This document shows, one piece after another, positions 1 to 64,000 of a DNA stretch of 64,000 nucleotides. Source of the DNA: Naegleria gruberi. Its lineage: Eukaryota. The notes under the pieces were generated by a model. That model saw only the letters and a list, made by a program, of their open reading frames with translations, was not told the origin of the DNA and ran no database searches. Position 1 is the stretch's first letter. Each line of letters starts with the position of its first letter. A program made the translations under genes and the position numbers. The stretch lies in the NCBI GenBank assembly GCA_000004985.1, contig GG738854.1, one strand, 5' to 3'.

Positions 1-5
1 AAGAT

Positions 6-3000
6 TTGTCACAAGATTCAGAATTGGATTTGTATTTTTTAATTAGAATGGGTGCTATTCACCTTCTTTTTATAATATTTAATTATTCATCAGTGGAGGG
101 AAGAAAGTTAATAATTGATTGTGTTATTATTTATGGATTACTTTTAAATCAGTTGAAAAATTTAATAATCCAACAACAAACATCATCCCTCATTAATAAT
201 CAATCTAAACAACTAATGATCAATTTAGAATTTTTGAGAGTTTGCTCCAGTTTAAATACTGGTTCTCTTGAAAATATTTGTACATTTCTCTTGAGTAATT
301 TATTACCCCAACAAATGGTCTTGTACATAACCAACTCACAAATTGTGCTTGAGAATGAAAATGTTGAAAATTTATTCTCTATGGATCATTATTCATACTC
401 TCTGGTGTGGAATCAACAAATGAGAGATGAACTTGTTAAAGTCATTGATACAGAATTATCATTGGCAGAAGATAGATTGGATTTGATTTCCAATGAGCAC
501 CAATGGGTCTCTGTACTTAGTATTTGTAAAGATTTAAAAATTAATTATAAGAATTTGCATAGTGAAATTGAAGTGAATGGAATTTACATTGAAAGAGCAC
601 TTGAATATTTATCTCTTAATCCTGATGCAATTATTGAAAATCTACTCACCCACGAAACTTTTGATAGTTTGTATGAAAAGATGCAAATGCTCTCGAATAC
701 AGACAAAGAAGACTTGGAGTTGAAAAATAAGATACTGATAACACTTTCACGATTGAATGAGTTGGTAAAATTATTACAAATTAACTCAATGAACTCCAAA
801 CCAAATGAACAAAATGCTAATAATGAATCTGGTACATTATCAGTGCCTTCAGTGTCTGATTTAATTCCAAGAAAATCAGCAACTCCACCTCTTCACAAAA
901 TGATCTACTTGTCTAAGTTACTTTCATTGAAACATTTTAAAGATGAATACTTTTACAATACAGCAGTGCTTATATCTTCAATCTTATCAAATAAGAAGAA
1001 GATAGCAAATTATGTGGAAGATTTAGACAGAGAAGATGCTCTAACTAATATAATGATTCATTTAGCAAGAGAACAGCTTATATCATTTTACTATTCTGAT
1101 CAAGGAAATACAGTCTATATGGAAACAGAAGGACTTAGAAGAATTTTATCATTGGTTTATATTTTGGGAGAATTATTGAACTTTAAACCTAGAAGAATGT
1201 TAGATATTGTAAATAATCCAAATTTCATTAATGTGATTGTAATGAATTTAAGTCTTTCATCAAATAAGACTGAGAAGTTGGAGTTAATATGGCAATCTGT
1301 ATTTTTATTGCATACCCTTTTAGATTCTCCTCTTTACAATTCTCTCAAGTTGAGACAAACTATTCAAAAAACAGGAGTGTTTGAATATTTGCTTGTTATT
1401 ATTTTAAATATGGAAGAACATAGCACCAAATGTTTAACTGCTATTGTTAACTTTTTAAAAGCTTTCCATGTAATCCCACTATCCACAACTGATCAAAGAC
1501 AGTCATTTGAGAGTTATTCTTTCTTGAGATACTTTTTACCAAGTCAACTACTGAAATTATTAGCAAGTGATAAGGAAAGAGATGTAGATTTATTCATTTC
1601 TGCTCTTACTAAACGTGAATATAGTTCACCATTCCTGATTTGGAATGGAACACATAGGAGTATTTTGAAAAATTCTCTCTCTAAACGTTTAAAGGTATTT
1701 GATGAAAAGAGAAAAACACTTTCTAAACAAGTTGCTGAATGGCAACAAACTGAGCCAACTAAAATTGCAAAGGTAATATTCTCTTCGTCAATAACTACCA
1801 ATTACTTGTACACTTTTGAGGAGCCAGAAATTATTTCTTATCAAGATCTAGATGAAAAACTTTCTATCAATGACATATTTGTAGAAGCTTTTGTTAATTT
1901 ACAACCAGGTGGAACAGAAACAGATGAGGATGCATCTATTAATGAACTTGAATATCCTGATGTTTTCTTACTCAAATTGGTCGAAGCATTACAAAAGGAG
2001 CAAAAATATAGAAACATAGAATTAATAATTGAGGCCCAAACTAAATTATATTTGAACTTTTCATTAGGAAAATATACAACACCAAGCCAAGGTCATTCAC
2101 CTCACTTTTTGAAATATCAAGGATATCCAATACTAATTAGAAAGTATCAAGGACTTCTTGAAGATTTGTCTGATGATTCACAAAGAATCAGGTTGTTAAA
2201 TTTATTTGTTAGATTGATTGCTAGCCAGTTAGAACCTGAACCAGAAATTTCTTATAGAAACAAACTTTTATTTTTGACTTCTGGTGGTTTAATTTTCATT
2301 TCCGAATACATTATCAAGAATTCTGTTTGTAGAAATGATGAACAACTCATGATTAATACTTTGAGAGTTTTAGATTCTATAGCAGATATTTTAATGCCAC
2401 TCATATCTGAAGATGAAGAGGAAAAGTTAATTCCTATTAACTTCTTTGATATATTTGTACCTCTCCTCGACACGAAGTACATTGAAAGTCGTACTGAAGT
2501 TTCACTAAGAACCATCCATTGCATAAGAAAATACGTAAGGCATTTACAAAATGATAATAATCCAATGGAAAAGGTAACACTAGATCCAAAGATTGAACAT
2601 TCTGTCAAACTCATACATAACAGATGGCCACTTATACTTCAATTAATTAATGTTGGTTTCATTTTCAAATATAACGGTAATAGTAATACAACAGAAAATG
2701 ATGACCATACCTTTATCAAAACAATATGTATTACAGCTTTAGAGATTATTCACAATTTGCTTTCTCTTAAGATAAGGTCATCATTTGAAACTTTATTGGA
2801 AAAGTTGTTATTGAAGAATATGATTGAAACTTTAATGCAAATTGGAAAGAGAGGAGAATTGCCAATATTTGACAAGATTAAAACATTTGATGATTTTTAT
2901 AACTTGACAAGATCAGAAACTAATCATATCCTATTGGTTTGGAATGAAAATTTACGCAGTGAATTGCTTGAATTTATTGATTTAAACATTCATAAGAACA

Positions 3001-4958
3001 ATAAGGAATTAACAGGTCATATTGAAAAATTCTCCTATACTTGTCTCAAATCTGAAGGCATGTTTAAATTGCTAGATACAAATTTAGATATTTATCCTAC
3101 TTGCTTGATTAGTACATGGAAGGAAAGTAACTTGTTGAGTCTTTCTGAATTCTTGCAGAGTATTGTTGATCCTGCAATTTTAAATTCCACCAATTTGATT
3201 CAAAGTTTAATTACAAGTTTGCACTCCTTACTTGTTGTTGAATACCAACAAAAGATGATTACCAAGGAAACTCTCAGACCACTCGCTCAACAAATTACAC
3301 TTCTCAAGTTGATTGTTTGTCAAGACAGTTCAAAAAATCTTTCCTCAGAAACATCTGAACAAACTTTGATTTTCCTTAACACATCCTATCAACAAGTTAT
3401 TCTTCATATTTATCATTTACTAATTGGATATTTAGCTAATTTGACAAAAGATGAGGAGTTTATGGTAGAATCTGTTAATGATATTCTTGAAATTATTATT
3501 CGTATTTCAAAATTCTTCTCAAAATATTCTAACAAGATTGGAGAGGACAAGACCAAAGAATTTTATCAATTTATGGTTGCAACTATGCACAAGTTTATAA
3601 TTTACTATTATAAGGGATGTAATAATGATAATTCCTTGAAGGAGGAAGCATTATTGTTAAATATTTTTGATCATTTAATTACCTTCTTTAAAACACTAAC
3701 TGTTGGTACTACTCCAAATATTCAAACATATTGTGTCGGAAATGGATTATTACTCTCAGTATTACATGCATCTATCAAGGGAGGTATCCATCAAGTTCAA
3801 GCAGTTAGATTGAAATCAAGTTTATTGTTATCCACTCTGGTTAAACTTTCCATTCCTTCAGTTAATGAAGTTTTGGATCAAATGCTCTTCCCTTCATTTG
3901 CTTCATTGCTTGGTCAAGGACAATTAGAAGAATTTATCAAGCAATTTGATGAAGATGTTGTTAATCCTGAAGTTTGGTGGGATGGAAGAGACAGAGATTT
4001 GGTCAGAGAATATCTATCCGAACATATTAATCTTGCATCTGATTATTTCTTTATGGGAACACATTTAGAAGATTTTGCTTCCAATACTCAAAGCAAATTC
4101 AACGCAAACACAGAAAAGGGTTACAAACTTGGTAGTATTTATTTAACCAAGTTGAATGAAATGCCAACTTATCAATTTACTTTAATAACCAATCATCAAT
4201 TTATTGAAATGGTTGTTGAAAAACTTTCATCCCTTTGTGCTAAATATGAGGAAAGTAATATTAATAATACTGAAGAAAGAAAAACAATTTGGAAAACTGC
4301 CTATGCATTCATTCAAAATCATTCACTTTACAAGGATGTTAATTCAACAGAATTATCTTTAGAAGTTGAACAATCACTTCTTCTCCTACTTGAATTATTC
4401 TGCAGAGAATTAGTATACATTACTCAATCAGAGGAAAAGCATGACATGTTCGTGATTAATTTACTTTGTTTCTTGACTACTTTTGTTAAAAAGTATCCAA
4501 GTTCTTTCATTCAATTTTTGAATAATTTCTCTGATTTTACAACAATACTACTTCGTGTTGCTAATAACTATAGAAGTATTTTGAGATCTGTTATTCAAGT
4601 TATTTTGGATACTGTTGGAATTTTAACAAAAGAAAAAACAGGAATGTCCCAAGCACTCTATGAAAGTATTTTGGAACAAGTTGGTTCAGAGTTGAATATT
4701 GCCTATTTATTCTTATTTATTATGAATAAGGTTCAAGCTTCTCAATGTGTGGAAGTACTTATTTCAATTTCAAAGATTGATGATAATTTAGTTCCATATT
4801 TGAAAGAGAGTTGGTTCATTCCTGAAACATTCTTCACCTCATCAGAACATCTTTTAGAAAGTTTGGCAAATGTAAATGATGAATTTTGGAATGATGAAAA
4901 ACGAACCACTCTAACACAGAAATCTGAAGAAATTATTAAAAAGTTTGAAGCAAATTAA
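6..4958 (+). CDS. C-terminal 1650 aa of a very large alpha-helical repeat protein (5' end outside window); contains several I/V-W-N motifs reminiscent of RME-8/DNAJC13 IWN repeats, but no J-domain (no HPD motif) is seen in the window
   Basis: Single uninterrupted ORF running off the 5' edge of the window. Motifs SLVWNQQMRDEL, FLIWNGTHRSIL and LLVWNENLRSEL spaced about 400 aa apart. Predicted helical, leucine-rich composition. Stop at 4956-4958. Confidence 0.5.
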   Translation: MSQDSELDLYFLIRMGAIHLLFIIFNYSSVEGRKLIIDCVIIYGLLLNQLKNLIIQQQTSSLINNQSKQLMINLEFLRVCSSLNTGSLENICTFLLSNLLPQQMVLYITNSQIVLENENVENLFSMDHYSYSLVWNQQMRDELVKVIDTELSLAEDRLDLISNEHQWVSVLSICKDLKINYKNLHSEIEVNGIYIERALEYLSLNPDAIIENLLTHETFDSLYEKMQMLSNTDKEDLELKNKILITLSRLNELVKLLQINSMNSKPNEQNANNESGTLSVPSVSDLIPRKSATPPLHKMIYLSKLLSLKHFKDEYFYNTAVLISSILSNKKKIANYVEDLDREDALTNIMIHLAREQLISFYYSDQGNTVYMETEGLRRILSLVYILGELLNFKPRRMLDIVNNPNFINVIVMNLSLSSNKTEKLELIWQSVFLLHTLLDSPLYNSLKLRQTIQKTGVFEYLLVIILNMEEHSTKCLTAIVNFLKAFHVIPLSTTDQRQSFESYSFLRYFLPSQLLKLLASDKERDVDLFISALTKREYSSPFLIWNGTHRSILKNSLSKRLKVFDEKRKTLSKQVAEWQQTEPTKIAKVIFSSSITTNYLYTFEEPEIISYQDLDEKLSINDIFVEAFVNLQPGGTETDEDASINELEYPDVFLLKLVEALQKEQKYRNIELIIEAQTKLYLNFSLGKYTTPSQGHSPHFLKYQGYPILIRKYQGLLEDLSDDSQRIRLLNLFVRLIASQLEPEPEISYRNKLLFLTSGGLIFISEYIIKNSVCRNDEQLMINTLRVLDSIADILMPLISEDEEEKLIPINFFDIFVPLLDTKYIESRTEVSLRTIHCIRKYVRHLQNDNNPMEKVTLDPKIEHSVKLIHNRWPLILQLINVGFIFKYNGNSNTTENDDHTFIKTICITALEIIHNLLSLKIRSSFETLLEKLLLKNMIETLMQIGKRGELPIFDKIKTFDDFYNLTRSETNHILLVWNENLRSELLEFIDLNIHKNNKELTGHIEKFSYTCLKSEGMFKLLDTNLDIYPTCLISTWKESNLLSLSEFLQSIVDPAILNSTNLIQSLITSLHSLLVVEYQQKMITKETLRPLAQQITLLKLIVCQDSSKNLSSETSEQTLIFLNTSYQQVILHIYHLLIGYLANLTKDEEFMVESVNDILEIIIRISKFFSKYSNKIGEDKTKEFYQFMVATMHKFIIYYYKGCNNDNSLKEEALLLNIFDHLITFFKTLTVGTTPNIQTYCVGNGLLLSVLHASIKGGIHQVQAVRLKSSLLLSTLVKLSIPSVNEVLDQMLFPSFASLLGQGQLEEFIKQFDEDVVNPEVWWDGRDRDLVREYLSEHINLASDYFFMGTHLEDFASNTQSKFNANTEKGYKLGSIYLTKLNEMPTYQFTLITNHQFIEMVVEKLSSLCAKYEESNINNTEERKTIWKTAYAFIQNHSLYKDVNSTELSLEVEQSLLLLLELFCRELVYITQSEEKHDMFVINLLCFLTTFVKKYPSSFIQFLNNFSDFTTILLRVANNYRSILRSVIQVILDTVGILTKEKTGMSQALYESILEQVGSELNIAYLFLFIMNKVQASQCVEVLISISKIDDNLVPYLKESWFIPETFFTSSEHLLESLANVNDEFWNDEKRTTLTQKSEEIIKKFEAN

Positions 4959-4998
4959 ATAAATATTCAATTTTATTTCATCTACTCTTGTTATCAAC

Positions 4999-6237
4999 TT
5001 AGTTTCTTAATAAATATATAAGCTTTCCAATAAATATTAATGTAATTGGGGAAAGAGCTAAATAGGAGAAATGTCCACAACTTATCAATGCTAAACTCAT
5101 TCCAAATGCCAGTTGAATAAACAACTCAGTCCTGTCTTTTGATTTACTATTTGATATTAAATTTGAAATAGATAGAACTGATAAACTGATAGAAAGTGGA
5201 ATAAAAGAAAGTAAATGCCCACTAAGCTTGAAAAGAGAAAGACTAAGAAAGGCACCAAACATTGGATCCGAAACTTTCTCAGTAATCGTGTAGAGACCAA
5301 ATACTGTATTAGATCCAGAAATGCCCAAGAATGCTAAAAAAGGATAAAATGAATAATAAATTACTGAGCTAGCAATTGATTCCCACTTTGTAAGTTCCAG
5401 CCCAATTATTTCATAAACGAAACTCCTCACAAATAGTAGAATAATTCTCCAAATGAATGCATATATCAAATAAATACAACTACTAAAAATGGATATGTCA
5501 ATTCTTCTTTTAGGTTCAATAATTATAAATCTCATTATCTTGATAGATTTGAAAATCATTAACAATACCATAATTACAATAAATCCTATAATTAATCCTT
5601 CCACTGGCCAAAATCCATAAGGCAACCACCACAAACCCATATCTAATGACCTTTGATCTTGTGGTGTGGAAGAAACCTTTCCAACAATTAATTGAGCACT
5701 CAATGAAAAGATTATGGCAATTGCAAATACCAATTTTTCACGATGGTAAGTGTAGAATCTATATTCCCAACTATGTATTTTCAAAATACTGTCAATTGGA
5801 TCCCATTGGGAATATTCTAAACATTCGACAAGTTTCTGTTTGGAATTTACATTTTCTCTCACCTCTTCAAAACCATCTGAAGTTCCTTCGTTGTTGTCTG
5901 CTATTTTTCTCCTATTAAATAGTGTCAAAAATAGTAACTGGCTCAGTAATGACATACTATTCGAAAGTGGATTTTTCCAAAACTTTCCAATCAAGTATCC
6001 TTTCCTAATTAATTCATCATCTGAATTAAATTTAATGAGTGAAGAGAAGAAATTTGGTGGTGTGGAATTCAACACCATCTCCATTCTCTTATTAATGTGA
6101 GATAGTTTAATAATTGAAAGAGGTGAATTAGTAGTGTAGGATATGATATGGAGTAGTAATTCATCGGGAAGTTGATCAACAAATAATTGTTGTTGATCGC
6201 CATTACATGAATGGACTGCTGTTAATGGTTGTAACAT
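4999..6237 (-). CDS. F-box-like N-terminus (LPDELLLHIISY...LSIIKLSHINKRM) followed by a polytopic membrane domain (about 6 hydrophobic helices); membrane-anchored F-box protein
   Basis: ORF 4999..6309 on the minus strand. In-frame ATG at 6237 (the track start at 6309 is a non-ATG codon). F-box consensus L-P-x-E-[IL]-L-x-x-I at residues about 45-85 of the ORF; multiple 20-25 aa hydrophobic stretches in the C-terminal half. Confidence 0.5.
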   Translation of the reverse strand: MLQPLTAVHSCNGDQQQLFVDQLPDELLLHIISYTTNSPLSIIKLSHINKRMEMVLNSTPPNFFSSLIKFNSDDELIRKGYLIGKFWKNPLSNSMSLLSQLLFLTLFNRRKIADNNEGTSDGFEEVRENVNSKQKLVECLEYSQWDPIDSILKIHSWEYRFYTYHREKLVFAIAIIFSLSAQLIVGKVSSTPQDQRSLDMGLWWLPYGFWPVEGLIIGFIVIMVLLMIFKSIKIMRFIIIEPKRRIDISIFSSCIYLIYAFIWRIILLFVRSFVYEIIGLELTKWESIASSVIYYSFYPFLAFLGISGSNTVFGLYTITEKVSDPMFGAFLSLSLFKLSGHLLSFIPLSISLSVLSISNLISNSKSKDRTELFIQLAFGMSLALISCGHFSYLALSPITLIFIGKLIYLLRN

Positions 6238-6369
6238 TTTTTTAAAGTGAACTTTGAGGCAATCAATCTGATATAGATTTTGTAAATTGCATTTTGTAAC
6301 AATTAACATTTTTGTTGTACGTGTTGATATTGTTTACAATAAAATCCAACATAAAAAAAAAGGAATTAA

Positions 6370-6721
6370 ATGGGCCTATTCCAACAGAAGGAAGTTAAAA
6401 TTCTCTTCCTTGGTTAGGACGGTGCTGGTAAAACAACTGCCCTTTACAAGCTTAAATTAGACGAATCAATGGAAACAATTCCAACAACCATCGGATTCAA
6501 TGCCGAACTGATTCAATATAATAGAGATAAATTCACAATATTTGATGTTGGTTATATGGGCTAACAAACAAGATTTACCAAATGCAGTTGTTGATGTGGA
6601 TGAATTGACCAAAATTCTACAATTAAATTCCATTAAACAAACTTCATATATTCAACCATGCAGTGCTGTGCGTGGAACTGGTTTATATGAAGGACTCGAA
6701 TGGATATCCAACAATTTGTAA
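6370..6721 (+). pseudogene. ARF-family small GTPase pseudogene: in-frame TAG inside the P-loop (LG*DGAGKTT), about 60-codon internal deletion between the DVGG motif and the ANKQDLPNA (NKxD) motif with a frame change, and W-to-F at WDVGG
   Basis: Translation from ATG 6370: [63 protein letters not shown]. The C-terminal part continues in another frame: [56 protein letters not shown] at 6415-6417. No GT..AG intron can explain the deletion (only about 7 nt lie between the two segments). Not in the ORF track because of the stop. Confidence 0.72.
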
Positions 6722-6769
6722 TAAACTTTTGTAATAAAAACAAGCAACTTTGTGGCATAAAATTACAAC

Positions 6770-6842
6770 CGCCCCACGTGGGGCTCGAACCCACGACCGT
6801 TGGATTAAAAGTCCAACGCTCTACCGACTGAGCTAGCAGGGC
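6770..6842 (-). tRNA. tRNA-Lys (anticodon UUU), 73 nt
   Basis: Reverse complement folds as a canonical cloverleaf: acceptor GCCCUGC/GUGGGGC, D-arm GCUC-AGUCGGUA-GAGC, anticodon stem UUGGA/UCCAA with loop CUUUUAA, T-arm GUGGG-UUCGAGC-CCCAC, discriminator G. One nt differs from the copy at 49297..49369 (acceptor position 5 U vs C). Upstream 5' flank AATGAGCA is shared with the second copy. Confidence 0.9.
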
Positions 6843-7272
6843 TGCTCATTAATTACCACAACAAGTCAAATTTCCCATGCCAGATACTGTCACCTGCACT
6901 ATAAGATAAACATGGCTAGAAACCACAACCACTCCAATCTTTGAGGTAGTAACAATACCAGATAATAAAACAATTCCTGTTCCTTACAAAAACTACTAAT
7001 CTTTAGAAAATGTAAAAACAAGTCATGTTACAATTTCAATATGAATTCTTCTATTAAAGAGTATTAACTTCTAATAAAGTGTTAACACTCTTCTTTGACT
7101 AATTTCCTCATACTCAAAATCACTTCTAAAATGTTCGAGTCAATGTCAACCTGTCAAATAATTAAAATGAGCAACAAAGAACCAATCGGAACAATCTCAA
7201 ACATCCAATTTTAAACCAAAATCAAAAAAACATCTCAACATTGACCTTCTTCTCCTTCATCTAAAATACAAA

Positions 7273-8199
7273 ATGTCAAGTGGAATTAAAAAACTAGCAA
7301 ATTTTAGTCGTGTCAATGACATTGCAACAGATGTCAATGAATTTTTAACATTTTCATCAGGAAAATCATCATCCGATTCACAAAATCATAATTCAGTTAA
7401 TAATGATTGTAGAATATTGTTAAGAATTACATCATTTCAATTTTTACCAATTGAATTGGCATCTGACAGCGCAACAATTTCAAATCCTTTTTGTGGAAAT
7501 TGGAGAGTTAGAATTGAGTTAATTCACAATGAAAATAATGATGTGTTTGATAGTTTTTATTTTGATTTAAATGGATCTCTAGTTCAATCTCATTCTTCTA
7601 TTGAAAATGTTTTTACAAATAATAATTCTGTCAAACCATGTAAAATTGCCCTGTCAAGTGTCAATGGATCAAATTATGAAGTTTGCTCTAATTTATTTGA
7701 TATGATTTTTGAAGAAAAAATTACTTTATCATCAACTACACAACTTTCTCCCAGAAAAGAATTATATTATGCACTTTCGTATACTTTCCCATTTCCACAC
7801 TTTCTAATAGATAATTTATTCTTTAAAATTTCAATTTACACCGTCGAAAAACCATCCACTAAAAAACAACAGCAACAGCAACAAGAATTAGGAAATTCAC
7901 TTAACAATGTTGAAAATCTAGTTGCCTATTGTAAAACTGATGTCATTTCAACAATGTATCAACCTTTAAATACTACTTTTTTAAATAAGAAAATTAGAGT
8001 GAGAGCTGTTAAAAAGAAGAATAATATAACCTCTACAAATGCTTTATCATCTTTTAATACTACTATAAATGGAAATAATAATACTACCCTATCAAGTATG
8101 AATGGAATATCAAATGTTGCAGTGAATGGAATTGTTGCTAATGAAAAGGAACAAAAACCCAGATGTAATATTCAAGTTAAAGTTGAAAAATTTGTTTAA
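7273..8199 (+). CDS. hypothetical N/S/T/Q-rich protein (308 aa), no recognisable domain
   Basis: Single ORF with ATG start. Low-complexity tracts (QQQQQQ, N/T-rich C-terminus). Flanked by AT-rich intergenic DNA. Confidence 0.4.
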   Translation: MSSGIKKLANFSRVNDIATDVNEFLTFSSGKSSSDSQNHNSVNNDCRILLRITSFQFLPIELASDSATISNPFCGNWRVRIELIHNENNDVFDSFYFDLNGSLVQSHSSIENVFTNNNSVKPCKIALSSVNGSNYEVCSNLFDMIFEEKITLSSTTQLSPRKELYYALSYTFPFPHFLIDNLFFKISIYTVEKPSTKKQQQQQQELGNSLNNVENLVAYCKTDVISTMYQPLNTTFLNKKIRVRAVKKKNNITSTNALSSFNTTINGNNNTTLSSMNGISNVAVNGIVANEKEQKPRCNIQVKVEKFV

Positions 8200-8651
8200 T
8201 TTATATTGAGAAATATTTAAATGTACATATTGTAAAATAAAAAACTGTGATGTGATCCAGTTGTGGAGTATTAAGAGAGATTTTAAAATAGAAACAAAAT
8301 AATCTATACAATAAGTACTCTATTTCAAATCTGAATTTGAATATAAATACACTTAAGGATTAAATCTGCCTTTACAGCAAATAAAAATCTAATAAACCGT
8401 TTACAAAACCAATTAAGGGCGGATATTATCACCTTAGAACTTGAACATTACGCTCGCAATTGATTGGTTTTTATGATGTAAGTGTAAGCAATTTGGTTAA
8501 ATACATTGTTCATTTAACACAGTTTTCACAATATACCAGTCATGTATTAATATGCTAAATGTGTTGAATATTGTCTGGTCGTTTGAATGAATTAATTGAT
8601 GAGCGGTATTTTGCTCATTAAATTACTGCTCCAAATATTATTAAAAAAAAT

Positions 8652-9224
8652 ATGAACAAATTCATCGCTTGTATTTTATTGCTTATTGCTGCCTTAGTCA
8701 GCGTTGAGGCTATGACCTTGAAGACTCAAGCTTCTTGTTATCAAGAGTAGGTATCATTATGATCATCACAATAACAATAATATTTATAAACTAGTTATGA
8801 TTATCCATTGTACAAACAGTGCGGACAACCTTGGAGCAACCAACTTACTGGCACTGATACTATCTGCAAGTCTGGCTGTTTGATGACCTCCATGTGTATG
8901 GCTTTGAACGGTCGTGGAAGATCATACATGAACCCAGGTGAATTTGCTAACTGGTTGAAGTCAAACGGTGGTTTCAGTGGTAATCTCTTTGTTTGGGGAA
9001 GTGTTTCTAGATTAGGTCTTTCTTATGCTGGTAAGGTTTCTGGAACTGCTGCCATTGCTGAAAAGCTCTGTTCTGGAAGTATTGTCATCCTTAACGTTCG
9101 TTATGGTGGTCACTGGGTTTTGGCAACTGGTTTCGATGGATATTCATTCGCTGTCAATGATCCAGGTTATTCCAAGATTTCATACCTTGCTTCTGAAGTT
9201 ACTCAAGCTGCTATTTACAATTAA
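8652..9224 (+). CDS. secreted papain-fold cysteine peptidase-like protein (Peptidase_C39_2 / CHAP-like Cys-His domain), 174 aa. Two exons: 8652..8746 and 8795..9224, joined across a 48-nt intron (GTAGGT...CTAG)
   Basis: Exon 1 encodes the signal peptide MNKFIACILLLIAALVSVEA. It ends in phase 2 at CAAGA|GTAGGT. Exon 2 restores the frame: ...QD YDYPLYKQCGQPWSNQL...SGCLMTSMCMAL...GGHWVLATGFDGYSFAVNDPG. The Cys (QCGQPW) and His (GHWVL) spacing is typical of C39-like/CHAP amidase-peptidase domains. Confidence 0.5.
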
Positions 9225-9242
9225 ATTCACTTGATTAATTAT

Positions 9243-11987
9243 TTATTCATAATCAATTGTGAGTTGTCCCTTTTCAACCAATTCAATTTCTTTTTCGGTC
9301 AGTTCAGAAATTCTTTCACCTCTATTTCTTTCGAATCGATAAGGAACAATTCCAAGAGTACCATCAAATCTATTCTTCTTAACTTGTAAATATTTGTAAT
9401 GCTTATTTCTTTGAATCATGATAATATTGTCGGCTTCTTGTGTTGCCTTTGCAGAACCAAACACACTGGAAATTTGTAATTGTTCCTTTTCGTCAATCTT
9501 CTTTGGATGGACAACAAGCGTCACGTGTACAGATCTTGTAGTTGCAAACTTTCTCAACTTTTCAATTGCCTTATCTTGTAATTCAAATCTATTAGTATAT
9601 GATGCATCAGAGGTTGACATCATAAATTGTAAATTATCAATCACAATATGAGCAACATCATATACATAGACTGCATAGTCCATAGCATCCAATAATTCGT
9701 CAATATCTGTTGAACCATAAAAGTTCAAAAAGTACATTGGTAATTCTGAGAATTGTTCACTAATAATTTCAAAATCCCTCTTCAATTCTTCTGGAGAATA
9801 TTGTCTAGCTGGTTGATAGGTTGATTTTGGCTTGGATTTAGATTCCTTAGCTGGCTTCTTTGGAGCTGGTGGAGCCTCTTCACCTGCATACGACATTAAA
9901 CTCATTGGATCAGCATCATAACTGTCAAACATGCTTGCATCTGATTCATCTTCTTCCTTTGTTTGCTCTTCTTGTTGCTCTTCAATTTCTTTGATTTGAA
10001 GACTTTCTTGTTTTCTTTGCTCCTTTTCAAATGAATGGTTGGTAGCTAAATCTTTACCAGCCAATTGACACATCATCTTTTTGATAAGTCTGTGATTTCT
10101 AATTTCAAATGAACCCCACAGTGTTGGTACATTACCATATTTACAATAGTCCAATGAAAGTTGTGAAAGAACTGTTGTCTTACCAATACCAGTGGCACCT
10201 GTAATGATTGTTAATTCTCCTCTTCTGTGCCCCTTTAAGATCTTGTTCAGACCTGGGAAAAAGTGAGATTGAACTCCATTCACAACTTCTGATTTGTCAA
10301 AAAGTTCTCTATATACTTGTTGTTTAAATGTGTTGAATGTTAAAATTCTTTCATGTTGAATTGGTGCAGCCTCTTCTATCAATCTGTGGAAGTCAAGACC
10401 TGCAAGCAATGCTTCATTTGCATCCTTAATTTTCTTTTCATTGGTTTGTTCTATTGGGTCACCATACTCATCAACTACTTCCTTATAATTCGAGTGGACA
10501 ATATAACATCTGCCAACACCAAGTTTTTTGGAGAAGAGTTCAGCTCCTTGTTGACCTGGAACATCGTCATCCATCCACAAGTAAATCTTATCAAAATCTT
10601 CTAGCCATTGGACGACATCAACTGGAAGTGATCGACATCCATTTGGTAATGAAACAGCTGGAATACCAGTCTTTTGATAGACAGCCATAGCATCAAACTC
10701 TCCTTCTGTAATGATAATTGTCTTCAAATCCTTTGGATTCTTCTTTCCCAAATCTCCATCATTTGCTAATGTCTTTCCTTTCACATTACTTTGTGGGTTA
10801 GTAGTAGTAGTGGTAGTAGATGGCTTTTCATTCTTAAATTTAGAAGCAATCAAGTGCCATCCAAATAAACCCCAATTATTTGTTTGAGGAGGATCCAATT
10901 TCATACATGTCTTATCTTGGATAGCTCTTATTTTATGTCTGGATAAAAGAATGCCACTTTCATGAGATTTGGTTGGTTTGAACATTGGGAATGTGAAACA
11001 AAGCTCATTAACTCTTACAAGGTTTTCTGTCTCTTGTTCTGGATTTTCGATTACCTTTGAAAATGGGAATACTCCACATCCAACACCATACATTGCTGCT
11101 ACATCCTTCTTGATTCCTCTTACCTTTTCAAGATATTGAACTGCTTCTGGGAAATCTACTCCATCAAAGTTGCTTCTGTATGTTTCAAACTCCTTCTTTG
11201 TTGGTTTATCCCTCTTCTTTGGTAAATTAGTTGCTGATGTTTCATTGTTTTGCCCTCCTGCTTTTGGTTGATTGTTGGATACTGAATCTGAGTGAAGTGT
11301 TGAAATTGGTGAATCCTTATGGAAATTCATTTTAAAATCAAACCAAGAACCCTTAGCTCCACATCTGTGACACATATAAGCTCCACTAGCTCTGTGAATA
11401 TATAATTTCCATAAATTAGTGACCTTTCCTTTAGTATCATGGCAGAAAGGACATTCTTTTACAATAATTTCATTCATTACATTTCTAAAGCCCAATCCTT
11501 TTCTTGTTAAAAACTCTTGAATATCACTTTCGTTGATCTTGTAAAAATTAGAAACAAATGTATTAAAAGCATTGGAGTGATTTTGAAGTGGGTTATTTCT
11601 ATCTTCTGGAGTTTCCTCAAGTGTGTCGTCATATTCCTCTTCAAACTCTTCCTCTTGTTGTTGTTTTATATTTCTATTCGGTGCTATTGTTGATGATGCA
11701 TTGGTCATTACTTGTTGAATTTTAGCATTAGAAGTTGTGGTAGGCTTTGATTGTGTTGATGTGCTTGTTGCTGTGGTATTATTATTGGTGGCTGCTGGGG
11801 TAATCTTTTTAATTACTTTTGTGTAACTAAATTGTTGGCAACAATTGCAATTATGATGATAACATCTGTGTTGTTGAGAGTTGTTGATATTGTGCAAGTG
11901 TTGATGATGGCCTTGTTCGGAAGGTAAATATTTGCTTCTCGATGAGACAATAGAGTTTTTGAAAGCCTTTGAAACCAACTTTCTCAT
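9243..11987 (-). CDS. Twinkle-type (phage T7 gp4-like) mitochondrial DNA primase-helicase, 914 aa. N-terminal presequence, Cys4 zinc finger, TOPRIM primase domain, DnaB-like helicase domain
   Basis: Zinc-binding motif CPFCHDTKGK...CHRCGAKG. TOPRIM IIITEGEFDAMAVYQKTGIPAVSLPNGC ... IYLWMDDDVPGQQGAE. Walker A ITGATGIGKTT. RecA/DnaB-like C-terminus (VHVTLVVHPKK...FGSAKATQEADN). Intronless ORF with ATG at 11987. An acidic low-complexity insert (EEQQEEQTKEEDESD) sits between the linker and the helicase core. Confidence 0.85.
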   Translation of the reverse strand: MRKLVSKAFKNSIVSSRSKYLPSEQGHHQHLHNINNSQQHRCYHHNCNCCQQFSYTKVIKKITPAATNNNTTATSTSTQSKPTTTSNAKIQQVMTNASSTIAPNRNIKQQQEEEFEEEYDDTLEETPEDRNNPLQNHSNAFNTFVSNFYKINESDIQEFLTRKGLGFRNVMNEIIVKECPFCHDTKGKVTNLWKLYIHRASGAYMCHRCGAKGSWFDFKMNFHKDSPISTLHSDSVSNNQPKAGGQNNETSATNLPKKRDKPTKKEFETYRSNFDGVDFPEAVQYLEKVRGIKKDVAAMYGVGCGVFPFSKVIENPEQETENLVRVNELCFTFPMFKPTKSHESGILLSRHKIRAIQDKTCMKLDPPQTNNWGLFGWHLIASKFKNEKPSTTTTTTNPQSNVKGKTLANDGDLGKKNPKDLKTIIITEGEFDAMAVYQKTGIPAVSLPNGCRSLPVDVVQWLEDFDKIYLWMDDDVPGQQGAELFSKKLGVGRCYIVHSNYKEVVDEYGDPIEQTNEKKIKDANEALLAGLDFHRLIEEAAPIQHERILTFNTFKQQVYRELFDKSEVVNGVQSHFFPGLNKILKGHRRGELTIITGATGIGKTTVLSQLSLDYCKYGNVPTLWGSFEIRNHRLIKKMMCQLAGKDLATNHSFEKEQRKQESLQIKEIEEQQEEQTKEEDESDASMFDSYDADPMSLMSYAGEEAPPAPKKPAKESKSKPKSTYQPARQYSPEELKRDFEIISEQFSELPMYFLNFYGSTDIDELLDAMDYAVYVYDVAHIVIDNLQFMMSTSDASYTNRFELQDKAIEKLRKFATTRSVHVTLVVHPKKIDEKEQLQISSVFGSAKATQEADNIIMIQRNKHYKYLQVKKNRFDGTLGIVPYRFERNRGERISELTEKEIELVEKGQLTIDYE

Positions 11988-12163
11988 TTTTTTGATTTAT
12001 TTTGATATTAACAAAATCATTCTTCTAATAGAAATCATTATCTTTTTCAAAGATATGAATGATTGAAATTTTGATTGAGGAAATATTTATGAAATTTGAA
12101 TCAGTTTTATTATAAAGTTCTATGTGTACAAGCCTCGAAAAACCTCCCTGGCTTTCAAAAGAT

Positions 12164-13231
12164 TTAACCCAAAGTAAGAATACTACCATCGAGGGAGTGC
12201 TTTGGAACTTCCATGTTCAATGGAGCTGGTCCCTTAACAATTCTACCAGAAGCATCGTAGTGAGAACCGTGGCAAGGACAGAAGAAAGCATTCATAACAC
12301 CAGCATCAGTGACTGGAACACAACCCAGATGGGTACAAATGGCCAAAATAACAGTCCATTCATCATTCTTAGTTCTATCAGAGTCTGCTTGTGGATCCTT
12401 CAAAGTAGAAAGATCAGTTTCAGCAAGTGATTTGGTTTCATCTTCAGTTCTGTGCTTGATGAATACTGGTTTACCTCTCCATGTAACAGTGATGGTCTTA
12501 CCCTTTGGAACGTTGGAAATATCAACTTCAATCTTAGAGACGGCCAAAACATCAGCAGCAGCGGACCAAGAATAAAGGAATCTCAAAACAGCTAATCTGA
12601 GACCAGCAGCAACAACAAAACGACTGCTGTTGGCAACAAAGTAAGCAAATTGACGCTTATCATAATCACCTTCCTTAAGATATTCGTTAATGTTATCACC
12701 GTGATAACCAGTCTTTGGAGCGGTTTCAACGAGTCTTTGAACAGCTTCTGGGAGTTCGTTTCTCTTCAATGTTTTTTCACTTCCAATTTGAGTAGAGTAG
12801 AATCTAACTGGTTGGGCTATATATCATCAAATATATTAAATAATATCCACATAACAATAAATTATTTACAACAACAACAAAAATTGTTTTTTGATATTAA
12901 TTCCAAAATGTTCTATCATCCAAAAATTTCGCTATAAAAACTTACCAGTCAACAAAGTCTTATGACGGAATGACTTGTTTACTGAGAATGTATTAGTGAA
13001 GATTTGTTGTGGTTTGATCTCTGGAATAGCAGTAGTCTTTGATGATGATTGGAAAATGAAGGTTGGTTCTTGATGTTCAGCAGTAACACCTGGGAAAGCT
13101 TGAATATCAAAAGCGGAGAGAGTCTTGTTGATTAAAGAAGCGCTACAAGCTTTGTGTGCAGAGAAGGAAGAACCGAGGTTCTTGATTGGGAGAGTAAGAA
13201 CGGTCTTGAGTCTGTAGCTTTGGTTGAGCAT
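12164..13231 (-). CDS. mitochondrial ubiquinol-cytochrome c reductase Rieske iron-sulfur subunit. Two exons: 13231..12946 and 12816..12164, with a 129-nt intron (GTAAGT...TATAG)
   Basis: Rieske boxes CTHLGCVP and CPCHGSHYD separated by about 15 aa. C-terminus [15 protein letters not shown]. Exon 1 encodes a long presequence ([13 protein letters not shown]...). It ends at TTGACTG|GTAAGT in phase 1 and rejoins at ATATATAG|CCCAACCAG, giving ...[16 protein letters not shown]... The AT-rich intron has consensus splice sites. Confidence 0.85.
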
Positions 13232-13771
13232 TTTTTTTAAAGGTCTTCTTGTATTTTACAACACCAGCAAAAATTTGCTCGGGCAGCAAATCTCCTTTTG
13301 GATGTAGTGCGCAAATTGGTAATTTTCAAAGCAGAAGAAACAACAAAAGATTAACTCTGCTATCAATTCACCTTATCATCATTATCACCATCATGAATGG
13401 TTTTTAAAGTGTTGATCCTCCAATTTATTTTTCTTGCTTCACGGAGTTTTGTTAAACTTGGCGTTGTATTTTAAAAAATTAATTTTAATATTTCATCACA
13501 AAGCCTTCTTCTTGTTAGAATATAAAACTATTAGCAAATTAATTATTTACTTGACCATGTACTTAACATATTATCAATAATGCAAACTTGAAGTTAGAAC
13601 ATTAGAAAATTAATTTTAATTATTTCATCATATCTTCAATATCCAAACATCAATTTTGAATGGATATGGAAATGTACTCCATGCGATTGAATCCACAACA
13701 CAATTGAACATGTATTAACCATTTCTCCTAAATGGCAATTGTACAATTTAAAAAACACTTGAAAGCATAAT

Positions 13772-15697
13772 ATGGAAAACCTCCAACAACAACAAATTGA
13801 AAAGAAGTGTTCTTCTTGTTTACTTCTTCAACAGTTGTTTAGTGTTGGTTGTTTCTTGTTGCTGTTCTTGATTGGAGAAGTTGTTTGTTCTCTTGATGCT
13901 GGTTGTAAACATAATGTTGGATTTGAGTGGAAGAGATGTGAAATTTCAAATCATCATGCTTACTTGAATTCACACGAGATGGAGTGTTCATTTGTTAGAG
14001 TTCCAATTGATTGGAGAAGATTTGATGTAATGAATGAAACAAATCATGTGAAGAGTGAATCACCAACTACTCTGGATTGGATATGTGTTCATGTAAAGAG
14101 GTTGAAATCTCTCAGTTCAGAAAAGAAGGGCCAATTGTGGATTCATAATACTCCTCTATTTGAATTTCACAAAACTGTATCTGTGGAGGTTGAGGAATTA
14201 TTCTTGAAGGAATCAATTAGATATAAAGATTATGATATTTACTTTCCAGATATTAGAGGATTAGGTAAATCAACTCCAAAATTTGTTTGTGAATTTGAGG
14301 AACAATCAGGACATGTCTTCATTTCAGAGAAGGATATTGATGCATGTCTAGCCACAAATACTAAGAATGAAAAGATAATTAGTGAAAAATATGGAGAATA
14401 TTTTCACACATATCAAATTGTTAGAGACATTTTTCACATGATTGAAATGACTAGAGTAGAGAATGGTGGAGAAAGTTATCGAATAATTCATTATGGATAT
14501 GGTTTTAATACATTTCTCATTGGTAGAATGATACAGTTAGAGAAGGAATTGAAATTATCCTTCTTGAACAAGTCATCCAAGAGCTATTTGGATATGGTTA
14601 TAGTTGATTCAGTTTTTTCAATGAATGTTTCAACAATTGACATGTTCAATTTTGATAAGAGATTTAATGAAATTGCTCTTTCATTCCTAGAGGAATGTGA
14701 TAAGGATAAATATTGCACTGAAAAATTGGATTTACTACACAAAATTAAGGGAAAAGTATCATTGAGAACATTGTTGAATGGAATCTATTTGATTCATTTG
14801 AAAAGATGTTATATTGCGAATTCTTATTTTTTCAGGGATATTTTAACTTACTTTTACTATGAGGATGATTTGAGACATTTATTGATACCGCTAATATTCA
14901 GGATTTCAAGATGTAATGAATTGGATAAGAATGTTATTCAGGACTTTTTTTATCACATTAACCATACTATGATCACTACTGAGAATTCACATACGAAATT
15001 GCAGACCTATTCAGCTTTTGAGAGAGTAATTGGATCTTTCGAGTTAATGGATCATTCATTCAAATTTTATAAGGAAGAGGAAACCGGAGCTCTTGATTTG
15101 GCTGAATATCCGTTCTATTCTGGACTCTCACTTAATATGATGAAGACTTATAGTTTGTTTTTTCATTCACCCCATTCAACAAATCATACTAATAATACTC
15201 ATAGTCATTTCACAGATTTTTCAAAACCAATGTTAATGTTACATGGCTCATTGGATCCCATTAGTTCAATCAATAATCTTATCGATTGGAAGGATTTCTA
15301 CTTGAATGAATCAAAGGCTAATTTTGAAAACCATCACGCTGTTACTTTTCCATATGTTAATCATATTACTACTTTGAAATCTTATTGTAGCTTGGAGGTC
15401 ATGCATACATTTATTCAATCACTTGGAAGGGAGTATTTCAATGAATGTCTATTGGAATCTACTGCATCAGATCAAATTAGAAGTCAACTGTTCAACGAGT
15501 CAAACTGGAGTGAGCAATTGAAAAATACTACTCTCATATACTTTGGTACGAAGGATGCTCTCGATGGTGGACTTTCAATATCTGCTTCAAATTATTATTT
15601 CCTGGTGGTTGGTATGAGTGTTTCAGGAGTTTTGCTCATTGAATTATTTGTTCTACTCATCATTTTGTTAGTCATGTCTATCAAGGAACTCAAGTAG
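13772..15697 (+). CDS. type I membrane protein (641 aa) with N-terminal signal/anchor and C-terminal TM helix. Ectodomain resembles alpha/beta-hydrolase S33 (tripeptidyl-aminopeptidase, TAP-like) fold but with the nucleophile Ser replaced (GYGFNTFLIG instead of G-x-S-Y-G-T-Y-L-G); candidate pseudo-enzyme
   Basis: Single ORF. N-terminal hydrophobic CSSCLLLQQLFSVGCFLLLFLIG. C-terminal TM LVVGMSVSGVLLIELFVLLIILLV. TAP-like blocks DIDACL, YFHTYQIVRDIFHMIEM, IIHYGYGFNTFLIGRM, MLMLHGSLDPISS. Confidence 0.4.
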   Translation: MENLQQQQIEKKCSSCLLLQQLFSVGCFLLLFLIGEVVCSLDAGCKHNVGFEWKRCEISNHHAYLNSHEMECSFVRVPIDWRRFDVMNETNHVKSESPTTLDWICVHVKRLKSLSSEKKGQLWIHNTPLFEFHKTVSVEVEELFLKESIRYKDYDIYFPDIRGLGKSTPKFVCEFEEQSGHVFISEKDIDACLATNTKNEKIISEKYGEYFHTYQIVRDIFHMIEMTRVENGGESYRIIHYGYGFNTFLIGRMIQLEKELKLSFLNKSSKSYLDMVIVDSVFSMNVSTIDMFNFDKRFNEIALSFLEECDKDKYCTEKLDLLHKIKGKVSLRTLLNGIYLIHLKRCYIANSYFFRDILTYFYYEDDLRHLLIPLIFRISRCNELDKNVIQDFFYHINHTMITTENSHTKLQTYSAFERVIGSFELMDHSFKFYKEEETGALDLAEYPFYSGLSLNMMKTYSLFFHSPHSTNHTNNTHSHFTDFSKPMLMLHGSLDPISSINNLIDWKDFYLNESKANFENHHAVTFPYVNHITTLKSYCSLEVMHTFIQSLGREYFNECLLESTASDQIRSQLFNESNWSEQLKNTTLIYFGTKDALDGGLSISASNYYFLVVGMSVSGVLLIELFVLLIILLVMSIKELK

Positions 15698-15701
15698 TTT
15701 T

Positions 15702-16936
15702 CTATTGGTCATGGGGAATGTTATTCCTTCCCTTCATTTCAAACAATCGAACTGTGGTTCTATCTTCAATCATGAATAATTGAGGCAGATCAGTGGTGGA
15801 AATTTCCTTACTCACAACCATATCACGTTTTTCCATTTCACTCACAAAATATTCAAATGTTTTCTCATTTCTCTTTGTGATGGCAAATAGAATTATCAAA
15901 TTTCTATTTCTATTAAATAATTGCTGCGTTACATCACACAATCCTGGAATAACACTACTGTCATAGGCAACGTCAGCAGCAATTAAAATATCAGTATCTT
16001 TTAAAAGCTCAATATCTTGCTCTGTGAAATTCATCCAATCCAATTTCATGACATGTAGATTGGAATTTTCATTCTTGCTTGACTTGTCTTCCTTCAAATA
16101 AATATATTCAGAGTTGTAAACTTTGTGTGGAATATTATTCAATTCACAACAGTAAGAACAATTTTCCAAAACACAATCCAAATAATCAGTCATGGTAATT
16201 CTTCCAGTTTCCTTCAAAATATTCATTAAGAACAATCCTACTAGTCCAATACCACTTCCCAACTCGACAATATTCTTTCTTTCAAATGATTCTAGATTAA
16301 AAATTAGCATTTCCAATTACGATTCATCAACATACCCAAATTAGCAATGATATATTCAATTTCAACGAGTCCATCAACCCACAATGCCAATCCAACATTT
16401 AAAAATTGAGGAAAAACTCTCACAACAATTGGGTTCTCACACAGAAAATCATAAATTCTAAAGGAGCTCTCTTTCATATCATATCCATAGAAATATCCAC
16501 CTTCAGAACAATCCATATTAACCATCTCCTTTCTATTACCACTTCCAATCAACATTTCGGAATAATCTTCAATTAAATCATCATAAACACCTTCTCCATT
16601 ATTTTCACAATTTTCAATCATTTCAATATAATTCCTCATCAAATTGATTTTAAAATTCAATGAGGGAATATTAAATTTCCTAGCCAATGAATTTTGCAAC
16701 ACATCACAATAACACAATTTCTGAATTTTCATACAAGTAACATCAAACATGTTCAATTCCTTATTTTCCGATAATTCTTTTTGAAAATAGGAGAGAAATT
16801 GTTTAGAATTCGGAAGACCATTAGAGAGAAGCATGGAAAGTGTTTTCGGAAAGGAACAAGATTGTTGATTATTAACAGTTGTAGATGATGGAGTGTTCAT
16901 TTTTTTTGTTGAATTTGTTTTTTTCACACTTGTCAA
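15702..16936 (-). CDS. class I SAM-dependent protein-lysine methyltransferase, Methyltransf_16 family, EEF2KMT/FAM86-like. Two exons: 16936..16336 and 16291..15702, with a 44-nt intron (GTATGT...CTAG)
   Basis: Two overlapping minus-strand ORFs (16304..16936 and 15702..16316) lie in different frames. Removing GTATGTTGATGAATCGTAATTGGAAATGCTAATTTTTAATCTAG gives a continuous sequence ...NVGLALWVDGLVEIEYIIANLESFERKNIVELGSGIGLVGLFLMNIL...TMTDY...DILIAADVAYD. This matches the MTase16 motif I (VLELGSGxGLxGL), post-I (TDY) and motif II (AADVxY) arrangement of eEF2-lysine methyltransferases. Confidence 0.6.
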
Positions 16937-16960
16937 TTAGCTCATGTGAAATCTTTGAAT

Positions 16961-18139
16961 TTACATGAGTAGGCACTTTTTTTGACTCTTTAGAAAGTGT
17001 TTGTCCTGTCTGGATGTTTCAGTTTTAATTAAAAATTGTGGAAAATCAGCTAAACCTTCATTTTCCTTTGCACTAACTTCCAAATATGTATAACATCCAA
17101 GTTTCTTTGCTAATTTTTCACCCAATTCAAATGAAATTGGTTTTGTTTTGGTATTGAGAAGTGTTGATCTTCTTAGGGAGGGATTAGTTTCAGCATCGGA
17201 TTTAGTTTTCATCAAGACAATATTGGGATTCTTAATGTTCTTTCTATTTTAGGTAATTTAAAATAATTCATTAGAATAGAAAAACAAACCTCACTTCAGG
17301 AATCCACTGGGTTGCAATACTTTTAAAAGATTTCACAGAAATACAACTGAAAAACACAATAACCAAATCAGTTTCTGGATAAACCTTAATAAAAATTTAC
17401 CAAATTAAGAATTTCCAACTTTCCCAACTTACCAAATGTCTAATTTTTTCGTAATCACCAACATTTGACGTATCCCTTTAAAATTTCACAATATTTCCAT
17501 TTAATTTCCATTCAATTTCCAATTTAATTCAACAACTTACCAATATCCAATTGAGTACTGATTTCTAGGAATTGAATATGAATAATTATCAAATACTTGT
17601 GGAATATATTCACTCGGAAATATTCCACTTGAAATTGTAATGAAAAAACTTGTTTTACCCACTTGATCATCTCCAACTCCAATAATTTTGAATATTTTGG
17701 ATGGATTTGAGAGAATTGGTTGATATTTCTCAATTTCTCCCTTTTCAATGTAGAAATTCTCTTTCGAATGGTCTGATTTCAATTCATCCACATACGAAAT
17801 CAAGTCATTTTCTTCTTGTTGAGCTTGTTTCATAAAAGTTTCAAGAAATTTCAATAAATTTTCTCGATAATTTTCACAAACACTTTCCAAATATTCGAAT
17901 TTCTCTTCAAATACATCATACGAATCCGATTCTTTGCTCGAATCGATATAATTCTGTATAGTTTGATAATAAATTGGTTTCCAATAAAAATCTTCATGGC
18001 AGAGTTGACAAATTCTTGCTGATTTGGATACCAAATTTAGTCTAAGCAAATCATTACTTGTTAGAAATGACAGAATTATTCTCAACATGTCATCATTTAG
18101 AAAATTGTTAATATTTAATTGACGTTTTGATCTTGACAT
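16961..18139 (-). CDS. F-box / atypical Rho-family GTPase fusion protein with C-terminal CAAX box (CLLM), about 339 aa. Four exons: 18139..17541, 17475..17433, 17384..17290, 17243..16961. Introns are 65, 48 and 46 nt
   Basis: Exon 1: F-box DDMLRIILSFLTSNDLLRLNLVSKSARICQL followed by G1 KIIGVGDDQVGKTSFFITISSGIFPSEYIPQVFDNYS. Exon 2: WDTSNVGDYEKIRHL (G3/switch II). Exon 3: VYPETDLVIVFFSCISVKSFKSIATQWIPEV. Exon 4: RKNIKNPNIVLMKTKSD...PISFELGEKLAKKLGCYTYLEVSAKENEGL...KKCLLM*. Donors GTAAGT, GTAAGT, GTTTGT; acceptors AAAG, TAAG, ATAG; phases are consistent. Relative to Rac/Rho, the G12-equivalent is D and the Q61-equivalent is V (WDTAGQ becomes WDTSNV). Confidence 0.7.
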
Positions 18140-18216
18140 TTTTTTTTAATTATTTACACAGATTACAATGAACCAATTTTGAGAGAAATTTAGGTATTTA
18201 AACTAAATAAGCTTTC

Positions 18217-19458
18217 TTATAAAATTTGTTCCAAATTAAATTTCGTATATTTGTATCTCAAATAATATTCAACAAATTCTTCCTCATTAGAACACAATTT
18301 TTGAATTTTCGAAATGTATTTCTCACGAGATTTGGCATTCATTTTGTCATCCGTTCCACTTTCTCTAAGATTCGCAAAGAGTTTCGAATATTTTTGAATG
18401 GTCAACCCAAGATTAATCAAATCAAGTCTCTGATTATGACCTTTCTTTAGTAGTTTCAAATCTTTCTTCAAAATAAATGATGTAAAAACATCCCTTTCTT
18501 TTGTATCTTTGGGTGTGAAGCTTTTGAATTGATCTGAAAGTTCTTTTGAAATTTCCTTCACCTTCTCCAAGTAATGTTTCTTTAAAAAGTGATAAATTAA
18601 ATTGTTTCGAATAAAGTTTGGAAAATAATTTGCAAAAAATCTATGAGTGGCTGAATTGATGTAATGAAAAGAATTATTTAAACGAAACTTCAATATTCGA
18701 ATATTAATTAGTAAGCAAAAGTAGGGAATAAATTGTTTTGGAGATAGTTCATAACTTTTCACAGTTGGAATGAGATACGATAAAATATGCTTCTCCAAAT
18801 ATTCAACTCCAGATATTCTGCCACCAGAATTTCTATCAATGAATTTGTAAAGAAAACATTGATTAGTTTCTTCCAATCTATTCGAAAGCTCATTTCTCAA
18901 TCCACCAGCAGAACCATAAAAAAATTCTGCATTCTTCAAATCATCACTTTCCCTAGCAACATATAGAAAATAATCACTAGCAACAGATTTACCATATCCA
19001 CTTCTTATTTTAGGAATATTCTTTCCTCTTACTATAATTGGTTCTTCAATTCCATCAATTAAAAGTTTCATTTTGTAAAATGGTACATCATTAAATGATA
19101 ATATTATCTCTGTAAAGACAATTCTTGAGAGAATGATTTTCACTAGTTGAGAGGAAAATGCATTCGGAAAAGTTTGTTTAAATTCCAATTCTAATTCTTT
19201 CGATGGTTGAGAATTCTGGGAAAGGAACATGTTGTATTTTGAATAGTGATCACTAATTGTGTGTTTCCAATATAAAGTGTCATTGTGTAAATTACTCTTC
19301 TGGAGGGAGTTGTTTGTTAATTGGTGAAAGTAGGTTTCCCATAGTGGATTGGAATTGGCAATTCGATTCCACTCTTTGCAAACTAGAGATAGATAGGAAG
19401 TGTGCGAATAATCGAGAAATGAAAAGGTATAATACAGAATATCCTCATGAAGATGCAT
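18217..19458 (-). CDS. F-box protein (413 aa), N-terminal F-box EDILYYTFSFLDYSHTSYLSLVCKEWNRIANSNPLWE; remainder has no recognised domain
   Basis: Intronless ORF with ATG at 19458. Canonical F-box spacing (LxxxxLxxIFxxL....L..VCKxW). Immediately downstream of the F-box-Rho gene on the same strand. Confidence 0.5.
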   Translation of the reverse strand: MHLHEDILYYTFSFLDYSHTSYLSLVCKEWNRIANSNPLWETYFHQLTNNSLQKSNLHNDTLYWKHTISDHYSKYNMFLSQNSQPSKELELEFKQTFPNAFSSQLVKIILSRIVFTEIILSFNDVPFYKMKLLIDGIEEPIIVRGKNIPKIRSGYGKSVASDYFLYVARESDDLKNAEFFYGSAGGLRNELSNRLEETNQCFLYKFIDRNSGGRISGVEYLEKHILSYLIPTVKSYELSPKQFIPYFCLLINIRILKFRLNNSFHYINSATHRFFANYFPNFIRNNLIYHFLKKHYLEKVKEISKELSDQFKSFTPKDTKERDVFTSFILKKDLKLLKKGHNQRLDLINLGLTIQKYSKLFANLRESGTDDKMNAKSREKYISKIQKLCSNEEEFVEYYLRYKYTKFNLEQIL

Positions 19459-19568
19459 TTTTTTTCAAGTTGATTGATATTTATTATTAGCTCAGTTTAT
19501 CTAGAGATTTACCTCAATTTCATGGCTCCTATTGAATATCAGGATATACTAAATTGTGTGAACATGAA

Positions 19569-19649
19569 GCGGTCTTGACCGAGTGGTTAAGGTGATTGAC
19601 TAGAAATCAATTGGGGCGACCCGCACAGGTTCGAATCCTGTAGACCGCG
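19569..19649 (+). tRNA. tRNA-Ser (anticodon AGA), 81 nt, with long variable arm
   Basis: Acceptor GCGGUCU/AGACCGC, D-arm ACCGAGUGGUUAAGGU, anticodon stem AUUGA/UCAAU with loop CUAGAAA, variable arm UGGGGCGACCCGCA, T-arm CAGGUUCGAAUCCUG, discriminator G. Followed by TTTTTTT (pol III terminator). Confidence 0.9.
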
Positions 19650-19983
19650 ATTTTTTTGAGTTACTTTTGAGAACGTTTAATTTAGAATAAGCAAGAAAAA
19701 ACACCAAATTCTAAGTTGAGAGGAATCTGAGATATCAGGAGGGAAACGAATCTTGTTAAGGTTATATCTGCGAAATAGCCCAAGCCAAGTAGATTCAATT
19801 TTTCACTTACTACAGTAATCAAAGGGACCCCTATTGCTGCAAAATTGCAAATTGCACATCAAATTACTGTACGGTCGAATGATACATAGAAAAAAATTGT
19901 CTACATTAATAATTGCTGCGGAGCTGTAATAATTTATTTGCGCAATTTTAGCGGTGATATCATAGTTTAAAGGCTTTGAAAAA

Positions 19984-22407
19984 ATGTCATCACAAGTGAC
20001 TCTGATTTTAGATGTTGTTGACAAAAGGGATGCAACTTTTATAGCTGAATTTTATTCCAATAATTGTAGTTATCAACAATTTGTGAAAATTATTCGTGAA
20101 GAGAGTAAGAATCGTTTGAAATTAAACGAATCCTTTGTAGAATGTTACAAATCAGTCGAGTTGATCTTCCGAGGTCATTTTCTTCCTTTTGATAGTATCA
20201 AGCAAATTACACAAGTGTTTAAATATCCATTCTTGAAGAGTTATCAAAAGATGAATCAAAGAAAGGTCAAATCCTTTTTTAGTTGGAAAGACAAACCAGA
20301 ATCTATTTGGGATAGAATGGAGAAACTAGATGAAATTGTTCGAATTCTTATTAATAATGAAACTGATTACAAATCTATGTATTATATTAATAATTTATTT
20401 AGAGATTATGAAAATCAACCGAGCTTGTTGTTTGTTATTGGATCTCATCCGAAAATGGATTGGGGGCATTTGGTTTCTGCTCTTGCAAAATCTCCCGAGT
20501 TGACCAAACACTTGTTTAACTTTAAATATTATTCATTAAATGCACTACCAGAGAAATTATTCCAAATAAGACATGTAGTTTCAGAATTAGTCAAGAAGGA
20601 CATTTTAGCATTACAATTAGCTACTAATTTTAGAAATGATAGAGAGATTGTTCTTGATGCTTGTAAACACAATCCATTGGCTTTACAATTTGCTAGCTCA
20701 GACTTGAGAAATGATAAGGAATTTGTAATGAAAGTGTTGGGAAGAAGATTTAACACACTGCACTATGTGGGAGAGTCTTTATTATCCGATTCACAAGTAT
20801 TGAGAAGAGGAATGATGTCTGAAAAAGAGTGGAGACATGAAAGATTTGATTCTATGAATACTTTTGAATTGATGGAAGAGATTTTGAAGAATAGACCACT
20901 AATGGTTCTCAAATTTTATCATTTATTGGAGGAGAGGGGTCTTGAATTTAGAATTGACTCAATTTGCAACAATTTCAAAATAATTATTGAAAAGTCTCCG
21001 TTCCAAATTCAAGAAAGCATTCTTTTGAGGAATCAAGTCAATCTTTTTAATTCAATTGAAAATCCAAATGTAGCTCTGAAATTTATTTCCATTGGATATT
21101 GTGAAAGATATCGTGCTTGTAAAGATCATTTGCTCCAGTTAACAAAATCGAAATATCCTCATTTGGAAAATCTTTCAATGGAAACAGAGGAAGAAAAGTA
21201 CATTTTAAAAAACCATTCAAATGGTCTCATTACATGTAAAGAAGAATTGAGAAATGATAAGAACTTTGTACTGAGATATTTTCAATTACACACTAATAGA
21301 AAGAGGATGATTTCCATTATTGGTGTTGGGGAGGCTTTGTTAAATGACCAAGAAATATTGAAAGAATATCTTGTCACTAACGGTATTCCTGTAGATGATG
21401 AGAATAATCTATCATCAGAACTCTTGATGAAACAAATTATTTCAGTCTACCCATTGTCCATTGTAAGATTTTACAAATTTTTACAAAATGAAATAGAGTT
21501 CAATATCACCTCTTTTAATTTCCAAGAACTTTGCAGAACAGCACCACTTATTACCGATCTACAATTTGCTTCACTATTAATATGTAAGAATTATTCTTTT
21601 TATTATAAGCTATCAGATGAACTGAGGAAAGAGACATCTTTTGTTAAGATACTGCTTTTTAAAAATGGGGTGAATATTCATTTTAAAAAACTTCCTTCTA
21701 CTTGTTACTCAGATAGAGAAATAATGACCCATATATTGACAACACCTTCATATCACTATAAGAATGAAAGTGAGTCAATTTGTTGTGCAGTTTGTAAAGC
21801 ATTCCCATTTGATATTGACCTTATGAAACAAGCAGTCAAATGGCATGGACATACACCACTTCCTTACATGCATCACGACCTGTTACTAAATAATAGGGAT
21901 TTCTGTTATTGGTTAATGGACAGTTGTGGCCATCCACAATCATACTTTAAGTATCTTCCAGAAAAAATCAGAACAGATAGGGATTTTATATTTGAATTGC
22001 TTGATGATTTGTATTGGAAAATTGGATATGTGAAAAATATTACAATGGACTTTGTGATGAAATGCATAAGGAAAAACAAAATTTGCTACAAGTATTTTGG
22101 ACAGATATTTAGAGAAAATAGACAAGTAATTGATCTGGCAATGGAAATGGGTGTTCCAATCAAGGAAATTACAGTATGTCAAGCATTTAGTGAGCATTTG
22201 TGGGATAGTTCACCAGATAATTTTGTTGATAATTTGTGCCATCCAGGTTATCAAGTGTTTCTCAATAAGGATCTACTGAGGAGAGCTATTGAAAGAAATT
22301 CTAAAGGTTTTGACAATATTGAAAAATGGAAGAATTATCCTGGATGTGAGTGTTTATCCGAGCAAGATTGGACAGATTTGAAAAAGTTAGCAAGTGCCAT
22401 GGAATAG
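19984..22407 (+). CDS. DUF4116-like repeat protein (807 aa)
   Basis: Single ORF. Repeated modules of the form DREIVLDACKHNPLALQFASSDLRNDKEFVMKVL, LRNDKNFVLRYF, TDRDFIFELL, ENRQVIDLAMEMG. These match the DUF4116 periodicity (D-x-E-hh-L-x-A-h-x-x-N-x-x-A-L-x-h-A-S-x-x-L-x-N-D-K-E-F-V). Confidence 0.5.
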   Translation: MSSQVTLILDVVDKRDATFIAEFYSNNCSYQQFVKIIREESKNRLKLNESFVECYKSVELIFRGHFLPFDSIKQITQVFKYPFLKSYQKMNQRKVKSFFSWKDKPESIWDRMEKLDEIVRILINNETDYKSMYYINNLFRDYENQPSLLFVIGSHPKMDWGHLVSALAKSPELTKHLFNFKYYSLNALPEKLFQIRHVVSELVKKDILALQLATNFRNDREIVLDACKHNPLALQFASSDLRNDKEFVMKVLGRRFNTLHYVGESLLSDSQVLRRGMMSEKEWRHERFDSMNTFELMEEILKNRPLMVLKFYHLLEERGLEFRIDSICNNFKIIIEKSPFQIQESILLRNQVNLFNSIENPNVALKFISIGYCERYRACKDHLLQLTKSKYPHLENLSMETEEEKYILKNHSNGLITCKEELRNDKNFVLRYFQLHTNRKRMISIIGVGEALLNDQEILKEYLVTNGIPVDDENNLSSELLMKQIISVYPLSIVRFYKFLQNEIEFNITSFNFQELCRTAPLITDLQFASLLICKNYSFYYKLSDELRKETSFVKILLFKNGVNIHFKKLPSTCYSDREIMTHILTTPSYHYKNESESICCAVCKAFPFDIDLMKQAVKWHGHTPLPYMHHDLLLNNRDFCYWLMDSCGHPQSYFKYLPEKIRTDRDFIFELLDDLYWKIGYVKNITMDFVMKCIRKNKICYKYFGQIFRENRQVIDLAMEMGVPIKEITVCQAFSEHLWDSSPDNFVDNLCHPGYQVFLNKDLLRRAIERNSKGFDNIEKWKNYPGCECLSEQDWTDLKKLASAME

Positions 22408-22463
22408 TAAAATTGGATGGCAAAATTGGTTTATTATACTTAGTTAAGCAATTTAGTTACTTA

Positions 22464-25400
22464 TTAGAGCTCAATACTGTTGTATCCTTTCATCTCCTCA
22501 AAGTTGAAAATCTTTTCTTTTGGAAGTGATTGTTTCTTTCTAATTAACAAGACAATAACCACGATAATGAGAACTATTACACATAATGTTAAAAAGGCAA
22601 CACATAATCCAAGACCGATTACAGTGGTTTGTTCAGAATGTGATGGTTGGGGTTTGATTGGATCTGAAGATTTTGCAACAATTACCAGATTGTACTCTTC
22701 GTGCAAAATAGTTTCAGCACAATGCAATGTGTAGAGTGAATCAGTATTGGTTATTGCACTACTTCCATAAAATATTCTTTCAGATGTGACATAAACGCAC
22801 TGAAGAGAATTTAAATCAGATATTTTGTTTCCGTATTCGTCACGTAATTTGTTTACGTCGAAAGTGAACATTCTGTCTGTGGAAATATCTGATTTAACAA
22901 TTTGCATAATTGAGAAACTCTTCACCTTAACAAAACCATCCAACCACTTGTCATCATCATCTTGGTATTTCAACATGAACCTAACACCATTATTCAATTG
23001 AGGGAATGATTTGGAGGAGAAGGAGAATTCAAAATAGGTTGATGGAGACAGTTCATACTTTAAGGATCTTTCATAATGTATAGAATAGACTTTACCAATT
23101 TCTCCAATTGGGTTGTTGTAAGCAAATACGGCGAATTTGAGTTTTTGATTGATGGATATATTGATGGATAGTTTCCACGGATCTTTTGACTGTGTGTCAT
23201 CACATTCTAACCAATTGAATTCTTGTTTCTCGTCATCAACAGAAAAAAATCGGTATGAAAATGGATCCAAGTTTCTGTTGATAGAGTTCTTTTCATAGAC
23301 TAAATCTAGCTCAGTATCAATGCTTATACTACTGTATACATTGACTTTACTGGTATCCAAGACGTAAACACCAACCAAAGATAGTGGTTGAAGCTTAGTG
23401 TTTGGAAGTGAATAATCGGAATATTTCCTATTATCAACCATTAGCATATAATTTCCTGTTGATCTGCAGTTTGGATTGAAAGAAATAGTCAATGCATCCA
23501 TAGGTAATACTTGGCTATAGAATGTATCAATATCAGTTGGTATAACAGCATTAATAGAGTTGAGATCCTTAATGTATACATTGCCAACAAATGGCTTGCC
23601 CAATAGAATGAAAGCAAATGTCTCATCTCTGATATCCTCCTGAAGGTCGATCAGTACAAGTTTTTCCTGTGCATCTGAGATTATAATTGGTTGAGATCCA
23701 CTCTCTTCAAACTTTTCAAAGTTTGATTCTTTGAATAAATACCCTCCTTTAATATCTGTAAACCTTATCTTCATAAATTTAAATATGGAAGTTTCAAAAT
23801 CAATGAGGAATTTTCTTCCCTCATCGAATCCATACGTCTCCAATCCATTTCCGTTTTGTTGTAAAAAGCTGTACAATACTGTATAATCATCCGTTCCCTT
23901 CATGTTTGTTGGATTAAAGTTGTTAATTGTAAAGTAAGGTCTGGATTCATAAAGAATTGGCGTGTAATATCTTTGTTTAAAGTAAACTGTAAGATTAATA
24001 TGGCTTCCCAAAGCATAAGAAACTTCTCTCGGATAATTAGCAAAAACAACTTCCCCAATCTCTGCCTTTGATTGTGCATAACTGAACAATCCAAAAGTTC
24101 TCTTTTTATAAACTTTTGAATTGAGTATTGGATCCAAATTGAGGCTGAAACTTGTTTGGGAGAGTCTTGGAATATCATCAGAAATCATTTCAAATAAATT
24201 TCCTTCTGAATTTAGTATGAACAATCTCAGTGAGTATGGATCGACTCCCATCTGTTGGGATGATTCAATATGTACAATGATAGCATTTTGTGAATCATAA
24301 GTTTTCTTCACATTAGTATTGATTTGAACTTGTGTAAAGTCTATATCAAAAACATTTGTGAGTGTGAGACCTGATTGTGAACTTGGGCTATGATTAACGT
24401 CTTTAAATTCCCCAATACTATTATCTATAAATGTATAACTTCCAGTTAGTTGACTATCTGGTTTAAATGAAACTTGAATTTTAGGATTGGATGAAAATTC
24501 CCTGAGTGTTTGAGGGTCAATAGAGCAAGCTGATCTAAAAGAACAAACTTGAATGGAAGGGATTTTTCCAATAACAGCCATGACATATTTTGAATCCTTC
24601 ATTATCTGGTTGCAAGTCAGTATGTATGTGGAAATTGTTCCTAGTGAATTTGAAGACGTAGGATCAATTGTTAGTTGTTTAAAATCAGAATCAGCAGTTG
24701 CGTAAGCGCATTTCAACGAGAAATGATCTACTTTCTTATTACCATATATTATTTCCAATCTGTGATGAATAGATCTAATTTCATCCAACTGGAAAATTCC
24801 CTTATTATCTTCTTCAATTGTGTATGCACCAAGAAGAACATACGAATCTGGAACAGTAACATTACTATCATAACTCGAAACAGTAACTGTAGGTGTTATG
24901 GTTTGGGATGGATCTTGTACGGATGCATTTGGATACAAGATGTGCATTTCAAATTGTTGGAGGTTGTAGAATAAATCTCTTGGGTATTTGAGAGAGACAC
25001 TCTTTGAAAGTTTCTCCTCTGTTGAGGAATAGGCAAAGAATAGCATGAGCTTGGAAATGGAAGTAGCTCCCTTAAACTCATTCAAAGAAACATTAAATTC
25101 CCATGGTCCTTGTGTTGAATTAATGCTATCTGAAGTTGGAAACATTGGAGTAAAATCGAACAGAACTGGAGTCTTGCCAGGTTCAATGGTATATGCTCTT
25201 ACTGAATAAGGGTCAATGTTAATCTTGAATGTTGGAAAAAACTTGATCGTCAGTGTTTGTTTCTTATCAGATAGTGCTGCACTTTCATTCCTTTTCAACT
25301 CCCAAAATAAGGAATATTGACAAGTCAATTGATTTTGAGTAACAATAGCAGGGACATTAATCATCTTGGGATTGGTAAGGAAAGAAAACTTTTGATTTCC

Positions 25401-25670
25401 ACTCCAGTCAAAGTCATCATGATAATGAACCTCAAAATAACCTCTAAAATGTCCCAATTCAAAGAAGTACGTCGGAATTACCTGTGTATCTACATCATGA
25501 ATACTATCCAAGTTATAAAACATGACTTGTTTTTCAAAGCTTTCCCTCACCATCACCAACACCATTATCAATACCAACACTAAACACCACCTACGGCTAT
25601 CAAACAAGTGTGCATGCGTGCGTTCAATCTTTTGCATCTTTATCAAAACGAGAGAGAGGGAATGAAACAA
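22464..25670 (-). CDS. large type I transmembrane glycoprotein (1068 aa): signal/anchor near N-terminus, long N-glycosylation-rich ectodomain, single C-terminal TM (VIGLGLCVAFLTLCVIVLIIVVIVLLI) and short cytoplasmic tail
   Basis: Single long ORF on the minus strand. Many NxS/T sites. The hydrophobic segment is followed by RKKQ stop-transfer residues. No recognisable catalytic motif. Confidence 0.45.
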   Translation of the reverse strand: MFHSLSLVLIKMQKIERTHAHLFDSRRWCLVLVLIMVLVMVRESFEKQVMFYNLDSIHDVDTQVIPTYFFELGHFRGYFEVHYHDDFDWSGNQKFSFLTNPKMINVPAIVTQNQLTCQYSLFWELKRNESAALSDKKQTLTIKFFPTFKINIDPYSVRAYTIEPGKTPVLFDFTPMFPTSDSINSTQGPWEFNVSLNEFKGATSISKLMLFFAYSSTEEKLSKSVSLKYPRDLFYNLQQFEMHILYPNASVQDPSQTITPTVTVSSYDSNVTVPDSYVLLGAYTIEEDNKGIFQLDEIRSIHHRLEIIYGNKKVDHFSLKCAYATADSDFKQLTIDPTSSNSLGTISTYILTCNQIMKDSKYVMAVIGKIPSIQVCSFRSACSIDPQTLREFSSNPKIQVSFKPDSQLTGSYTFIDNSIGEFKDVNHSPSSQSGLTLTNVFDIDFTQVQINTNVKKTYDSQNAIIVHIESSQQMGVDPYSLRLFILNSEGNLFEMISDDIPRLSQTSFSLNLDPILNSKVYKKRTFGLFSYAQSKAEIGEVVFANYPREVSYALGSHINLTVYFKQRYYTPILYESRPYFTINNFNPTNMKGTDDYTVLYSFLQQNGNGLETYGFDEGRKFLIDFETSIFKFMKIRFTDIKGGYLFKESNFEKFEESGSQPIIISDAQEKLVLIDLQEDIRDETFAFILLGKPFVGNVYIKDLNSINAVIPTDIDTFYSQVLPMDALTISFNPNCRSTGNYMLMVDNRKYSDYSLPNTKLQPLSLVGVYVLDTSKVNVYSSISIDTELDLVYEKNSINRNLDPFSYRFFSVDDEKQEFNWLECDDTQSKDPWKLSINISINQKLKFAVFAYNNPIGEIGKVYSIHYERSLKYELSPSTYFEFSFSSKSFPQLNNGVRFMLKYQDDDDKWLDGFVKVKSFSIMQIVKSDISTDRMFTFDVNKLRDEYGNKISDLNSLQCVYVTSERIFYGSSAITNTDSLYTLHCAETILHEEYNLVIVAKSSDPIKPQPSHSEQTTVIGLGLCVAFLTLCVIVLIIVVIVLLIRKKQSLPKEKIFNFEEMKGYNSIEL

Positions 25671-26094
25671 TGACGAGTCGTTGTATTTTTTTTAAGGCTA
25701 GAAAATTTTTATAATGTGGAGATTTTAGCGCGCTGTAAAAAAGATTTAAGGGTTCATTTTGAACCAGTAAATGGTTTACAATGAGTAGTTGATACCAAGT
25801 AGGGATGACTAGAAAGTATTTGTTAAAATATTCTCTCAATGGAAGTTTGCAGAGCTATTAATCTAAAATACTTCTTGTTTCTAATAACTGTTCAGCAAGT
25901 TTTGAAAAGGAAGGCCTTTGATAGAAATCTTCACACCACGAACATTGTACCATGGAAAACAATGAATCAAGAATTGTTAAATACTTTTCAAAAGGATCTT
26001 CCTGACTAATTCCTCAAGGAATGTAAAGCTCTCTGTTGTAAAAAAGGTAGTTTTGATTGTTAATGTAGAACTAGGCTGGTTGAGTAATTCTTTT

Positions 26095-27929
26095 TCAATA
26101 AGTAATACCATTCAATTCTGTTGCAGACTTTCTTTGGAACTGAAATATTTGATTTGTATCTGACAATTCAACATGTACATCAAATTCAGTCAACGATACT
26201 ATTTTCTTAACTGGCTCTTTTGCATTTTCAAATAAACCAATAATAACATTAAATGGCTTTCCAAATTCAGTTTCAAACAGTCGTGAACCAGATAATGCTA
26301 CAGAAACAAGCTCTGGAAATGTGTCATGATCTGATAAAACATCATTACCACAAAAGTTGTTCGAAAAAGATAGTTGATTATTGATTTTTGTTCCTATTGA
26401 AAACACCACCACCAAGAAATGAAGCATAACTATCTTCTATTTGTGTTTTTGATTCAATGCTAAGCTCTGTCTTGAATGTGAAAACTGCGCCACCATATTT
26501 AAGAGCCTTATTAAAAAAGAAATAGGAGCTGGAAAAATAGACCTTCGATGAATACCAGGAATCTACTGCAGCGTAAGCACCTCCATAGACAGCCGTATTG
26601 TTTTCAAAAAACTTGGAAGTTATTAGAAGGATAAAAATTTTTTTCAATACTCACGCTGTTTTGTGATAAAAATCTATGGGCATATCGAGACAGAATTGCT
26701 CCACCTATTAAGGCCGAATTTTTCAGAAATAAACAGTCATTAATTTCAAGTAAGGATTCACGTTGTAAAATTGAGCCACCACCTTCCTCATCTACTTTTT
26801 CAGCAATTGTTGTGAATATTTGCTGATTGTTTATAAACGATGTCTTAAAAATAACTAAATTGTAAATGTTTCGAATAGTGATAGCTGATCCTCCCTTAGT
26901 GTTTGAGTTTCCTTCAAAATTTGAATAGGTAATAACTGCATTTATACCAACGCCTTCCATAAAAAGAGATCCAACAGAGTTACAATCAAGAAACTTTGAT
27001 TCAACAATAATTACAGTAAGAACTGAAAGAGATGATAAATATAGGGAGTGAAATTCATCTTTGGGGACTTTGTTGGAATATCGATAAACATACGCTTTTG
27101 GAATTAAGTGTTGGAATATTTCCAATAAACAGACTGTTCAAAACTATAACTCTCTTTGCTTCTTCAATGTGTATTGTTGAGTTCATAAAACTTGAACCAG
27201 CTATTTCAAACGAAGGAACTGTCCGATCGGTCACTGTTAAATAGGCAATGGCATACTCATATAACCTGCCTTAAATCTCGAATTTCTTATTACAATATAA
27301 AACTGTTTCACAAGATTAAAATGTATCTTTGAACCAAGGTTTAGAATTGTGTTTTCACTAGTTGAAGAGTCAATTGTTTTAAGAAGGTCTAATTTTGATT
27401 GAGTTCCCACAGTTACATTGTCAAGCGTAAGTTTACCACTTATTTCATTAACAAATAATTCTTCAATAACACAATTCTGAATTTCAATTTGACCATCAAA
27501 ATACAGGTTCAACCGTAAATTCAAATTTGAAAATTTAAGAGGAACAAGATCATAATATTTAACAAAGCCTACACAAGATTTTCTTGTTGTCAAGGAAGTA
27601 ATGTGCAGGCTCATAATATTCCAATTATTATTAATAAAACCAACACACATCACATCGTCATCCATAATATTAAATTGTACTGCCAGATTAGATGTATTAG
27701 TACTATTCATCTTCATTAATAAATCAAGTGCATATTTAATTGTATTGCATGGTTTTTTAGCTGATGAACATTTTTCATTATCCAAGCCCTTTCCACTTAA
27801 ATATATTTCCCTTATTTCTTCCTGTAATGCTAAGGAGGAGGAAATTAATAGAATTATAGAAAGGATCATCACCACAATCATCCTTACCATCGAATGGTGA
27901 TGTATTGTGCTGTAGCATGAATTCCTCAT
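26095..27929 (-). CDS. Pmp-like (GGA[ILV] / FxxN repeat) predicted beta-helix secreted protein. Gene is split over four ORFs: two putative introns (about 27256..27134, 123 nt; 26654..26612, 43 nt GTGAGT...AAG) and one frameshift near 26395..26410. Possibly a pseudogene
   Basis: The N-terminal ORF (27929..27237) has a signal peptide MVRMIVVMILSIILLISSSLA. Downstream ORFs carry repeated GGA[ILV] and FxxN modules characteristic of polymorphic-membrane-protein-type beta-helices: GGSAITI, GGGSILQ, FLKNSALIGGAILS, YGGAYAAV, FFFNKALKYGGAVFTF, GGGVFN, FSNNFCGNDVL. The ORF3-to-ORF4 frame change falls in GGTGGTGGTGTTTTCAATAGGAACAAAAATC with no GT..AG solution. Confidence 0.45.
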
Positions 27930-28273
27930 CTCACAATTTTTTAAGTAAGTTTGAGGAGCAATAAGTGAAGATCAACAATTCTCCGATTATAAAGCTCCCC
28001 TTTATGTTCTCTCCCTTTTCAACTCTGAGTTATGTTTTGCAAGATATTACAAATAAATTGCAGAATATCAAGCTTAACAAATGGAACATAGCAAAGGGAT
28101 TCTTCCTTAGTATATCAGATGTACTTCTCTTAATATGGGAGTGCAGATTTAGGTTTAGTTTTAGCTAAACTCTTTTCATCATTCTTTTGAGTTTCATTAT
28201 TATTTACATTGGTTGAATTATTTAGTATATGAAGCCAGCTTGCTGTTGATTAATAGAATTCGGAGAGTAAAAA

Positions 28274-30583
28274 ATGTTTTCACGAGATTGCCCACAAAAT
28301 AAGCAACATAATTCCTCCGAAGAAATTCTTCTTCAACAAGCACAAGATGATGATGAAGATTTAATGATTAACTTTTGTGATTTTGAATTCAATTTAAATT
28401 TACAAAGTCAAATTCAAGACTTGGCACAGATTCGTGAATTTGCAAAAACAATTTCATATTATAAACATCATGATAATAATCGGAATAGTTATGATTTATG
28501 TAATGACGACTGGTTTATGATATTGGATTTTATTCCATTCTTTGAATTTAGCAAATTTGCATTAGTTTGTTCATCATTTGCAGAATTATTGACTTTTAAT
28601 AGAAGATATTTGGTAATGAGAAGAATTTTGAAGGGTTTTCCAATATTGCTGAAGGATCATCACTATTTACCTGTTGAATCATTGGAAATATTGGCAAATA
28701 ATGAAGCACCATCTGATGATCCATCATTTGCCAAGTCAATTTACTCGGACATGATTAATTTTCTATTCGAAAAGAGGAGATACAAAAAGAATATGTGGAA
28801 AAACATTCCTAGTACAAAGATTTTGGAAATGGATCAACAAGTATTCATTTTACCATTTAGAGATTCAATGATTAGAAAAGTATTTAGTGATTTTATTGAT
28901 ATTCCACAAGTTTTGTTGGATGATAGGGATTTTATTTTGAAGTTTTTCAAATCTTTTCCCAAAGCTCCAAGATATTTCACATTCCTCAATTCAAAATTGA
29001 TGCAAGATGAAGAGATTGCCAAGATGGCAGTGCAATCCAATGGATGGTTTATTAGATTTGTTCAAGATCCAACAAGTGAAATTCTTAATACTGCATTCTG
29101 TTCCAGAAAAAGATATATCATTTCATCAACTTCTCACCATACTTTTGAAAGATACAAAGAAAGCTTGATTGAATTTGTGAGAGAGCCATTTTATCATTTG
29201 TTGGAACAGAAATCAATTGTTAATGATTATAGAATGTCTAGAAAGGAATTATTCTTTAAAAGAAATATGATTTTCGATTCCAAATGTGGAAGTAAGAATG
29301 CAGAGTTCTTGTTGCTCTTTTCATTCTTTGAAAAATCACCTGAATTCAAGGGAGTTCTATTATATTTCTACAATGCTAAAACTTCCACTGAAAAATATGA
29401 TCACATTGATGATTTGATTACTGACCTGTTATGTGTTCCAGAGAAATTTCAACCAATTCTATCAAAACCTATGTTAGTTCCTGAAGAATTGAAATGCAAG
29501 ACAAGAGAAATTACCATGTCAACAATGTTGAAAAATATATTGGATGACAATTTCACTTTTGACAATGTAATGACTCATGACAAAAAGAAGCTTACTACAT
29601 CAAGTATTGAATATCTAAGGGAAAGATTGATCCAAAAAATGAAACCGACACCACTCTTTACAGGAATGTATTTCGGTAAGAAAGTTGAAAATATTGATTG
29701 TGAAAACGAAAGTGAAAAAATCAAATTATTGAATGAAATATCAAAATGTAGGGGATTGAATATGAAAATGTTGAAATATTACCCAAAACATTACGTACTT
29801 TTAGATGAGGAAATCAAACAGGACGAAGAGTTTAAAAGAATTGCAATGAGATGTTTAAAATTCAATGCTCAATACTTTGACTTTTCCAAAGATGATATGC
29901 TTGTATTATTACTCTCAGCTAATGTGAAGGTATCTGTTGAATATTTGAAAAAACAGTCAAACTGGAGCTCAACTTTGGAAAGAATCAATAATATTTTCAC
30001 AACAAATGGAAGAATTCGCTCAAATTGGTTAACTTGGCCACAAGTTTATTGCTTGTACAGGTTTTTACTCTGCTACTCATTCAACAGAGATAAATTATTC
30101 ACATTAGAAGATCAAGTGAAAATGATTGATTACATCCCACCTAAACACAAGAAACTCCTTTTGGAATATAGTTATGAGGAGTGCTTGATGGAAAAAATCA
30201 GATTGAAAAACCTAGTCCAGTTTGATTTCTATGATTCAAGAGTATTTCTCTTTGGATTCAGATATATGATTAGTTATAAATCAATTAATGCCATATGTAG
30301 AGTAGTTGATGGTTCATTGATAAAATTCCAACAATCAGATAGACTCCTCTCAGAAATTTTGAAAGTGACACCCAAATTTATTAAGGTATTCATGGAAAAA
30401 AGACCTAAAATTTATAGGAAAGTAATTCTCCCTCCCTATCCAGTTGAATTGGTGATAAAGCTTGCATTGGAAAATCCAAGAATTATTCACTATCTTCCAA
30501 GAAATATTCAAAGTCACCCCTTACTACTTTGTGGGTTGATGGGGATTTATAGAGGTCAACATAATTCGACCACTGGAATGTGA
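28274..30583 (+). CDS. F-box-like / DUF4116-like repeat protein (769 aa), paralogous in repeat content to 19984..22407
   Basis: N-terminal DDWFMILDFIPFFEFSKFALVCSSFAELL (F-box-like). Repeats DEEIAKMAVQSNGWFIRFVQDP, LLDDRDFILKFF, QDEEFKRIAMRCLKFNAQYFDF. Single ORF with ATG at 28274. Confidence 0.5.
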   Translation: MFSRDCPQNKQHNSSEEILLQQAQDDDEDLMINFCDFEFNLNLQSQIQDLAQIREFAKTISYYKHHDNNRNSYDLCNDDWFMILDFIPFFEFSKFALVCSSFAELLTFNRRYLVMRRILKGFPILLKDHHYLPVESLEILANNEAPSDDPSFAKSIYSDMINFLFEKRRYKKNMWKNIPSTKILEMDQQVFILPFRDSMIRKVFSDFIDIPQVLLDDRDFILKFFKSFPKAPRYFTFLNSKLMQDEEIAKMAVQSNGWFIRFVQDPTSEILNTAFCSRKRYIISSTSHHTFERYKESLIEFVREPFYHLLEQKSIVNDYRMSRKELFFKRNMIFDSKCGSKNAEFLLLFSFFEKSPEFKGVLLYFYNAKTSTEKYDHIDDLITDLLCVPEKFQPILSKPMLVPEELKCKTREITMSTMLKNILDDNFTFDNVMTHDKKKLTTSSIEYLRERLIQKMKPTPLFTGMYFGKKVENIDCENESEKIKLLNEISKCRGLNMKMLKYYPKHYVLLDEEIKQDEEFKRIAMRCLKFNAQYFDFSKDDMLVLLLSANVKVSVEYLKKQSNWSSTLERINNIFTTNGRIRSNWLTWPQVYCLYRFLLCYSFNRDKLFTLEDQVKMIDYIPPKHKKLLLEYSYEECLMEKIRLKNLVQFDFYDSRVFLFGFRYMISYKSINAICRVVDGSLIKFQQSDRLLSEILKVTPKFIKVFMEKRPKIYRKVILPPYPVELVIKLALENPRIIHYLPRNIQSHPLLLCGLMGIYRGQHNSTTGM

Positions 30584-30788
30584 AAAAGACAGTAGTTACT
30601 AATACTGATGTTTCAACATTAATGCGCACAAATTTCAGCACATCTCCGGACCTGCTTTCTCCAAGCAATACTACGCATAGGATGTCCTAAATTGTCCTCA
30701 TCTACTATTGTTCAAATGAAAACACTATTTAAACAATGATGAGCAACAGCAGTCTTTTCCACAAACAAACAATAACAAATATCAAAAA

Positions 30789-31784
30789 ATGTCTCAACAA
30801 CAAACATTGCTTTTAACTGGATCAACTGGTACTATTGGTAAATTGCTCATTCAACAATTGCATTCCACCAAGCAAGAAGCACACTTGAAACTCAAACTTC
30901 TTGTCAGAAATGTTGAAAAAGCTAAGGAATTATTCGATGCATTGCAATCTGATTCGTTCCAATTAGAATATATTCAAGGTGATTTGCCAATCAATGACAA
31001 ATCAGTTAATACTGAGTTGTTATTTGATAAGGTTGAAAAGATTTTCATTTTGGCACCTGATGTTCCTCAAAAGGTAAACCTTGAAAAGTCAATTGTCGAG
31101 AAGGCATTACAATACACCAAAGCATCAAATGGTCAATTGAAACAAGTTGTTAAATTGAGTGCATTAGGTGTTAGTAGAGATAGAGAAACCAACAATTTGC
31201 TTCGTTGGCATGCAGATTCCGAATACGAAATTTTCCAAGCATTGAATCATTACAATGAGGTCAATTCTGACAATACTGTTTCGCATGTATTTATTAGACC
31301 TGGAATGTTTATGCAAAATATCTTGGGTGGTTACGAGCACTATTATTTGATGAATCATAATATGATTGTAAGACCTGATTTGAATACTAGACACTCTTAT
31401 ACTACCTCCTTTGTTGATGTTAGAGATTTAGTTAAGATTATTTCATTAGTTTTATTGGAAACTGATGTCACTAAATATGGTGATAAAACATTTACTATCA
31501 CTGGACCATCAACAACCACCAATCAAGAATTTGTTGAAATTGTCAGTAAGGTATTGAAAAGAGATATCCATTATGAGAAAGTTTCTGAATTTACTTTTAT
31601 GAATATGTTGAAAGAAATGCAAATTCCAAATGACTATATTTGGATGTTGATAAAATTATATCAAACTGGTAAAGAGAATGGAGCCGCAAGTATTATTTAT
31701 GAAGATTTTGAAAATATTACTGGAACTTCGCCAACAACTTTTGAACAATTTTTATTGGATCATTTGAGCTATTTTAATCAATAA
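30789..31784 (+). CDS. NmrA-like family NAD(P)-binding Rossmann-fold protein (atypical SDR), 331 aa
   Basis: N-terminal GxxGxxG motif LLLTGSTGTIGKLLIQQL. Overall NmrA/HSCARG-like length and block order (…VKLSALGV…, …FIRPGMFMQN…, …TFTITGP…). Intronless. Confidence 0.6.
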   Translation: MSQQQTLLLTGSTGTIGKLLIQQLHSTKQEAHLKLKLLVRNVEKAKELFDALQSDSFQLEYIQGDLPINDKSVNTELLFDKVEKIFILAPDVPQKVNLEKSIVEKALQYTKASNGQLKQVVKLSALGVSRDRETNNLLRWHADSEYEIFQALNHYNEVNSDNTVSHVFIRPGMFMQNILGGYEHYYLMNHNMIVRPDLNTRHSYTTSFVDVRDLVKIISLVLLETDVTKYGDKTFTITGPSTTTNQEFVEIVSKVLKRDIHYEKVSEFTFMNMLKEMQIPNDYIWMLIKLYQTGKENGAASIIYEDFENITGTSPTTFEQFLLDHLSYFNQ

Positions 31785-32072
31785 TTACAAATTTGGAGCA
31801 TGGTTTTTATAAATTGTAATAAATATTATTATTTTATATGAAATATCAACTGATAAAGTGTTATTTCTTAAAAACTATTAAAACTATAAAAATGGAAATC
31901 TACGATAATAGTCAATTTCCATAAATAGAAATGGAGTTTCTTAATTTTGTGGTTCCACCATAATTATTCACCTACATAGCAGAATAAACACCTCATGTGT
32001 TGATTTTTCTAATAAAAAATTAAACAATCTTTAAAATTAGTCTCCTCAACCGATTTTTAATTTCTAATAAAA

Positions 32073-33812
32073 ATGGCAAGAGTAAATGATTATTATTCGA
32101 TGGATTGTTCTCCAGAATTTGAAATTAGCAATCATTTGAATTCTTCCTCACAGAAATGTACAACTTTCCACTCATCAACTAATCAAATTCTACCAGATGA
32201 AATTATTCAATATCAAATAATACCATTTCTTGATGTGGAAACTTTGTGTTGTAAATTTAGTTTACTTTCTTCACATTTATATAAATTGGCTGAAGACAAT
32301 TTGTTGTGGAGAGAAAGATTTTTCAATACTCTGCCAAGTTCTCAATTAGAATTCTTTCAGAACAATCCACTTTATTGGAAACAGTGCTATAATTCAAAAT
32401 CAACAAGAAACTACTTTCTCTCACTTTCTCCAACACTTCACGAAAGAATTTATCCTTCTCTTGATGCTTTCAGTGTCAATTTCAAAGATTTGTACAGAAC
32501 AACATTTGTTGAGGGCCGTTTAGAAGGAAATCGACTGCTCAACTCTGGTAATTATAAGAGAGATCAATTCTCACACCACATTACTTATTATTATCTGATT
32601 GACATTGCTCAGAATTTGAAATTGACAAATGAAGAACTTCGATTGGTTGACAAGGTTTTCGATCAATCAGTTTCTCCAACCATTGAATTTTTCAGAGGAA
32701 GAACAAGAGAGAAGGGTGCTCTAAATGATGATGAAACTCGTGAATATTATGGAGTATTTGGTATTGTAATTGGCATCTATTTTGTAATGTATCAGGAATG
32801 GATGTCCAATGATTTGAGAGCTCATGTCATTGGTAGAAAATTAACACATCGAGTGAAGGAAGTTTCCAGACATGGAGATGAAATACAGAGAGAGGGTGCG
32901 AGTGTTGAATTGAGAACTCATGATTCTGCATTCGATTACAAATACTTTTACAATGAAAAGTTGACATCCACTCCAAAAAATAATGATGATTTTGAACTCT
33001 CGAAATTTGTAAATGGTGATGAGAGTTCTTATCCACAATACTTGTATTTGAATCAATCCACAGAAGATAAATGGGATCAGAGAAGTAAGAGTCAACCAGT
33101 GAGCCTTACTATTCATGGAGTTTGGAGTGATAATAAGGAAAGATGTGGTTTGTTCACAAGTGAAAATATTGATTGGTCAACCAGTGTTTTCGATTTGGCA
33201 ACCCTAGGCAGTAAATTACATGATGTCAATTATAGAAGAGTGTACAGTGTTGATAATGAAGTTAAAATATTCTCCAAGTTGACTGCATTCAAGTATTGGA
33301 AGATGACAACACATATCAAAATAGACGCCACTCTCTCCAATTTCCAATCGACAGAATATAATGTCTCATTTGATTGTGATGCGTATGTGAGAGGAGAGGC
33401 AGCTGTTGCTATTCACCATAGTCAAAGTGGACCTTCATCCTATTCACATCAACATCATACTCATTATCAAATTGTTGGTAATGCAGTGGACAGTTACTTT
33501 TCATTCAATTTACTCAATCGAGGAGAACACATGTTCTTGGCATGGTGTATGTTTGATGATATGAAGAATGAATCCAAATTGAAGAGCGAACAAGCAATCA
33601 GAACTAAAGTTATTACTCCAAAAGAAGCTCCAATCACACCTGAAAAGGTATTGAGTGAGGAGAGAAGAAAGATGGTCCTATCATCAGACAAGTGTGGAAT
33701 GTTTCCAACCATGGACCAATTCAAACTTTCAGGAATATTGGTAGATCGTGATGGAGTGAAGGGATATGTTGAGCTAGAGCCAAGAATTCACCTCAAACAA
33801 CAACAGCAATAA
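32073..33812 (+). CDS. F-box protein (579 aa) with N-terminal F-box LPDEIIQYQIIPFLDVETLCCKFSLLSSHLYKLAEDNLLWRERFF
   Basis: Single ORF. Classic F-box consensus at residues about 40-85. C-terminal region has no recognised motif. Confidence 0.55.
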   Translation: MARVNDYYSMDCSPEFEISNHLNSSSQKCTTFHSSTNQILPDEIIQYQIIPFLDVETLCCKFSLLSSHLYKLAEDNLLWRERFFNTLPSSQLEFFQNNPLYWKQCYNSKSTRNYFLSLSPTLHERIYPSLDAFSVNFKDLYRTTFVEGRLEGNRLLNSGNYKRDQFSHHITYYYLIDIAQNLKLTNEELRLVDKVFDQSVSPTIEFFRGRTREKGALNDDETREYYGVFGIVIGIYFVMYQEWMSNDLRAHVIGRKLTHRVKEVSRHGDEIQREGASVELRTHDSAFDYKYFYNEKLTSTPKNNDDFELSKFVNGDESSYPQYLYLNQSTEDKWDQRSKSQPVSLTIHGVWSDNKERCGLFTSENIDWSTSVFDLATLGSKLHDVNYRRVYSVDNEVKIFSKLTAFKYWKMTTHIKIDATLSNFQSTEYNVSFDCDAYVRGEAAVAIHHSQSGPSSYSHQHHTHYQIVGNAVDSYFSFNLLNRGEHMFLAWCMFDDMKNESKLKSEQAIRTKVITPKEAPITPEKVLSEERRKMVLSSDKCGMFPTMDQFKLSGILVDRDGVKGYVELEPRIHLKQQQQ

Positions 33813-33927
33813 ATTTCAAAAATAAATTTCAATATCTTTCAAAATTATCCACACATTCAAAAAGTTTCATATTTCAATTTAAAAATAATTTAGTTGGCAA
33901 AATTTTGCAGCATTATTACAAATGAAC

Positions 33928-34924
33928 TTATTGTTCTCTCTTTCTTAATTCTTCTTCATCCTCAGTTTCTTCACTAATCAATTTTTGAATATCAAATGTG
34001 TACTCAGCAGAACCACTTCCGAATCCCTTAACTAACATGTTCTTTTCAATGTATTTATCAAAAGTTTCAGAAATTTCCTTATCGTTACCCTTGAGCATGA
34101 CGTACTTTTCAACAGTTTCCTTGGCCAAGAATGGCTTGACGAAAGCCCAGATCATTGAAATAGTCCAACCAGCATTGAGAACCATAGTACGAGCCAATCT
34201 TTCAGTGTAATAATTACCCAATTGCACGAATCTAAATTCAATAATTGTAAATTACATTCAATAATAATACTAAATACATACGTATCCTTCATTTCCTTGA
34301 CCAAACCCATTGAGAGTGATGAGTCCTTCAAGTCAACCAACCAAACAATATTGTTAACACCTTCTGGCATTCTCTTGATGCACTTTTCCATCATGTAGAC
34401 GAAGAGTTTGAACTTCATCTTCTTATTTTCTTCAGTATTGTCAGCAGTGTCCTTACCCAAGAGACAGTAGATAATTGGACGACCAGACTATTTTTCATCA
34501 TCATCAAATTAAAATCCATAAAGTAAAAAGCTATTTCTACTATTACAACTACTATTATACTAACCTTATCATAACCATAATGGTAGAGGAATCCTTGCTT
34601 GGCAATTGGTTCAAGATCCTTCAATCTAATATCTTGTGGACGGAATGAAGCTCTCCAATCCATAGTTTCCTTCAATTGCTTGGAGGCAACTTCCATATTC
34701 CATTGCAAACCAGAAAGATAACGGAAGAGACACATGTCATCAAGGAAGGCCTTTTGTTCTTCATCCAAATTCCAAGTTTCACTAATCTTACGAAGGTCTT
34801 CCATGAGCTTCTTTTGTTCATCAGTGAGTTTAGAGAGTGGTGAAACAACAGAAGATCTAACTTCTTCAGCTAATTTACCATAGGTTTCATCTCTTCCGGA
34901 AGGTAAGAAACTGTCTCTGACCAT
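33928..34924 (-). CDS. Sec14-like / CRAL-TRIO lipid-transfer protein, 289 aa. Three exons: 34924..34565, 34487..34282, 34231..33928. Introns are 77 nt (GTTAAGT...AATAG) and 50 nt (GTATGT...TTTAG)
   Basis: Exon 1: CRAL_TRIO_N (DEQKKLMEDLRKISETWNLDEEQKAFLDDMCLFRYLSGLQWNMEVA) ...GFLYHYGYDK. Exon 2: SGRPIIYCLLGK...FKLFVYMMEKCIKRMPEGVNNIVWLVDLKDSSLSMGLVKEMKD. Exon 3: TFVQLGNYYTERLARTMVLNAGWTISMIWAFVKPFLAKETVEKYVMLKG... This matches the Sec14 YYPERLGK...NAPW...KPFLD signature. Phases are consistent (0, 2). Confidence 0.75.
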
Positions 34925-36205
34925 TTTGATTTCTACATGAATATAATCAATATTTAAATTATTATATAACAATATATTTTCATCAAATCACATAAATTAT
35001 ACAACAAAATCAAAAACGGATAATTATTATGATGAGTAAATCATATTGATTTAAATGATCCAAAAATCACACAAGTTATAATCACCACCATTGATGCAAA
35101 TCACCATCATCAACACGTCAATCAACAATATGGAATAACAATAATTAGCCTTTGGAAAATTCCATCACACAAAAAACATACAAGTTGAGGAGAAGGTTTA
35201 AGAATTTGAGTTTTTTTTAAAAATCTAATTTGTGTGCTGGATGATGAAAGTAGATATTGCTGATGAACCAAAGGGCAGAATGCAAATAAAAGGTGAGAAT
35301 CATCATCCTAACGGTAATGTTCTTGATGAGTTTGGTGGAGGTATGGATTATTATCTTGTTTCCAAAGCGATAACTGTCATTAATATGAAATATTGTTACT
35401 TGGTGAATAAATATGTAGAAATAGTCGGCTTTGATGACCGTTACGCACTATTCCCGCTCATTAAATTTATTAATTTAAAAAAAAGTCTTTAAAGATTCTT
35501 GAATTACCTCTTGATAATCGGGTTCTTGTATCAAATCAATTGAATAATAATAATTTTATGTAGATTAAACTATTGTGCTGAACTCGAAAAGATTGTAAGC
35601 ATCAATGCATATATCTTTTGAGTTTGGAATTTCTTGCTTGTACAGAATGCCAAGCAGTGTCGATGGTTAGATTGGAAATTAGAAACAACAAAGGCAACAA
35701 CATGGATTGTCTTTTAAGTGTCGCATGTTTAATAGTAGATCCACTGTGCGCTTACTGAAAGTTGTTGTTAGTAAGATCCTCAAAGGGATGATAAACTCCA
35801 CTCACGAATGTTGCCTCTTAATTTCCAAAAGGCCCAATTCATTTCGAAAAGGAAACAACCTGTAGAGGCTTTTAACTTGTAGTACCAAGTTCAGTGAGCC
35901 AATGAAGAAAGAAACAAAGCAAGGACCTCTTTCAGTCAATAGTTTATCTTTGGATCACAATTTAATGTTGTCTTTCATTGAATACTGTTGTGATATGTTA
36001 ATGTTTGTTTGTATTTAACACATGAATGGCTAGATTAATTTATTTCGTGCATACAACTGATGTCTAAAACATTTTTGTTTGGAGTTGTCATGGCATCTAA
36101 CTCTTGATTGTGAAATACCCCATAATTGTAAGGTTTAATTCTCATTCGGACAACCCAAAATTCGAGGGACCAAAACACAATTCAAACGAAAACAAAAACA
36201 ACAAA

Positions 36206-39200
36206 ATGGTGCACCAAACTGAGTCGTCACCACTTTCCCATGGTGTTGAATCAGAAAGCTGCCGAAAGTCATCTGCGCATCACGGATTAACAACAAGAAC
36301 TCTTCCTCTCATAACGATCCTTCTATTCATTGGATATTGTTGGGTTTTTGTATCATCTTTAACTTTTTTATGGAATCACTCAACTACTAGTAATTACACA
36401 CGCAATTCGCCCAGTTTCGTCTTCATTGAAGCTGCTAATATTTGTTACACAATTTCAAGTACTGATCCAACCGTTTGCTCTGGTAATGGCACATGTATTG
36501 CTTTGAATACTTGTCAATGTTATCCAGGCTATTCAGGTAAGTTTACTTTCGAATTAACGTTGTGATAATCATTTCGTAGGAAATAAATGTACAACACTAA
36601 TAACATGTAATAACCTTGGAGTTAATGATACACAGGTTTGTTCGGGGCACGGTGTTTGTATCGCCAAAAACAATTGTACATGTACAGATGGATATTCAGG
36701 AGCTAGATGTCAAACCGCCATGCAATGTTATGGAATTGACTTTACCAACACGACCTATGTCTGTAACGGTAATGGTAATTGCACTGCTGCCAACAACTGC
36801 ACCTGTAAAGATGGATTTTCAGGTACCAGATGTCAAACAATCAGACAATGTAGTAACATTGATTTTAATGATCCAACAGTTTGTTCTGGCAAAGGATCTT
36901 GTGTTTCGAATAATAATTGTGAATGTCTAACTGGTTATACAGGTAGTCAATGCCAAAATGTCATGAAATGTTACACAATCCCATTTAATGATCCAAGCGT
37001 TTGTTCTGGAAAAGGTCAATGCATTGCTTCGAATAATTGTTCATGTATTCAAGGATTTTCTGGGACTAAATGTCAGAATGATGATTCTATATTTACGTGT
37101 TTTGGTTTTAACTCGACTAACCCTTTGGTTTGTTCTGGAAATGGAAATTGTACATCGAATGGAAATTGTACATGTAAAGAGGGATTTTCTGGGACTAAAT
37201 GTCAAAATGATGACAGCTACTTTACTTGTTATGATATTGATCCATCAAATACAACCTATGTCTGTAATGGAAATGGAAATTGCACAGCTCAAAATAATTG
37301 CACTTGTAAGGAAGGATATTCAGGAACCAGATGTCAAAACGCCATGCAATGTTATGGAATTGACTTTACCAACACGACCTATGTCTGTAACGGTAATGGT
37401 AATTGCACAGCTGCCAACAACTGCACCTGTAAAGATGGATTTTCAGGTACCAGATGTCAAACTAACAATAATTTAATTACATGTGGTGGACTACTTCCAA
37501 TTGATCCACAAGTTTGTTCTGGAAATGGAAATTGCACTGCCAAAAATAATTGTGATTGCCTTTATGGATACGTTGGTAATCAATGTGCTGATTTACTTCA
37601 ATGCTTTACAATTAATTACAGTGAAAGTTCTGTTTGTTCTGGAAATGGAATTTGCATTGAAAAAAACAACTGCTCCTGCTTTGATGGATATACAGGAAAC
37701 AAATGTCAGACATCAATTCTTCATACATGTTATGGATTAAATGAAACTGATCCACTGATATGCTCTGGAAATGGACAATGTGTTCAGAACAATAATTGCT
37801 CATGTATTTATGGATATAGTGGAAATCAATGTCAAAAAGTGTTGAAATGTCACACCATTACATTCAATGATCCATTGGTATGTTCTGGAAATGGAAATTG
37901 TTCGTTGGATGGAAATTGTACTTGTAAACAAGGTTTCAGTGGTAACAAGTGTCAAAATGATGATTCAGTTTTCTCATGTTACGGTTTTAATTCGACAGAT
38001 CCATTGGTTTGTTCTGGAAATGGTAATTGTACTGCTGACAATCAGTGCAATTGTACAGATGGCTTTAGTGGAAATAAGTGTCAGAATAATGATAATTTAT
38101 TCACATGTAATGGAATTGATTCGAATAATGCAACTGTTTGTAGTGGAAATGGAATTTGTATTTCACAGAATAATTGTTCTTGTTTTTCTGGATTTTCTGG
38201 AAACAGGTGCCAAAAGGATGACAATTTTTTCACTTGTTTTGGTATTGACCTATCAAATTCCACAGTTTGTAATGGAAATGGTATTTGCGTTTCACAAAAC
38301 AATTGCACCTGCTTTAGTGGCTATTCAGGAAACAAATGTCAAAATAATGACATGATTATCAGATGTTACGGAATTGAGTCTACTGATAGCTCAGTATGTT
38401 CTGGTCGTGGTAATTGCACCTTTGATAATACTTGTAAATGCAAAGATGGATTCAGTGGAAGTCAATGTCAAAATGATGATAATATTCTCAAATGTTATGG
38501 AGTTGAGTTCAACAGTCCATTTGTTTGCTCTGGAAATGGAAATTGTTCTTCATTTGGTAATTGCTCATGTTTTGAGGGATTTTCAGGGAAAAAATGTGAA
38601 TTTGATTTGAATTCCAATGAGACAGCATCATCTAATTATACATGTTATGGTATTAATGGTGGATTATCTACTGTTTGTTCAGGAAATGGAAATTGCATTG
38701 CAGATAATGTTTGCGAATGTTTCTATGGATTTGATGGGTCTCAGTGTCAGAAAACACTTCAATGTTATGGAATTGATTACAATAATCCAAGCGTATGTTC
38801 AGGCAATGGTATTTGTAATTCAAGAAACTCTTGTTCATGTTATGAAAATTACGTTGACACCAAATGTCAAACGTACAGAGATCCAAACGCCACCTCATTC
38901 AAATGTTATGGTGTTCAATCGAATGATTCAAGTGTTTGTTCTGGCAGAGGAAACTGCACAGCAGATAATTTCTGTGAATGTCAAACAGGCTTTAAAGGTT
39001 CCAAATGTCAAAATTTGGTCAACTATTGCTTTGGCATTGATGAATATTCCAACAATGTTTGTTCAGGAAATGGAAAATGCACAAGTCAAGATACATGTGA
39101 ATGCTCTTCCAATTATTTTGGAAACGATTGTGGTGTTTACATTCTTCCAGAAACAAGTACAATCAAGATTCTTTCCAAATATTTGTATTTGATTGATAGT

Positions 39201-42008
39201 GCAACAGAGAATAATGTGATAACAGTTAGATCACAAAGATTGGTTAATAATTATAAGGGAATGGAAAGTAGATTGAAAAGCGTGTTGATTTTGTCAACTG
39301 AGCTAGTCAATTATGAATTTTCCCAAATTGGGCTTTTTGACAAGTTACAATTGTTTTCAAATATGACTGTTGGTGAATATACAGCAAATTTGACGATTGT
39401 AGATACTGGTTACAATATTGTTGTTGGACAATCTATTGTAAAGTCACTATTTAATGTTATGACTCTCCAACAATTGAGTCAACCTGAAATTCTTTCAAAA
39501 TTAACACCTAAGGAAATTAATCAAATTACAAGAGAATTGAAAAGAATATCAAATGACCAACAAGTTGTCTCCAATATAGTTTCGAATTTCAAGGATAATG
39601 TCAATAACTATACTTTGGATGATGGTTTGGATTTGACATCTTCTTTATTAGATTTGTCAATAACTAAATTAGAATCTAAAGAAAAGATAACTATTTCAGA
39701 AACATTAACTTCTTTCACGCAGAATTTAATTGAAAGCTCGTCAAATTTCACTTCAGAACAAGTGACACCTATTGCCATCAATATTGTGTCTGTGGCTTCA
39801 AATATTCTCGACAATTCTGGCGATAATTCAGCTGGTAAATCGCAAATAATTGGAAAGTCAATCGAATCTATTGAAAAAACTATTTCTTTAATTTCAGTTG
39901 TAAACTCGACAGAAAATTTATTGATTACAACTTCAAAGATTATGGTTTTGCTAATTTCCAAGGCAGAATATAAGAATTCACACGTGATCGATAAGGATTA
40001 TTCTTTATCTCTTCCAGAACTCGATTTTGGATTTTCGTTTGGTTTAGTCAAGTATGAAAATTATTTGACAGATGACTTACAGAATACTACAGCTATTTCA
40101 GATATTCTACAAGTGAGACCATTATCAAATGGAGTATTCACACCACTCCGTAATCTTTTAACTCCATTCAACTTGACCTTCTCTATTAAGAAATACGAAA
40201 CCCCAAATAATGAAACAATCGCAACTGTTGTTTGTAAATATTGGAATGAAACAAGAAGTGAATGGTTGAAGGACGGCTGTGTAACTACAATATTATCAGA
40301 AACTCAAGTAATGTGTTCTTGCTATCACACAACCAAGTTTTCTTCATTTGTAGATTATTCGAATATTGACTTTACAACAAGAACAGCTCAATCTTCACTT
40401 GCAGTTGCTAATATTATATTTAGTTCTATATTCATTGTAATCATTATTGTAATTCTCATTCTATTAGTGGTGTTTAGAAAATCTCAACCTGTCAAATCAA
40501 GACACGTGACTCCTTACCTTGCATTGACATCCTTACTCATTGAAAACTTAGTTTCTGGAATAATTTCTAAAGGACTTTTACTTGACAAGTACAATTTCAA
40601 TATAACCATCATGACAAGCGTCTGTGCAGTCATTTCTACTGCTTTATTGACAAGCGCAGTTTGGTGTTATTTCGTCATGTCTGTTCGATTCATTATTCAT
40701 AGATATTTCTATGAATACATGATGAGAATAGTAGAAAATAGACAGCAGAAGAATAATCTATTAATCAAGATTTTGAATATTTTCAAGCAAGATAAGGTTT
40801 TGATCTTGTCAAGTGTCATGCTTGCTGTTGGATTTATTTTATATTTTGCTATTTTTGTAATTTTGAGAGGAGTTTCTGTATTTTCTGATTCACAATTTAC
40901 CTATTCAACTACTATTTCATTATTTATTTTTTTACTTTCAATGACAGCAATGATTTTTGGCATTTATATTTTAGATTTTTATTTGGATTGCACTAACAAG
41001 CAATTAAGAGATGAATTGGTTGATATTTCAGATGAAATAATGTTAGTAGAAAGTGGAGACTCCCACCTAAGCAATTTGAATTCCAGAAAATCACTCAAGA
41101 TTACAAAACCATTTATTGAGCTATTGGAACAATCTCAAGTGAAAAAGATTGTGAGCTTGTTTTATTCGAATGACAAGCTCATGTTTAGACCAGAGGCAGT
41201 TTTCTTCATGACTGGTATGCTCTTCTTTACAGTTTCGTACTGTTTAGGATTTGCAAGCGTCAATGATCGTTACTTAATCAACCCTTCAGCTGCCATAACT
41301 CAACATGTTGATGTGTTAGATGCCATATCATTCCTCTTTGACATTCTCATGACTATTTGTTTTATCATTAGTTTCGGTGGTTTCTCCGTTTGTTGGGCCA
41401 TTGTAATTGAATCCAGAAAGAAGAATTGTTTCGTTGAATCTAAACAAGTTGTTATTAAGGAACGAATTAAGTCTCAAAGATTGGAAAATCTTGCAGATAT
41501 GACCGACAAGTTTGATATTTACAAACTCATGAAAAACAAGTATTTGCTTAGATTATTCCGTCAATATTCGAAACTGGAAATGTCATTAGAAAATTATGTA
41601 ATTTGGATGAGAATTGAACATGCCAAGTCTAAATTTGCTAAATTATGGATAGAAATGGAAGGAGAACCAGAATCGATTGAGGAATGGAATTTATTGTTAC
41701 AAGAATTGGAGGAATGGTTGACAGAGCATATTTCATCAGAAGCTGAGCTATCTCTCAATGTCAGTGCTCGTTCAAAGAAGCAGTTTGTGACAGCAGTGAG
41801 AGTATTGGAAACTAAGGTTGCAAGTATTCCATCAAAGAATAGAGATTCTTTATTGAATTTGAAACAAACTGTCAGAGATGCTATTGAATCATTGACCACT
41901 GATGTTTTATATAATTTGATGGACACTTATTCAAGATTTATCATTACTAATGAATACAAAGCCATGAAGGAAGTAGAAGCAGTTACAGAAATGACAACTT
42001 TCAAATAA
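36206..42008 (+). CDS. adhesion-GPCR-like receptor (about 1919 aa): signal/anchor, about 35 tandem Dictyostelium/tenascin-type EGF repeats, spacer, GPS-like motif, seven TM helices, cytoplasmic tail. Two exons: 36206..36536 and 36580..42008, with a 43-nt intron (GTAAGT...CGTAG)
   Basis: ATG at 36206 (MVHQTESS...), followed by hydrophobic LPLITILLFIGYCWVFV. EGF unit C-x(8-12)-C-[SN]-G-x-G-x-C-x(4-5)-C-x-C-x-x-G-[FY]-x-G-x-x-C repeated about 35 times. GPS-like CKYWNETRSEWLKDGCVTTILSETQVMCSCYHTTKFSSF. Seven hydrophobic helices between about 40380 and 41400. Exon 1 ends ...CYPGYSG in phase 1 and joins to KCTTLITCNNLGVNDTQVCSGHGVC... Confidence 0.75.
36705..36838. repeat. intragenic near-identical duplication (about 134 bp, 2 mismatches) of one EGF-repeat unit; second copy at 37329..37462
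   Basis: AGATGTCAAA[C/A]CGCCATGCAATGTTATGGAATTGACTTTACCAACACGACCTATGTCTGTAACGGTAATGGTAATTGCAC[T/A]GCTGCCAACAACTGCACCTGTAAAGATGGATTTTCAGGTACCAGATGTCAAAC occurs twice, about 620 bp apart. It encodes AMQCYGIDFTNTTYVCNGNGNCTAANNCTCKDGFSGTRCQT in both copies. Confidence 0.85.
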
Positions 42009-42308
42009 CATTTTAAATAGCTGATTGTGAATAGTGATAACTAGTGTTAATATTTTATTGAATGAAAATTTCTGGTAGATTTAGTTTACAGTAACCATTG
42101 TATTACACAGATATTTACAGTTCATTGTAATTTAGGATATCCTCTTTAAATGTTTCGAATAGCTTTAATAATGACAGATGTTTTCCATCAACACAATTTT
42201 TTGTTTTTCGTAGAACACATTTATACACCAACTCGTCAAGTCACTCATTTCGAATTAGGAATTCATCATTTCCATCAGCACAACAGAAACTTAAAAACAC
42301 AAAAAAAA

Positions 42309-44342
42309 ATGCAAGATTCCATTAGCACCAGTAGCTCTGGCAGTAGTAGTAGACAATTCATCAATCCAAGCTTGTTTAAACCATACTCCGCTACACCTTC
42401 TTCTGAGCAAGGTCAACAAGACGAAACAATTTACATTTCGGATAAACCATTTCCACTATTCGAATTCGATGCTACCAAAGAGAAATGGCAGATGAATCAA
42501 GATGCCTTTGCTAAATTAGAAACTGTGAGTGGTTCTGGCTTTGTGAAAGTAATTTCTGTGGTTGGTGCCTATCGTTTAGGTAAAAGTTATTTGATGAATC
42601 AGATAATGAATGGTAAGAAAGGAGGTTTCGAATTGGGACACACCACAGAGAGTATGACTAAAGGTGTATGGGCCTGGGGTGAGGTTGTTCATGATCCACA
42701 AGTTGGCACTCATATTCTTCTCTGTTTGGATTCTGAAGGTCTTTTAGATGTCGATAGAGAGGACGAAACTTTTGACATGTCACTTTTCTGCATATTGACA
42801 ATGTTGTCAAGTTATATGATTATCAATTTGGAAAAGAGAATAAGTAGCGATGATCTTAACAAGTTGGCTTTTGCATCTGATTTTACAAATATGATTGTCA
42901 CTGATCAACAAGATGACAAGGATTACAATCATGAAGATATTCAATATTATACTCCACAATTATTATGGCTAGTAAGAGATTTTACATTGAAATTGAAAGG
43001 AACAGAGCAAGAATACTTGAATGAGATATTAAATGAAGAGGATAAAAAGAAAAAGTCAAATGTCTCTCTAATTAAGAAGAATATTAAGAAGTATTTTGGT
43101 GACAAGATGGAGCTCAAGACTTTACCATGTCCAAGCAGTGATGAAGATGTATTGACAACCATTGAAGAGAGTGGTGATCAATTATCTGAGAAATTTGTTA
43201 ATGGAATGAAATCTTTGGTCAACCACATTAGAACAACAGCTTCCCTTAAAAAGATACTTTCTCCAAAGAGTAATCGTGAAATGTATCTCGACACAATGGG
43301 ATTTTACTATTATTGTAGAAAATTAGTGGAACAATTGAATGAAAATGCCAAACAAATTCAAATTCCAAACACATTCGAATCAGTCTTGACACAACAACTT
43401 GAATCTATTCTAAACGAAACGTTGGAGAATTATGATAAGAAGATTCAAAGCTTTATTGCTAAATTCCCAATTGAGGAAGATTCCCTCTTGGATATTCATA
43501 GTGAAGTTTCCAATTTTTATATGCAGAAAGCTCTCAATAGAGTTCCACATTTCAAGAGAGAAGAATTCCATGAAACTTTGTTGATTTCCCTTGGAGAAGT
43601 TTCGTTTAAGGATAATCCAGAAGAAGTTCAATTGAATTCTAGTTCCAAACTATACAATCTTCTTGAGAGAAACAGGGACGAATCTGAAAGATATTGTGAA
43701 CAAATCTATATTAAGGAAATTAATTCTGTCAAGTCAAAGATGTACTCTGTTGTTGAACAATGCAGAAGTGATTTGGAATTTGTTAGAGCTAATCTTCTTC
43801 AACAATTGATGGGTCCAGCTGCCAACAAGTACATGACTAAATTCTTCAGTGAATCCCAAGAAATAATGAAACAAACTATTCTCTGTCAAAAGATTGATCA
43901 AGCAGAGAAGGAAAAGGAGGTTTTAAAGGAGGAGATTTATAATATGAAAGAACAAAGAAAGCAACTGGTTGAGCTCATTCAAAAAGAACGAACACAAACA
44001 AACTCTGCCATGCAACAATTGCAGAGTCAACAACAAGCTCTCGAACAGCAAATTCAATTAGAAAAACAATCAGCCTCAAGTCAGATCAGTAACTTGAAAA
44101 ATCAATTGGAAAATATACCAAAGGCCACACCAACAGTCATTTACCAAACTGTTTCAGAGCCAAGCAAAAGTACTTGTAGTAGTAGTAGAAGTAGTAGATA
44201 TTACTCTAGCTCAGATGATGATGATTATTATTCAAGAGGTAGTAGAAGAAGCAGTGGTGGTAGAAGTGGAAAAACATTTTACAAAGGTGGCCAGTTTATT
44301 CCAGGTGGTGGAAGAGCTCCAAAAGGAGGCGTTTGGATGTAA
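42309..44342 (+). CDS. guanylate-binding-protein (GBP)-like large GTPase of the dynamin superfamily, with C-terminal coiled-coil and Ser/Arg/Gly-rich tail (about 677 aa from ATG 42309)
   Basis: GBP-type G-domain VISVVGAYRLGKSYLMNQIMNGKKGGFELGHTTESMTKGVWAWGE...ILLCLDSEGLLD...LSSYMIINL. Helical/coiled-coil region (QQLQSQQQALEQQIQLEKQ). Tail SSRSSRYYSSSDDDDYYSRGSRRSSGGRSGK. The track ORF starts further upstream (42150) at a non-ATG codon. Confidence 0.7.
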   Translation: MQDSISTSSSGSSSRQFINPSLFKPYSATPSSEQGQQDETIYISDKPFPLFEFDATKEKWQMNQDAFAKLETVSGSGFVKVISVVGAYRLGKSYLMNQIMNGKKGGFELGHTTESMTKGVWAWGEVVHDPQVGTHILLCLDSEGLLDVDREDETFDMSLFCILTMLSSYMIINLEKRISSDDLNKLAFASDFTNMIVTDQQDDKDYNHEDIQYYTPQLLWLVRDFTLKLKGTEQEYLNEILNEEDKKKKSNVSLIKKNIKKYFGDKMELKTLPCPSSDEDVLTTIEESGDQLSEKFVNGMKSLVNHIRTTASLKKILSPKSNREMYLDTMGFYYYCRKLVEQLNENAKQIQIPNTFESVLTQQLESILNETLENYDKKIQSFIAKFPIEEDSLLDIHSEVSNFYMQKALNRVPHFKREEFHETLLISLGEVSFKDNPEEVQLNSSSKLYNLLERNRDESERYCEQIYIKEINSVKSKMYSVVEQCRSDLEFVRANLLQQLMGPAANKYMTKFFSESQEIMKQTILCQKIDQAEKEKEVLKEEIYNMKEQRKQLVELIQKERTQTNSAMQQLQSQQQALEQQIQLEKQSASSQISNLKNQLENIPKATPTVIYQTVSEPSKSTCSSSRSSRYYSSSDDDDYYSRGSRRSSGGRSGKTFYKGGQFIPGGGRAPKGGVWM

Positions 44343-44709
44343 ATATTACTGTACATATATTAAGGTGTAAATAACAATAATTGAATGAAATACAAAGCAA
44401 TCGAAATCGAATAACAACTGTAAACTCCTCATTGTCTAAATATTCAACTATAAACAATTCCAAATTATCATAATGTTAATTAAAAAGTCTTGCAGTTCCT
44501 TTATTTAGATGTTGAAAATTTAGACTCTTCATTCCATGGACATCGAATTATTTGAATTTAGAGAGATTAGTGAATTCAGCAATTCTCAAGAACAAAAGCC
44601 AACTGTGGTATATCACAATTTGACATTGTTCTTTCGTTAAGACTCACTTGATCAGTTTGAAATTCAAACTAATTAGGGATGTCATGATTATGAGAGTTCA
44701 TTTTCTTAG

Positions 44710-45060
44710 TTAGCCAGCATTTTCTCTAATTCTAGAGGAAACGCAAGGAGTAGGTTGAGGAAATAGCCAGACTAAACAAGAAAGAAGGGCACATACTAAA
44801 ACTGTGATGACAATAATTGAAAAGGCACCTTTAGCGAATGGTAGCCAAACCTCTCTGTAGATAATTTTACCTATGAGGATTCCAATATCTTCCTTTGGAA
44901 TCTGAAAGAAAACTGTCTGATTATTATTGTTGATTACAGTGATGATATTGGTGGCAGTAGTTTGATTATTGATTATTATCGGATGATGGTTGTGTTCGGT
45001 TGTATGTACAAGAACAGTAAAAATGAAAAGTAAAGTAAAGAGTAGATTTACAGGCATTTT
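44710..45060 (-). CDS. small type I membrane protein (about 115 aa): signal peptide, short N/T-rich ectodomain, one TM, tail
   Basis: From the internal Met MPVNLLFTLLFIFTVLVHT (signal) ... TM AFSIIVITVLVCALLSCLVWLF. The ORF track lists a longer upstream extension (to 45165). Confidence 0.3.
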   Translation of the reverse strand, partial: KMPVNLLFTLLFIFTVLVHTTEHNHHPIIINNQTTATNIITVINNNNQTVFFQIPKEDIGILIGKIIYREVWLPFAKGAFSIIVITVLVCALLSCLVWLFPQPTPCVSSRIRENAG

Positions 45061-48000
45061 TTTGTGATAAAGATACCAGTAACTGTTTGATAACCGATAT
45101 TTAATACCAAAATGGTGAGGTGGGCACTTGGATACAAGAAATAATTTGGAAGCCTTGGTATCCACCTTTTGTTCAAAACAAATTGAATAAATGAAAAATA
45201 CTATTGTAAAGTTTTGAAGAAATCAAACTAAATAGTTTGTGTGGGAAAATGGTAAAATCAATTTTGTAAGCCAATATTGTCTATCACATCCAAGTACTGT
45301 TGGTTGAACATGAAGAATACTAAAAACAAGTTGTGGATGTTCACACATTAGTTTATTAAATTGAGATGTTTTAAACACACTTGCTTAAAACCGTTCGAGA
45401 CCGTACAAGTCCATTGTTGTATAGTTAGCCCAAGAATCACAATTGGAAACATTATCTATAGTCGTCGTCATTGGAATAGTCTCAGGAAATGAATTAGTTG
45501 ACAGCTGGAATGATTGATTCATTCTAATGGTTTGCAAAAATTCAATGAAAGAATCACTCATATTAATCTTTAGCTCACCTTGGCAACATTCTATTTTACA
45601 ATCTTCTTGCTCATCTGTTTTTGGTAACCTATTACAGTTGCCATTTAGCATGATTTCCTCTTTTGTATTGAAACCATCTGAGGAAAGTGATTGTAAAGTA
45701 GTAGTACCTGTCGTTGTCGTCGTACTCTGGGAAAGAGGAGAATTTGGATTGCTATTCACGGTATTAATTGGAAACAAAACAGCTTGTTCGTAATTGACCC
45801 CACTTGATGTGTTAAAATTGTTTGTTGAGGAGCATGTATTATCATGATTACAATATTGATGCCTACAGTCAAGAGGATATTGTTGATGGAGATGATGAAT
45901 ATTAGAGTAAGTGAGACTGCTGTTGCTATTACTACTTCTTGGTGATACACTAAAGTGGTTAAAGTAGTGTTGGTGATGGTGATTTGGAGAAATGGTGGTT
46001 GTGGAACTTATTCCACTTGGAAAGGTTGGGTGTTGTGGAGGTGTGGTTGATTGTTTCTTCGTCTTCTTTTGATGATATCTTGATGATGCTCATGAATTTT
46101 AATCGATCTTTTGTCGTTTCGTCCAGATCTTTTAGTTTAGTTTCGTGTCTGATTTTCTGTTCTCCTACTCGTAATTCAAAGTAATTTTGTCTAAAGTTTG
46201 TGTTATTGATTTCCTTCTTCAATTTTCTAATCCCTCCTTTGCAGTCAATTGGTGGTGTGAATGTTGTGGATGATGAGTCATCTGACAACACTTTCTGTTT
46301 ATTTGTCATGGCTGGTTTAGGTTTTAAAGGTTTTTTTTTAACAGTCCAAATGTGAAATTCACTTGTACGGTTTCGTCTAAATACTTTCGGCAGCACCGGC
46401 GCAAACAAAGGAAACCCTCAAAAAACATGGATGAATGATGGCAAACCTGGAAGGGTACTTTGTGTAGATCAACAAGAATATGAGCCACCAAACAAGTTTG
46501 CAAAGCAATACGTTTCTACTGCAAGCTCAGCAAAATAATCTGCAACACATAAATTATTCGATATTACCTCTGCATATGATCATTTCGTTACATTCCCAAA
46601 CTCAAACCTTACCAAATCACAAAGTAGAAAAAGCAATTTTGGGTTGTGAAATTGGTCTCTTGCCATTTTTCCCGAATTTGTGATATCATAAACATCAGAG
46701 AACATTAACAAACTGCAATGATATCAATATTAATTCTTTCTTTGCATTGTCCTTTGGGTCTCTTCTTACGCGCACAATCTGCATTGACTCTTCGTATTTG
46801 CTTTAGTCAAAAACAGATTTTTCTATTCTTGTTAATAGGACCAAAATAACCTCATTAAGGATTAATATATCACTAACTGAGTGCCTAATCAAGTCGGTAC
46901 TTGAACGGTTTTTTGTCCTTACTGAGAGGTTGAGCAAATTGAATGTGTATGACTCATTATTTTGTTCCATTAAATTAGCTTGATGTTTTTTCTTCCCACA
47001 TGTTAAATGATTTAATTAAGTTATGGTGATGATGATGAATTTGACCAGCTGATAGAGTCATTTTCATGATCAAATACATCCCGATTCATTCCTTTCTATA
47101 CATATAATTTCATTACCACAACAAACAATAAATTCATAAAGTGGCAAAGTCAATATTTTCCTAATTGCTTGCCAAATTCCAATATTGGAGAAATACATAG
47201 ATGATAATCGCCATGATGTTATTATTACCAGGGTTCTCCACAGGGTTAATAATTAAAAAGGAAAAGCTGGTTTTGTATTGAGCTTGTATTTTTTTGGAAC
47301 AGGTAAATAGAATTGTTTTGGATTGTGTGTTTATTGAAAATTTTGTTGGGATGAAGTGGGTGTTTTCACCGGAGCAGCAGTTTGCATGTCCGCACAAGCA
47401 AACGCCAGCGTGAAGGTCTGGTTCTTGGTAGCTGTGTGCTGATAACACCATCCAATCAACAGCTATGATACATCATCGTGCAAATGAAAATTTGAAATTT
47501 TCAACATTACGTCAATTGACTACTAAAATTATTATTTGTCTATGTTGATGATATTTGTATTAATTGATATGATTCAATAATATTACTCATTCCGAAGCTT
47601 TACATCACAGTACAAGTAGCCACGTAACAAAACTGCATCCACAACAAATTCATTTTTTATATTTGCAACGGCTAGCGATGGCGGTACGCAACTAAAACAG
47701 AACTATAACGAAAAGCTTGATACCAATCGGCAGCAAACTGCTGCTCCTGTGGAGAACCCTGATTATTACTCTGTCCAGATCTAAAAAAGGGTAAGTAACG
47801 TCAAGATTATATTATTATTTTCCACTTGCGATTTACTAGTAGGAACAAATGCAAAAGTGGCCCTGAGGGTACATCCCATTAAGAACATTGATTACAATCT
47901 TTGCATCCGTAGTTGAAGAAGGTGGGAAGTCGAGTCTTTTTGTTTTATTAAAAATAAATTATTAATAATTTAATTTTTAAATGCTATAATAGAGAGCAAA

Positions 48001-48099
48001 ACGATTAAGGTTCAATTAGAGGAGAAGATTAAAGAGGAATTTTAAGAAATAACAATATTCACCACGGTGATAAAAATATATTTCAAATTTTACAAAAAA

Positions 48100-49247
48100 A
48101 TGTTTAAATTGCAAAATGTACTTTTTCTTCGGAATAATTTATTTGGATTGAAATTAGCAAGAATTAATGCACAACAACAACATCAAATGCATACAAAATG
48201 TTCTCAACAAGCTTATACATGGAAATCGGAAATATTAGCAAATGAATTTTCACTATTGACTGATGAAAAGATGAATTCTGCTCCCTTCCGATTTATTCAA
48301 CCCTTGTTGAGACACTTTTCGGAAAGAGTTAATAATATGGAGAATGTTGGAGGTTTTAAAGAACCAATACCTGTTCAATATTTAAATGATTTGAGTTGTT
48401 CAATGATGAAGAATATTCAATTTTCAACAAGCATGACTGATGATAGTGAATGGTTTAGGAAATTAAAATTTGTGGATCAGGACTTTATTATGGCCAATGT
48501 ATCGTCCGAAAAATTGGAAGAAGGGTTTTGGTATGAGAGGCATATTTGTGAAACGAGTCAAGTTCCTACTCGATTCAATAATTTGCACGATTTTTATGGG
48601 TTTCTGATATGGATGACCTTTCCAAAGACAAAGAGATTGTTCAATTTGTTGCATAATCAAAACATGTTGGAGAGGGATAATCCACATTGTAAGAAGAGAT
48701 CACCCACACAAAATTTCCTTACACTTTTTGATGAGTGTGGTGTGTTGGTGTGTATTGAGGAAAATCATTTCGAGGAGTTGAAGAGTTTGCTATACAACAT
48801 GGAATTTAAAGAACTATTTTGGAAGAGGAGAGAGGTAGTGGAGGAAAACATGCTGTTTATCAATTTTGGACATTCAATATTGGAAATGCTTACAATGAGA
48901 CCTTACATTGGATATACCACAAAGTTTACAGCCGTACCTGTTAATTCTGAAACATGTAAGTCTTTAATCGCCAACTTTTGTTCACAGAGATAGTTAGGAA
49001 TATTCACTCAAACATTACAAATAGCCCCTCAAAGGAAATTGATAACCTTGTGGAGTGTTACAAAACTTTAGATAATATTGCATTGGATTTATTTCAAAAT
49101 CAGAAAACATACGACATTGATATTCAAAACACAAAATCTTTACGCCCATTACCTGTCCTAGGAATACCTCAATGGTGGCCAAACCAAAACGAAGATTTCT
49201 ACAACAATCAACAATATTTCAGAAGGAAGCCAGAATTAAACACATAA
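48100..49247 (+). CDS. hypothetical conserved-looking protein (about 370 aa). Proposed two exons 48100..48955 and 48994..49247, joined by a 38-nt intron (GTAAGT...GATAG). C-terminal motif LPVLGIPQWWPNQNEDFYNNQQYF
   Basis: ORF 48067..48993 (first ATG at 48100) is followed in another frame by ORF 48978..49247. Splicing at ACAT|GTAAGT ... GAGATAG|TT keeps the frame (phase 1), giving ...AVPVNSETFRNIHSNITNSPSKE... The alternative reading is that the gene simply ends at the TAG at 48991. Confidence 0.35.
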
Positions 49248-49296
49248 ATAAGGCAATATGACGCGAAATTTGCCTTTCGGGAGTATAGAATGAGCA

Positions 49297-49369
49297 GCCC
49301 CGCTAGCTCAGTCGGTAGAGCGTTGGACTTTTAATCCAACGGTCGTGGGTTCGAGCCCCACGTGGGGCG
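49297..49369 (+). tRNA. tRNA-Lys (anticodon UUU), 73 nt, second copy
   Basis: GCCCCGCUAGCUCAGUCGGUAGAGCGUUGGACUUUUAAUCCAACGGUCGUGGGUUCGAGCCCCACGUGGGGCG. Canonical cloverleaf followed by a T10 run (pol III terminator). Shares 5' flank AATGAGCA and 3' flank GTTG[TC]AATTTT with the copy at 6770..6842. Confidence 0.9.
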
Positions 49370-49639
49370 GTTGCAATTTTTTTTTTGCGCCTTAACGTTT
49401 TTTTGAGAGTTCTAGCATTTGTTGAAACTCTATTAAGAAAAAATAAGACAACATCTTGTTCTAAGGAACCTGCTGTTATTAAGAAATCCGCTCTGCAATT
49501 AATACCCTTGTTAATTACAGAGAAATCACACAATACAATAGAATCAAATTGGTTAAATTGTGATTAAGCTCCATCACCATTTCGAATTATATTCAATTCT
49601 ATATAATATTATTATTCAATCCTAACCACTCGGAAGAAC

Positions 49640-50947
49640 ATGGTCACTCTCAGATTTTGTCTCTACGATTTTGCTTCATCCCTCGATGAATTGAATATGA
49701 AGCACAGAATGTTAAGCCTAATTAATCATTCTCAATTTTCTGATATTTCCCTCCAATGTCAATCCCTTAAAAGCACTGATGAAGAAATTCGGTTTGAATT
49801 TCCGAAACTCTTCACCACCAGAGACTGGACAACAAGAAGAGAAACAATTATATGGACAAACTTTGGTGAAAGCCTGGTACTCATTGCTCAAATCCATAGA
49901 AAATCATTTCCTCTCTACTCGATTATCATTTCCCAAATTTTAAAGCAATATGAAATGTTTACCAATTCAAAAGATCTTTGTGTCCATTTCAATCCGTGGT
50001 TACATTCGGATAAGATTGTTGATATTGATATTCCTAGATACCTTCCATTGAGCAATCCATTCCTTTCCTATTCAAAATTTAATAAGGAAAGATTTCAGAA
50101 ATTGTTTGGTTGTGTATTTGGAGATGATGTATCATTCATGCCTGAATCTGTGCAACAATTACTTAGTTCAAAGAGAAATATCTTTAATGCAAGTCCTATT
50201 TCAATAGGAAACCTCCATCAGAGAACAACAGTTCTCTCCAAGCTTATTACCCTTCCTCATTATGATCCAATTATGGAAGATTTGATTGAGTTTTTATATG
50301 AAATGTGTTATGATTTGAGTCCATTATCGTTTGTGGTTGGAACGTCTGCTAATCATGATTTGGCTTTAATGGAAAGAGATGTTTTTCAATTATTGGTTGA
50401 TCTGGAAAGTCCTGTTCTAGGTTTTGGAGATACCAATAATCCAAAATTTAGGAATAGATTATCAACCATTCTTAGATTATTAGAAAATGAAGATGATTTT
50501 AATTATTACTTTACTTCAAAAAGAAGAAAACATGTAGAAACTCCAATAGATAATAGTGATATTTATTATCTTTCTCAAATTTCTCAATATATTGAGATGC
50601 CTTCCAGATTACATACCCCAACTCTGAGGACGAATCAAGAAGAAAAGTATTTAGAAGCAAGTTACAAGTTAAAAACTGAAGTTGAGAATAATGACAGATT
50701 TGTAAATGCTCCTCTCTTAAATTATAGAAGAAAGGTTGCAGAAAATGTTAAAAAACTGAGAACAACAACCTTTAGCGAATATCCTAAAGTAATCAAACTT
50801 GCCCTTAAGACATCAATTGCTAGTAGTTACAGACGTGACCATTTAGTTGGATTAGGAACTCATTATGGCACCACAATATTAGAGGTAACCAATAGACGTA
50901 AATTAGAGTATAGAATTTACCAACTCAGAAAGTTTTTGGGTTTTTGA
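49640..50947 (+). CDS. hypothetical protein (435 aa), no recognisable domain
   Basis: Single ORF with ATG at 49640, typical codon usage, ends 3 nt before the convergent 7TM-RGS gene. Confidence 0.4.
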   Translation: MVTLRFCLYDFASSLDELNMKHRMLSLINHSQFSDISLQCQSLKSTDEEIRFEFPKLFTTRDWTTRRETIIWTNFGESLVLIAQIHRKSFPLYSIIISQILKQYEMFTNSKDLCVHFNPWLHSDKIVDIDIPRYLPLSNPFLSYSKFNKERFQKLFGCVFGDDVSFMPESVQQLLSSKRNIFNASPISIGNLHQRTTVLSKLITLPHYDPIMEDLIEFLYEMCYDLSPLSFVVGTSANHDLALMERDVFQLLVDLESPVLGFGDTNNPKFRNRLSTILRLLENEDDFNYYFTSKRRKHVETPIDNSDIYYLSQISQYIEMPSRLHTPTLRTNQEEKYLEASYKLKTEVENNDRFVNAPLLNYRRKVAENVKKLRTTTFSEYPKVIKLALKTSIASSYRRDHLVGLGTHYGTTILEVTNRRKLEYRIYQLRKFLGF

Positions 50948-50949
50948 GA

Positions 50950-53061
50950 TTACAAATCGTCAACTCCATTCACTATAACTGCTTCTTTCTTGTGGAGGTC
51001 ATAGATATGCTTCCACTCTGTGTATTGTTTAGTTCTCCTCAATCTAGAGAATGTATCATAAATGTTCAGAGCAAGCTCTGGTAGTAAAATATTGAGAATA
51101 TCTTGTCTATTGAGAATGTACTCATCTGGTAAATTCTGTTGATCCATTTCAATACAGAATTGAAGATAGGCCTTCCTAGATCTAGCACTTATGTTGACCT
51201 CAAATTTGGCATAACTTTTGATGAAGGTGTGGAATATATCTTTCATTCCAGCAACTGATACCTGTTTAGAATAGTCAGCAATCATTAGTTTTTCAAAAAG
51301 GAGGTAATTTTCATAGGAGCTTTCATTAATAGAGTACTCTTTGAAAAGCTCTCTTACATCCTTATTCGCAACTAAAATCCTTTCAATAGCCGTAATATCT
51401 TTCGATTCTGTACTGTTGTGCTTTGAATTGGAACCTCTTCTCCTTACGAAACCTCTTATTGAATAATAAATCTCAATAATCATTGCATTACCACCATAGA
51501 AGAAGAACATTACGAGCGCAATCGCTATTCTCACTGCCAAATTTACTGAAGTAGCCGATGATGAATTATTTGGTGTAATAATAATGAAAATAACCAGCAA
51601 GATCACAATGGCTAAGAAAACCATGAGGTCAATTCTGATATAAGCTGGATCATCAAAGAGTAAAAACTTTGCCAATCCTCCCTCCTTAATATTCTTCCTA
51701 TTGATTATCATATCAATTGCAATGCACAATAGAGCAAAGAAACATCCAATCAGAGTAATAATGAAAATATACAAGGTGAATGAAATGAATATCTTGTAAG
51801 GATCCAATACAATGATAATTACAATTGGTATCAGCAAAATCACAGCAAATATCACTGAAAATAAGAGAACCAACACAACTCCAACTGTACTCGATGCAAG
51901 TCTCCTCAGCACCTGAGTATATCTTCCATTCAGTTTCCTGATGAGAACATATAAATTTCTCAAATAAATCCATCTCACAATACTGAGAGCATACACCAAA
52001 CACATTATATTGAACACAAACAATGATGCCAATGAGCTAGCAGTCGCACAATTCACTCTAAACGGAGCTGTCCACAAATTGGTATAGAGAAATGCACAAG
52101 CTGGACATAAATACGGAATCAACAATCTTCTCTTCAGTGAAGGTCTCTTAAACATTCCAAATAGAAAGAAAACCACGTAAAATGAAACATAAACAAAGAA
52201 CATGGTATAATTGGAGAAATCTAGTGGAGTAAAATCGGAATAACTCATACATGCACTTGTGGAACAGTCAGAACAGGTTGCATTCCACAGGATCATTTCA
52301 GATTGATGACTTTGTATGAATTCTGAAATATTCCTTTCGTATAATAATACTTGATTGACAATATTCCAATCAGGTGTTAATCGAATAGATCGAATTCTTT
52401 CAATTTTAGAAATATCCTCTGTTGAGAAATTCAGAAAATTTCTTCCTCTATCCAAAACTATCATGTCATGTAAATTCGAAACTTTACAATCATTCGAATA
52501 TAAAATCAAATTCGTCCTCGTATCCACCTCCTTCTTTAAAATTGAAACTTTCTGATCTAATCCCCCAGAATCAACAATTAACTGCGAAGGAAATATTGGA
52601 AACATTACAAAATCCGAAATTTCATAACCCTCCTTTCGAATACTTTTCTTGGGCGAAATATAACGATTCCTTCTCACTGCAAATGTAAAAACACTAGAAG
52701 GTGCCAAAATTCCATCATAATTATCAAAGAAATGTCCAATAAAACAATCCGAATAGAAATAATCAACTTGTACAAGTGACATTTTGAAACTGGACGAAAC
52801 TTCATTCCAAATCTGAGAACAAGGTTGCGAATTTTGACAAGCTATTCGAAGGTTTGTGTGATTTGCAATTCTATCATTTAGAATAAACAAGGAGAATGTA
52901 TCAAATGCTCCAATAATTTTAGAATTATTTAAAAGATTCGAATAGAATATTGTACTGTTTTCTTGGCCGAAAGTAAAATATTTCATCAACACAGTGATTG
53001 TGATAATCGTCAGAAATGCGTCAAATTTGATGGGCCTAGTCGGTATTAGTATTAGATTCAT
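50950..53061 (-). CDS. 7TM-RGS protein: signal peptide, about 290-aa Cys/N-glyco-rich ectodomain, seven TM helices, C-terminal RGS domain (about 703 aa from ATG 53061)
   Basis: Seven hydrophobic helices (MFFVYVSFYVVFFLFGMF ... AVRIAIALVMFFFYGGNAMIIEIY). C-terminal RGS box ...DVRELFKEYSINESSYENYLLFEKLMIADY...IFHTFIKSYAKFEVNISARSRKAY..., which matches the RGS consensus (F-x-x-F-L-x-x-E-F-S-x-E-N-L-x-F-W ... E-V-N-[IL]-D-x-x-T-R). The track start at 53094 is TTG; the first ATG is at 53061 (MNLILIPT...). Confidence 0.65.
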   Translation of the reverse strand: MNLILIPTRPIKFDAFLTIITITVLMKYFTFGQENSTIFYSNLLNNSKIIGAFDTFSLFILNDRIANHTNLRIACQNSQPCSQIWNEVSSSFKMSLVQVDYFYSDCFIGHFFDNYDGILAPSSVFTFAVRRNRYISPKKSIRKEGYEISDFVMFPIFPSQLIVDSGGLDQKVSILKKEVDTRTNLILYSNDCKVSNLHDMIVLDRGRNFLNFSTEDISKIERIRSIRLTPDWNIVNQVLLYERNISEFIQSHQSEMILWNATCSDCSTSACMSYSDFTPLDFSNYTMFFVYVSFYVVFFLFGMFKRPSLKRRLLIPYLCPACAFLYTNLWTAPFRVNCATASSLASLFVFNIMCLVYALSIVRWIYLRNLYVLIRKLNGRYTQVLRRLASSTVGVVLVLLFSVIFAVILLIPIVIIIVLDPYKIFISFTLYIFIITLIGCFFALLCIAIDMIINRKNIKEGGLAKFLLFDDPAYIRIDLMVFLAIVILLVIFIIITPNNSSSATSVNLAVRIAIALVMFFFYGGNAMIIEIYYSIRGFVRRRGSNSKHNSTESKDITAIERILVANKDVRELFKEYSINESSYENYLLFEKLMIADYSKQVSVAGMKDIFHTFIKSYAKFEVNISARSRKAYLQFCIEMDQQNLPDEYILNRQDILNILLPELALNIYDTFSRLRRTKQYTEWKHIYDLHKKEAVIVNGVDDL

Positions 53062-53801
53062 TTTTTTTTTCTGTTGAAATCTGTCAGTGCTCAAGATTAG
53101 TGAAATCTCCTTTTGACATTTTGACGACAGGATAGTAAAAGGAAGCGAATTAACGATTGTGCTTTTTCAAGAAAGAATCTGGATAAGCAAGTTAGTCTGT
53201 AATAGAGAACATGTTTACAATACATATTCATTATTCGAAACTTGTTGTAAACTAAATATGTTTTTCTCAAACACAAATGTAACATTAAGGTTTCTAAACA
53301 AGATCACAAAGGAAATTCGAAGGCTAAATTCCCCTGTCTTTCGAATAAAAATATGCGGTTTGGTTGACCACTTCACATTTAGTAATTTTTCTGAGCTACA
53401 TATTTGGAAATTTTATTGCATATTCGAAATATTGGTTCGGCTTTTCAATTTTTAAAAAAACTTCTTTTGAAAAAAACTGTCGCAAACTTGCAACTGAAAT
53501 TCGTCCAGTTTCGAATTGGACTTTTTTTACACATTTTGAAAACAAACTAATCTTAGTTTGTAGAACTTATTCGCATTTAGAAACTAGTTCCAGAAGTTGA
53601 TAAAAAGAAGTCAACCACATCGTATCTGTGATATTCGAAACCTGTCAATTCAATTAGCAATACAAAAAAAAAATCTAATTAGTCCACCATCAACGACAAT
53701 TGACACTTCATCATCTGGATAACCCAACATACTAATATTATTACTTTATACAAATTTTGTTACTACTCCATCCAAGTTTCGAATAACGTTTTTCAAAAAG
53801 A

Positions 53802-56531
53802 ATGGGTTTCTTCTCCAATTTATTTCATCATCACAATAAGAATGATCCTAAACACCAATCCGTTTCCGTTTCTTCCACTGCTCCTTCACTAACCTCTCCA
53901 CACACAATAGACGAAACCTCCCATGCCGACCAAGCTCTCGATCAATCCTTTCGTTCAACTGTCAGTTCAACTCACATCAATTCCAATACCTCATCCAGTC
54001 GTTTATCCATCGACTCAATGGCTTCCTCCTTCTCCAATGCCACACAATACAACTCAACTCATAAACATTCAATGAGTAATCCATTTCATTTCCTTCACAC
54101 TCACACTTCACATCATAATCCACAGAGAATGAGTGTTCGTGATTTTGCTCGACAATATTTGGAAGTTTTGGAGAGTGAAAAGAGGAGAGAATTGTTGAAG
54201 AGTGTTTCAATGATACAGACAAACTATTCGAATGGTGGTTGTGTGAGTGCGAATCAGTCGTTGCATGCAATTGTTGGTGGTGCTGCTGCTGCTACAGTAG
54301 TGGGTGATAATGTGAATTCGAATAATGAGAATTTGGTGAGTGAGGAGGCAACTGTTTCGAATGGAATTGCAGAGGTGAATACAGAGTCAACGACACTGGT
54401 GACAGCTGTTGATAATTCAAACACTTCCAATGAGGATGTTGCAGTTAGTAATGAAAATAATCGTCTCAGTATTGAAAATTCACAACTTATCAGAAATATC
54501 AAGAAACAACATGTAAATAATGAGGAGAAACAAACTTTTAAAAAGTTTATTATTGAAAATGAAAAGTATATTCAAACACTCGATGAAATTTATCAAGTTT
54601 GCATTTATGGACAAGTTGAAAGATTGAAGGAACTTGTCTCTGCACATAGTGAAAAATCCGGAAGAAAATTTTCACTCACAATGGCAAGTTTGAGAATGAC
54701 TGGTTCTGTAATTGATATGAGTGGTGATGCAGAACATAAGAATGTAAAGAAACAATCGTGGAGTCATTGTACTCTGGTTCACTTGGCTGCACGTTTCAAT
54801 CAGGTCGATGTTTTAGACATGCTCTTGAAAGAATTTACCAATGAAGATAATCTTTCAGATGTGCTGAATTGTGAGGATGATATTCATGCAACTCCATTGT
54901 TCCATGCTGTGACTGCTGGAGCCATTGAGGCAACTACATTTTTATGCAGTTTCACTCAACAAATCAAAATTAATGTAAAGGACATGTTTGAATGCAGTCC
55001 ACTTTGGTATGCTCTCAATAGAAAAGACTTTGAAATGGCCAATATTTTATTGACATTTGGTGCTGACATGTTCTTTAAAATTCATGGTGGAGAATCCTAT
55101 CTCCATAGAGCTTGTGACAATAATGATATTGCCATGGTTAAGTATATTCTTCTAGGTATTGGAGTGGACGATGAGATTGATTTGACCAATCAAAAGACTT
55201 TACAAATATTCGAGGAGAGACAGAACTTATTTTTGAGAAGTGATCAAAGACATCAAACACCTCTCTTCAATTCTATCAAATCCTATCAGGATAATATGAA
55301 GAAACGTAAATCTGATACTCTTCCATCTCCAAATGAAGCTCCAAATCCACAAAAGGAACAAGTGATGGACTTTTTATTAAGCTTTTTCAATGAACATGCC
55401 CCAGTGTTATTGCAGAAAGCTTTAGATCAAACGAATCACTATGGACACAATGTATTCCACTTCTGCGCTGAGCAAGATGCATTCCAGCAATTGCTCAAAT
55501 TAATCAAATATTTTGAAACTGATGAAAAGCTCAAGTTTGCCCTAAATCTCAAAGACAAAATTCTAGGTAACACCCCACTCCATATTTCTATAATGACAAG
55601 TCATTATGATATTTTTAAACTATTTATTAATTGTAGTGAAGTTGAGTTGAATATTCCAAACCAACAACTAGATTTACCACTCCATGTAGCCCTAAGACAA
55701 CACAAGTTGAGAATGTGTCAATATCTCTATATTCACTATAGTCAACAAGATTTAGAAGTTAAGAATGCTCAAAGATACTCCTCACTGAAATTGGCCAAGA
55801 GATTGGACATTAACATGAAAAAGCTTGCAGAGGGTTCAACAGAAGAATTTGAAAAGAAGAAGATCGTCAAGAACACTTCTGAAAAGAAATGGTGGCACAT
55901 TTTCAAGATTCACAAGCAAAACAATCAACAAGATTCCAGAAAGAGCATGGTTGAAAAGGGCCATACAACACCTCTCGAAGAAATTTCTCAAAATGAAAGC
56001 GAGTTCACCTCATCAACTGATGCCTCTTCCTCTGATTTATCGGCTCAAAGAACAACCTTCCCTCTGGTTATTTGGACTAAGGAGCTGACATTGGGAGTTG
56101 ATATTATTGACACTCAACACCATGCCCTTGTTGACATTATCAACAAGTTGATCAAATTATTGTTTGGAGAAGATAATGCTTTTATTCCTGACAGATCAGC
56201 AGATGAATGGATTCTGGGTTATATAATTGGCAATCTACTCGAATACACTGAATTCCATTTTGAAACCGAGGAGAAAATTATGTCCAAATATCAGAAAATA
56301 CTTCCAGATGGTTATTTAGATGAACATCATCAAGAACATGTCGAATTCACATCGAAAATTCACAAATTGCATCAAGAATACCTTGAAAGTCACTCCACTC
56401 TATCCTTCCTCAATGTGGATTTGTTGAATTATTTACTGAACTGGCTAGTTACTCACATCATGGGAAGTGATCATATTTTGGTTTCTCATCTTAACAAGGG
56501 TATGAAGGAGGGCCAAAAAATCGAATTGTAA
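53802..56531 (+). CDS. ankyrin-repeat protein with C-terminal hemerythrin-like (HHE cation-binding) domain (909 aa); N-terminal Ser/Thr/His-rich low-complexity region
   Basis: ANK repeats (…TLVHLAARFNQVDVLDMLL…, …TPLFHAVTAGAIEATTFLC…, …SPLWYALNRKDFEMANILLTFGAD…, …YLHRACDNNDIAMVKYIL…, …TPLHISIMTSHYDIFKLFI…). C-terminal FPLVIWTKELTLGVDIIDTQHHALVDIINKL ... ILGYIIGNLLEYTEFHFETEEKIMSKYQ ... YLDEHHQEHVEFTSKIHKL. This matches the bacteriohemerythrin pattern W-x-x-x-[LF]-x-[VL]-G-x-x-x-[IL]-D-x-[EQ]-H-x-x-L ... Y-x-x-x-H-F-x-x-E-E ... H-x-x-E-H. Confidence 0.65.
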   Translation: MGFFSNLFHHHNKNDPKHQSVSVSSTAPSLTSPHTIDETSHADQALDQSFRSTVSSTHINSNTSSSRLSIDSMASSFSNATQYNSTHKHSMSNPFHFLHTHTSHHNPQRMSVRDFARQYLEVLESEKRRELLKSVSMIQTNYSNGGCVSANQSLHAIVGGAAAATVVGDNVNSNNENLVSEEATVSNGIAEVNTESTTLVTAVDNSNTSNEDVAVSNENNRLSIENSQLIRNIKKQHVNNEEKQTFKKFIIENEKYIQTLDEIYQVCIYGQVERLKELVSAHSEKSGRKFSLTMASLRMTGSVIDMSGDAEHKNVKKQSWSHCTLVHLAARFNQVDVLDMLLKEFTNEDNLSDVLNCEDDIHATPLFHAVTAGAIEATTFLCSFTQQIKINVKDMFECSPLWYALNRKDFEMANILLTFGADMFFKIHGGESYLHRACDNNDIAMVKYILLGIGVDDEIDLTNQKTLQIFEERQNLFLRSDQRHQTPLFNSIKSYQDNMKKRKSDTLPSPNEAPNPQKEQVMDFLLSFFNEHAPVLLQKALDQTNHYGHNVFHFCAEQDAFQQLLKLIKYFETDEKLKFALNLKDKILGNTPLHISIMTSHYDIFKLFINCSEVELNIPNQQLDLPLHVALRQHKLRMCQYLYIHYSQQDLEVKNAQRYSSLKLAKRLDINMKKLAEGSTEEFEKKKIVKNTSEKKWWHIFKIHKQNNQQDSRKSMVEKGHTTPLEEISQNESEFTSSTDASSSDLSAQRTTFPLVIWTKELTLGVDIIDTQHHALVDIINKLIKLLFGEDNAFIPDRSADEWILGYIIGNLLEYTEFHFETEEKIMSKYQKILPDGYLDEHHQEHVEFTSKIHKLHQEYLESHSTLSFLNVDLLNYLLNWLVTHIMGSDHILVSHLNKGMKEGQKIEL

Positions 56532-56634
56532 ATAAAAATTTAATCCAAACTGTATCAATAATTTTAGAAATAATCTATTAATTATTTATCTTATGTTTTT
56601 CCACACATTTCAATTAAAATAATATTTTGTACAA

Positions 56635-57567
56635 TTAATCCTTCTTTGATTTCTTTCCAGACTCTGTTTGTTTGGCATCCTTCTTTTCCTTCTTTTGTTT
56701 TGGTTCTGTAGTGGAAGGTGAAGCTGGCTTAGCAACTGGTTTTTTAGATGGAGTAGACCACCAAGCACTGACAGCATCAGCAGCGTCCAAAATAAGTGGG
56801 AATGTAACAAACACTACCATAATGATATAAACTGAATTATAAGCAATGAGATATAAAACAGTAGATTTGGCTCCCTCATCTCCAACAACACTTTCCAAAT
56901 AATAATAACTCAAAGCATAGAAAACAGAGCAAACAAATGGCATTTTCAATCTCCAAGATGGATTTGCCAAAAAGGTACTAATTCCATAATCTGCCTTTTT
57001 AAGAACCAAATGAGCTTCAATAACATTCATTATTAAACTTCCACCAACAGCACTAAGATAACCCAAAAGGGCAGGGAAAAAGATGGTAGAAGAATGATTT
57101 TCACTTCTAGCCAACTTTAAAAAGAACAAAGTGCTAGCACACAATGCACAAGCACGTCTAAATTCGTTTGGCAAAGTCAAAACATATTTGAGAATTGGAT
57201 GAGCGAACCAGGAAGAGAAGCTTTCCTTTGCTCCCTTTGAACGGAAGAGAATATAGGAACAGACAGACCATACCCCCAATCCACACCACAACCTAAAATC
57301 ATTAAAGATGAAAGGAGCTGGTTTTCCGACGAGAATTCTAGAAATAGTTCCACCTCCTTCTCCCATCACAATAATATATACCATAGCCATGACGATATTC
57401 ATCTTGGTTGAATCATATCCAGCAGCAGCATAATATCTCTTAATGATGAGCAAGTGCTTGAGAACATACAATACCTGAAACAAGGTAATTGCGATCCAAA
57501 CATTTTCGAACAATCGGAACGAGTTGAGATCAAACTCTTGTATGAGAGAAAGAACAACTTTGGACAT
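56635..57567 (-). CDS. polytopic membrane protein, TRIC (TMEM38)-type intracellular cation channel-like (310 aa) with Lys-rich C-terminal tail
   Basis: About 7 hydrophobic helices. Two glycine-rich intramembrane motifs (IVMGEGGGTISRILVG and LSAVGGSLIMNVIEAH), as in TRIC TM2/TM5 kinks. Polybasic C-terminus PKQKKEKKDAKQTESGKKSKKD. ATG at 57567. Confidence 0.45.
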   Translation of the reverse strand: MSKVVLSLIQEFDLNSFRLFENVWIAITLFQVLYVLKHLLIIKRYYAAAGYDSTKMNIVMAMVYIIVMGEGGGTISRILVGKPAPFIFNDFRLWCGLGVWSVCSYILFRSKGAKESFSSWFAHPILKYVLTLPNEFRRACALCASTLFFLKLARSENHSSTIFFPALLGYLSAVGGSLIMNVIEAHLVLKKADYGISTFLANPSWRLKMPFVCSVFYALSYYYLESVVGDEGAKSTVLYLIAYNSVYIIMVVFVTFPLILDAADAVSAWWSTPSKKPVAKPASPSTTEPKQKKEKKDAKQTESGKKSKKD

Positions 57568-58438
57568 TTTTAATTTATTAATTTTAATAACAATAATAAT
57601 TTTAATGATGTGACGAGGGAGTGTAAAATTTATGATGACCTTTTTTATCTTCTCTCGTTTTAGTAAAATTAAATCGATATGGCTTAGTGAGATGCATCGA
57701 TAGTAGATAGCAAATTATATCATTAGAGTTGGGTGGAAGAAATTTATTGGAATTGAATATGGAGAGTCATCATTGTGTTGATTAGAACGGAGCTCACAAT
57801 TAATTGAAGACCTTGGGTCGTCAAATTGTCTTATCAACTTCTTCAAATTACCTTTCTAATTGGCTCTTCTCCAAGTTTCTCATTATTGCCTCAATAATGA
57901 ATTGTCAGATTTGTCATCTTTGTGGCTTCTTTAAAAATGTAGTATTATCGTCAAGAAGTATGAAAATCAAGTTTAAACTTGTGACCAATTTTTGCTTCTG
58001 AAGAGTCAATAGTCATGGCATTGGTGTATCGACATTATGATTTTGGCTACAGTTGTGCTGTATTGGTAGAACGGCAAATGAAACTCTTGGTTTTTGCTTC
58101 TTTCTTTGCTGATCCATGTTGTTAACCTCCTTCCGATGATGGTTGCACCATGATTTTACCATGATTTTGGGTAAGTGAGAAGAAGGATAGGAGTTTCAAT
58201 GAACTTGAAAGAGAAATTACCAGATTGAATGAAATTACATGACGAATTTGTTTGGTGTTGTTGTGTGGGCTTTGTATTGTTGGATGAGGTTTTTTTTACT
58301 GCGTTCAACCTCCAAAACATTTCATTGTAAAATTCTAGTCACCCGTTAATGATAGAAAATTTGTTGAAAAAAAAAATCGCAAGGTGAGTAACCTCATAAC
58401 GTTATAGTTTTTTCTTACAATTATTATCAGAATTCAAA

Positions 58439-58924
58439 ATGCCACACAGCTTCGGTTATAGAGCCAGAACCAGACACACCTTCGCCAGAGGTTTCAGAGC
58501 CCACGGTATTCTCTCATCAAAGTTCTTCTTGACCAACTTCAAGCTTGGTGATTTCGTTACCGTCAAGGTTAACAGTAACGAACACAAGGGTATGCCACAC
58601 AGAATTTACCACGGTAAGACTGGTAGAGTCTGGAACGTTACCCCAAGAGCTGTTGGTGTTGAAATCACTAAGCAAGTCAGAGGTAGAATCATCAACAAGA
58701 GATTCCACGTCAGAATTGAACACGTCGTGAAGAGCAAGTGTAGACAAGACTTCTTGGAAAGATGTAAGCTTAACAACAAGATTGCTCTTGAAAATAAGGA
58801 TAAGCCAGTTGAACAAAGAAAGAAGTTCGTCAAGAGACTCCCAGCTCAACCAAGACCATCTTTCACTTTGAAGGTTGAAAATGTTGTTGATGTCATTCCA
58901 CCAGAATTCGTTGAAACTGCTTAA
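58439..58924 (+). CDS. rpl21: 60S ribosomal protein L21e (161 aa)
   Basis: MPHSFGYRARTRHTFARGFRAHG...GDFVTVKVNSNEHKGMPHRIYHGKTGRVWNVTPRAVGVEITKQVRGRIINKRFHVRIEHV... matches the eukaryotic L21e family throughout. Probable 47-nt 5'-UTR intron at 58384..58430 (GTGAGT...TATCAG). Confidence 0.9.
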   Translation: MPHSFGYRARTRHTFARGFRAHGILSSKFFLTNFKLGDFVTVKVNSNEHKGMPHRIYHGKTGRVWNVTPRAVGVEITKQVRGRIINKRFHVRIEHVVKSKCRQDFLERCKLNNKIALENKDKPVEQRKKFVKRLPAQPRPSFTLKVENVVDVIPPEFVETA

Positions 58925-59202
58925 ATTTCATAATAAATTAATCATAAAAATTCAAAAACATTTAATTTTCTATTAAATATCATCATTAAATTTTCATACT
59001 TGCCGTATTTTCATTCAACGTTTTCCATCATGTGATTAGATAAATTTTTGTTTGATGCCTCTTGCTTGCAATCCATCAAATTACCAATTTTTAACGGTTG
59101 CAATGTTCAAATATTACTTGTACAGTTTGAAAAAAATAACGAATCACCACATAGCAATCCCTTTCGCTTGATCATCAAGTTGTACAAGCAAAAGATTTAA
59201 AA

Positions 59203-62200
59203 ATGCAAGAATCCATTATGAGTGCTGAGACTCTAGAAGAGGGTGATGCTAACGCTTTAAATTTAATAAATAGTTTAGTAACTGCGGAAGAGGAACAACA
59301 ACTTCAACATCATCATGCTCACCACCAACATCATGATTTTACAGAACTGACAGATAATCATTTTCTTGGTGACCATCATTCTGCTACCACTCCAACCCTT
59401 TCCGATTCTAAAATTCATCATGACAATGAGATACATTCCGTTACGGATGAAGAACATTTATTCAATTTTAATTTAGGTAGTGGAACAACTCCAACTAATC
59501 AACCACACCGAGATGACGATTCATCCTCTCATCATCTTGTTGGTAATTTTGATTCAACAACCTCTACTCCAATAGTACAAACAAACACAGGTCAGCCTTT
59601 GGATGATAGGGATCGATTATTAAAACGAATTAATGAATTAGAAGAACAAGTAAGAGCTTTGATAGAAGACAACAAACAAAAGACTGATGCATTTAATGTT
59701 ATCACACAACATAATATTGATTTATCATATCAATTACAAATTATTCAATATTACCATCCCGAATTAATATCAGCAATTCCTCCACCAAGTGCTGCTAATC
59801 CAACACCAAATTCTCCTCTCATGTTATCACCAAATAATCACCACCAGCAACATATTGCAACTACATCACCATTCTTTTCAAATCCAACAGGTATTACGCC
59901 ATCTTCTCACTTTTCAACTTCTCCAGGCGTATTATCAAATATTACATCACCAATGACCTCTCCTTCTGCTAATACTCCCAACATGTCAAATAATATTAAT
60001 GGAATTTCACCAAATCTTCAACCTTCATTGGTTCCAAATAATCCAGCAGGTTATTACCCACTTCATCATCCACATTTAATGCAACCAACTCCTCTCATTC
60101 CACAACAACCAAAGAATGGAACAAAAAAGAAGAAGAAAAAAGGAGAATCACCTGCAGTTAATTCTTCATCATTTCAATCACCAATTTCCTCTGTAACATC
60201 TCCAACTTCCTCTGTACCATTAAATAAGAAACAGACTAAAAAGAAGAGAAAACATGAAAGTGATGGAGAGGAAACTTCCGAGTCTGAAGATGAAACACCT
60301 GAAAATGCCACTTCTACCCCTTCAAACCTTCCACCTGTTAATACTCATTTACCACCACCACCTTCATCAAATCTTCCACCAAAACCTAAAGTAACACTTC
60401 CACCTCAACCATCTAAGCATTTGCCAAAGCTTCCACCAAGATCTCTACTTCCTGGTATGGATCCTTTTGCTATGCACGCTACAACACCTTTTCCATTTCC
60501 ACCTCCTTCTGGTTTACCTCATCCACCATTGGGAATGAGTGAACATCCTTTAATGATGGATCCATCACTTCTTCAACATCATATGGCTCATCATTCTTCA
60601 GAAGCTCCTTCTCCAGGTGCCTTCTCACCAATGGGAACAACAGCTGAAACTCCAGGTGCATCAAATCAACGAAGAAGAAGTAAAAAGGGTGAAGGAATTG
60701 AGAATAGTGATAGTAGTGAGACATTAAATCCATCCAATGCTGAATTAGAAATTAGAAAATTATTTGGAAAAGTTAACAATGGAGGAAAACGAGGTATTTT
60801 AGCTGTTCATGCAGGTGATGGTTTGGAAGCTGTTAAAGAAATTATCAGACAAACTCTGGATCAGGTAGAATTACTAAAGAATCGATCTGTTACAGAGTAT
60901 AATTCTAGGAAAGAAAACAATGCTATGAATTGCATTAACAAGGCTTTGGATTTATTACACCAAGCAACACGTGGAATAGTTGGAGGTTTATTACAATTAT
61001 TAGAGTCGAGTATTTCTCAACTTTTAGATGGTACAAGAGATAATTGGGGTTTAGAAATAGCTAAAATGATGGAAAAGAGTTGGTTAGATTTATTCTCAGT
61101 TATATTTGTAGAATCTGAAATCACCAGCTATACACAATTAGGTACTCTTGTTGATCCTATACAAATGCAAAGTTGTCTTGAAGAACTTCAATCATTTGGA
61201 AAATCTCTTTCTTACTTTAAATTTGACCATCTGACTAGAGTGTTCAATATCATGTTTGGTTACATGAAGAAGAATAACTCTGTAGAGTGGTATCTGGGCT
61301 TTTGTTTACAAATCAGATATTACAAAGAGTATTGTGCCAAAATGATTGAACTTTATCACTATGAAGATTGTTTTAACAATATTGTAAATAATATTCTCAC
61401 AGGAAATGCTCACTCTGAAAGAACAGGAGATTATAAGGATGAAGATAAGACATATCTTGTCGAGTATGCTGTTTTATGTCTCACTAAAATTTATGATCAA
61501 TCTGTAGAAATTGTCAGACAAGAATATATTGATAACCACATTGAAGATAGTATGCCAATCAACTTGTCAAATACTCAATATTCAGAAATGTTGGAAAAGA
61601 TAATGGGTAGCTGTGTAAATATTCAAAATATTGTTTTATACCCAAGAGAATTAGTCCCTCTACTCAAATTTTTGTTAAAGGTTTTCCCAAGTGATGAAGC
61701 TTTTATAGATGGAGGAGGTTTGGGAGAAACAAGACAAGATATTAGACATTTAACATTTATTGCAGATCTTTTATTTATTATGAGTAGATTTATTGTTGAA
61801 TTAGATGAATATAACGAAACCATTGATTCTGTCAAAGCAGTAGGAAGAAAGATTGTACTAGAATGTACAGACAACCTCCTTCAAAAGCTGATTAAGATTA
61901 GATTTGAAGGTGCTGCAACACATTTGAAGGAAATTTTGGAAACAAATGACCTTTTCAAGATGAGTATTGCTCAAATTTGTGAGAAGGCTGTTTGGATACC
62001 AATTCATCAAGAGGAGAAGGATTATAACTGGAAGTCTCTCCATGACTATAATGAAACTCTGCAGATCAAACAAGATGAAGCTGCTGTTACTGTTAGAGGA
62101 AAACTTTTGGAACATTTGAAAATACTATTACCTGGTGCATCTCAATATTTATCAGTAATGATTGATTGTATTAATTATGCACTTGGTTGTAAAATTGAAA

Positions 62201-62790
62201 ACAGAAGTAATACCAGTTATGAACAATTTTTCAATGTCATGAAGAGAATTGGCGTTCACTATTTACAAAGTCATAGAGAAGCCCAATGGGAAGAACTACT
62301 TGCAAAGATTTACTTTATTCACTCTAGGAAAGTTAAACTGAAGAAAATGTTAAAACAATGGAATACAGAATTTAAGGGCAAGATGGAAACCAATGTCAAC
62401 TGGTATGATCAATTATTAGGAGAGAATTATGTAGAGACAGAACCTCTTGTTTTGCTACCAAAAGTTGAAGAAAAACCTCCAGTTCCAATATCTGCTCTGC
62501 AGCCACAACCTGTCCTTAATCCAGCCACCACAATCACTTCAAATACACCAGTCACAAGCACTACCAACGCAGTCACACCTACAACAATTACTCCAGTGAC
62601 TTCTACCACTTCCTCAACACCCTCCTCTGGTGGTCTAACCACACAAACCCTTAAAAGAAGAAAAACTAAACTGGTCAAAGTAGAGGAAGTTTCCTCAAAT
62701 GGAAACAATTCATCTTATCCAAACTCTACAAACGCCTCAACTACCACCACAACTACAGCAGCAGAGGATGATATGGAAGAGGACGAATAA
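59203..62790 (+). CDS. large low-complexity (His/Gln/Pro/Ser/Thr-rich) protein, 1195 aa, with a conserved-looking globular C-terminal half; function unknown, probably nuclear
   Basis: Single ORF with ATG at 59203. HHHAHHQHH, poly-P/S/T tracts, KKKKKKGESP basic patch, short coiled-coil (RLLKRINELEEQVRALIEDNKQK). C-terminal about 650 aa free of low complexity. Confidence 0.45.
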   Translation: MQESIMSAETLEEGDANALNLINSLVTAEEEQQLQHHHAHHQHHDFTELTDNHFLGDHHSATTPTLSDSKIHHDNEIHSVTDEEHLFNFNLGSGTTPTNQPHRDDDSSSHHLVGNFDSTTSTPIVQTNTGQPLDDRDRLLKRINELEEQVRALIEDNKQKTDAFNVITQHNIDLSYQLQIIQYYHPELISAIPPPSAANPTPNSPLMLSPNNHHQQHIATTSPFFSNPTGITPSSHFSTSPGVLSNITSPMTSPSANTPNMSNNINGISPNLQPSLVPNNPAGYYPLHHPHLMQPTPLIPQQPKNGTKKKKKKGESPAVNSSSFQSPISSVTSPTSSVPLNKKQTKKKRKHESDGEETSESEDETPENATSTPSNLPPVNTHLPPPPSSNLPPKPKVTLPPQPSKHLPKLPPRSLLPGMDPFAMHATTPFPFPPPSGLPHPPLGMSEHPLMMDPSLLQHHMAHHSSEAPSPGAFSPMGTTAETPGASNQRRRSKKGEGIENSDSSETLNPSNAELEIRKLFGKVNNGGKRGILAVHAGDGLEAVKEIIRQTLDQVELLKNRSVTEYNSRKENNAMNCINKALDLLHQATRGIVGGLLQLLESSISQLLDGTRDNWGLEIAKMMEKSWLDLFSVIFVESEITSYTQLGTLVDPIQMQSCLEELQSFGKSLSYFKFDHLTRVFNIMFGYMKKNNSVEWYLGFCLQIRYYKEYCAKMIELYHYEDCFNNIVNNILTGNAHSERTGDYKDEDKTYLVEYAVLCLTKIYDQSVEIVRQEYIDNHIEDSMPINLSNTQYSEMLEKIMGSCVNIQNIVLYPRELVPLLKFLLKVFPSDEAFIDGGGLGETRQDIRHLTFIADLLFIMSRFIVELDEYNETIDSVKAVGRKIVLECTDNLLQKLIKIRFEGAATHLKEILETNDLFKMSIAQICEKAVWIPIHQEEKDYNWKSLHDYNETLQIKQDEAAVTVRGKLLEHLKILLPGASQYLSVMIDCINYALGCKIENRSNTSYEQFFNVMKRIGVHYLQSHREAQWEELLAKIYFIHSRKVKLKKMLKQWNTEFKGKMETNVNWYDQLLGENYVETEPLVLLPKVEEKPPVPISALQPQPVLNPATTITSNTPVTSTTNAVTPTTITPVTSTTSSTPSSGGLTTQTLKRRKTKLVKVEEVSSNGNNSSYPNSTNASTTTTTTAAEDDMEEDE

Positions 62791-63071
62791 ATGCTTTGCC
62801 ACTTATTGAGAGATATAACATGGAGAGAAAATCTTGTGAACAGTTTGATTCTGTCTCTGTAAGGAAGTCGATTAAGGGATATTAAGGGATCACTTCCTTT
62901 AAAAAAAATTGTACATGACCAATGATAACAAGAAGCACCACAACTACCGACAGGCACGGTCATCACTTCTCCTCACCACCGCACTCATTGTTGTTGTCAT
63001 CTGGATCATGTCCTCCTCGACCCTTACTACAAAAACAACAGTACTGTTCAAATGTAATAATAAGATTAATA

Positions 63072-64000
63072 ATGGCGGTTGGGTTCCTAGTGTTGTTAAC
63101 AACAATATCTTGCCAAATTCAGTCCGATGATTTTATATCTACTGCTCCATTAGAAATACCAAACCTTCTGCCTTCCACTTCATCATTTGTAACATATGTG
63201 TATTTGATAGATGAGGAGTTATATAAGGAGTGTACCAATATTACCACATCAACAGGTTTGTAATTTAAAGATCAATTATCCTTAGTCTTTTTTCATAGTT
63301 AAAAGGTTTTCGTGTCCGAGTATTTACAAATCCATTATGCATTTGAATAAGGAAGTAGGTGGTGAAATTATGATGAGAGATATAAAGTTAGTTCTCAAAA
63401 TTGGACGAGTAACAAGTTGTGAGGTTGCTCCTCTCATGGTTCAGACTTTCATTACAATAATTATTGAAAATTTAGAAGAGGATTCATACGGAACAATATC
63501 ATGTTCTTCGAGTAGAAATCCATCATCTATTATTCCTGATGAAACTCTCCTCCAATTCGTCATTTTGAAAAACATGAGGATGGAATATGTGGAAATTGGA
63601 CTATCCTTTCCATCAGAGGTTAGAATACGTCATTGTTACTTTATTAATTCAAAAATAAGTATTAGGAAGGATGAAAGAATGATGTTTTATGATACTCTTA
63701 AAGTGGAAATAAGTGGAGTAACTTCTCTGCAGAGTTATTTCACATTTTTTAAAGTGGACAAACTTCATTTGAGTAATGTTGCTATTGTTAAAGGAAAAAC
63801 AGATACATTTTCTGTTACCAAAAATGGATGGGATTTCAAAGGAGTTAAGGATGTTCTTCTTGAGGATTGTGTAATTAAGGATGTATTGAGAGTTTTGGAG
63901 GGAACAAATACAAATATTACAACTTCATCATTTGAGGGAGACTCATCACTCTATATTTCTCAATCTGACAATCTATTTATTTCCCAAACATTATTCTCTG
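63072..64000 (+). CDS. secreted protein, partial (3' end beyond window). Exon 1 63072..63255 (signal peptide MAVGFLVLLTTISCQIQS), 43-nt intron (GTTTGT...CATAG), exon 2 63299..>64000. Not in the supplied ORF track
   Basis: Exon 1 ends ACAG|GTTTGT in phase 1. Exon 2 begins TT AAA AGG and the frame stays open for more than 230 codons to the window edge (VKRFSCPSIYKSIMHLNKEVGGEIMMRDIKLVLKIG...SLYISQSDNLFISQTLFS). The track ORF 62922..63263 covers exon 1 only. Confidence 0.4.

Follow-up and report, generated by a model that had tools for sequence, protein, structure and literature searches.

The locus described here raises the question of how the broken remnant of an ARF-like GTPase gene came to lie beside a tRNA-Lys gene in the genome of Naegleria gruberi. 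The window, i.e., the whole stretch of 64,000 nucleotides that was analysed, had been the subject of an earlier note, in which the adjacency was read as a possible footprint of retrotransposon machinery. We consider it very probable that the remnant is a strain-specific pseudogene, inactivated at its original site within the NEG-M lineage and derived from a lineage-specific, intronless ARF1-type paralogue that was working until recently. Decay in place is the preferred explanation because a closely related strain keeps an intact gene at exactly the same site.

The homology of the remnant can be traced in two separate pieces. With human ARF1 as the tblastn query, residues 11-69 match window positions 6373-6552 in frame +1 (60% identity, E=1e-17) and residues 120-177 match 6545-6718 in frame +2 (51% identity, E=8e-13), while the joined translation of the remnant reaches 114 bits against Pfam Arf (PF00025; E=5.5e-33, cut-off 22.3). 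The same query detected no other ARF-like segment or parent gene within the 64-kb window. The remnant starts with ATG GGC, continues with a 60-residue piece in frame +1 and then a 57-residue piece in frame +2, and ends with a TAA at 6719-6721, which is separated from the 3' end of the tRNA-Lys gene at 6770 by a spacer of 48 bp. Its P-loop motif G1 (GxxxxGK[ST]) is broken, reading LG*DGAGKTT in the window, where P0227, the product of the intact allele introduced below, has GLDGAGKTT. The G3/switch II motif DxxGQ with its catalytic Gln is absent from the remnant, where the sequence is deleted after DVGY; the intact allele reads DVGYG at this point and has no Gln either. The ANKQD (G4) and CSA (G5) motifs are kept, but they stand in frame +2 and are out of frame with the start codon. 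The 58-aa GenBank entry EFC47492.1, which covers these last motifs, is a C-terminal fragment of the ARF pseudogene and thus an annotation artefact. It should carry a pseudogene-fragment flag, although beyond annotation this has little significance. The features of the locus and of the tRNA genes discussed further below are collected in Table 1.

Table 1. Features of the ARF-like remnant, its lesions and the tRNA genes, in window coordinates.
Feature	Position	Strand	Evidence
Retained 5' intergenic (promoter) region of the ARF gene	6310..6369	+	57/58 aligned bases identical to L013 (98.3%)
ARF-like pseudogene, remnant of a 178-codon gene, ATG to TAA	6370..6721	+	tblastn, Pfam Arf, L013 alignment
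Junction of 15-nt in-frame deletion after ATGGG; TCAACTGCTAGGAAA lost (codons 3-7, QLLGN)	6374..6375	+	L013 alignment
Nonsense TAG in the P-loop; TTG (Leu) in L013; T>A at 6416	6415..6417	+	L013 alignment
C-terminal ORF of 58 codons, EFC47492.1 / XP_002680236.1, 'predicted protein' NAEGRDRAFT_31587	6545..6721	+	Exact look-up
Junction of 170-nt frame-shifting deletion (L013 334-503)	6554..6555	+	L013 alignment
13-nt tandem duplication TTTGTAATAAACT spanning the stop codon	6715..6727	+	L013 alignment; placement ambiguous within the repeat
116-nt unit: tRNA with about 32 nt 5' and 11 nt 3'	6759..6874	-	Repeat search, 91% vs 49265-49380
tRNA-Lys(UUU) copy 1, convergent with the pseudogene	6770..6842	-	ARAGORN; Rfam 68.7 bits
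tRNA-Ser(AGA)	19569-19649		ARAGORN and Rfam
116-nt unit, second arm	49265..49380	+	Repeat search, 91%
tRNA-Lys(UUU) copy 2 (C5 instead of T5)	49297..49369	+	ARAGORN; Rfam 70.9 bits

The key to the history of the remnant is an intact gene at the same site. The 90%-identity cluster of EFC47492.1 includes a protein of 178 aa, P0227, which is encoded by an ENA metagenome contig of 1296 bp (L013, sample ERZ929261). This contig is collinear with window positions 6225-7359 and carries an uninterrupted 178-codon ARF-like ORF at 133-669. It keeps the starts of both neighbouring genes, including the upstream gene on the minus strand, and the downstream gene is represented by its first 85 bases, without a single difference between contig and window. 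The convergent tRNA-Lys gene is present as well, 35 bp past the ARF stop, with 73 of its 73 bases identical to copy 1 of the window, and the 430-bp intergenic region beside this tRNA gene is 97.4% identical, with one 2-nt indel. A second contig of the same sample (L014, 6789 bp) aligns to window positions 31034-37794 at 98.0% identity. Since L014 is thus also about 2% diverged, L013 can be taken as the orthologous locus of a sister strain. The sample would accordingly hold a Naegleria sister strain about 2% diverged from NEG-M, an assignment of the organism that follows from the identity of about 98% only. With a disabled ORF in the window and an intact syntenic orthologue in L013, the remnant would qualify as a unitary pseudogene.

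The comparison with L013 also touches the upstream neighbour. The first 25 codons of a 436-codon ORF at 4999-6309 (window 6235-6309, minus strand) are 89% identical to L013 and contain indels of 4 nt and 9 nt, so that this stretch differs more than the adjacent intergenic DNA, which is 98% identical. It probably does not code for protein, and an ATG at 6234 is the more likely start of the gene. Neither start version of the ORF matches an annotated protein exactly.

All four lesions of the NEG-M copy are defined against the alignment with L013 133-669, to which the pseudogene is collinear, with 98.0% identity over aligned bases. The 170-nt deletion takes out the region from switch II to the residues immediately preceding the NKQD motif. 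Imperfect repeats of a TTGGT(T)ATGG motif lie at both of its ends, and the junction is not a clean single-copy product; slippage is a plausible origin. The 13-nt duplication at the stop codon accounts for the spacer between stop and tRNA gene, which measures 48 bp in the window in place of the 35 bp in L013. Apart from the nonsense change, six further substitutions are found in the remnant, which gives 7 substitutions in 345 aligned bases (2.0%); the intergenic DNA next to it has 11 in 430 (2.6%). Two of the seven are synonymous, the other five being non-synonymous or nonsense, a pattern that fits the absence of constraint, with numbers too small for a test.

Most of what the earlier note had said about the remnant itself is thereby borne out. 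That an ARF-family gene lies dead at this site is supported by tblastn, by the Pfam Arf match, and by the TAG together with the frame-shifting deletion. The TAG indeed falls in the P-loop, at the Leu position of GLDxxGKT. The proposed loss of about 60 codons with a change of frame measures 170 nt, or about 57 codons, against the intact allele, and the coordinates agree with the distance of 48 bp given for the convergent tRNA-Lys(UUU). Two lesions had been overlooked, namely the 15-nt deletion after codon 2 and the 13-nt duplication at the stop. A change of WDVGG to FDVG, which had been counted as decay, has to be withdrawn from the list: the intact allele reads FDVGY, so the F is ancestral, and FD[IL]GG is present in the closest relatives P0001, P0131, P0132, P0135 and P0137. 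The extra T in TIPTTIGFN was also considered as a sign of decay and rejected, as the intact allele P0227 has the same T, which is therefore ancestral.

Two other accounts of the remnant have to be weighed against decay in place. The lesions could be artefacts of assembly or sequencing, or one of two NEG-M haplotypes could be dead while the gene is still functional in NEG-M, and the existence of an intact version at only about 2% difference lends some credit to this idea. However, four independent lesions fall inside about 350 bp, in addition to ordinary substitutions, and the adjoining 430-bp intergenic region shows just the one 2-nt indel. Moreover, the divergence of L013 matches that of L014 over 6.8 kb, which marks L013 as coming from another strain and not from the same DNA. 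We therefore regard an artefact, or a single dead haplotype beside a functional one, as very unlikely. The other account holds that a processed, retro-transposed ARF copy was placed beside the tRNA gene by tRNA-targeting non-LTR retrotransposon machinery. It draws on the tRNA gene 48 bp away, on the lack of introns in the remnant, on an A9 run at 6353-6361 and on the report that N. gruberi carries some retrotransposons (PMC12344493). Against it stands, above all, the sister strain, in which the site, its flanks and the tRNA gene are the same and the ARF gene is intact. The A9 run lies 5' of the ATG, which is the wrong side for a poly-A tail, and is also found in L013, whereas downstream there is just an A5 run. 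Direct repeats that flank the remnant are no longer than 8 nt, a length reached by 229 of 1000 shuffles, and the start codon and the 5' region are kept, so that the copy is not 5'-truncated. The lack of introns is uninformative because the relatives are likewise intronless or uninterrupted: the three relatives whose loci were read, P0133 of N. fowleri and P0134 and P0137 of N. lovaniensis (L002-L004), are encoded by single-exon loci of 531-534 nt, and P0001 and P0227 are uninterrupted ORFs too.

The surroundings of the tRNA-Lys genes point in the same direction. None of the 12 window ORFs tested, among them all those flanking both tRNA-Lys genes, contains a transposon-type Pfam domain, reverse transcriptase and integrase included, and the repeat search found no repeat near either tRNA-Lys gene in the 64 kb except the tRNA unit itself. 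At the two window loci, no retroelement sequence (reverse transcriptase, LTR or poly-A end) was found at a fixed distance from the tRNA-Lys gene; host genes sit 48-430 bp from both. The earlier note had proposed a search for target-site duplications and poly-A remnants around the remnant, and none were found. It had further argued from dictyostelid-type genomes, in which tRNA genes serve as landing pads. The translations of ten long ORFs in the window match N. gruberi proteins exactly (EFC47492, 47493, 47496-47500, 47503, 47504 and 47506), all from one scaffold of 665,159 bp, and these matches identify the window, with a GC content of 30-36%, as DNA of N. gruberi NEG-M. This organism is a heterolobosean and not a dictyostelid, and hence the landing-pad premise does not carry over. 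Given the intact syntenic allele and the failed tests for a retro-copy, a processed copy is therefore ruled out for practical purposes, and the claimed footprint of retrotransposon machinery, which would have to be reconciled with an intact gene in L013 and with the lack of both a poly-A tail and a target-site duplication, is extremely improbable.

The tRNA-Lys gene next to the remnant has a near-identical partner in the window, and both are well above the Rfam RF00005 threshold of 29 bits. As noted before, the copies differ by one nucleotide; the difference lies at position 5 only, where copy 1 has T and copy 2 has C, and the T5 of copy 1 gives a U5-G68 wobble. The report of shared immediate flanks holds as well, with 8/8 identical positions on the 5' side (AATGAGCA) and 10/11 on the 3' side (GTTG[T/C]AATTTT). 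The similarity of the 5' flanks reaches to -34, with 24/34 identical positions, a value that only 7 of 200,000 random pairs of 34-mers from the window attain. It is concentrated in conserved blocks, i.e., GAAATTTG at -32 to -25, GTA, and the octamer at -8 to -1, which are separated by diverged spacers, and there is no flank similarity past the limits of the 116-nt unit. Of the proposal that the tRNA locus was duplicated recently together with its flanks, the sharing of flanks beyond chance thus stands, but the recent date does not: any duplication must be old because the flanks differ by about 25-30%, as compared to a neutral strain divergence of 2-3%.

The 116-nt unit is best described as either an old small-scale duplication or a set of conserved Pol III flanking elements. 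Under the second possibility, the Lys-UUU family would have conserved Pol III promoter, leader or terminator elements in its flanks, and the sharing would not go back to a duplication; this is a serious but tentative candidate towards which we lean slightly less than away from it. The similarity is block-like and has a fixed spacing, with diverged spacers between the blocks, and both strain differences in the 5' flank of copy 1 sit in a spacer (6858-6859). On the other side, the tRNA-Ser(AGA) gene at 19569 is without these blocks, the comparison rests on two Lys copies, and five loci of an unrelated organism, whose tRNA-Lys genes are identical, have no more than a short CATGA motif in common upstream. 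Among the metagenome contigs, no further Naegleria tRNA-Lys locus matched the 58-nt core, and a 26-nt scan returned 8 tRNA-Lys loci, all from other organisms and with different acceptor stems, which serve as a control for flank conservation only. The two Lys genes belong to a very large tDNA family, and their presence in 64 kb is in itself expected, as 924 tDNAs have been reported for N. gruberi (PMC2888827). The 3' sides of the two copies are not equally rich in T: past the similar 11-nt stretch (6759-6769 and 49370-49380), copy 2 has a T11 run, whereas copy 1 has TTTT only, and the next T5 run after copy 1 follows about 27 nt further. Copy 1 may thus terminate less efficiently and read towards the 3' end of the ARF remnant.

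The protein encoded by the intact allele is a divergent member of its family. P0227 is 68% identical to P0001 from the same metagenome, 61% to P0131 of NEG-M ("ARF/SAR family small GTPase"), 56% to members from N. fowleri and N. lovaniensis and 54% to the canonical Naegleria Arf1 (P0165). P0227 belongs to a Naegleria-specific, Arf1-derived clade, within which it occupies a long branch. The clade is marked by KILFLG, by GFNAE and by F or Y replacing the W before D[IVL]GG. In word-seeded, non-exhaustive protein searches, P0131 (61-63% identical) came out as the closest annotated protein of NEG-M, and a closer NEG-M paralogue is unlikely. Compared with P0001, the remnant and P0227 alike have a dN/dS of about 0.2 (dN 0.21-0.22, dS about 1.1); therefore, purifying selection acted on the lineage during most of its history, and the death of the NEG-M copy is recent. 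The loci L002-L004 of N. fowleri and N. lovaniensis share no common neighbour with the window locus and have no tRNA gene nearby, and for these reasons they are not orthologous to it. In the searches run, no close counterpart of P0227 was found outside the N. gruberi lineage.

P0001 (L001 468-1004), the pseudogene's nearest distinct relative, comes from the same sample, ERZ929261, as L013 and L014. The best NEG-M protein found for it is again P0131, which is only 76-77% identical, though the Naegleria of this sample shares about 98% identity with NEG-M. Perhaps NEG-M has no orthologue of P0001, or has one that is unannotated or has decayed as well; alternatively, a second Naegleria may be present in the sample.

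Over its whole length, P0227 can be aligned with Arf1/Arf2 chains of solved structure (E=7e-48). In common with the Arf1-type GTPases of yeast (Arf2, 1mr3) and human (ARF1, 1hur) it has Gly2, GLDGAGKT, NKQD and CSA. Unlike them, it has a shorter N-terminal helix and a one-residue insertion in switch I (TIPTTIGFN), and in switch II it reads DVGYGTFFGHNS where Arf1/Arf2 have DVGGQDKI, without the catalytic Gln and with 4 extra residues. In the alignment, this 4-residue insertion and the missing glutamine appear as DVGYGTFFGHNSRKLFHHLY in P0227 against DVGGQ----DRIRSLWRHYY in yeast Arf2. The remodelled region as a whole, FDVGYGTFFGHNSRKLFHHLY, is without the DxxGQ glutamine. The window copy is, in addition, truncated and out of frame. 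On these grounds P0227 may be an atypical, possibly GTPase-deficient paralogue, and given its aberrant switch II, constraint on the intact gene may have been relaxed even before the lesions arose in NEG-M. A bolder version, namely that P0227 is an inactive 'pseudo-GTPase' that is limited to the N. gruberi lineage in the searches run and strain-polymorphic, intact in one strain and dead in NEG-M, seems improbable to us. If true, a young GTPase duplicate would here be seen halfway between the gain of a new function and loss. More speculative still is the idea that the head-on tRNA gene, 35 bp off, promoted the deletions by stalling replication forks.

Several other genes of the window deserve mention. 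The ORF of 913 aa at 9243-11984 on the minus strand has Toprim and DnaB-like helicase (AAA_25) domains; it is a Twinkle-type primase-helicase and presumably the mitochondrial replicative helicase. A 730-aa ORF at 42150-44339 on the plus strand contains the N-terminal GTPase domain of guanylate-binding proteins (PF02263, E=1.7e-46). At 36433-39165 there is an array of about 18 diverged repeats of 120-129 nt, which encode EGF-like Cys-rich modules and include a 188-nt pair with 91% identity (36656-36843 and 37280-37467). This array has been placed inside a 1762-codon gene at 36720-42008 (EFC47500.1).

The history of the ARF locus is most probably one of decay in place. On this account, the gene is a young, fast-evolving duplicate within the Naegleria-specific ARF clade, and its adjacency to the convergent tRNA-Lys(UUU) gene is ancestral gene order in a compact genome and not the outcome of an insertion. 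In the NEG-M lineage, this duplicate then acquired the TTG>TAG change, the 15-nt in-frame and 170-nt frame-shifting deletions, and the 13-nt duplication at the stop. Such a loss would be in line with the usual birth and death of genes in an expanded GTPase family. ARF duplications in terminal lineages are described as common, and putative pseudogenes were deliberately excluded from the eukaryote-wide survey of the family (PMC8358228). The locus therefore offers a clean, datable case of strain-level gene loss in the expanded Naegleria ARF family, and it illustrates that a gene remnant beside a tRNA gene is by itself no evidence of retroelement activity.

With the Dictyostelium elements TRE5-A, TRE3 and DGLT-A, the locus has a sole likeness, which is the presence of non-tRNA sequence near a tRNA gene. 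Unlike at the sites of these elements, there is no element sequence, reverse transcriptase, poly-A tail or target-site duplication here, and the adjacency is ancestral. The closest comparison is with unitary pseudogenes, which are likewise disabled at their original position by nonsense mutations and deletions, with an intact orthologue in a close relative. Within the ARF family, the human ARF2 pseudogene is also unitary and a once-functional ARF paralogue (Vargova et al., 2021; PMC8358228). The locus of N. gruberi differs from it in that the loss occurred at strain level, at a genome divergence of about 2%, in a heterolobosean amoeba, and in a gene whose intact version has a non-canonical switch II.

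What the first reader, a model, noticed from the sequence alone, without database searches (positions are those of the whole stretch)
16961..18139. F-box fused to an atypical, probably GTPase-dead Rho-family GTPase with a CAAX box
A four-exon gene joins a canonical F-box (SCF substrate-adaptor module) directly to a Rac/Rho-like G-domain that ends in the prenylation signal CLLM. In the G-domain the G12-equivalent is Asp (GVGDDQVGKTS). The DxxGQ motif is WDTSNV, so the catalytic Gln61-equivalent is Val and the Gly60-equivalent is Asn. In Ras/Rho proteins these substitutions abolish GTP hydrolysis, as in Rnd/RhoH-type constitutively GTP-bound proteins. A membrane-targeted, permanently 'on' Rho module carrying its own ubiquitin-ligase adaptor domain would be an unusual signalling architecture. 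The splice model recovers every G-box (G1, switch I, G3, NKxD-like LMKTKSD, SAK) in order, which argues it is a real gene and not chance ORFs.
Basis: partly seen in the sequence, partly recalled or inferred. Interest (0 to 1): 0.78.

Follow-up and report, generated by a model that had tools for sequence, protein, structure and literature searches.

The report
Naegleria F-box–Rho GTPase fusion gene
This is a real four-exon gene of a Naegleria gruberi-like amoeba that joins a ubiquitin-ligase adaptor module (F-box) to a lipid-anchored Rac-like GTPase with broken catalytic residues, but it belongs to a large family of such fusions already catalogued in Naegleria.

Summary
A minus-strand gene (18139..16961; four exons; introns of 65, 48 and 46 nt) encodes a 339-aa protein. 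It has a divergent F-box (aa 14-57), a helical linker (58-148), a Rac-like G-domain with a Rho insert (149-312) and a C-terminal CLLM. Against Rac1 the substitutions are G12D, A13Q, A59S, G60N and Q61V.

The window comes from a Naegleria gruberi-like strain. The architecture is not unique. An exhaustive HMMER search found dozens of colinear F-box–linker–Rho proteins, some with N-terminal Kelch repeats, in N. fowleri, N. lovaniensis, N. gruberi and Willaertia magna. Herman et al. 2021 (PMC8296547, Supplementary Material 4 and Table S8) already list F-box fusions to Rho, Rab, Ran and Gα in Naegleria. In my 29-member sample, loss of Gln61 and Gly12 is common.

A 98%-identical environmental copy indicates purifying selection (dN/dS about 0.2) and carries a frame-breaking indel only in intron 1.

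Most likely function, which is inferred and untested: a farnesylated SCF substrate receptor that uses a hydrolysis-dead Rac-like domain in place of WD40 or LRR. This would parallel RhoBTB–Cul3 and Rab40–Cul5. "Permanently on" is not established. I rate it a new member of a known kind, of modest interest.

The parts
16961..18139 (-). Whole gene from ATG to stop: four exons, 339-aa F-box–Rho protein
   Evidence: tblastn of the spliced product hits only this locus in the window.
17541..18139 (-). Exon 1 (aa 1-199 plus two bases of codon 200): F-box, helical linker, G1 and switch I
   Evidence: It is 98% identical to the metagenome ORF P0001.
17969..18100 (-). Divergent F-box, aa 14-57 (LNDDMLRIILSFLTSNDLLRLNLVSKSARICQLCHEDFYWKPIY)
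   Evidence: Pfam F-box E=0.0033 in the whole protein and 4.3e-4 (20.5 bits) for the segment alone. The family profile hits only F-box proteins in the PDB, e.g. FBXO3 1.7e-12 and FBXW7 2.9e-11. The AF2 model of aa 1-148 has pLDDT 81.5, and its top Foldseek matches are Skp1-bound F-box proteins, though with non-significant E-values.
17696..17968 (-). Helical linker, aa 58-148, with the family-conserved N-[YF]-[KR]-x-x-[LI] motif (ENYRENLLKF)
   Evidence: Alignments. The AF2 model shows helices 50-69, 75-86 and 91-123. Beta-TrCP, FBXW11 and Cdc4 (F-box plus linker) align over about 100 columns, weakly.
17648..17680 (-). G1/P-loop GVGDDQVGKTS: Rac1 G12->D and A13->Q, with K16 and T17 kept
17582..17608 (-). 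Switch I YIPQVFDNY: T35->Q, with effector-loop residues Y32, P34, V36, F37, D38, N39 and Y40 kept
17476..17540 (-). Intron 1 (65 nt, GTAAGT...AAG), phase 2, inside the Trp codon of WDTSNV
   Evidence: The only indel between the window and the 98%-identical contig L001 that lies inside the gene is a 4-nt indel here.
17433..17475 (-). Exon 2: (W)DTSNVGDYEKIRHL, i.e. G3/switch II. D57 is kept; A59S, G60N and Q61V are substituted.
17385..17432 (-). Intron 2 (48 nt, GTAAGT...AAG)
   Evidence: It is identical in L001.
17290..17384 (-). Exon 3: VYPETDLVIVFFSCISVKSFKSIATQWIPEV(R)
17244..17289 (-). Intron 3 (46 nt, GTTTGT...TAG)
   Evidence: It is identical in L001.
16961..17243 (-). Exon 4: G4 TKSD (17195-17206), Rho insert (17138-17194), G5 SAK (17066-17074), basic patch, CaaX CLLM (16964-16975) and stop

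Best explanation
Shown:
- This is an intact, selectively constrained gene of a Naegleria gruberi-like amoeba.
- It is one paralogue of a family, so far named only in heteroloboseans, whose members are colinear: F-box, then a conserved helical linker, then a Rac-like G-domain with Rho insert, then a polybasic CaaX tail. Some members also have N-terminal Kelch repeats.
- The G-domain keeps the residues that hold nucleotide and Mg2+ (K16, T17, D57, TKxD, SAK). It also keeps the Rac effector loop (Y32, V36-Y40, W56).
- It has lost the catalytic and gamma-phosphate-sensing residues (G12D, T35Q, G60N, Q61V).

Inferred mechanism:
- The protein is farnesylated at Cys336 (CaaX with X = Met) and sits on a membrane.
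- Its F-box binds Skp1 and so recruits Cul1-Rbx1.
- The Rac-like domain occupies the position that WD40 or LRR domains occupy in beta-TrCP/Skp2-type F-box proteins. It would act as the substrate-recognition module, capturing Rac-binding proteins (effectors, GAPs, GEFs) for local ubiquitination.
- Because it cannot hydrolyse GTP or switch normally, its activity would be set by abundance, turnover and localisation, not by a GEF/GAP cycle.

This would be the CRL1 counterpart of RhoBTB-Cul3 and Rab40-Cul5.
For: Gene model and domains.

Organism: the neighbouring Twinkle ORF is 97% identical to the N. gruberi protein and 66-73% to N. fowleri/lovaniensis.

Family:
- HMMER against 1.84 billion representatives gave 370 hits at E<=1e-3. 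Dozens of them cover query positions 10-200, i.e. F-box, linker and G1 together.
- Re-scoring with the full spliced protein gave end-to-end matches.
- Named members are N. fowleri, N. lovaniensis, N. gruberi and Willaertia magna.

F-box:
- All 39 PDB hits of the family profile are F-box proteins.
- 35 of 46 members hit Pfam F-box individually.
- The AF2 model of aa 1-148 is confident (pLDDT 81.5). It superposes on Skp2, FBXL2 and FBXW F-boxes at 1.4-2.0 A over about 42 columns, and on the beta-TrCP/FBXW11 F-box plus linker over about 100 columns.
- The AF2 model of the homologue P0070 shows F-box, helical linker and Rho fold (pTM 0.76).

Constraint: compared with the 98%-identical contig L001 there are 11 synonymous and 8 non-synonymous codon changes over 197 S and 808 N sites, so dN/dS is about 0.2. 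All G-motifs are identical, and the only internal indel (4 nt) is in intron 1.

Loss of catalysis: G12 and Q61 substitutions impair hydrolysis, which is established for Ras/Rho and is summarised for Rnd/RhoH in PMC13236570.

Precedents for a GTPase acting as a cullin adaptor: RhoBTB-Cul3 and Rab40-Cul5 (PMC13236570; PMC8129794).

Herman et al. 2021 drew the same general inference, 'GTPase-dependent ubiquitination'.
Against: - No biochemical evidence exists for any family member.
- The query's F-box alone is below Pfam's cut-off in the whole-protein scan. It has Asn at the conserved Pro of the LP motif, as do 24 of 46 relatives. It also has a two-residue insertion before the conserved Trp. Skp1 binding is therefore not assured.
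- Foldseek E-values for the N-terminal model are not significant (0.7-2).
- T35Q and G60N might abolish Mg2+/GTP binding or the effector-competent conformation. In that case the domain would not recognise canonical Rac partners.
- I found no transcript evidence. Two spliced-junction searches in metagenome contigs found nothing, and no annotated spliced protein is in the 5.8-billion-protein collection.
- Two of the three introns use an AAG acceptor, which I believe is less usual.
Confidence: 0.5

Rival explanations
1. Self-destruct tag. The F-box recruits SCF mainly to ubiquitinate the GTPase itself. A hydrolysis-dead Rho that cannot be switched off by GAPs would then be controlled by rapid turnover, as RhoBTB2 is a Cul3 substrate and Rnd3/RhoB are controlled by degradation.
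For: Atypical GTPase-deficient Rho proteins are regulated by degradation, and RhoBTB is both adaptor and substrate of Cul3 (PMC13236570). Loss of Q61 and G12 is widespread in the family: only 9 of the 29 relatives I aligned keep Gln61. That links the F-box to hydrolysis-deficient G-domains.
Against: F-box proteins are commonly auto-ubiquitinated anyway, so this idea does not exclude a receptor role. The Rac effector loop is conserved, and the linker resembles F-box-to-substrate-domain linkers. Both suggest the G-domain binds partners. Some family members keep fully canonical motifs.
Confidence: 0.25
2. Not an SCF component. The degenerate F-box-like helices plus linker either work with Skp1 alone (non-SCF Skp1–F-box complexes such as yeast Rcy1; own knowledge) or are merely an intramolecular, dimerisation or regulatory extension of an atypical Rho that signals by scaffolding.
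For: The conserved LP proline is missing in the query and in most relatives. The query is below the Pfam threshold in the whole-protein scan. The AF2 model of the homologue is compact, with pTM 0.76, which is compatible with the N-terminal region packing on the G-domain.
Against: The family profile finds only F-box proteins in the PDB, at E down to 1.7e-12, with the hydrophobic core positions conserved. Herman et al. annotate the same domain independently. Kelch + F-box is a classical SCF-receptor arrangement, and it occurs in the same family.
Confidence: 0.15
3. A decaying or non-functional paralogue in a birth-and-death gene family. On this view the degenerate G-motifs reflect relaxed constraint rather than a specialised mechanism.
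For: The family is large and fast-evolving: the best non-self relative is only 35-38% identical. Herman et al. note pseudogenes among the related F-box–Rab-like genes. The gene has no counterpart among annotated N. gruberi proteins in the collection, and its sequence is not in their Table S8.
Against: The reading frame and all splice sites are intact in two strains. dN/dS is about 0.2, with 11 synonymous changes. K16, T17, D57, TKxD, SAK, the effector loop and the CaaX box are all retained.
Confidence: 0.07

Closest known systems
Naegleria/Willaertia F-box–Rho ('Rac, F-box' and 'Rac, Kelch, F-box') proteins catalogued by Herman et al. 2021 (BMC Biol 19:142, PMC8296547, Supplementary Material 4 and Table S8)
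   Same: The domain order is the same: F-box, conserved helical linker, Rac-like G-domain with Rho insert, basic CaaX tail. The match is colinear over the whole length. G12/Q61 substitutions are frequent. The host lineage is the same.
   Different: This paralogue is only 26-38% identical to any member I retrieved. Its CaaX ends in Met, whereas the family usually ends in Gln. It combines G12D, T35Q, G60N and Q61V. Only P0007 of N. lovaniensis shares T35Q. It has no Kelch repeats. Its sequence is not in Table S8 as held here, and no annotated protein matches it.
RhoBTB proteins (atypical Rho + BTB domains; Cul3 adaptors)
   Same: A Rho-family G-domain with non-canonical catalytic residues is fused to a cullin-RING-ligase adaptor module. 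Regulation by ubiquitination rather than by a GEF/GAP cycle is likely (PMC13236570).
   Different: The adaptor module is an F-box (Skp1/Cul1 route), not BTB (Cul3), and it is N-terminal rather than C-terminal. No BTB domain was detected. This protein has a CaaX box, which most RhoBTB proteins lack (own knowledge). Naegleria has separate genuine RhoBTB genes.
Rab40 subfamily (Rab + SOCS box; Cul5 adaptors)
   Same: A prenylated small GTPase that is itself the substrate receptor of a cullin-RING ligase and ubiquitinates its binding partners locally (PMC8129794, PMC10509765).
   Different: The G-domain is Rab rather than Rho. The adaptor is a SOCS box with Elongin BC and Cul5, not an F-box with Skp1 and Cul1. 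Rab40 keeps a working nucleotide switch (own knowledge).
Rnd3/RhoE (and RhoH): GTPase-deficient, farnesylated atypical Rho proteins
   Same: The P-loop and switch II substitutions are convergent: Rnd3 has GDSQCGKT / WDTSGS (PDB 1m7b) and this protein has GDDQVGKT / WDTSNV. The CaaX also ends in Met, which predicts farnesylation (Rnd3 CTVM; own knowledge).
   Different: Rnd3 keeps Thr35 (YVPTVFENY) and Gly60, while this protein has Gln and Asn there. Rnd3 has no F-box. By sequence this protein is closer to Rac1 (124 bits, 36% identity) than to Rnd3 (105 bits, 34%).
Beta-TrCP/FBXW7/Cdc4-type F-box proteins
   Same: An F-box is followed by an alpha-helical linker that presents a C-terminal substrate-binding domain.
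   Different: The C-terminal domain is a Rho G-domain rather than a WD40 propeller. The LP proline is replaced.

Membership tests
Rho family of small GTPases | G-domain most similar to Rho/Rac/Cdc42 among solved structures, and above the Pfam Ras threshold | tested here: met
   Pfam Ras scores 89.3 bits against a cut-off of 21.6. The best 60 PDB hits are all Rac/Cdc42/TC10, at E down to 2.5e-35.
Rho family of small GTPases | Rho insert helix between G4 and G5 | tested here: met
   aa 263-281 align to the Rac1 insert region with at most a 1- to 4-residue gap. The insert region is also present in the relatives.
Rho family of small GTPases | Canonical G1-G5 motifs: GxxxxGK[ST], switch I Thr, DxxG, [NT]KxD, SA[KL] | tested here: not met
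   G1, G4 and G5 are present. The switch I Thr is Gln (YIPQV), and DxxG is DTSN. The G12 and Q61 equivalents are Asp and Val. It is therefore an atypical or pseudo-GTPase member.
Rho family of small GTPases | C-terminal CaaX prenylation box preceded by basic residues | tested here: met
   The sequence ends ...KSQKKCLLM, then stop. Actual prenylation cannot be tested here.
F-box proteins (SCF substrate receptors) | Match to F-box profile models | tested here: inconclusive
   In the whole protein, PF00646 scores 17.7 bits against a cut-off of 20.5, and PF12937 scores 17.1 against 24.3. The isolated 72-aa segment scores 20.5 bits, exactly at the cut-off. The profile of 46 family N-termini hits only F-box proteins in the PDB, at E down to 1.7e-12.
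F-box proteins (SCF substrate receptors) | Three-helix F-box fold | tested here: inconclusive
   The AF2 model of aa 1-148 has pLDDT 81.5 and helices 16-24, 28-37 and 42-46. It superposes on the Skp2, FBXL2, FBXW and KDM2B F-boxes at 1.4-2.0 A over 40-44 columns, but Foldseek E-values are 0.7-8.
F-box proteins (SCF substrate receptors) | Conserved Leu-Pro at the start of helix 1 | tested here: not met
   The query has Leu-Asn. The same position is Asn in 24 and Pro in 7 of 46 relatives.
F-box proteins (SCF substrate receptors) | Binds Skp1 and assembles with Cul1-Rbx1 | not testable with these tools
   This needs pull-down, two-hybrid or complex prediction with Naegleria Skp1.
Heterolobosean F-box–linker–Rho family (Herman et al. 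2021, Table S8) | Colinear similarity across F-box, linker and G-domain to named members | tested here: met
   A single HMMER stretch covers query 10-338 against N. fowleri P0151/P0003 and N. lovaniensis P0007, among others. The linker motif N[YF][KR]xx[LI] is conserved.
Heterolobosean F-box–linker–Rho family (Herman et al. 2021, Table S8) | Host is Naegleria or a relative | tested here: met
   The neighbouring Twinkle ORF is 97% identical to the N. gruberi protein. The window also carries Naegleria-typical genes.
Rnd/RhoH-type constitutively GTP-bound Rho | Non-Gly at position 12 and non-Gln at position 61 | tested here: met
   D158 and V205. Rnd3 was used for comparison.
Rnd/RhoH-type constitutively GTP-bound Rho | Retains Thr35 and Gly60, so that GTP·Mg is bound in an active-like conformation | tested here: not met
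   The query has Q181 and N204. Rnd3 has T and G at these positions.
Rnd/RhoH-type constitutively GTP-bound Rho | Actually GTP-bound with no hydrolysis | not testable with these tools
   This needs nucleotide-loading and hydrolysis assays.
RhoBTB | Tandem BTB domains C-terminal to the Rho domain | tested here: not met
   No BTB hit in Pfam at E<=1. The protein ends 27 residues after the G-domain.

The most novel reading that the evidence does not exclude
The F-box–Rho family would be a lineage-specific class of membrane-anchored CRL1 ligases. Within it, this paralogue would be a locked 'decoy Rac': it can no longer cycle, yet it still presents the Rac effector face. It would therefore continuously capture Rac effectors or regulators at a farnesyl-targeted membrane and mark them for degradation. 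That would be a negative-feedback or spatial-clearing device for amoeboid actin dynamics that has no counterpart in animals or Dictyostelium.
Probability: 0.2. Interest if true: 0.6.

Novelty: new member of a known kind. Interest (0 to 1): 0.33.

Why it matters
It shows that a raw-sequence reading correctly recovered a spliced gene with an architecture absent from model organisms.

Biologically, F-box–GTPase fusions are the third route, after BTB/Cul3 and SOCS/Cul5, by which small GTPases have been wired directly to cullin-RING ligases. In Naegleria this route has expanded into dozens of genes, and none has been studied experimentally. A member with a Rac-like effector face but no catalytic or switch residues is a convenient entry point for asking what such fusions recognise.

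The architecture itself is not a discovery. It is documented in the supplement of the N. fowleri genome paper.

Tried and rejected
1. Giant-virus origin. I considered this briefly because of the Toprim–DnaB helicase, DUF4116 and F-box genes. I rejected it because the helicase is the Naegleria Twinkle orthologue and the window carries typical Naegleria genes.

2. Word-indexed protein search. Run with the spliced protein and with a family alignment, it returned almost nothing. The exhaustive HMMER search was the one that found the family.

3. Handing in the spliced protein for the HMMER or AF2 jobs. I therefore used exon 1 for HMMER. For AF2 I used aa 1-148 of the query and a W. magna homologue. 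No structure of the query's own G-domain was predicted.

4. Transcript evidence. Exact searches for the exon 1/2 and exon 2/3 junctions in metagenome contigs found nothing.

5. Fetching the N. gruberi NEG-M locus via its Twinkle protein or via the neighbouring F-box ORF. Neither protein is on record. Whether NEG-M has this gene is therefore unresolved.

6. Looking for this exact sequence in Herman et al.'s supplements. It is absent.

7. An alternative splice choice restoring G12 or Q61. None is possible. G12D lies inside continuous exon 1. The 65-nt intron 1 contains no AG other than the one in its donor GTAAGT and the acceptor used.

8. An upstream Kelch extension. This is excluded. The 77-nt spacer to the previous gene's stop is non-coding and carries two 10-nt indels relative to L001.

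9. Paralogues in the window. There are none.
Full report
**1. What is in the sequence**

The feature lies on the minus strand. Reading 18139 to 16961 gives an ATG-initiated ORF of 199 codons that ends in ...SIGYW. This is followed by three short introns and three more exons.
- The exons are 18139-17541, 17475-17433, 17384-17290 and 17243-16961.
Their ends are GTAAGT…AAG, GTAAGT…AAG and GTTTGT…TAG.
- The spliced CDS is 1020 nt and in frame, and it encodes 339 residues.

All motifs quoted in the finding are present at the expected places.

The product matches Pfam Ras at E=2.7e-25 (residues 151-312). It matches human Rac1 at E=2.5e-35, and that alignment runs without gaps through all three exon junctions and on to the C-terminal CaaX. 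That continuity is strong evidence for the splice model.

No alternative splice could restore canonical residues. The G12 equivalent lies inside exon 1. Intron 1 contains no AG other than the one in its donor GTAAGT and the acceptor used.

**2. Independent support that the gene is real and constrained**

A 1211-nt environmental contig (L001, ENA ERZ929261) is about 98% identical to the locus.
- Across 335 comparable codons there are 11 synonymous and 8 non-synonymous codon differences, over about 197 synonymous and 808 non-synonymous sites. This gives dN/dS of about 0.2.
- All G-motifs and all splice sites are identical.
- The only indel inside the gene is 4 nt long and falls in intron 1, where it would break the frame if that stretch were coding.
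- The 5' flank carries two 10-nt indels, as expected for an intergenic spacer.

I found no transcript evidence. Exact searches for two spliced junctions in metagenome and metatranscriptome contigs were empty.

**3. Whose genome is it**

The window is gene-dense, about 30-35% G+C, and has few introns. Its genes include:
- a Twinkle-type primase-helicase;
- an EGF-repeat/multi-TM/RGS receptor;
- a guanylate-binding protein;
- an ankyrin-hemerythrin protein;
- DUF4116 proteins.

The Twinkle ORF is 97% identical to the N. gruberi protein, 73% to N. lovaniensis, 66% to N. fowleri and 50% to Willaertia magna.

**4. The G-domain in detail**

In Rac1 numbering (query residue = Rac1 residue + 146 up to switch I):

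| Region | Query sequence | Changed | Kept |
|---|---|---|---|
| P-loop | GDDQVGKT | G12D, A13Q | K16, T17 |
| Switch I | YIPQVFDNY | T35Q | Y32, P34, V36, F37, D38, N39, Y40 |
| G3 / switch II | WDTSNVGDYEKIRHLVYP | A59S, G60N, Q61V | W56, D57, D63, Y64, R68, L70, Y72, P73 |
| G4 | TKSD | none | motif intact |
| G5 | SAK | none | motif intact |

The Rho insert is also present.

This matters. By established knowledge of Ras-superfamily mechanism, Thr35 and Gly60 are the two contacts to the gamma-phosphate that drive the switch, and Thr35 also ligates Mg2+.

It has strikingly similar P-loop and switch II changes (GDSQCGKT, WDTSGS) but keeps both Thr35 and Gly60 (PDB 1m7b).

'GTPase-dead' is therefore a sound inference. 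'Permanently on' is not. The domain may be GTP-locked, non-switching or even nucleotide-poor.

By overall similarity the domain is Rac-like (124 bits, 36% identity) rather than Rnd-like (105 bits, 34%). The Rnd-like changes are thus convergent.

CLLM ends in Met. By the usual CaaX rules (own knowledge) this predicts farnesylation rather than the geranylgeranylation typical of Rac.

**5. The N-terminal region**

On its own the F-box is marginal. PF00646 scores E=0.0033 (17.7 bits, cut-off 20.5) in the whole protein, and exactly 20.5 bits for the isolated 72-residue segment.

The family context settles it.
- A profile of 46 homologous N-termini hits 39 PDB sequences at E<=0.1, and every one is an F-box protein. 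Examples are FBXO3 at 1.7e-12, FBXW7 at 2.9e-11, and also FBXL5, FBXL2, FBXO4, beta-TrCP and Skp2.
- 35 of the 46 members hit Pfam F-box individually.
- AlphaFold2 on residues 1-148, using a 27-row alignment, gives a confident all-helical model (pLDDT 81.5). It has three short helices followed by long linker helices.
- Its best Foldseek matches are almost all Skp1-bound F-box proteins. Skp2, FBXL2, FBXW and KDM2B superpose at 1.4-2.0 A over about 42 columns. Beta-TrCP, FBXW11 and Cdc4 superpose over about 100 columns that include their helical linker. The E-values (0.7-8) are not significant for so small a helical domain.

The domain is divergent rather than canonical.
- The Pro of the LP motif is Asn here and in 24 of 46 relatives.
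- There is a two-residue insertion before the invariant Trp.

The linker carries a family-conserved motif, N-[YF]-[KR]-x-x-[LI].

**6. It is one member of a large family**

An exhaustive HMMER search of 1.84 billion representative proteins with the exon-1 product gave 370 hits at E<=1e-3. Many of them cover query positions about 10-200 in a single stretch, which means F-box, linker and the start of the G-domain together.

Re-scoring these with the full spliced protein gives end-to-end matches. Examples are query 10-338 against N. fowleri P0151/P0003, and 11-338 against N. lovaniensis P0007.

The named members come from N. fowleri, N. lovaniensis, N. gruberi (XP_002676274.1) and Willaertia magna. 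The rest are unnamed metagenome proteins. Several members carry N-terminal Kelch repeats ahead of the F-box.

An AF2 model of the W. magna member P0070 (pLDDT 79, pTM 0.76) shows F-box helices, a long helical linker and a Rac-like fold, with TM 0.83-0.89 to Rac/Cdc42/RhoA structures.

In the 29 relatives I aligned with Rac1 and the query:
- only 9 keep Gln61, and 9 have Pro (WDTAGPEDYDRLRPL);
- Gly12 is replaced in about a dozen;
- Gly60 is replaced in about five;
- Thr35 is replaced in four, including P0007, which shares the query's Gln.

The CaaX box is nearly universal and usually ends in Gln. Degenerate catalytic residues are thus a property of the family, not of this gene.

**7. What is already known**

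Herman et al. 2021 (PMC8296547) analysed Ras-superfamily genes of N. gruberi and N. fowleri.
[quoted passage not shown] - In the part of their Table S8 that I read, at least 11 N. gruberi 'Rac' entries are flagged F-box or Kelch + F-box. Several of those have degenerate motifs.

This particular sequence is not in the table as held here. No annotated protein close to it exists in the 5.8-billion-protein collection apart from the metagenome fragment. It therefore appears to be an unannotated or strain-specific paralogue. I could not retrieve the NEG-M locus to decide which.

I found no experimental work on any F-box–GTPase fusion.

**8. How it most likely works**

Shown:
- domain order;
- retention of the nucleotide-holding residues and the Rac effector face;
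- loss of the catalytic and switch residues;
- the CaaX box;
- purifying selection.

Inferred: a farnesylated protein whose F-box recruits Skp1-Cul1-Rbx1. Its Rac-like domain sits where WD40 or LRR domains sit in classical F-box proteins and would select substrates, namely Rac-binding proteins, for local ubiquitination. Activity would be set by abundance and location rather than by a GEF/GAP cycle.

The closest functional precedents are RhoBTB-Cul3 and Rab40-Cul5 (PMC13236570; PMC8129794 and PMC10509765).

The rivals are:
- the F-box mainly drives turnover of the unswitchable GTPase itself;
- the degenerate F-box does not engage SCF at all;
- the gene is a decaying paralogue, which the selection data make unlikely.

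None of these can be settled without experiments.

**9. Verdict**

- Architecture and loss of catalysis are right.
- 'Permanently on', 'canonical F-box' and the claim of uniqueness are not supported.

It is a new, rather divergent member of an already catalogued but functionally unexplored heterolobosean family. I rate it of modest interest.

Noticed in passing
window 18217-19458 (-): An intronless 413-aa protein with a clear N-terminal F-box (PF12937 E=9.9e-7, PF00646 E=5.2e-6) and no other recognisable domain. It ends 77 nt upstream of the F-box–Rho start codon on the same strand. It is a different F-box subtype, so two unrelated F-box genes lie in tandem.
   Followed up: partly
window 32073-33812 (+): A 579-aa ORF with an F-box-like match (E=5.3e-5). 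It is the third F-box gene in the 64 kb.
   Followed up: no
window 9243-11987 (-): A 914-aa Toprim + DnaB-type (Twinkle) helicase ORF. It is 97% identical to the shorter (813 aa) N. gruberi NEG-M model over 71% of its length, so the reference model may be truncated or the strain differs.
   Followed up: partly
window 36720-42008 (+): A 1762-aa protein with many teneurin-type EGF repeats, a multi-TM segment (weak MFS hit) and a weak C-terminal RGS match. It resembles the 'EGF, GPCR, RGS' adhesion-receptor class tabulated for Naegleria by Herman et al. (Table S16).
   Followed up: no
window 42150-44342 (+); 53802-56531 (+); 19984-22407 (+) and 28274-30583 (+); 48067-48993 (+): In order: a guanylate-binding-protein homologue (E=1.7e-46), an ankyrin-repeat + hemerythrin fusion, two DUF4116 proteins, and a DUF3025 protein.
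   Followed up: no
window 15702-16316 (-) and 16304-16936 (-): A Methyltransf_16 (lysine methyltransferase) ORF overlaps the end of an upstream 210-aa ORF with no domain hit. The two may be exons of one gene. The gap to the F-box–Rho stop codon is only about 25-60 nt.
   Followed up: no
relatives P0011 (786 aa) and P0031 (1207 aa): These proteins carry three and four tandem Rho-like G-domains respectively. Source organisms were not looked up.
   Followed up: no
relatives P0003, P0151, P0025, P0028, P0043, P0073, P0130, P0048 and P0012: A recurrent variant, WDTAGPEDYDRLRPL, has Gln61 replaced by Pro in otherwise canonical Rac motifs. It appears in nine of the F-box–Rho relatives, four of which (P0003, P0151, P0025, P0012) I saw to carry N-terminal Kelch repeats, which suggests an old hydrolysis-impaired subclade.
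   Followed up: partly
window 17476-17540 and 17385-17432 (-): Two of the three introns end in AAG rather than YAG. Both acceptors are conserved in the 98%-identical contig L001. I did not survey whether AAG acceptors are usual in this genome.
   Followed up: no

What the first reader, a model, noticed from the sequence alone, without database searches (positions are those of the whole stretch)
26095..27929. Pmp-like GGA[ILV]/FxxN beta-helix gene, split over four ORFs and carrying a frameshift
Four co-linear minus-strand ORFs together encode a signal peptide followed by repeated GGA[ILV] and FxxN modules. These modules are the hallmark of chlamydial polymorphic-membrane-protein-type parallel beta-helices, a bacterial adhesin architecture that appears only sporadically in protists. 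Two of the three junctions can be bridged by GT..AG introns of plausible size (123 and 43 nt). The third has no splice solution and needs a 1-nt indel in an A5 run near 26400. The gene is therefore either a young pseudogene or the sequence has a homopolymer error there.
Basis: partly seen in the sequence, partly recalled or inferred. Interest (0 to 1): 0.55.

Follow-up and report, generated by a model that had tools for sequence, protein, structure and literature searches.

The report
Decayed receptor-kinase pseudogene in Naegleria
This stretch is the unannotated, broken remnant of a Naegleria gruberi gene for a cell-surface receptor kinase with a Pmp-like beta-helix outer domain; the remnant is ordinary, but it points to a receptor family that none of my literature searches found described.

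Summary
The window is Naegleria gruberi NEG-M nuclear DNA.

The locus is not a gene one indel away from intact. It is a pseudogene, 27929..25858 on the minus strand, of a type I receptor kinase.
- Its closest intact paralogue in the same genome is NAEGRDRAFT_80536 (1081 aa model): signal peptide, Pmp-like beta-helix ectodomain, stalk, TM helix, TKL-type kinase.
- Seven co-linear pieces in alternating frames match that paralogue at 33-62% identity.
- The 43-nt intron (26654..26612, GTGAGT...AG) is real. It has the same position and length as in the paralogue.
- The proposed 123-nt intron is wrong. It covers a fifth coding piece in another frame (E=6e-8).
- The last 50 kinase codons survive, with the stop codon (62% identity, E=2e-14).
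- There are no in-frame stops in 665 homologous codons, so the decay is recent.

Pfam Chlam_PMP is below threshold on the relic itself (16.5 vs 20.6 bits). Pmp-repeat homology is nevertheless clear through relatives. Interest in the locus is low. The Pmp-ectodomain kinase family in Heterolobosea and Amoebozoa, which I found in no paper, is the modestly interesting by-product.

The parts
27240..27929 (-). Piece A (frame 0). Holds the start codon, a signal-peptide-like N-terminus, an N-terminal domain with no Pfam match, and the first beta-helix rungs. It ends in TAA at 27239-27237, followed by an in-frame TGA at 27233-27231.
   Evidence: ORF. tblastn to paralogue P0189 residues 35-224 at 27824-27255, 39% identity. 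No Pfam hit.
27229..27254 (-). Lesion J1: a -1 frame change together with loss of one 30-aa beta-helix rung that both intact paralogues keep.
   Evidence: Three-way alignment and frame map. The only GT..AG that could bridge it is 32 nt (27265..27234), with a poor GTTATA donor and no CTAAY branch motif. That reading comes from direct inspection of the sequence.
27070..27228 (-). Piece B (frame 2).
   Evidence: BLASTP to P0001 residues 260-299: 43% identity, E=6e-8. tblastn HSP 27228-27109.
27055..27075 (-). Lesion J2: a +1 frame change in or next to the CCCC/AAAG run (AGTCCCCAAAGATGA).
   Evidence: Frames. Homology switches from frame 2 (SIFQQS) to frame 0 (KDEFHSLYLSS).
26655..27062 (-). Piece C (frame 0). 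Pmp-like rungs carrying FEGN..GGSA, FINN..GGGS and FLKN..GGAI.
   Evidence: tblastn 27062-26652, 54% identity to the L002 reconstruction of the paralogue. Weak Chlam_PMP hit.
26612..26654 (-). Genuine 43-nt spliceosomal intron: GTGAGT ... TTCTAAT ... CCAAG.
   Evidence: Same position and same 43-nt length as intron 1 of the paralogue (L002 2775-2817). After splicing, QNS|FFENNTAVYGGAY matches SSN|MFENNTAVYGGAY.
26399..26611 (-). Piece D (frame 1). Rungs with FENN..GGAY, FFFN..GGAV and ..GGGV.
   Evidence: tblastn 26620-26399, 55% identity.
26393..26402 (-). Lesion J4: a +1 frame change in AACAAAAATC (A5 run).
   Evidence: Removing one A gives GGGVFNRNKINNQLSFSNNFCGN, which aligns with the paralogue.
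26098..26397 (-). Piece E (frame 2). Membrane-proximal stalk region; it lacks a 13-aa segment present in both paralogues.
   Evidence: tblastn 26406-26098, 33% identity. Three-way alignment.
26022..26096 (-). Piece E' (frame 0), reached through a further +1 frame change (lesion J5, at TAT T GAA). It reads EKELLNQPSSTLTIKTTFFTTESFT, the last stalk residues before the big deletion.
   Evidence: Aligns with the paralogue's EKELSDRNSTLTFTIKTTLFTKESYS. Frames.
26011..26021 (-). Lesion J6: junction of a deletion of about 400 codons plus their introns. It removed the end of the stalk, the TM helix, the juxtamembrane segment and kinase subdomains I-X (about P0189 residues 629-1031).
   Evidence: P0189 residues 601-1031 have no tblastn match anywhere in the window; the first ~27 of them (about 602-628) align with piece E' only in the alignments. 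The flanking matches lie only about 10 nt apart.
25858..26010 (-). Relic of the last 50 codons of the kinase (subdomain XI and C-terminal tail) plus the original TAA stop (25860-25858).
   Evidence: tblastn P0189 1032-1081 vs 26010-25861: 62% identity, E=1.9e-14, ending at the same final residue. The 10 best PDB matches are all kinases, matched near their C-terminal ends. P0010 C-terminus matches at E=1e-4.

Best explanation
Window 27929..25858 (minus strand) is a unitary, unannotated pseudogene in Naegleria gruberi NEG-M. It is a diverged duplicate (about 46% amino-acid identity) of the receptor-kinase gene NAEGRDRAFT_80536.

The parent type is a type I membrane protein. From N- to C-terminus it has a signal peptide, an N-terminal domain with no Pfam match, a right-handed parallel beta-helix with about 6-7 degenerate Pmp-type (FxxN...GGA[ILV]) rungs, a stalk, one TM helix, and a cytoplasmic TKL-type Ser/Thr kinase (HRDLKPGN, DFG).

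The inferred working of intact members is that the beta-helix binds an extracellular ligand and signals through the kinase. A glycan or prey-surface ligand is the most likely kind, by analogy with other beta-helix adhesins and lectins.

The window copy can no longer do this. It carries four frameshifts, two small in-frame deletions, and one large deletion that took out the TM helix and the catalytic core. At most it could yield a 230-aa secreted N-terminal fragment.

Shown: homology, gene structure, lesions, and the absence of the TM helix and kinase. Inferred: ligand type, signalling mode, lack of function, and the recency of inactivation.
For: Organism: three window ORFs are exact matches to N. 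gruberi RefSeq proteins.

Paralogue:
- P0001 belongs to the same 90% cluster as XP_002674732 / NAEGRDRAFT_80536.
- The protein reconstructed from contig L002 is 99.1% identical to NAEGRDRAFT_80536.
- It carries Pkinase at 173-176 bits. Its best solved relative is the Raf-like kinase CTR1.

Co-linear matches: six tblastn HSPs to the paralogue lie in frames -3, -2, -3, -1, -2, -2 at 33-62% identity.

Intron: position and length (43 nt) are both conserved.

Lesions:
- The 30-aa and 13-aa segments missing here are present in both intact N. gruberi paralogues, so they are derived deletions.
- The kinase tail is retained at E=1.9e-14 and ends at the same stop, while paralogue residues 601-1031 have no tblastn match anywhere in the window; of these, only about 602-628 align with piece E'.

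Timing and rate:
- There are 0 stops in 665 homologous in-frame codons, against an off-frame stop density of 0.092. This indicates recent inactivation.
- The relic lineage shows a modest excess of unique changes, 79 vs 55, p=0.04.

Annotation: no protein identical to the relic turned up in a search of a collection that does hold N. gruberi proteins, so it is unannotated there.

Quality of flanks: the neighbouring 769-aa ORF exactly matches a RefSeq protein, and the 1068-aa ORF on the other side is uninterrupted. The local sequence is therefore not generally poor.

Beta-helix and Pmp link:
- The AlphaFold model of the paralogue's first 453 aa has high confidence (block means mostly 80-98) over residues 320-440. 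Nearly all listed PDB matches are right-handed beta-helix proteins.
- P0001 alone hits strong Chlam_PMP proteins at E=1e-8 to 1e-5 in 1.8 billion sequences.
- A family profile retrieves 308 proteins, and nearly all of the 120 listed carry PF02415.
Against: - No transcript or read data were available, so the indels have not been independently verified and expression is unknown.
- Two of the four frameshifts sit in short homopolymers (C4, A5), where sequencing errors are most plausible.
- Having no nonsense substitutions alongside four frameshifts is somewhat unusual for a pseudogene.
- The strain may carry another, intact allele that is not represented in the assembly.
- Pfam Chlam_PMP is below threshold on the relic (16.5 bits). 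It is not detected at E<=0.01 in the models of the two intact N. gruberi paralogues, so the Pmp label rests on transitive homology.
Confidence: 0.9

Rival explanations
1. This is an essentially intact Pmp-like secreted or adhesin gene of four exons, with introns of 123 and 43 nt. It is disabled by a single 1-nt indel at the A5 run, which is either a very young mutation or a homopolymer sequencing error.
For: The 43-nt intron and the A5 frameshift are real. A frame-preserving 123-nt GT..AG exists at 27256..27134.
Against: - The '123-nt intron' contains homologous coding sequence in another frame (E=6e-8).
- The peptide its splicing would create has no match.
- Thirteen GT..AG solutions exist by chance.
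- Further frameshifts occur near 27070 and 26097, and there are three deletions.
- The parent gene continues into a TM helix and a kinase, of which only the last 50 codons remain.
Confidence: 0.04
2. The frameshifts are assembly or sequencing errors. The real locus encodes a functional protein, for example a secreted beta-helix protein without a kinase.
For: Two shifts lie in C4 and A5 runs. There are no in-frame nonsense codons in 665 codons.
Against: - Lesions J1 and J5 are not in homopolymers and come with multi-codon gaps.
- The deletion of about 400 codons fuses the stalk to the kinase tail in a different frame.
- The flanking ORFs are intact: one matches RefSeq exactly and the other is an uninterrupted 1068-aa ORF.
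- From my own knowledge, not from a tool: the N. gruberi assembly is Sanger-based, which makes clustered indel errors unlikely.
Confidence: 0.04
3. Programmed +1 ribosomal frameshifting at stop codons, Euplotes-like, reads through three of the junctions (AGA TGA A, CAA TAA T, TAT TGA A).
For: All three +1 junctions can formally be solved by skipping the T of the stop codon.
Against: - That property holds for any pair of overlapping +1 ORFs.
- There is no shared slippery motif.
- J1 is a -1 shift followed by two stops.
- Both intact paralogues have none of these shifts.
- The TM helix and kinase are missing regardless.
Confidence: 0.01
4. The ORFs are independent small genes or chance ORFs in AT-rich DNA.
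For: None beyond their existence.
Against: The homology to one paralogue is co-linear in the paralogue's own order, with a combined E of 1.5e-90.
Confidence: 0.01

Closest known systems
Naegleria gruberi NAEGRDRAFT_80536 (XP_002674732, 'uncharacterized protein FM172'), with the second paralogue NAEGRDRAFT_48784
   Same: - Same N-terminal domain, same Pmp-like rungs and same stalk.
- Same 43-nt intron position.
- Same C-terminal kinase tail and stop codon.
- Identity is 33-62% per piece, and 45.6% over 537 ungapped columns of the three-way alignment.
   Different: - The window copy has four frameshifts.
- It lacks a 30-aa rung and a 13-aa stalk segment.
- It lacks the TM helix and kinase subdomains I-X.
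- It is unannotated.
Heterolobosean and amoebozoan Pmp-ectodomain receptor kinases: Willaertia magna ABK040_003088 and ABK040_005398, N. fowleri FDP41_004621, N. lovaniensis C9374_006686, and Protostelium nocturnum and Cochliopodium minus transcripts
   Same: The parent gene has the same architecture of beta-helix ectodomain, TM helix and kinase. Most of these proteins pass the Pfam thresholds for both Chlam_PMP and Pkinase; the Cochliopodium transcript P0016 shows the kinase only in Pfam at E<=0.01.
   Different: Identity is only 20-30%. These proteins have more and more canonical FxxN/GGAI rungs. All are 'hypothetical', and I found no paper describing the architecture.
Chlamydial polymorphic membrane proteins (Pmp; type V autotransporters)
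   Same: Repeated FxxN...GGA[ILV] rungs that form a right-handed parallel beta-helix exposed on the cell surface (PMC11166332, PMC10715098).
   Different: The family here has no Pmp middle domain and no C-terminal autotransporter beta-barrel. Anchoring is by a eukaryotic signal peptide plus a single TM helix, and the cytoplasmic part is a kinase. The relic is below Pfam's threshold.
Trichomonad Pmp-like surface proteins (e.g. the 48 T. vaginalis members; PMC6701047)
   Same: Eukaryotic proteins with N-terminal Pmp repeats and a C-terminal TM helix in place of the autotransporter domain.
   Different: The trichomonad proteins have a short cytoplasmic tail with endocytic motifs rather than a kinase domain. 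No specific sequence relationship was tested.
Protist and plant transmembrane / receptor-like kinases (Entamoeba TMKs, plant RLKs of the TKL group)
   Same: Single-pass receptor with a TKL-type Ser/Thr kinase. The best solved relative of the paralogue's kinase is Arabidopsis CTR1.
   Different: The ectodomain is a Pmp-type beta-helix rather than CXXC-rich, LRR or lectin modules. The cross-kingdom TMK survey (PMC10463195) mentions neither Naegleria nor such ectodomains.

Membership tests
Chlamydial Pmp / Pfam Chlam_PMP repeat (PF02415) | Several FxxN + GGA[ILV] repeats that score above Pfam's gathering threshold of 20.6 bits | tested here: not met
   The concatenated relic scores 16.5 bits, E=0.01, and single pieces give E=0.4 and 0.0084. 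Strict GGA[ILV] occurs twice, the relaxed form six times. Relatives do pass: W. magna 58.7 bits, N. lovaniensis 26, N. fowleri 24.3.
Chlamydial Pmp / Pfam Chlam_PMP repeat (PF02415) | Sequence homology of the repeat region to bona fide Pmp-repeat proteins | tested here: met
   The paralogue fragment P0001 alone hits proteins carrying 70-122 bits of Chlam_PMP at E=9e-9 to 1e-5. The family profile retrieves 308 proteins, and nearly all of the 120 listed have PF02415. Piece C of the relic is 52-54% identical to that region.
Chlamydial Pmp autotransporters | C-terminal autotransporter beta-barrel and Pmp middle domain | tested here: not met
   There is no such Pfam hit in the relic, its paralogues or the heterolobosean relatives. 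Those have a TM helix plus a kinase instead.
Right-handed parallel beta-helix (pectate-lyase-like fold) | Three-stranded rungs stacked into a right-handed helix | tested here: met
   Tested on the paralogue, not on the relic. The AlphaFold model of P0001 has mean pLDDT 69.9, with block means mostly 80-98 over residues 320-440 and strand triplets. Nearly all listed Foldseek PDB matches are beta-helix proteins (GH110, AlgG, polygalacturonases, tailspikes, PfbA), but the scores are weak, with a best E of 4e-4 and TM 0.2-0.4.
Receptor-like (transmembrane) protein kinase | Signal peptide, ectodomain, one TM helix, and a complete kinase domain with catalytic HRD and DFG motifs | tested here: not met
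   The paralogue meets it: Pkinase 173 bits, HRDLKPGN, CDFG, and the TM segment LIIPFIFIAFFIISCLACIVITFGCV. The relic keeps only the last 50 kinase residues and has no TM helix.
Pseudogene (non-processed, duplicated) | Clear homology to a functional gene, retention of intron structure, and disabling lesions | tested here: met
   Co-linear HSPs in alternating frames. The 43-nt intron is retained. There are four frameshifts and three deletions relative to two intact paralogues.
Pseudogene (non-processed, duplicated) | No functional transcript or protein | not testable with these tools
   No RNA-seq, EST or proteome data were accessible.

The most novel reading that the evidence does not exclude
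The relic is a signpost to a receptor class I could not find described: single-pass TKL kinases whose ectodomain is a bacterial-type Pmp-repeat beta-helix. They occur in Heterolobosea (Naegleria gruberi, N. fowleri, N. lovaniensis, Willaertia) and in Amoebozoa (Protostelium; a related Cochliopodium kinase shows no Pfam Chlam_PMP hit). Plausibly they arose by fusing a horizontally acquired adhesin module to a eukaryotic kinase and are used by bacterivorous amoebae to sense prey or surfaces. The window copy would then document ongoing birth-and-death turnover in that family. A weaker variant is that the intact 230-aa first ORF is still secreted as a soluble fragment.
Probability: 0.5. Interest if true: 0.45.

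Novelty: new member of a known kind. Interest (0 to 1): 0.27.

Why it matters
The locus has little biological weight by itself. It is one more dead gene copy in an amoeba genome, useful mainly as an annotation correction.

Three things give it secondary value:
- It shows that frame-preserving GT..AG pairs in AT-rich DNA are cheap, so they are weak evidence for introns. Thirteen such solutions exist at one junction here.
- It exposes probable mis-spliced RefSeq models of the two intact paralogues.
- It draws attention to a receptor-kinase architecture (Pmp-type beta-helix ectodomain, TM helix, TKL kinase) shared by free-living and pathogenic Naegleria, Willaertia and some Amoebozoa. No searchable paper describes it. 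It could matter for how these amoebae recognise bacteria or host surfaces.

Tried and rejected
Leads that went nowhere:
- Pfam on the single ORFs and on the concatenated translation gave only sub-threshold Chlam_PMP.
- Pfam on the 51-aa kinase tail alone gave nothing. The tail was settled only once the full-length paralogue was found.
- A scan of JGI metagenome contigs for closer relatives of the relic found nothing.
- Looking up the encoding contig of the neighbouring RefSeq protein, to see the called genes, found nothing on record.
- The flanks are not syntenic. The gene upstream of the paralogue in L002 and the one upstream of the relic are unrelated.
- There are no repeats at the deletion junctions and no Rfam family in 24000-30000.
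- Literature searches for Naegleria plus Pmp, for Chlam_PMP/PF02415, for the locus tags, for a Naegleria kinome and for transmembrane-kinase surveys found no description of this family. The N. gruberi genome paper is not held.

Ideas I rejected:
- My first guess from composition was a trichomonad. A Twinkle-like helicase argued against it, and exact protein matches then identified N. gruberi.
- A 32-nt intron (27265..27234) could bridge J1. I rejected it because the donor is poor (GTTATA), there is no CTAAY branch motif, and it is shorter than the 43-47-nt introns of the paralogue. The bridged stretch (GYMSMPL) also aligns with coding sequence of the paralogue.
- A ciliate-type genetic code is excluded, because all three stop codons are used and the long ORFs read in the standard code.
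Full report
**Organism and context.** The window is about 32% G+C and is packed with long intron-poor ORFs read in the standard code. Three of its ORFs are exact matches to Naegleria gruberi RefSeq proteins on a 665-kb scaffold. They are XP_002680241 at 28274-30583, XP_002680242 at 30789-31784 and XP_002680248 at 53802-56531. Neighbouring genes include F-box/DUF4116 proteins, a Twinkle-like primase-helicase, an EGF-rich 7TM-RGS protein and a GBP.

**The observation.**
- The four minus-strand ORFs are at the stated coordinates.
It also shows homologous coding sequence continuing past the stated end.
- The motifs exceed chance. Six GG[AGS]x occur at 26-37-residue spacing, and the FxxN-then-GG pattern matches five times at four distinct sites; 0 of 5000 shuffles reach either count.
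- Strict GGA[ILV] occurs only twice.
- Pfam Chlam_PMP reaches 16.5 bits (E=0.01) on the concatenated translation, below the 20.6-bit cut-off.

**What it is related to.**
- A search with the conceptual translation found P0001 (41% identity) on the 4.5-kb metagenome contig L002. Downstream ORFs on that contig carry a TM segment and a protein-kinase domain.
- Removing three tiny introns from L002 (43, 47 and 44 nt, each GTRAGT...CTRAY...AG) gives one protein. In order it has a signal peptide, an N-terminal domain, Pmp-like rungs, a stalk, a TM helix and a kinase with GxGxxG, HRDLKPGN and DFG.
- P0001's 90% cluster contains N. gruberi XP_002674732 (NAEGRDRAFT_80536, 1081 aa). The L002 protein is 99.1% identical to it. 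L002 is therefore N. gruberi-like DNA, and the relic's closest relative is a paralogue in the same genome.
- A second paralogue, NAEGRDRAFT_48784, was found by the exhaustive search.
- More distant relatives with the same architecture occur in Willaertia magna, N. fowleri and N. lovaniensis, and in the amoebozoans Protostelium nocturnum and Cochliopodium minus. Most pass the Pfam thresholds for both Chlam_PMP and Pkinase; the Cochliopodium protein shows only the kinase at E<=0.01.

**Anatomy of the window copy.** tblastn of the paralogue gives co-linear matches:

| Window coordinates | Frame | Identity | Paralogue residues (P0189) |
|---|---|---|---|
| 27824-27255 | -3 | 39% | 35-224 |
| 27228-27109 | -2 | 43% | 259-298 |
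| 27062-26652 | -3 | 54% (vs the L002 reconstruction) | 310-428 |
| 26620-26399 | -1 | 55% (vs the L002 reconstruction) | 416-487 |
| 26406-26098 | -2 | 33% | 486-600 |
| 26010-25861 | -2 | 62% | 1032-1081 |

- The last match has E=1.9e-14 and ends at the same final residue, immediately before a stop codon.
- A short seventh piece (26096-26022, EKELLNQPSSTLTIKTTFFTTESFT) aligns with the end of the stalk in yet another frame.
- Only one junction is an intron. It is 26654..26612, 43 nt, GTGAGT...TTCTAAT...AG, with the same position and length as intron 1 of the paralogue.

**The lesions.**
- A -1 shift with loss of a 30-aa rung near 27240, followed by TAA and TGA stops.
- A +1 shift at a CCCC run near 27070.
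- A +1 shift at 26097.
- A 13-aa deletion in the stalk.
- A deletion of about 400 codons plus introns that removed the TM helix, the juxtamembrane segment and kinase subdomains I-X.

The 30-aa and 13-aa segments are present in both intact paralogues, so they are derived losses in this copy.

The 123-nt candidate (27256..27134) is one of 13 frame-preserving GT..AG solutions at that junction. It removes a segment that matches the paralogue at E=6e-8 in another frame. It also creates a peptide with no match. I reject it.

**Age.**
- The 665 homologous in-frame codons contain no stop codon, while the off-frames of the same DNA have one stop per 11 codons. The intron signals are also intact.
- With the second paralogue as outgroup, the relic lineage has 79 unique changes against 55 in the first paralogue, p=0.04.
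- Together these suggest the copy was a functional, diverged paralogue for most of its history and was inactivated fairly recently.

**Pseudogene versus sequencing error.**
- Two shifts lie in short homopolymers, but the other two do not.
- The deletions are multi-codon.
- The kinase is gone.
- The flanking ORFs are intact: one is an exact RefSeq match and the other is an uninterrupted 1068-aa ORF.
- No protein model for the locus appeared in a search of a collection that holds N. gruberi proteins.
- I put the pseudogene reading at about 0.9.

**Pmp-likeness.**
- The relic itself fails Pfam's threshold.
- The models of the two N. gruberi paralogues show no Chlam_PMP hit at E<=0.01.
- P0001 alone hits strong Chlam_PMP proteins at E=1e-8 to 1e-5 among 1.8 billion sequences.
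- A family profile retrieves 308 proteins, and nearly all of the 120 listed carry PF02415.
- An alignment of the retrieved proteins has the canonical consensus FxxNxAxxGGAI.
- An AlphaFold model of P0001 is confident over residues 320-440. Nearly all of its listed PDB matches are right-handed beta-helix proteins, although the scores are weak.
- The repeat type is therefore Pmp-like. The family is not a Pmp autotransporter, because it has no middle domain and no beta-barrel, and it carries a TM helix and a kinase instead.

**Mechanism.**
- Intact members are most likely ligand-binding surface receptors that signal through a TKL-type Ser/Thr kinase. The best solved relative of the kinase is CTR1.
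- A glycan or prey-surface ligand is an inference from the beta-helix fold and has not been tested.
- The window copy cannot signal. At most its first ORF (230 aa, with a signal peptide) could be secreted.

**Literature.** Eukaryotic Pmp-like proteins are described for trichomonads, where the repeats are followed by a TM helix and a short endocytic tail rather than a kinase (PMC6701047). I found no paper that links Naegleria or amoebae with Pmp-ectodomain kinases.

**Verdict.** The object is an ordinary, unannotated, fairly young pseudogene, so interest is low (0.27). The receptor family it belongs to is a modestly interesting side result.

Noticed in passing
L002:2775-2817, and window 26745-26655 (minus strand): The RefSeq/JGI model of the intact paralogue NAEGRDRAFT_80536 lacks 30 aa (VVRCYFFNNSALIGGAIFSQYAKQFQSSSN, one GGAI rung). 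These residues are encoded if the 43-nt GTGAGT intron is used, and they are conserved in the window relic. The model is therefore probably mis-spliced.
   Followed up: partly
P0151 / P0150 (not in the window): The model of the second N. gruberi paralogue, NAEGRDRAFT_48784, has an unrelated ~280-aa N-terminus and stops at the start of the kinase (…GVVYLAL). It also lacks a segment around the first intron. A metagenome version (P0150) shows the true signal peptide.
   Followed up: partly
Relatives P0010, P0011, P0155, P0192, P0012, P0117, P0016: Receptor kinases related to the paralogue, most with Chlam_PMP or Beta_helix plus TM plus Pkinase, occur in Willaertia, three Naegleria species, Protostelium and Cochliopodium; the Cochliopodium protein shows only the kinase in Pfam at E<=0.01. 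The juxtamembrane motif KKxKxLxKKEKAE is shared among the heterolobosean members. No publication was found.
   Followed up: partly
window 22464-25670 (-): A 1068-aa ORF lies immediately downstream on the same strand. It has a C-terminal TM helix and a short tail, and no significant Pfam domain. It is an uncharacterised surface protein.
   Followed up: no
window 36720-42008 (+): A 1762-aa ORF combines many teneurin-like EGF repeats with weak, sub-threshold Pfam hits to a multi-pass membrane region (MFS_1) and a C-terminal RGS domain.
   Followed up: no
window 9243-11987 (-): A 914-aa Toprim + DnaB-like (Twinkle-type) primase-helicase ORF. Its exact sequence is not in the protein collection, so the annotated model, if one exists, differs from the plain ORF.
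   Followed up: no
window 18217-19458 (-), 19984-22407 (+), 28274-30583 (+), 32073-33812 (+): A local concentration of F-box and/or DUF4116 proteins surrounds the relic.
   Followed up: no
window 6770-6842 (-), 19569-19649 (+), 49297-49369 (+): Three tRNA genes: Lys-UUU twice and Ser-AGA once.
   Followed up: no
L001 (4-Mb ENA contig), gene at 10001-12820: P0002 is a 939-aa protein made almost entirely of canonical Pmp-type rungs. It sits on a 4-Mb contig in a sparsely called region, and its organism was not identified.
   Followed up: no

What the first reader, a model, noticed from the sequence alone, without database searches (positions are those of the whole stretch)
36206..42008. Giant EGF-repeat adhesion-GPCR-like receptor with GPS motif; evidence for ongoing repeat homogenisation
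About 35 tandem six-cysteine EGF repeats are followed by a GPS-like Cys/Trp box (C..W.......W...GC.........C.C.H.T.F) immediately before 7 TM helices. This is the hallmark layout of adhesion (class B2) GPCRs with autoproteolytic GAIN/GPS domains. Two repeat units 620 bp apart are 132/134 nt identical while neighbouring repeats are much more diverged. That pattern indicates very recent unequal crossing-over or gene conversion inside the gene. Such loci tend to be copy-number polymorphic between isolates.
Basis: partly seen in the sequence, partly recalled or inferred. Interest (0 to 1): 0.55.

Follow-up and report, generated by a model that had tools for sequence, protein, structure and literature searches.

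The report
Naegleria EGF–GAIN–7TM–RGS surface receptor
This is a Naegleria gruberi gene for a large surface protein with an adhesion-GPCR-like ectodomain (EGF repeats plus a self-cleaving-type GAIN domain), joined to an unrelated seven-helix membrane domain and a G-protein-inactivating RGS domain; this kind of protein was already described in the sister species N. fowleri.

Summary
One + strand gene (36206-42008, with one 43-nt intron) encodes 1919 aa. It has 21 EGF units, not about 35. A genuine GPS motif follows (Pfam 37.1 bits) inside a GAIN-fold domain (Foldseek E 7e-10 to BAI3). Then come seven TM helices. The 132/134-nt identity between EGF units 3 and 8 (offset 624 nt) is exact as described, against 63.5±5% for other unit pairs.

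The 7TM domain shows no 7tm_2 or class B similarity by Pfam, profile or fold. It belongs to a small family of 99 representatives among 1.84 billion proteins; the ten sampled were Naegleria, Willaertia or unnamed metagenome proteins.

The protein is therefore a 7TM-RGS receptor-type GAP with a GAIN/EGF ectodomain. Bosch et al. (2022) reported 28 such proteins in N. fowleri. The ORF from 36720 is identical to N. gruberi XP_002680244.1 ("predicted protein"), whose public model lacks the first exon.

The repeat identity fits one short gene-conversion tract. No copy-number variation was seen in the one family member that could be compared between isolates. Interest is low to moderate.

The parts
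36206..36536 (+). Exon 1: start codon, N-terminal hydrophobic signal or anchor (aa 34-56, window 36305-36373) and most of EGF unit 1. It is absent from the public gene model XP_002680244.1, which starts at 36720.
   Evidence: splice restores the frame and the GYSG|NKC consensus. (43% identity over 138 aa to the annotated N-terminus of paralog P0001, E 1e-33). (the public model is the 1762-aa ORF).
36537..36579 (+). 43-nt intron, GTAAGT...TAG, containing in-frame stops
36580..42008 (+). Exon 2, running to the stop codon. The complete protein is 1919 aa.
   Evidence: The ORF 36720-42005 is identical to N. gruberi XP_002680244.1 / D2V6T6.
36443..39131 (+). Array of 21 six-cysteine EGF units (aa 80-961) of teneurin/tenascin type, with periods of 120-150 nt. 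Of the 51 N-glycosylation sequons, 49 lie in the ectodomain.
   Evidence: regex, 21 units. (EGF_2 1.8e-72, EGF_Teneurin 2.4e-64). (repeat families). (sequons).
36705..36838 (+). Copy A of the near-identical tract, covering EGF unit 3. It is the probable recipient of the gene conversion.
   Evidence: 132/134 nt. (99% versus a 63.5±5% background). Units 2/7 and 4/9 on either side are only 63-69% identical.
37329..37462 (+). Copy B of the near-identical tract, covering EGF unit 8. It is the probable donor: its neighbour, unit 7, is the next closest relative (78-79% nt) and shares the 36-aa variant length.
39186..39455 (+). Predicted beta-sandwich (FN3/Ig-like) domain between the EGF array and GAIN, aa about 980-1069
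   Evidence: strands, pLDDT about 60-70. (weak cytokine-receptor FN3 matches, prob 0.93-0.99, E 0.2-0.5). No Pfam hit.
39507..40364 (+). GAIN domain: helical subdomain A (aa about 1087-1218) and beta-sandwich subdomain B (aa about 1224-1372)
   Evidence: the top 11 Foldseek PDB hits are all adhesion-GPCR GAIN domains (BAI3 7e-10, BAI2, CD97, GPR126, CELSR1, LPHN3/1, GPR110, GPR56); the profile matches ADGRG2/L3/F1 through GAIN (E 1e-4 to 1e-3). (secondary structure, pLDDT about 70-87).
40233..40340 (+). GPS motif, aa 1329-1364. The predicted autoproteolytic bond is T1361|T1362 (between 40331 and 40332), with His1360 as the base. The Stachel-like strand TKFSSFVDY follows at 40332-40364.
   Evidence: PF01825 37.1 bits. 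(across 82 family members: -1 T 79/82, +1 T 82/82, +6 F 80/82, +7 I/L/V 75/82; H and +3 F were fixed by the search pattern).
40389..41429 (+). Seven-helix membrane domain (aa 1381-1727) with a 70-aa third intracellular loop. It has a GPCR fold but belongs to a small separate family and is not 7tm_2.
41475..42002 (+). Cytoplasmic C-terminal RGS domain (aa about 1743-1918). Its Gα-contact motifs are conserved: S-L-E-N, L-N-V-S and D-T-Y-S-R-F.
   Evidence: PF00615 24.9 bits, cutoff 23.9. (RGS5 E 1.7e-4, with the E-N and Asn aligned). (RGS3 alignment of SLEN/SEEN and DTYSRF/DSYPRF). (RGS8 TMt 0.81, prob 1.0).

Best explanation
The gene encodes a type of receptor-GAP: a plasma-membrane 7TM-RGS protein with an adhesion-receptor-style ectodomain.

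Layout (shown): an N-terminal hydrophobic signal or anchor; 21 glycosylated EGF units and a beta-sandwich domain; a GAIN domain whose GPS motif (His1360-Thr1361|Thr1362) sits about 18 residues before TM1; a GPCR-fold 7TM domain of a small separate family whose named members are heterolobosean; and a cytoplasmic RGS domain.

Proposed mechanism (inferred):
- The GAIN domain self-cleaves in the ER. The ectodomain stays attached non-covalently through the buried strand TKFSSFV.
- The RGS domain accelerates GTP hydrolysis on Naegleria Gα subunits, several of which are self-activating in N. fowleri. This keeps them switched off.
- Contact of the EGF ectodomain with a surface, prey or another cell, or shedding of that ectodomain, changes the 7TM conformation or the protein's localisation. 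That alters the RGS domain's access to Gα, as proposed for plant AtRGS1.

The 132/134-nt identity of EGF units 3 and 8 is a single recent intragenic gene-conversion tract of about 134-190 nt, probably from unit 8 to unit 3.
For: Shown here:
- Gene model and domain order.
- GPS at 37.1 bits.
- GAIN fold: the top 11 PDB hits are all adhesion-GPCR GAIN domains, best E 7e-10. Sequence-profile hits to ADGRG2/L3/F1 support this.
- RGS domain above the Pfam cutoff with conserved E-N, Asn and D-x-Y-x-R-F motifs.
- Topology puts GAIN outside and RGS inside: 49 of 51 sequons are extracellular and the cytoplasmic loops are K/R-rich.
- Family-wide coupling: of 99 proteins sharing this 7TM domain, 91 carry the RGS domain and 82 carry CxCxH[T/A]TxF five residues before the 7TM profile. 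Positions -1 T, +1 T, +6 F and +7 I/L/V are nearly invariant.
- The ten members looked up are from N. gruberi, N. fowleri, N. lovaniensis, Willaertia magna or unnamed metagenome contigs.

From the literature:
- N. fowleri has 28 7TM-RGS proteins. Several carry GPS motifs, EGF repeats and lectin domains.
- The RGS domains of three of them act as GAPs on Nf Gα2/3/5/7 and bind the transition-state form (PMC9283941).

Gene conversion:
- Only one unit pair stands out, 99% versus 63.5±5%, and the flanking units are not similar.
- Paralog P0001 shows stronger homogenisation: its units 4-9 are 89-94% identical in protein.
Against: - No experiment exists on this protein. Cleavage, GAP activity, surface localisation and ligand are all inferred.
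- The residue before the scissile bond is Thr, not the Leu usual in animal GPS sites. Cleavage competence is therefore unproven.
- The RGS Pfam score is only just above its cutoff (24.9 versus 23.9).
- This protein is not one of the four N. fowleri proteins that were tested. It is from a different species, and the published primers are absent from the window.
- The GAIN/RGS structure model rests on a 5-sequence alignment (mean pLDDT 61.6).
- Read-level data to exclude an assembly error in the repeat were not available.
Confidence: 0.7

Rival explanations
1. It is a true adhesion (class B2) GPCR. GAIN autoproteolysis exposes a tethered agonist that activates the 7TM domain as a GEF for heterotrimeric G proteins. 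The RGS domain would be only a built-in terminator.
For: - GAIN/GPS directly before TM1.
- The Stachel-like strand T-x-F-x-x-F-[ILV] has hydrophobic residues at +3, +6 and +7, as in the animal TxFAVLM, and is nearly invariant in the family.
- The 7TM domain has a genuine GPCR fold.
- In N. fowleri some Gα subunits exchange nucleotide slowly and would need a GEF (PMC9283941).
Against: - No 7tm_2 or class B similarity in sequence or fold.
- 91 of 99 proteins with this 7TM domain carry an RGS domain, so the conserved output is GAP.
- The conserved Stachel positions are also core residues of the GAIN beta-sandwich. Their conservation does not by itself show agonist function.
Confidence: 0.15
2. 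It is mainly an adhesion or structural surface protein. The GAIN domain would be an uncleaved stalk and the RGS-like domain a non-catalytic scaffold.
For: - Very large glycosylated EGF array.
- Thr at position -1 is atypical for cleaved GPS sites.
- The RGS Pfam score is marginal.
- Some RGS domains are known to have lost GAP activity (statement in PMC3971589).
Against: - The Gα-contact residues (E-N, Asn, D-x-Y-x-R-F) are invariant among the aligned paralogs.
- His(-2) and Thr(+1) are present in all 82 family members that have the motif.
- Related N. fowleri RGS domains are active GAPs (PMC9283941).
Confidence: 0.1
3. The 134-nt near-identity is an assembly or consensus artefact rather than biology.
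For: Repeat arrays are prone to misassembly. No read data could be examined here.
Against: - The two copies differ at 2 positions and sit in unique, diverged flanks that keep the reading frame and the EGF register.
- The 624-nt spacing is short. From my own knowledge, the N. gruberi genome was Sanger-sequenced and single reads could span it.
- A collapse would delete units rather than create a distant twin.
- The paralog shows even stronger unit homogenisation, so the process is real in this family.
Confidence: 0.05

Closest known systems
Naegleria fowleri 7TM RGS proteins (Nf 7TM RGS1-4 and 24 others; Bosch et al., J Biol Chem 2022, PMC9283941)
   Same: Same genus-level family. The architecture matches: EGF repeats or other ectodomains, a GPS motif, seven TM helices and a C-terminal RGS domain. 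N. fowleri proteins fall in the same 7TM family.
   Different: - This is an N. gruberi member that was not studied there.
- That paper reported GPS 'motifs' in a domain cartoon.
- Shown here in addition: the full GAIN fold, the distinctness of the 7TM family, the near-invariant HT|T site and a corrected gene start.
Animal/holozoan adhesion GPCRs (class B2; e.g. latrophilin, BAI, CD97, GPR56, CELSR)
   Same: - Large modular ectodomain with EGF repeats.
- GAIN domain with GPS immediately before TM1.
- Stachel-like hydrophobic strand after the predicted cleavage site.
- GPCR-fold 7TM domain.
   Different: - The 7TM domain is not 7tm_2 by any test.
- The GPS -1 residue is Thr, not Leu.
- There is no HormR domain.
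- It carries a C-terminal RGS (GAP) domain, which aGPCRs lack.
- The predicted output is Gα inactivation rather than activation.
Arabidopsis AtRGS1 and Trichomonas 7TM-RGS proteins (receptor GAPs for self-activating Gα)
   Same: Seven TM helices plus a cytoplasmic C-terminal RGS domain. The same logic is proposed: an extracellular cue modulates GAP action on Gα (as summarised in PMC9283941 and PMC3971589).
   Different: As far as I know, AtRGS1 has a short N-terminus with no GAIN, GPS or EGF. Whether the 7TM domains are related could not be tested: there is no PDB structure and the AlphaFold library was unavailable.
Polycystin-1 (PKD1) family
   Same: A GAIN/GPS domain placed directly before the first TM helix of a membrane domain that is not an aGPCR. 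This shows that GAIN is a portable module.
   Different: From my own knowledge, PC1 has 11 TM helices, a PLAT domain and a TRP-like channel region. None of these is present here: no Pfam hit and seven TM helices.

Membership tests
Adhesion GPCR (class B2) | GAIN domain with GPS motif immediately N-terminal to TM1 | tested here: met
   Pfam GPS 37.1 bits against a cutoff of 22.5. The top 11 Foldseek hits are aGPCR GAIN domains, best E 7e-10. Profile hits to ADGRG2/L3/F1. The GPS ends about 18 aa before TM1.
Adhesion GPCR (class B2) | 7TM domain of the secretin/adhesion type (Pfam 7tm_2, PF00002) | tested here: not met
   - No Pfam hit on the 7TM region at E<=10.
- A 26-sequence 7TM profile finds no PDB sequence.
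- An exhaustive HMM search returns only 99 relatives, nearly all with this family's own RGS and GPS features; the ten looked up were heterolobosean or unnamed metagenome proteins.
Adhesion GPCR (class B2) | GPS catalytic residues: His at -2 and Thr/Ser/Cys nucleophile at +1 | tested here: met
   H1360 and T1362 are present. Position -1 is Thr instead of Leu. The pattern is HTT in 79 of 82 family members and HAT in 3.
Adhesion GPCR (class B2) | Autoproteolysis into NTF and CTF, and G-protein activation by the tethered agonist | not testable with these tools
   Needs immunoblots of the tagged protein with H1360A and T1362A mutants, and GTPγS or second-messenger assays.
7TM-RGS receptor GAPs (AtRGS1-like class; Naegleria 7TM RGS family) | Seven transmembrane helices | tested here: met
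7TM-RGS receptor GAPs (AtRGS1-like class; Naegleria 7TM RGS family) | Cytoplasmic C-terminal RGS domain | tested here: met
   PF00615 24.9 bits against a cutoff of 23.9 when scanned alone. RGS5 E 1.7e-4 with the family profile. Foldseek RGS8 prob 1.0, TMt 0.81.
7TM-RGS receptor GAPs (AtRGS1-like class; Naegleria 7TM RGS family) | Gα-contact/GAP residues (RGS4 E87-N88, N128 and D163...R167 equivalents; RGS4 numbering from my own knowledge) | tested here: met
   SLEN aligns with SEEN, LNVS with VNID and DTYSRF with DSYPRF. These positions are invariant in the 5-paralog alignment.
7TM-RGS receptor GAPs (AtRGS1-like class; Naegleria 7TM RGS family) | Measured GAP activity on a cognate Gα | not testable with these tools
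   Shown only for the RGS domains of three N. fowleri relatives (PMC9283941).
Naegleria/Willaertia GAIN-7TM-RGS family (7TM-domain family) | Full-length match to the family 7TM profile, with GPS upstream and RGS downstream | tested here: met
   Paralogs P0001, P0002 and P0004 match at E 1e-161 to 4e-175. 91 of 99 members carry RGS and 82 of 99 carry the GPS end. Named members among the ten looked up are from N. gruberi, N. fowleri, N. lovaniensis and Willaertia magna.
Polycystin-1 family | GAIN followed by 11 TM helices with a PLAT domain and a TRP-like channel region | tested here: not met
   Seven TM helices. No PLAT or PKD-channel Pfam hit.

The most novel reading that the evidence does not exclude
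The heterolobosean family would be a GAIN-7TM module that arose, or was retained, outside Holozoa. A Stachel-type tethered strand (T-x-F-x-x-F-[ILV], nearly invariant) would gate a GPCR-fold 7TM domain whose hard-wired output is an RGS GAP: adhesion-GPCR activation logic coupled to the opposite enzymatic sign. This would qualify the recent conclusion that the GAIN-7TM linkage originated in stem holozoans (PMC12716839). It would also give a tractable model for how 7TM-RGS proteins are regulated.
Probability: 0.25. Interest if true: 0.65.

Novelty: new member of a known kind. Interest (0 to 1): 0.3.

Why it matters
This is not a class B2 GPCR but a 7TM-RGS receptor-type GAP that borrows the adhesion-GPCR ectodomain (EGF repeats plus GAIN/GPS).
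- It suggests a fix to a public gene model. XP_002680244.1 lacks the exon that encodes the signal or anchor and the first two EGF units.
- A GAIN domain fused directly to a non-class-B 7TM domain in Heterolobosea bears on the evolutionary account of the GAIN-7TM module. A 2025 survey placed that module's origin in stem holozoans.
- The family is expanded in the pathogen N. fowleri, where G-protein signalling has been proposed as a drug target (PMC9283941).
- The repeat conversion is an ordinary feature of tandem-repeat genes.

Tried and rejected
- Full-length Pfam scan: GPS was missed and RGS fell below cutoff. Both were recovered by scanning subregions.
- Second and third word-index homolog searches with alignments gave 2 and 0 hits. 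The candidate lists were probably swamped by low-complexity TM and loop words. The exhaustive representative search was used instead.
- Published primers for Nf 7TM RGS1-4, Nf RGS-RhoGEF and NfGγ1 were searched in the window and are absent. The window later proved to be N. gruberi.
- The AlphaFold-database fold search, intended to test similarity to the AtRGS1-type 7TM domain, was unavailable.
- Polycystin-1-like reading was rejected: seven TM helices and no PLAT domain.
- A block (5-unit) tandem duplication as the origin of the 624-nt offset was rejected, because the flanking unit pairs 2/7 and 4/9 are only 63-69% identical.
- Copy-number polymorphism: only one N. gruberi sequence exists in the collection. 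A proxy test on an N. fowleri family member found 29 EGF units in all four assemblies.
- A literature search for 'Naegleria' plus 'GAIN domain' returned nothing.

Full report
**Source and gene model**

The window is AT-rich eukaryotic DNA (GC about 0.30-0.36). The ORF 36720-42005 is identical, residue for residue, to Naegleria gruberi XP_002680244.1 / EFC47500.1 / UniProt D2V6T6. That entry is named 'predicted protein NAEGRDRAFT_64551' and lies on a 665-kb contig. The window is therefore N. gruberi nuclear DNA, and the gene is already in public databases as an uncharacterised protein.

The public model starts at an internal Met. Reading the DNA shows an ATG at 36206. It is followed by a hydrophobic segment and the start of an EGF unit, which runs into GTAAGT at 36537. 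A TAG acceptor ends at 36579. Removing these 43 nt joins the two frames and restores the repeat consensus GYSG|NKC, giving a 1919-aa protein with no internal stop. The added N-terminus aligns with the annotated N-terminus of the paralog P0001, including the hydrophobic anchor and 'F(V/I)xAAxxCY' (43% identity, E 1e-33). I therefore take 36206-36536 plus 36580-42008 as the gene. The public model lacks the signal or anchor and the first two EGF units.

**Checking the observation**

- **EGF units.** A six-cysteine pattern finds 21 EGF units (aa 80-961), not about 35. Pfam finds 19 EGF_2 stretches in the truncated ORF, which agrees.
- **GPS box.** CKYWNETRSEWLKDGCVTTILSETQVMCSCYHTTKF lies at aa 1329-1364.
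- **TM helices.** Seven hydrophobic helices follow at aa 1381-1727. The K/R-rich loops are on the predicted cytoplasmic side, and 49 of 51 N-glycosylation sequons lie in the predicted ectodomain.
- **Repeat identity.** The claim is exact: 36705-36838 versus 37329-37462, 132/134 nt, offset 624. Units 3 and 8 are 99% identical in DNA. All other unit pairs average 63.5% (SD 5.2%), so this pair is an outlier of about 7 SD.
- **Flanks.** The flanking pairs (2/7 and 4/9) are ordinary, at 63-69%. This rules out a duplication of a 5-unit block and points to a short conversion tract. Unit 7 is the next closest relative of units 3 and 8 (78-79%) and shares their 36-aa length. Unit 8 is therefore the likely donor and unit 3 the recipient.

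**What the protein is**

*Pfam.* On the full ORF, Pfam gave only EGF families and a sub-threshold RGS hit. Scanned as subregions, the GPS motif scores 37.1 bits (cutoff 22.5) and the C-terminus scores 24.9 bits on RGS (cutoff 23.9). The 352-aa 7TM region matches no GPCR family (7tm_2 included) even at E<=10; its only two hits were unrelated and far below cutoff.

*Sequence profile against PDB.* A 5-paralog profile of the post-EGF region hits adhesion GPCRs (ADGRG2, G1, L3, G3, F1) through the GAIN/GPS region and TM1, at E 1e-4 to 1e-3. It hits RGS5 at E 1.7e-4. No hit extends across the 7TM domain.

*Structure model of aa 963-1919.* The AlphaFold model rests on a 5-sequence alignment and has mean pLDDT 61.6, with the GAIN region at about 70-87. 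It shows, in order, a beta-sandwich, six helices, a second beta-sandwich ending in the GPS strand, seven long helices and a helical C-terminal domain. In the Foldseek search of PDB, the top 11 hits are all GAIN domains of adhesion GPCRs (BAI3 E 7e-10, BAI2, CD97, GPR126, CELSR1, latrophilin-3 and -1, GPR110, GPR56). RGS8, RGS17 and RGS4 follow. The GAIN domain and the RGS domain are thus each supported by both sequence and fold.

*The 7TM domain.*
- A 7TM-only profile was searched exhaustively against 1.84 billion representative proteins. It found only 99 relatives (46 at E<=1e-30), although that library should hold many animal class B receptors.
- Of the 99, 91 carry the family's RGS domain downstream. 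82 carry CxCxH[T/A]TxF five residues upstream of the 7TM profile. 48 carry EGF units, up to 35.
- Of ten members looked up, the six with an organism name are from N. gruberi, N. fowleri, N. lovaniensis and Willaertia magna. The other four come from unnamed metagenome assemblies.
- A 26-sequence 7TM profile hits nothing in PDB sequences.

The 7TM domain is therefore a separate small GPCR-fold family, so far named only from heteroloboseans, and not 7tm_2.

*RGS domain.* The motifs that contact Gα in animal RGS proteins are present: SLEN (aligned with SEEN), the Asn in LNVS (aligned with VNID) and DTYSRF (aligned with DSYPRF). They are invariant among the five aligned paralogs.

*GPS site.* Aligned to the canonical C-x-C-x-H-L|T-x-F, the scissile bond would be T1361|T1362 with His1360 at -2. 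Across the 82 family members with the motif, -1 is T in 79, +1 is T in all 82, +6 is F in 80 and +7 is I/L/V in 75. H and +3 F were fixed by my search pattern, so their apparent invariance carries no weight. The strand T-x-F-x-x-F-[ILV] places hydrophobic residues at +3, +6 and +7, as does the animal tethered agonist TxFAVLM (that consensus is quoted in PMC12716839). These are also core positions of the last GAIN strand, so their conservation does not prove agonist function.

**Comparison with what is known**

Bosch et al. (PMC9283941) reported that N. fowleri encodes 28 '7TM RGS' proteins. Several have GPS motifs, EGF repeats and lectin domains 'reminiscent of adhesion GPCRs'. Recombinant RGS domains of three of them are GAPs for Nf Gα2/3/5/7, some of which are self-activating.

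The present gene is an N. gruberi member of that class. It is not one of the four proteins studied (different species, and the primers are absent). The kind of protein is therefore known.

This analysis adds:
- the full GAIN fold;
- the demonstration that the 7TM domain is its own small family rather than class B;
- the near-invariant HT|T site;
- the corrected gene start.

One point of wider interest concerns a 2025 survey, which concluded that the GAIN-7TM linkage arose in stem holozoans and that the two domains sit in separate genes elsewhere (PMC12716839). Here a GAIN domain is fused directly to a GPCR-fold 7TM domain in Heterolobosea, although that 7TM domain is not of the aGPCR type. This is either a convergent assembly or an old module whose 7TM domain has diverged beyond recognition.

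**Mechanism**

Shown: the architecture, the topology and the motif conservation.

Inferred:
- GAIN autoproteolysis.
- GAP action of the RGS domain on Naegleria Gα.
- Modulation of that GAP by events at the EGF/GAIN ectodomain, by analogy with AtRGS1 and with aGPCR mechanosensing.

The rival reading is that the 7TM domain is also a GEF driven by the tethered strand. This cannot be excluded, but it is less likely because RGS is the conserved partner of this 7TM domain (91 of 99 proteins).

**Repeat evolution**

Within this gene the 21 units are mostly old (mean 53% aa identity), and one pair is identical. In paralog P0001 (12 units), units 4-9 are 89-94% identical to each other. Homogenisation or recent duplication clearly operates in the family, but in this gene it amounts to a single event.

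The prediction of copy-number polymorphism could not be tested for N. gruberi, because the collection holds only one sequence. In an N. fowleri family member present in four assemblies, all four have 29 EGF units at >=99.8% identity, and the length differences lie only at the annotated start. An assembly artefact is unlikely given the two mismatches, the unique flanks and the preserved frame and register, but reads were not available.

**Verdict**

The described features are largely real. The gene is an unstudied member of an already described Naegleria 7TM-RGS family. Interest is low to moderate.

Noticed in passing
window 50950-53094 (-): A second 7TM-plus-RGS gene lies about 9 kb downstream on the opposite strand (714-aa ORF). 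It has a roughly 295-aa N-terminal region, seven hydrophobic segments (aa 297-541) and a C-terminal RGS domain. The family RGS HMM gives E 2.3e-14; Pfam RGS is sub-threshold at 19.2 bits. It has no GPS or GAIN. Its 7TM domain aligns collinearly but weakly with the family profile (KxR..PYL, RY..R.LY, DDP..xR, GG).
   Followed up: partly
window 36206-36722: The public model XP_002680244.1 / D2V6T6 starts at the internal Met at 36720. It therefore omits exon 1, the 43-nt intron and the first 157 aa (signal or anchor plus EGF units 1-2). The extension is supported by homology to the N-terminus of paralog P0001.
   Followed up: yes
P0001 (N. gruberi paralog, 1564 aa), EGF units 4-9: The closest paralog (68% identical after the EGF array) has only 12 EGF units. 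Six of them are 89-94% identical to each other, which is much stronger repeat homogenisation or more recent duplication than in the window gene.
   Followed up: partly
P0028/P0104/P0105/P0106 (N. fowleri family member, four assemblies): All four copies have 29 EGF units and are >=99.8% identical. Their lengths (2504-2720 aa) differ only through different annotated N-terminal starts.
   Followed up: yes
window 42150-44342 (+): The immediate downstream neighbour is a guanylate-binding-protein (GBP) family large GTPase (Pfam GBP 1.7e-46) with a long coiled-coil, low-complexity tail. There is no evident functional link to the receptor gene.
   Followed up: partly
window 53802-56531 (+): This ORF combines ankyrin repeats with a C-terminal hemerythrin HHE cation-binding domain (Pfam 3.6e-12), an uncommon pairing.
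   Followed up: no
window 33928-34972 (-): Three consecutive minus-strand ORFs in different frames together read like one intron-split gene. It was not analysed.
   Followed up: no
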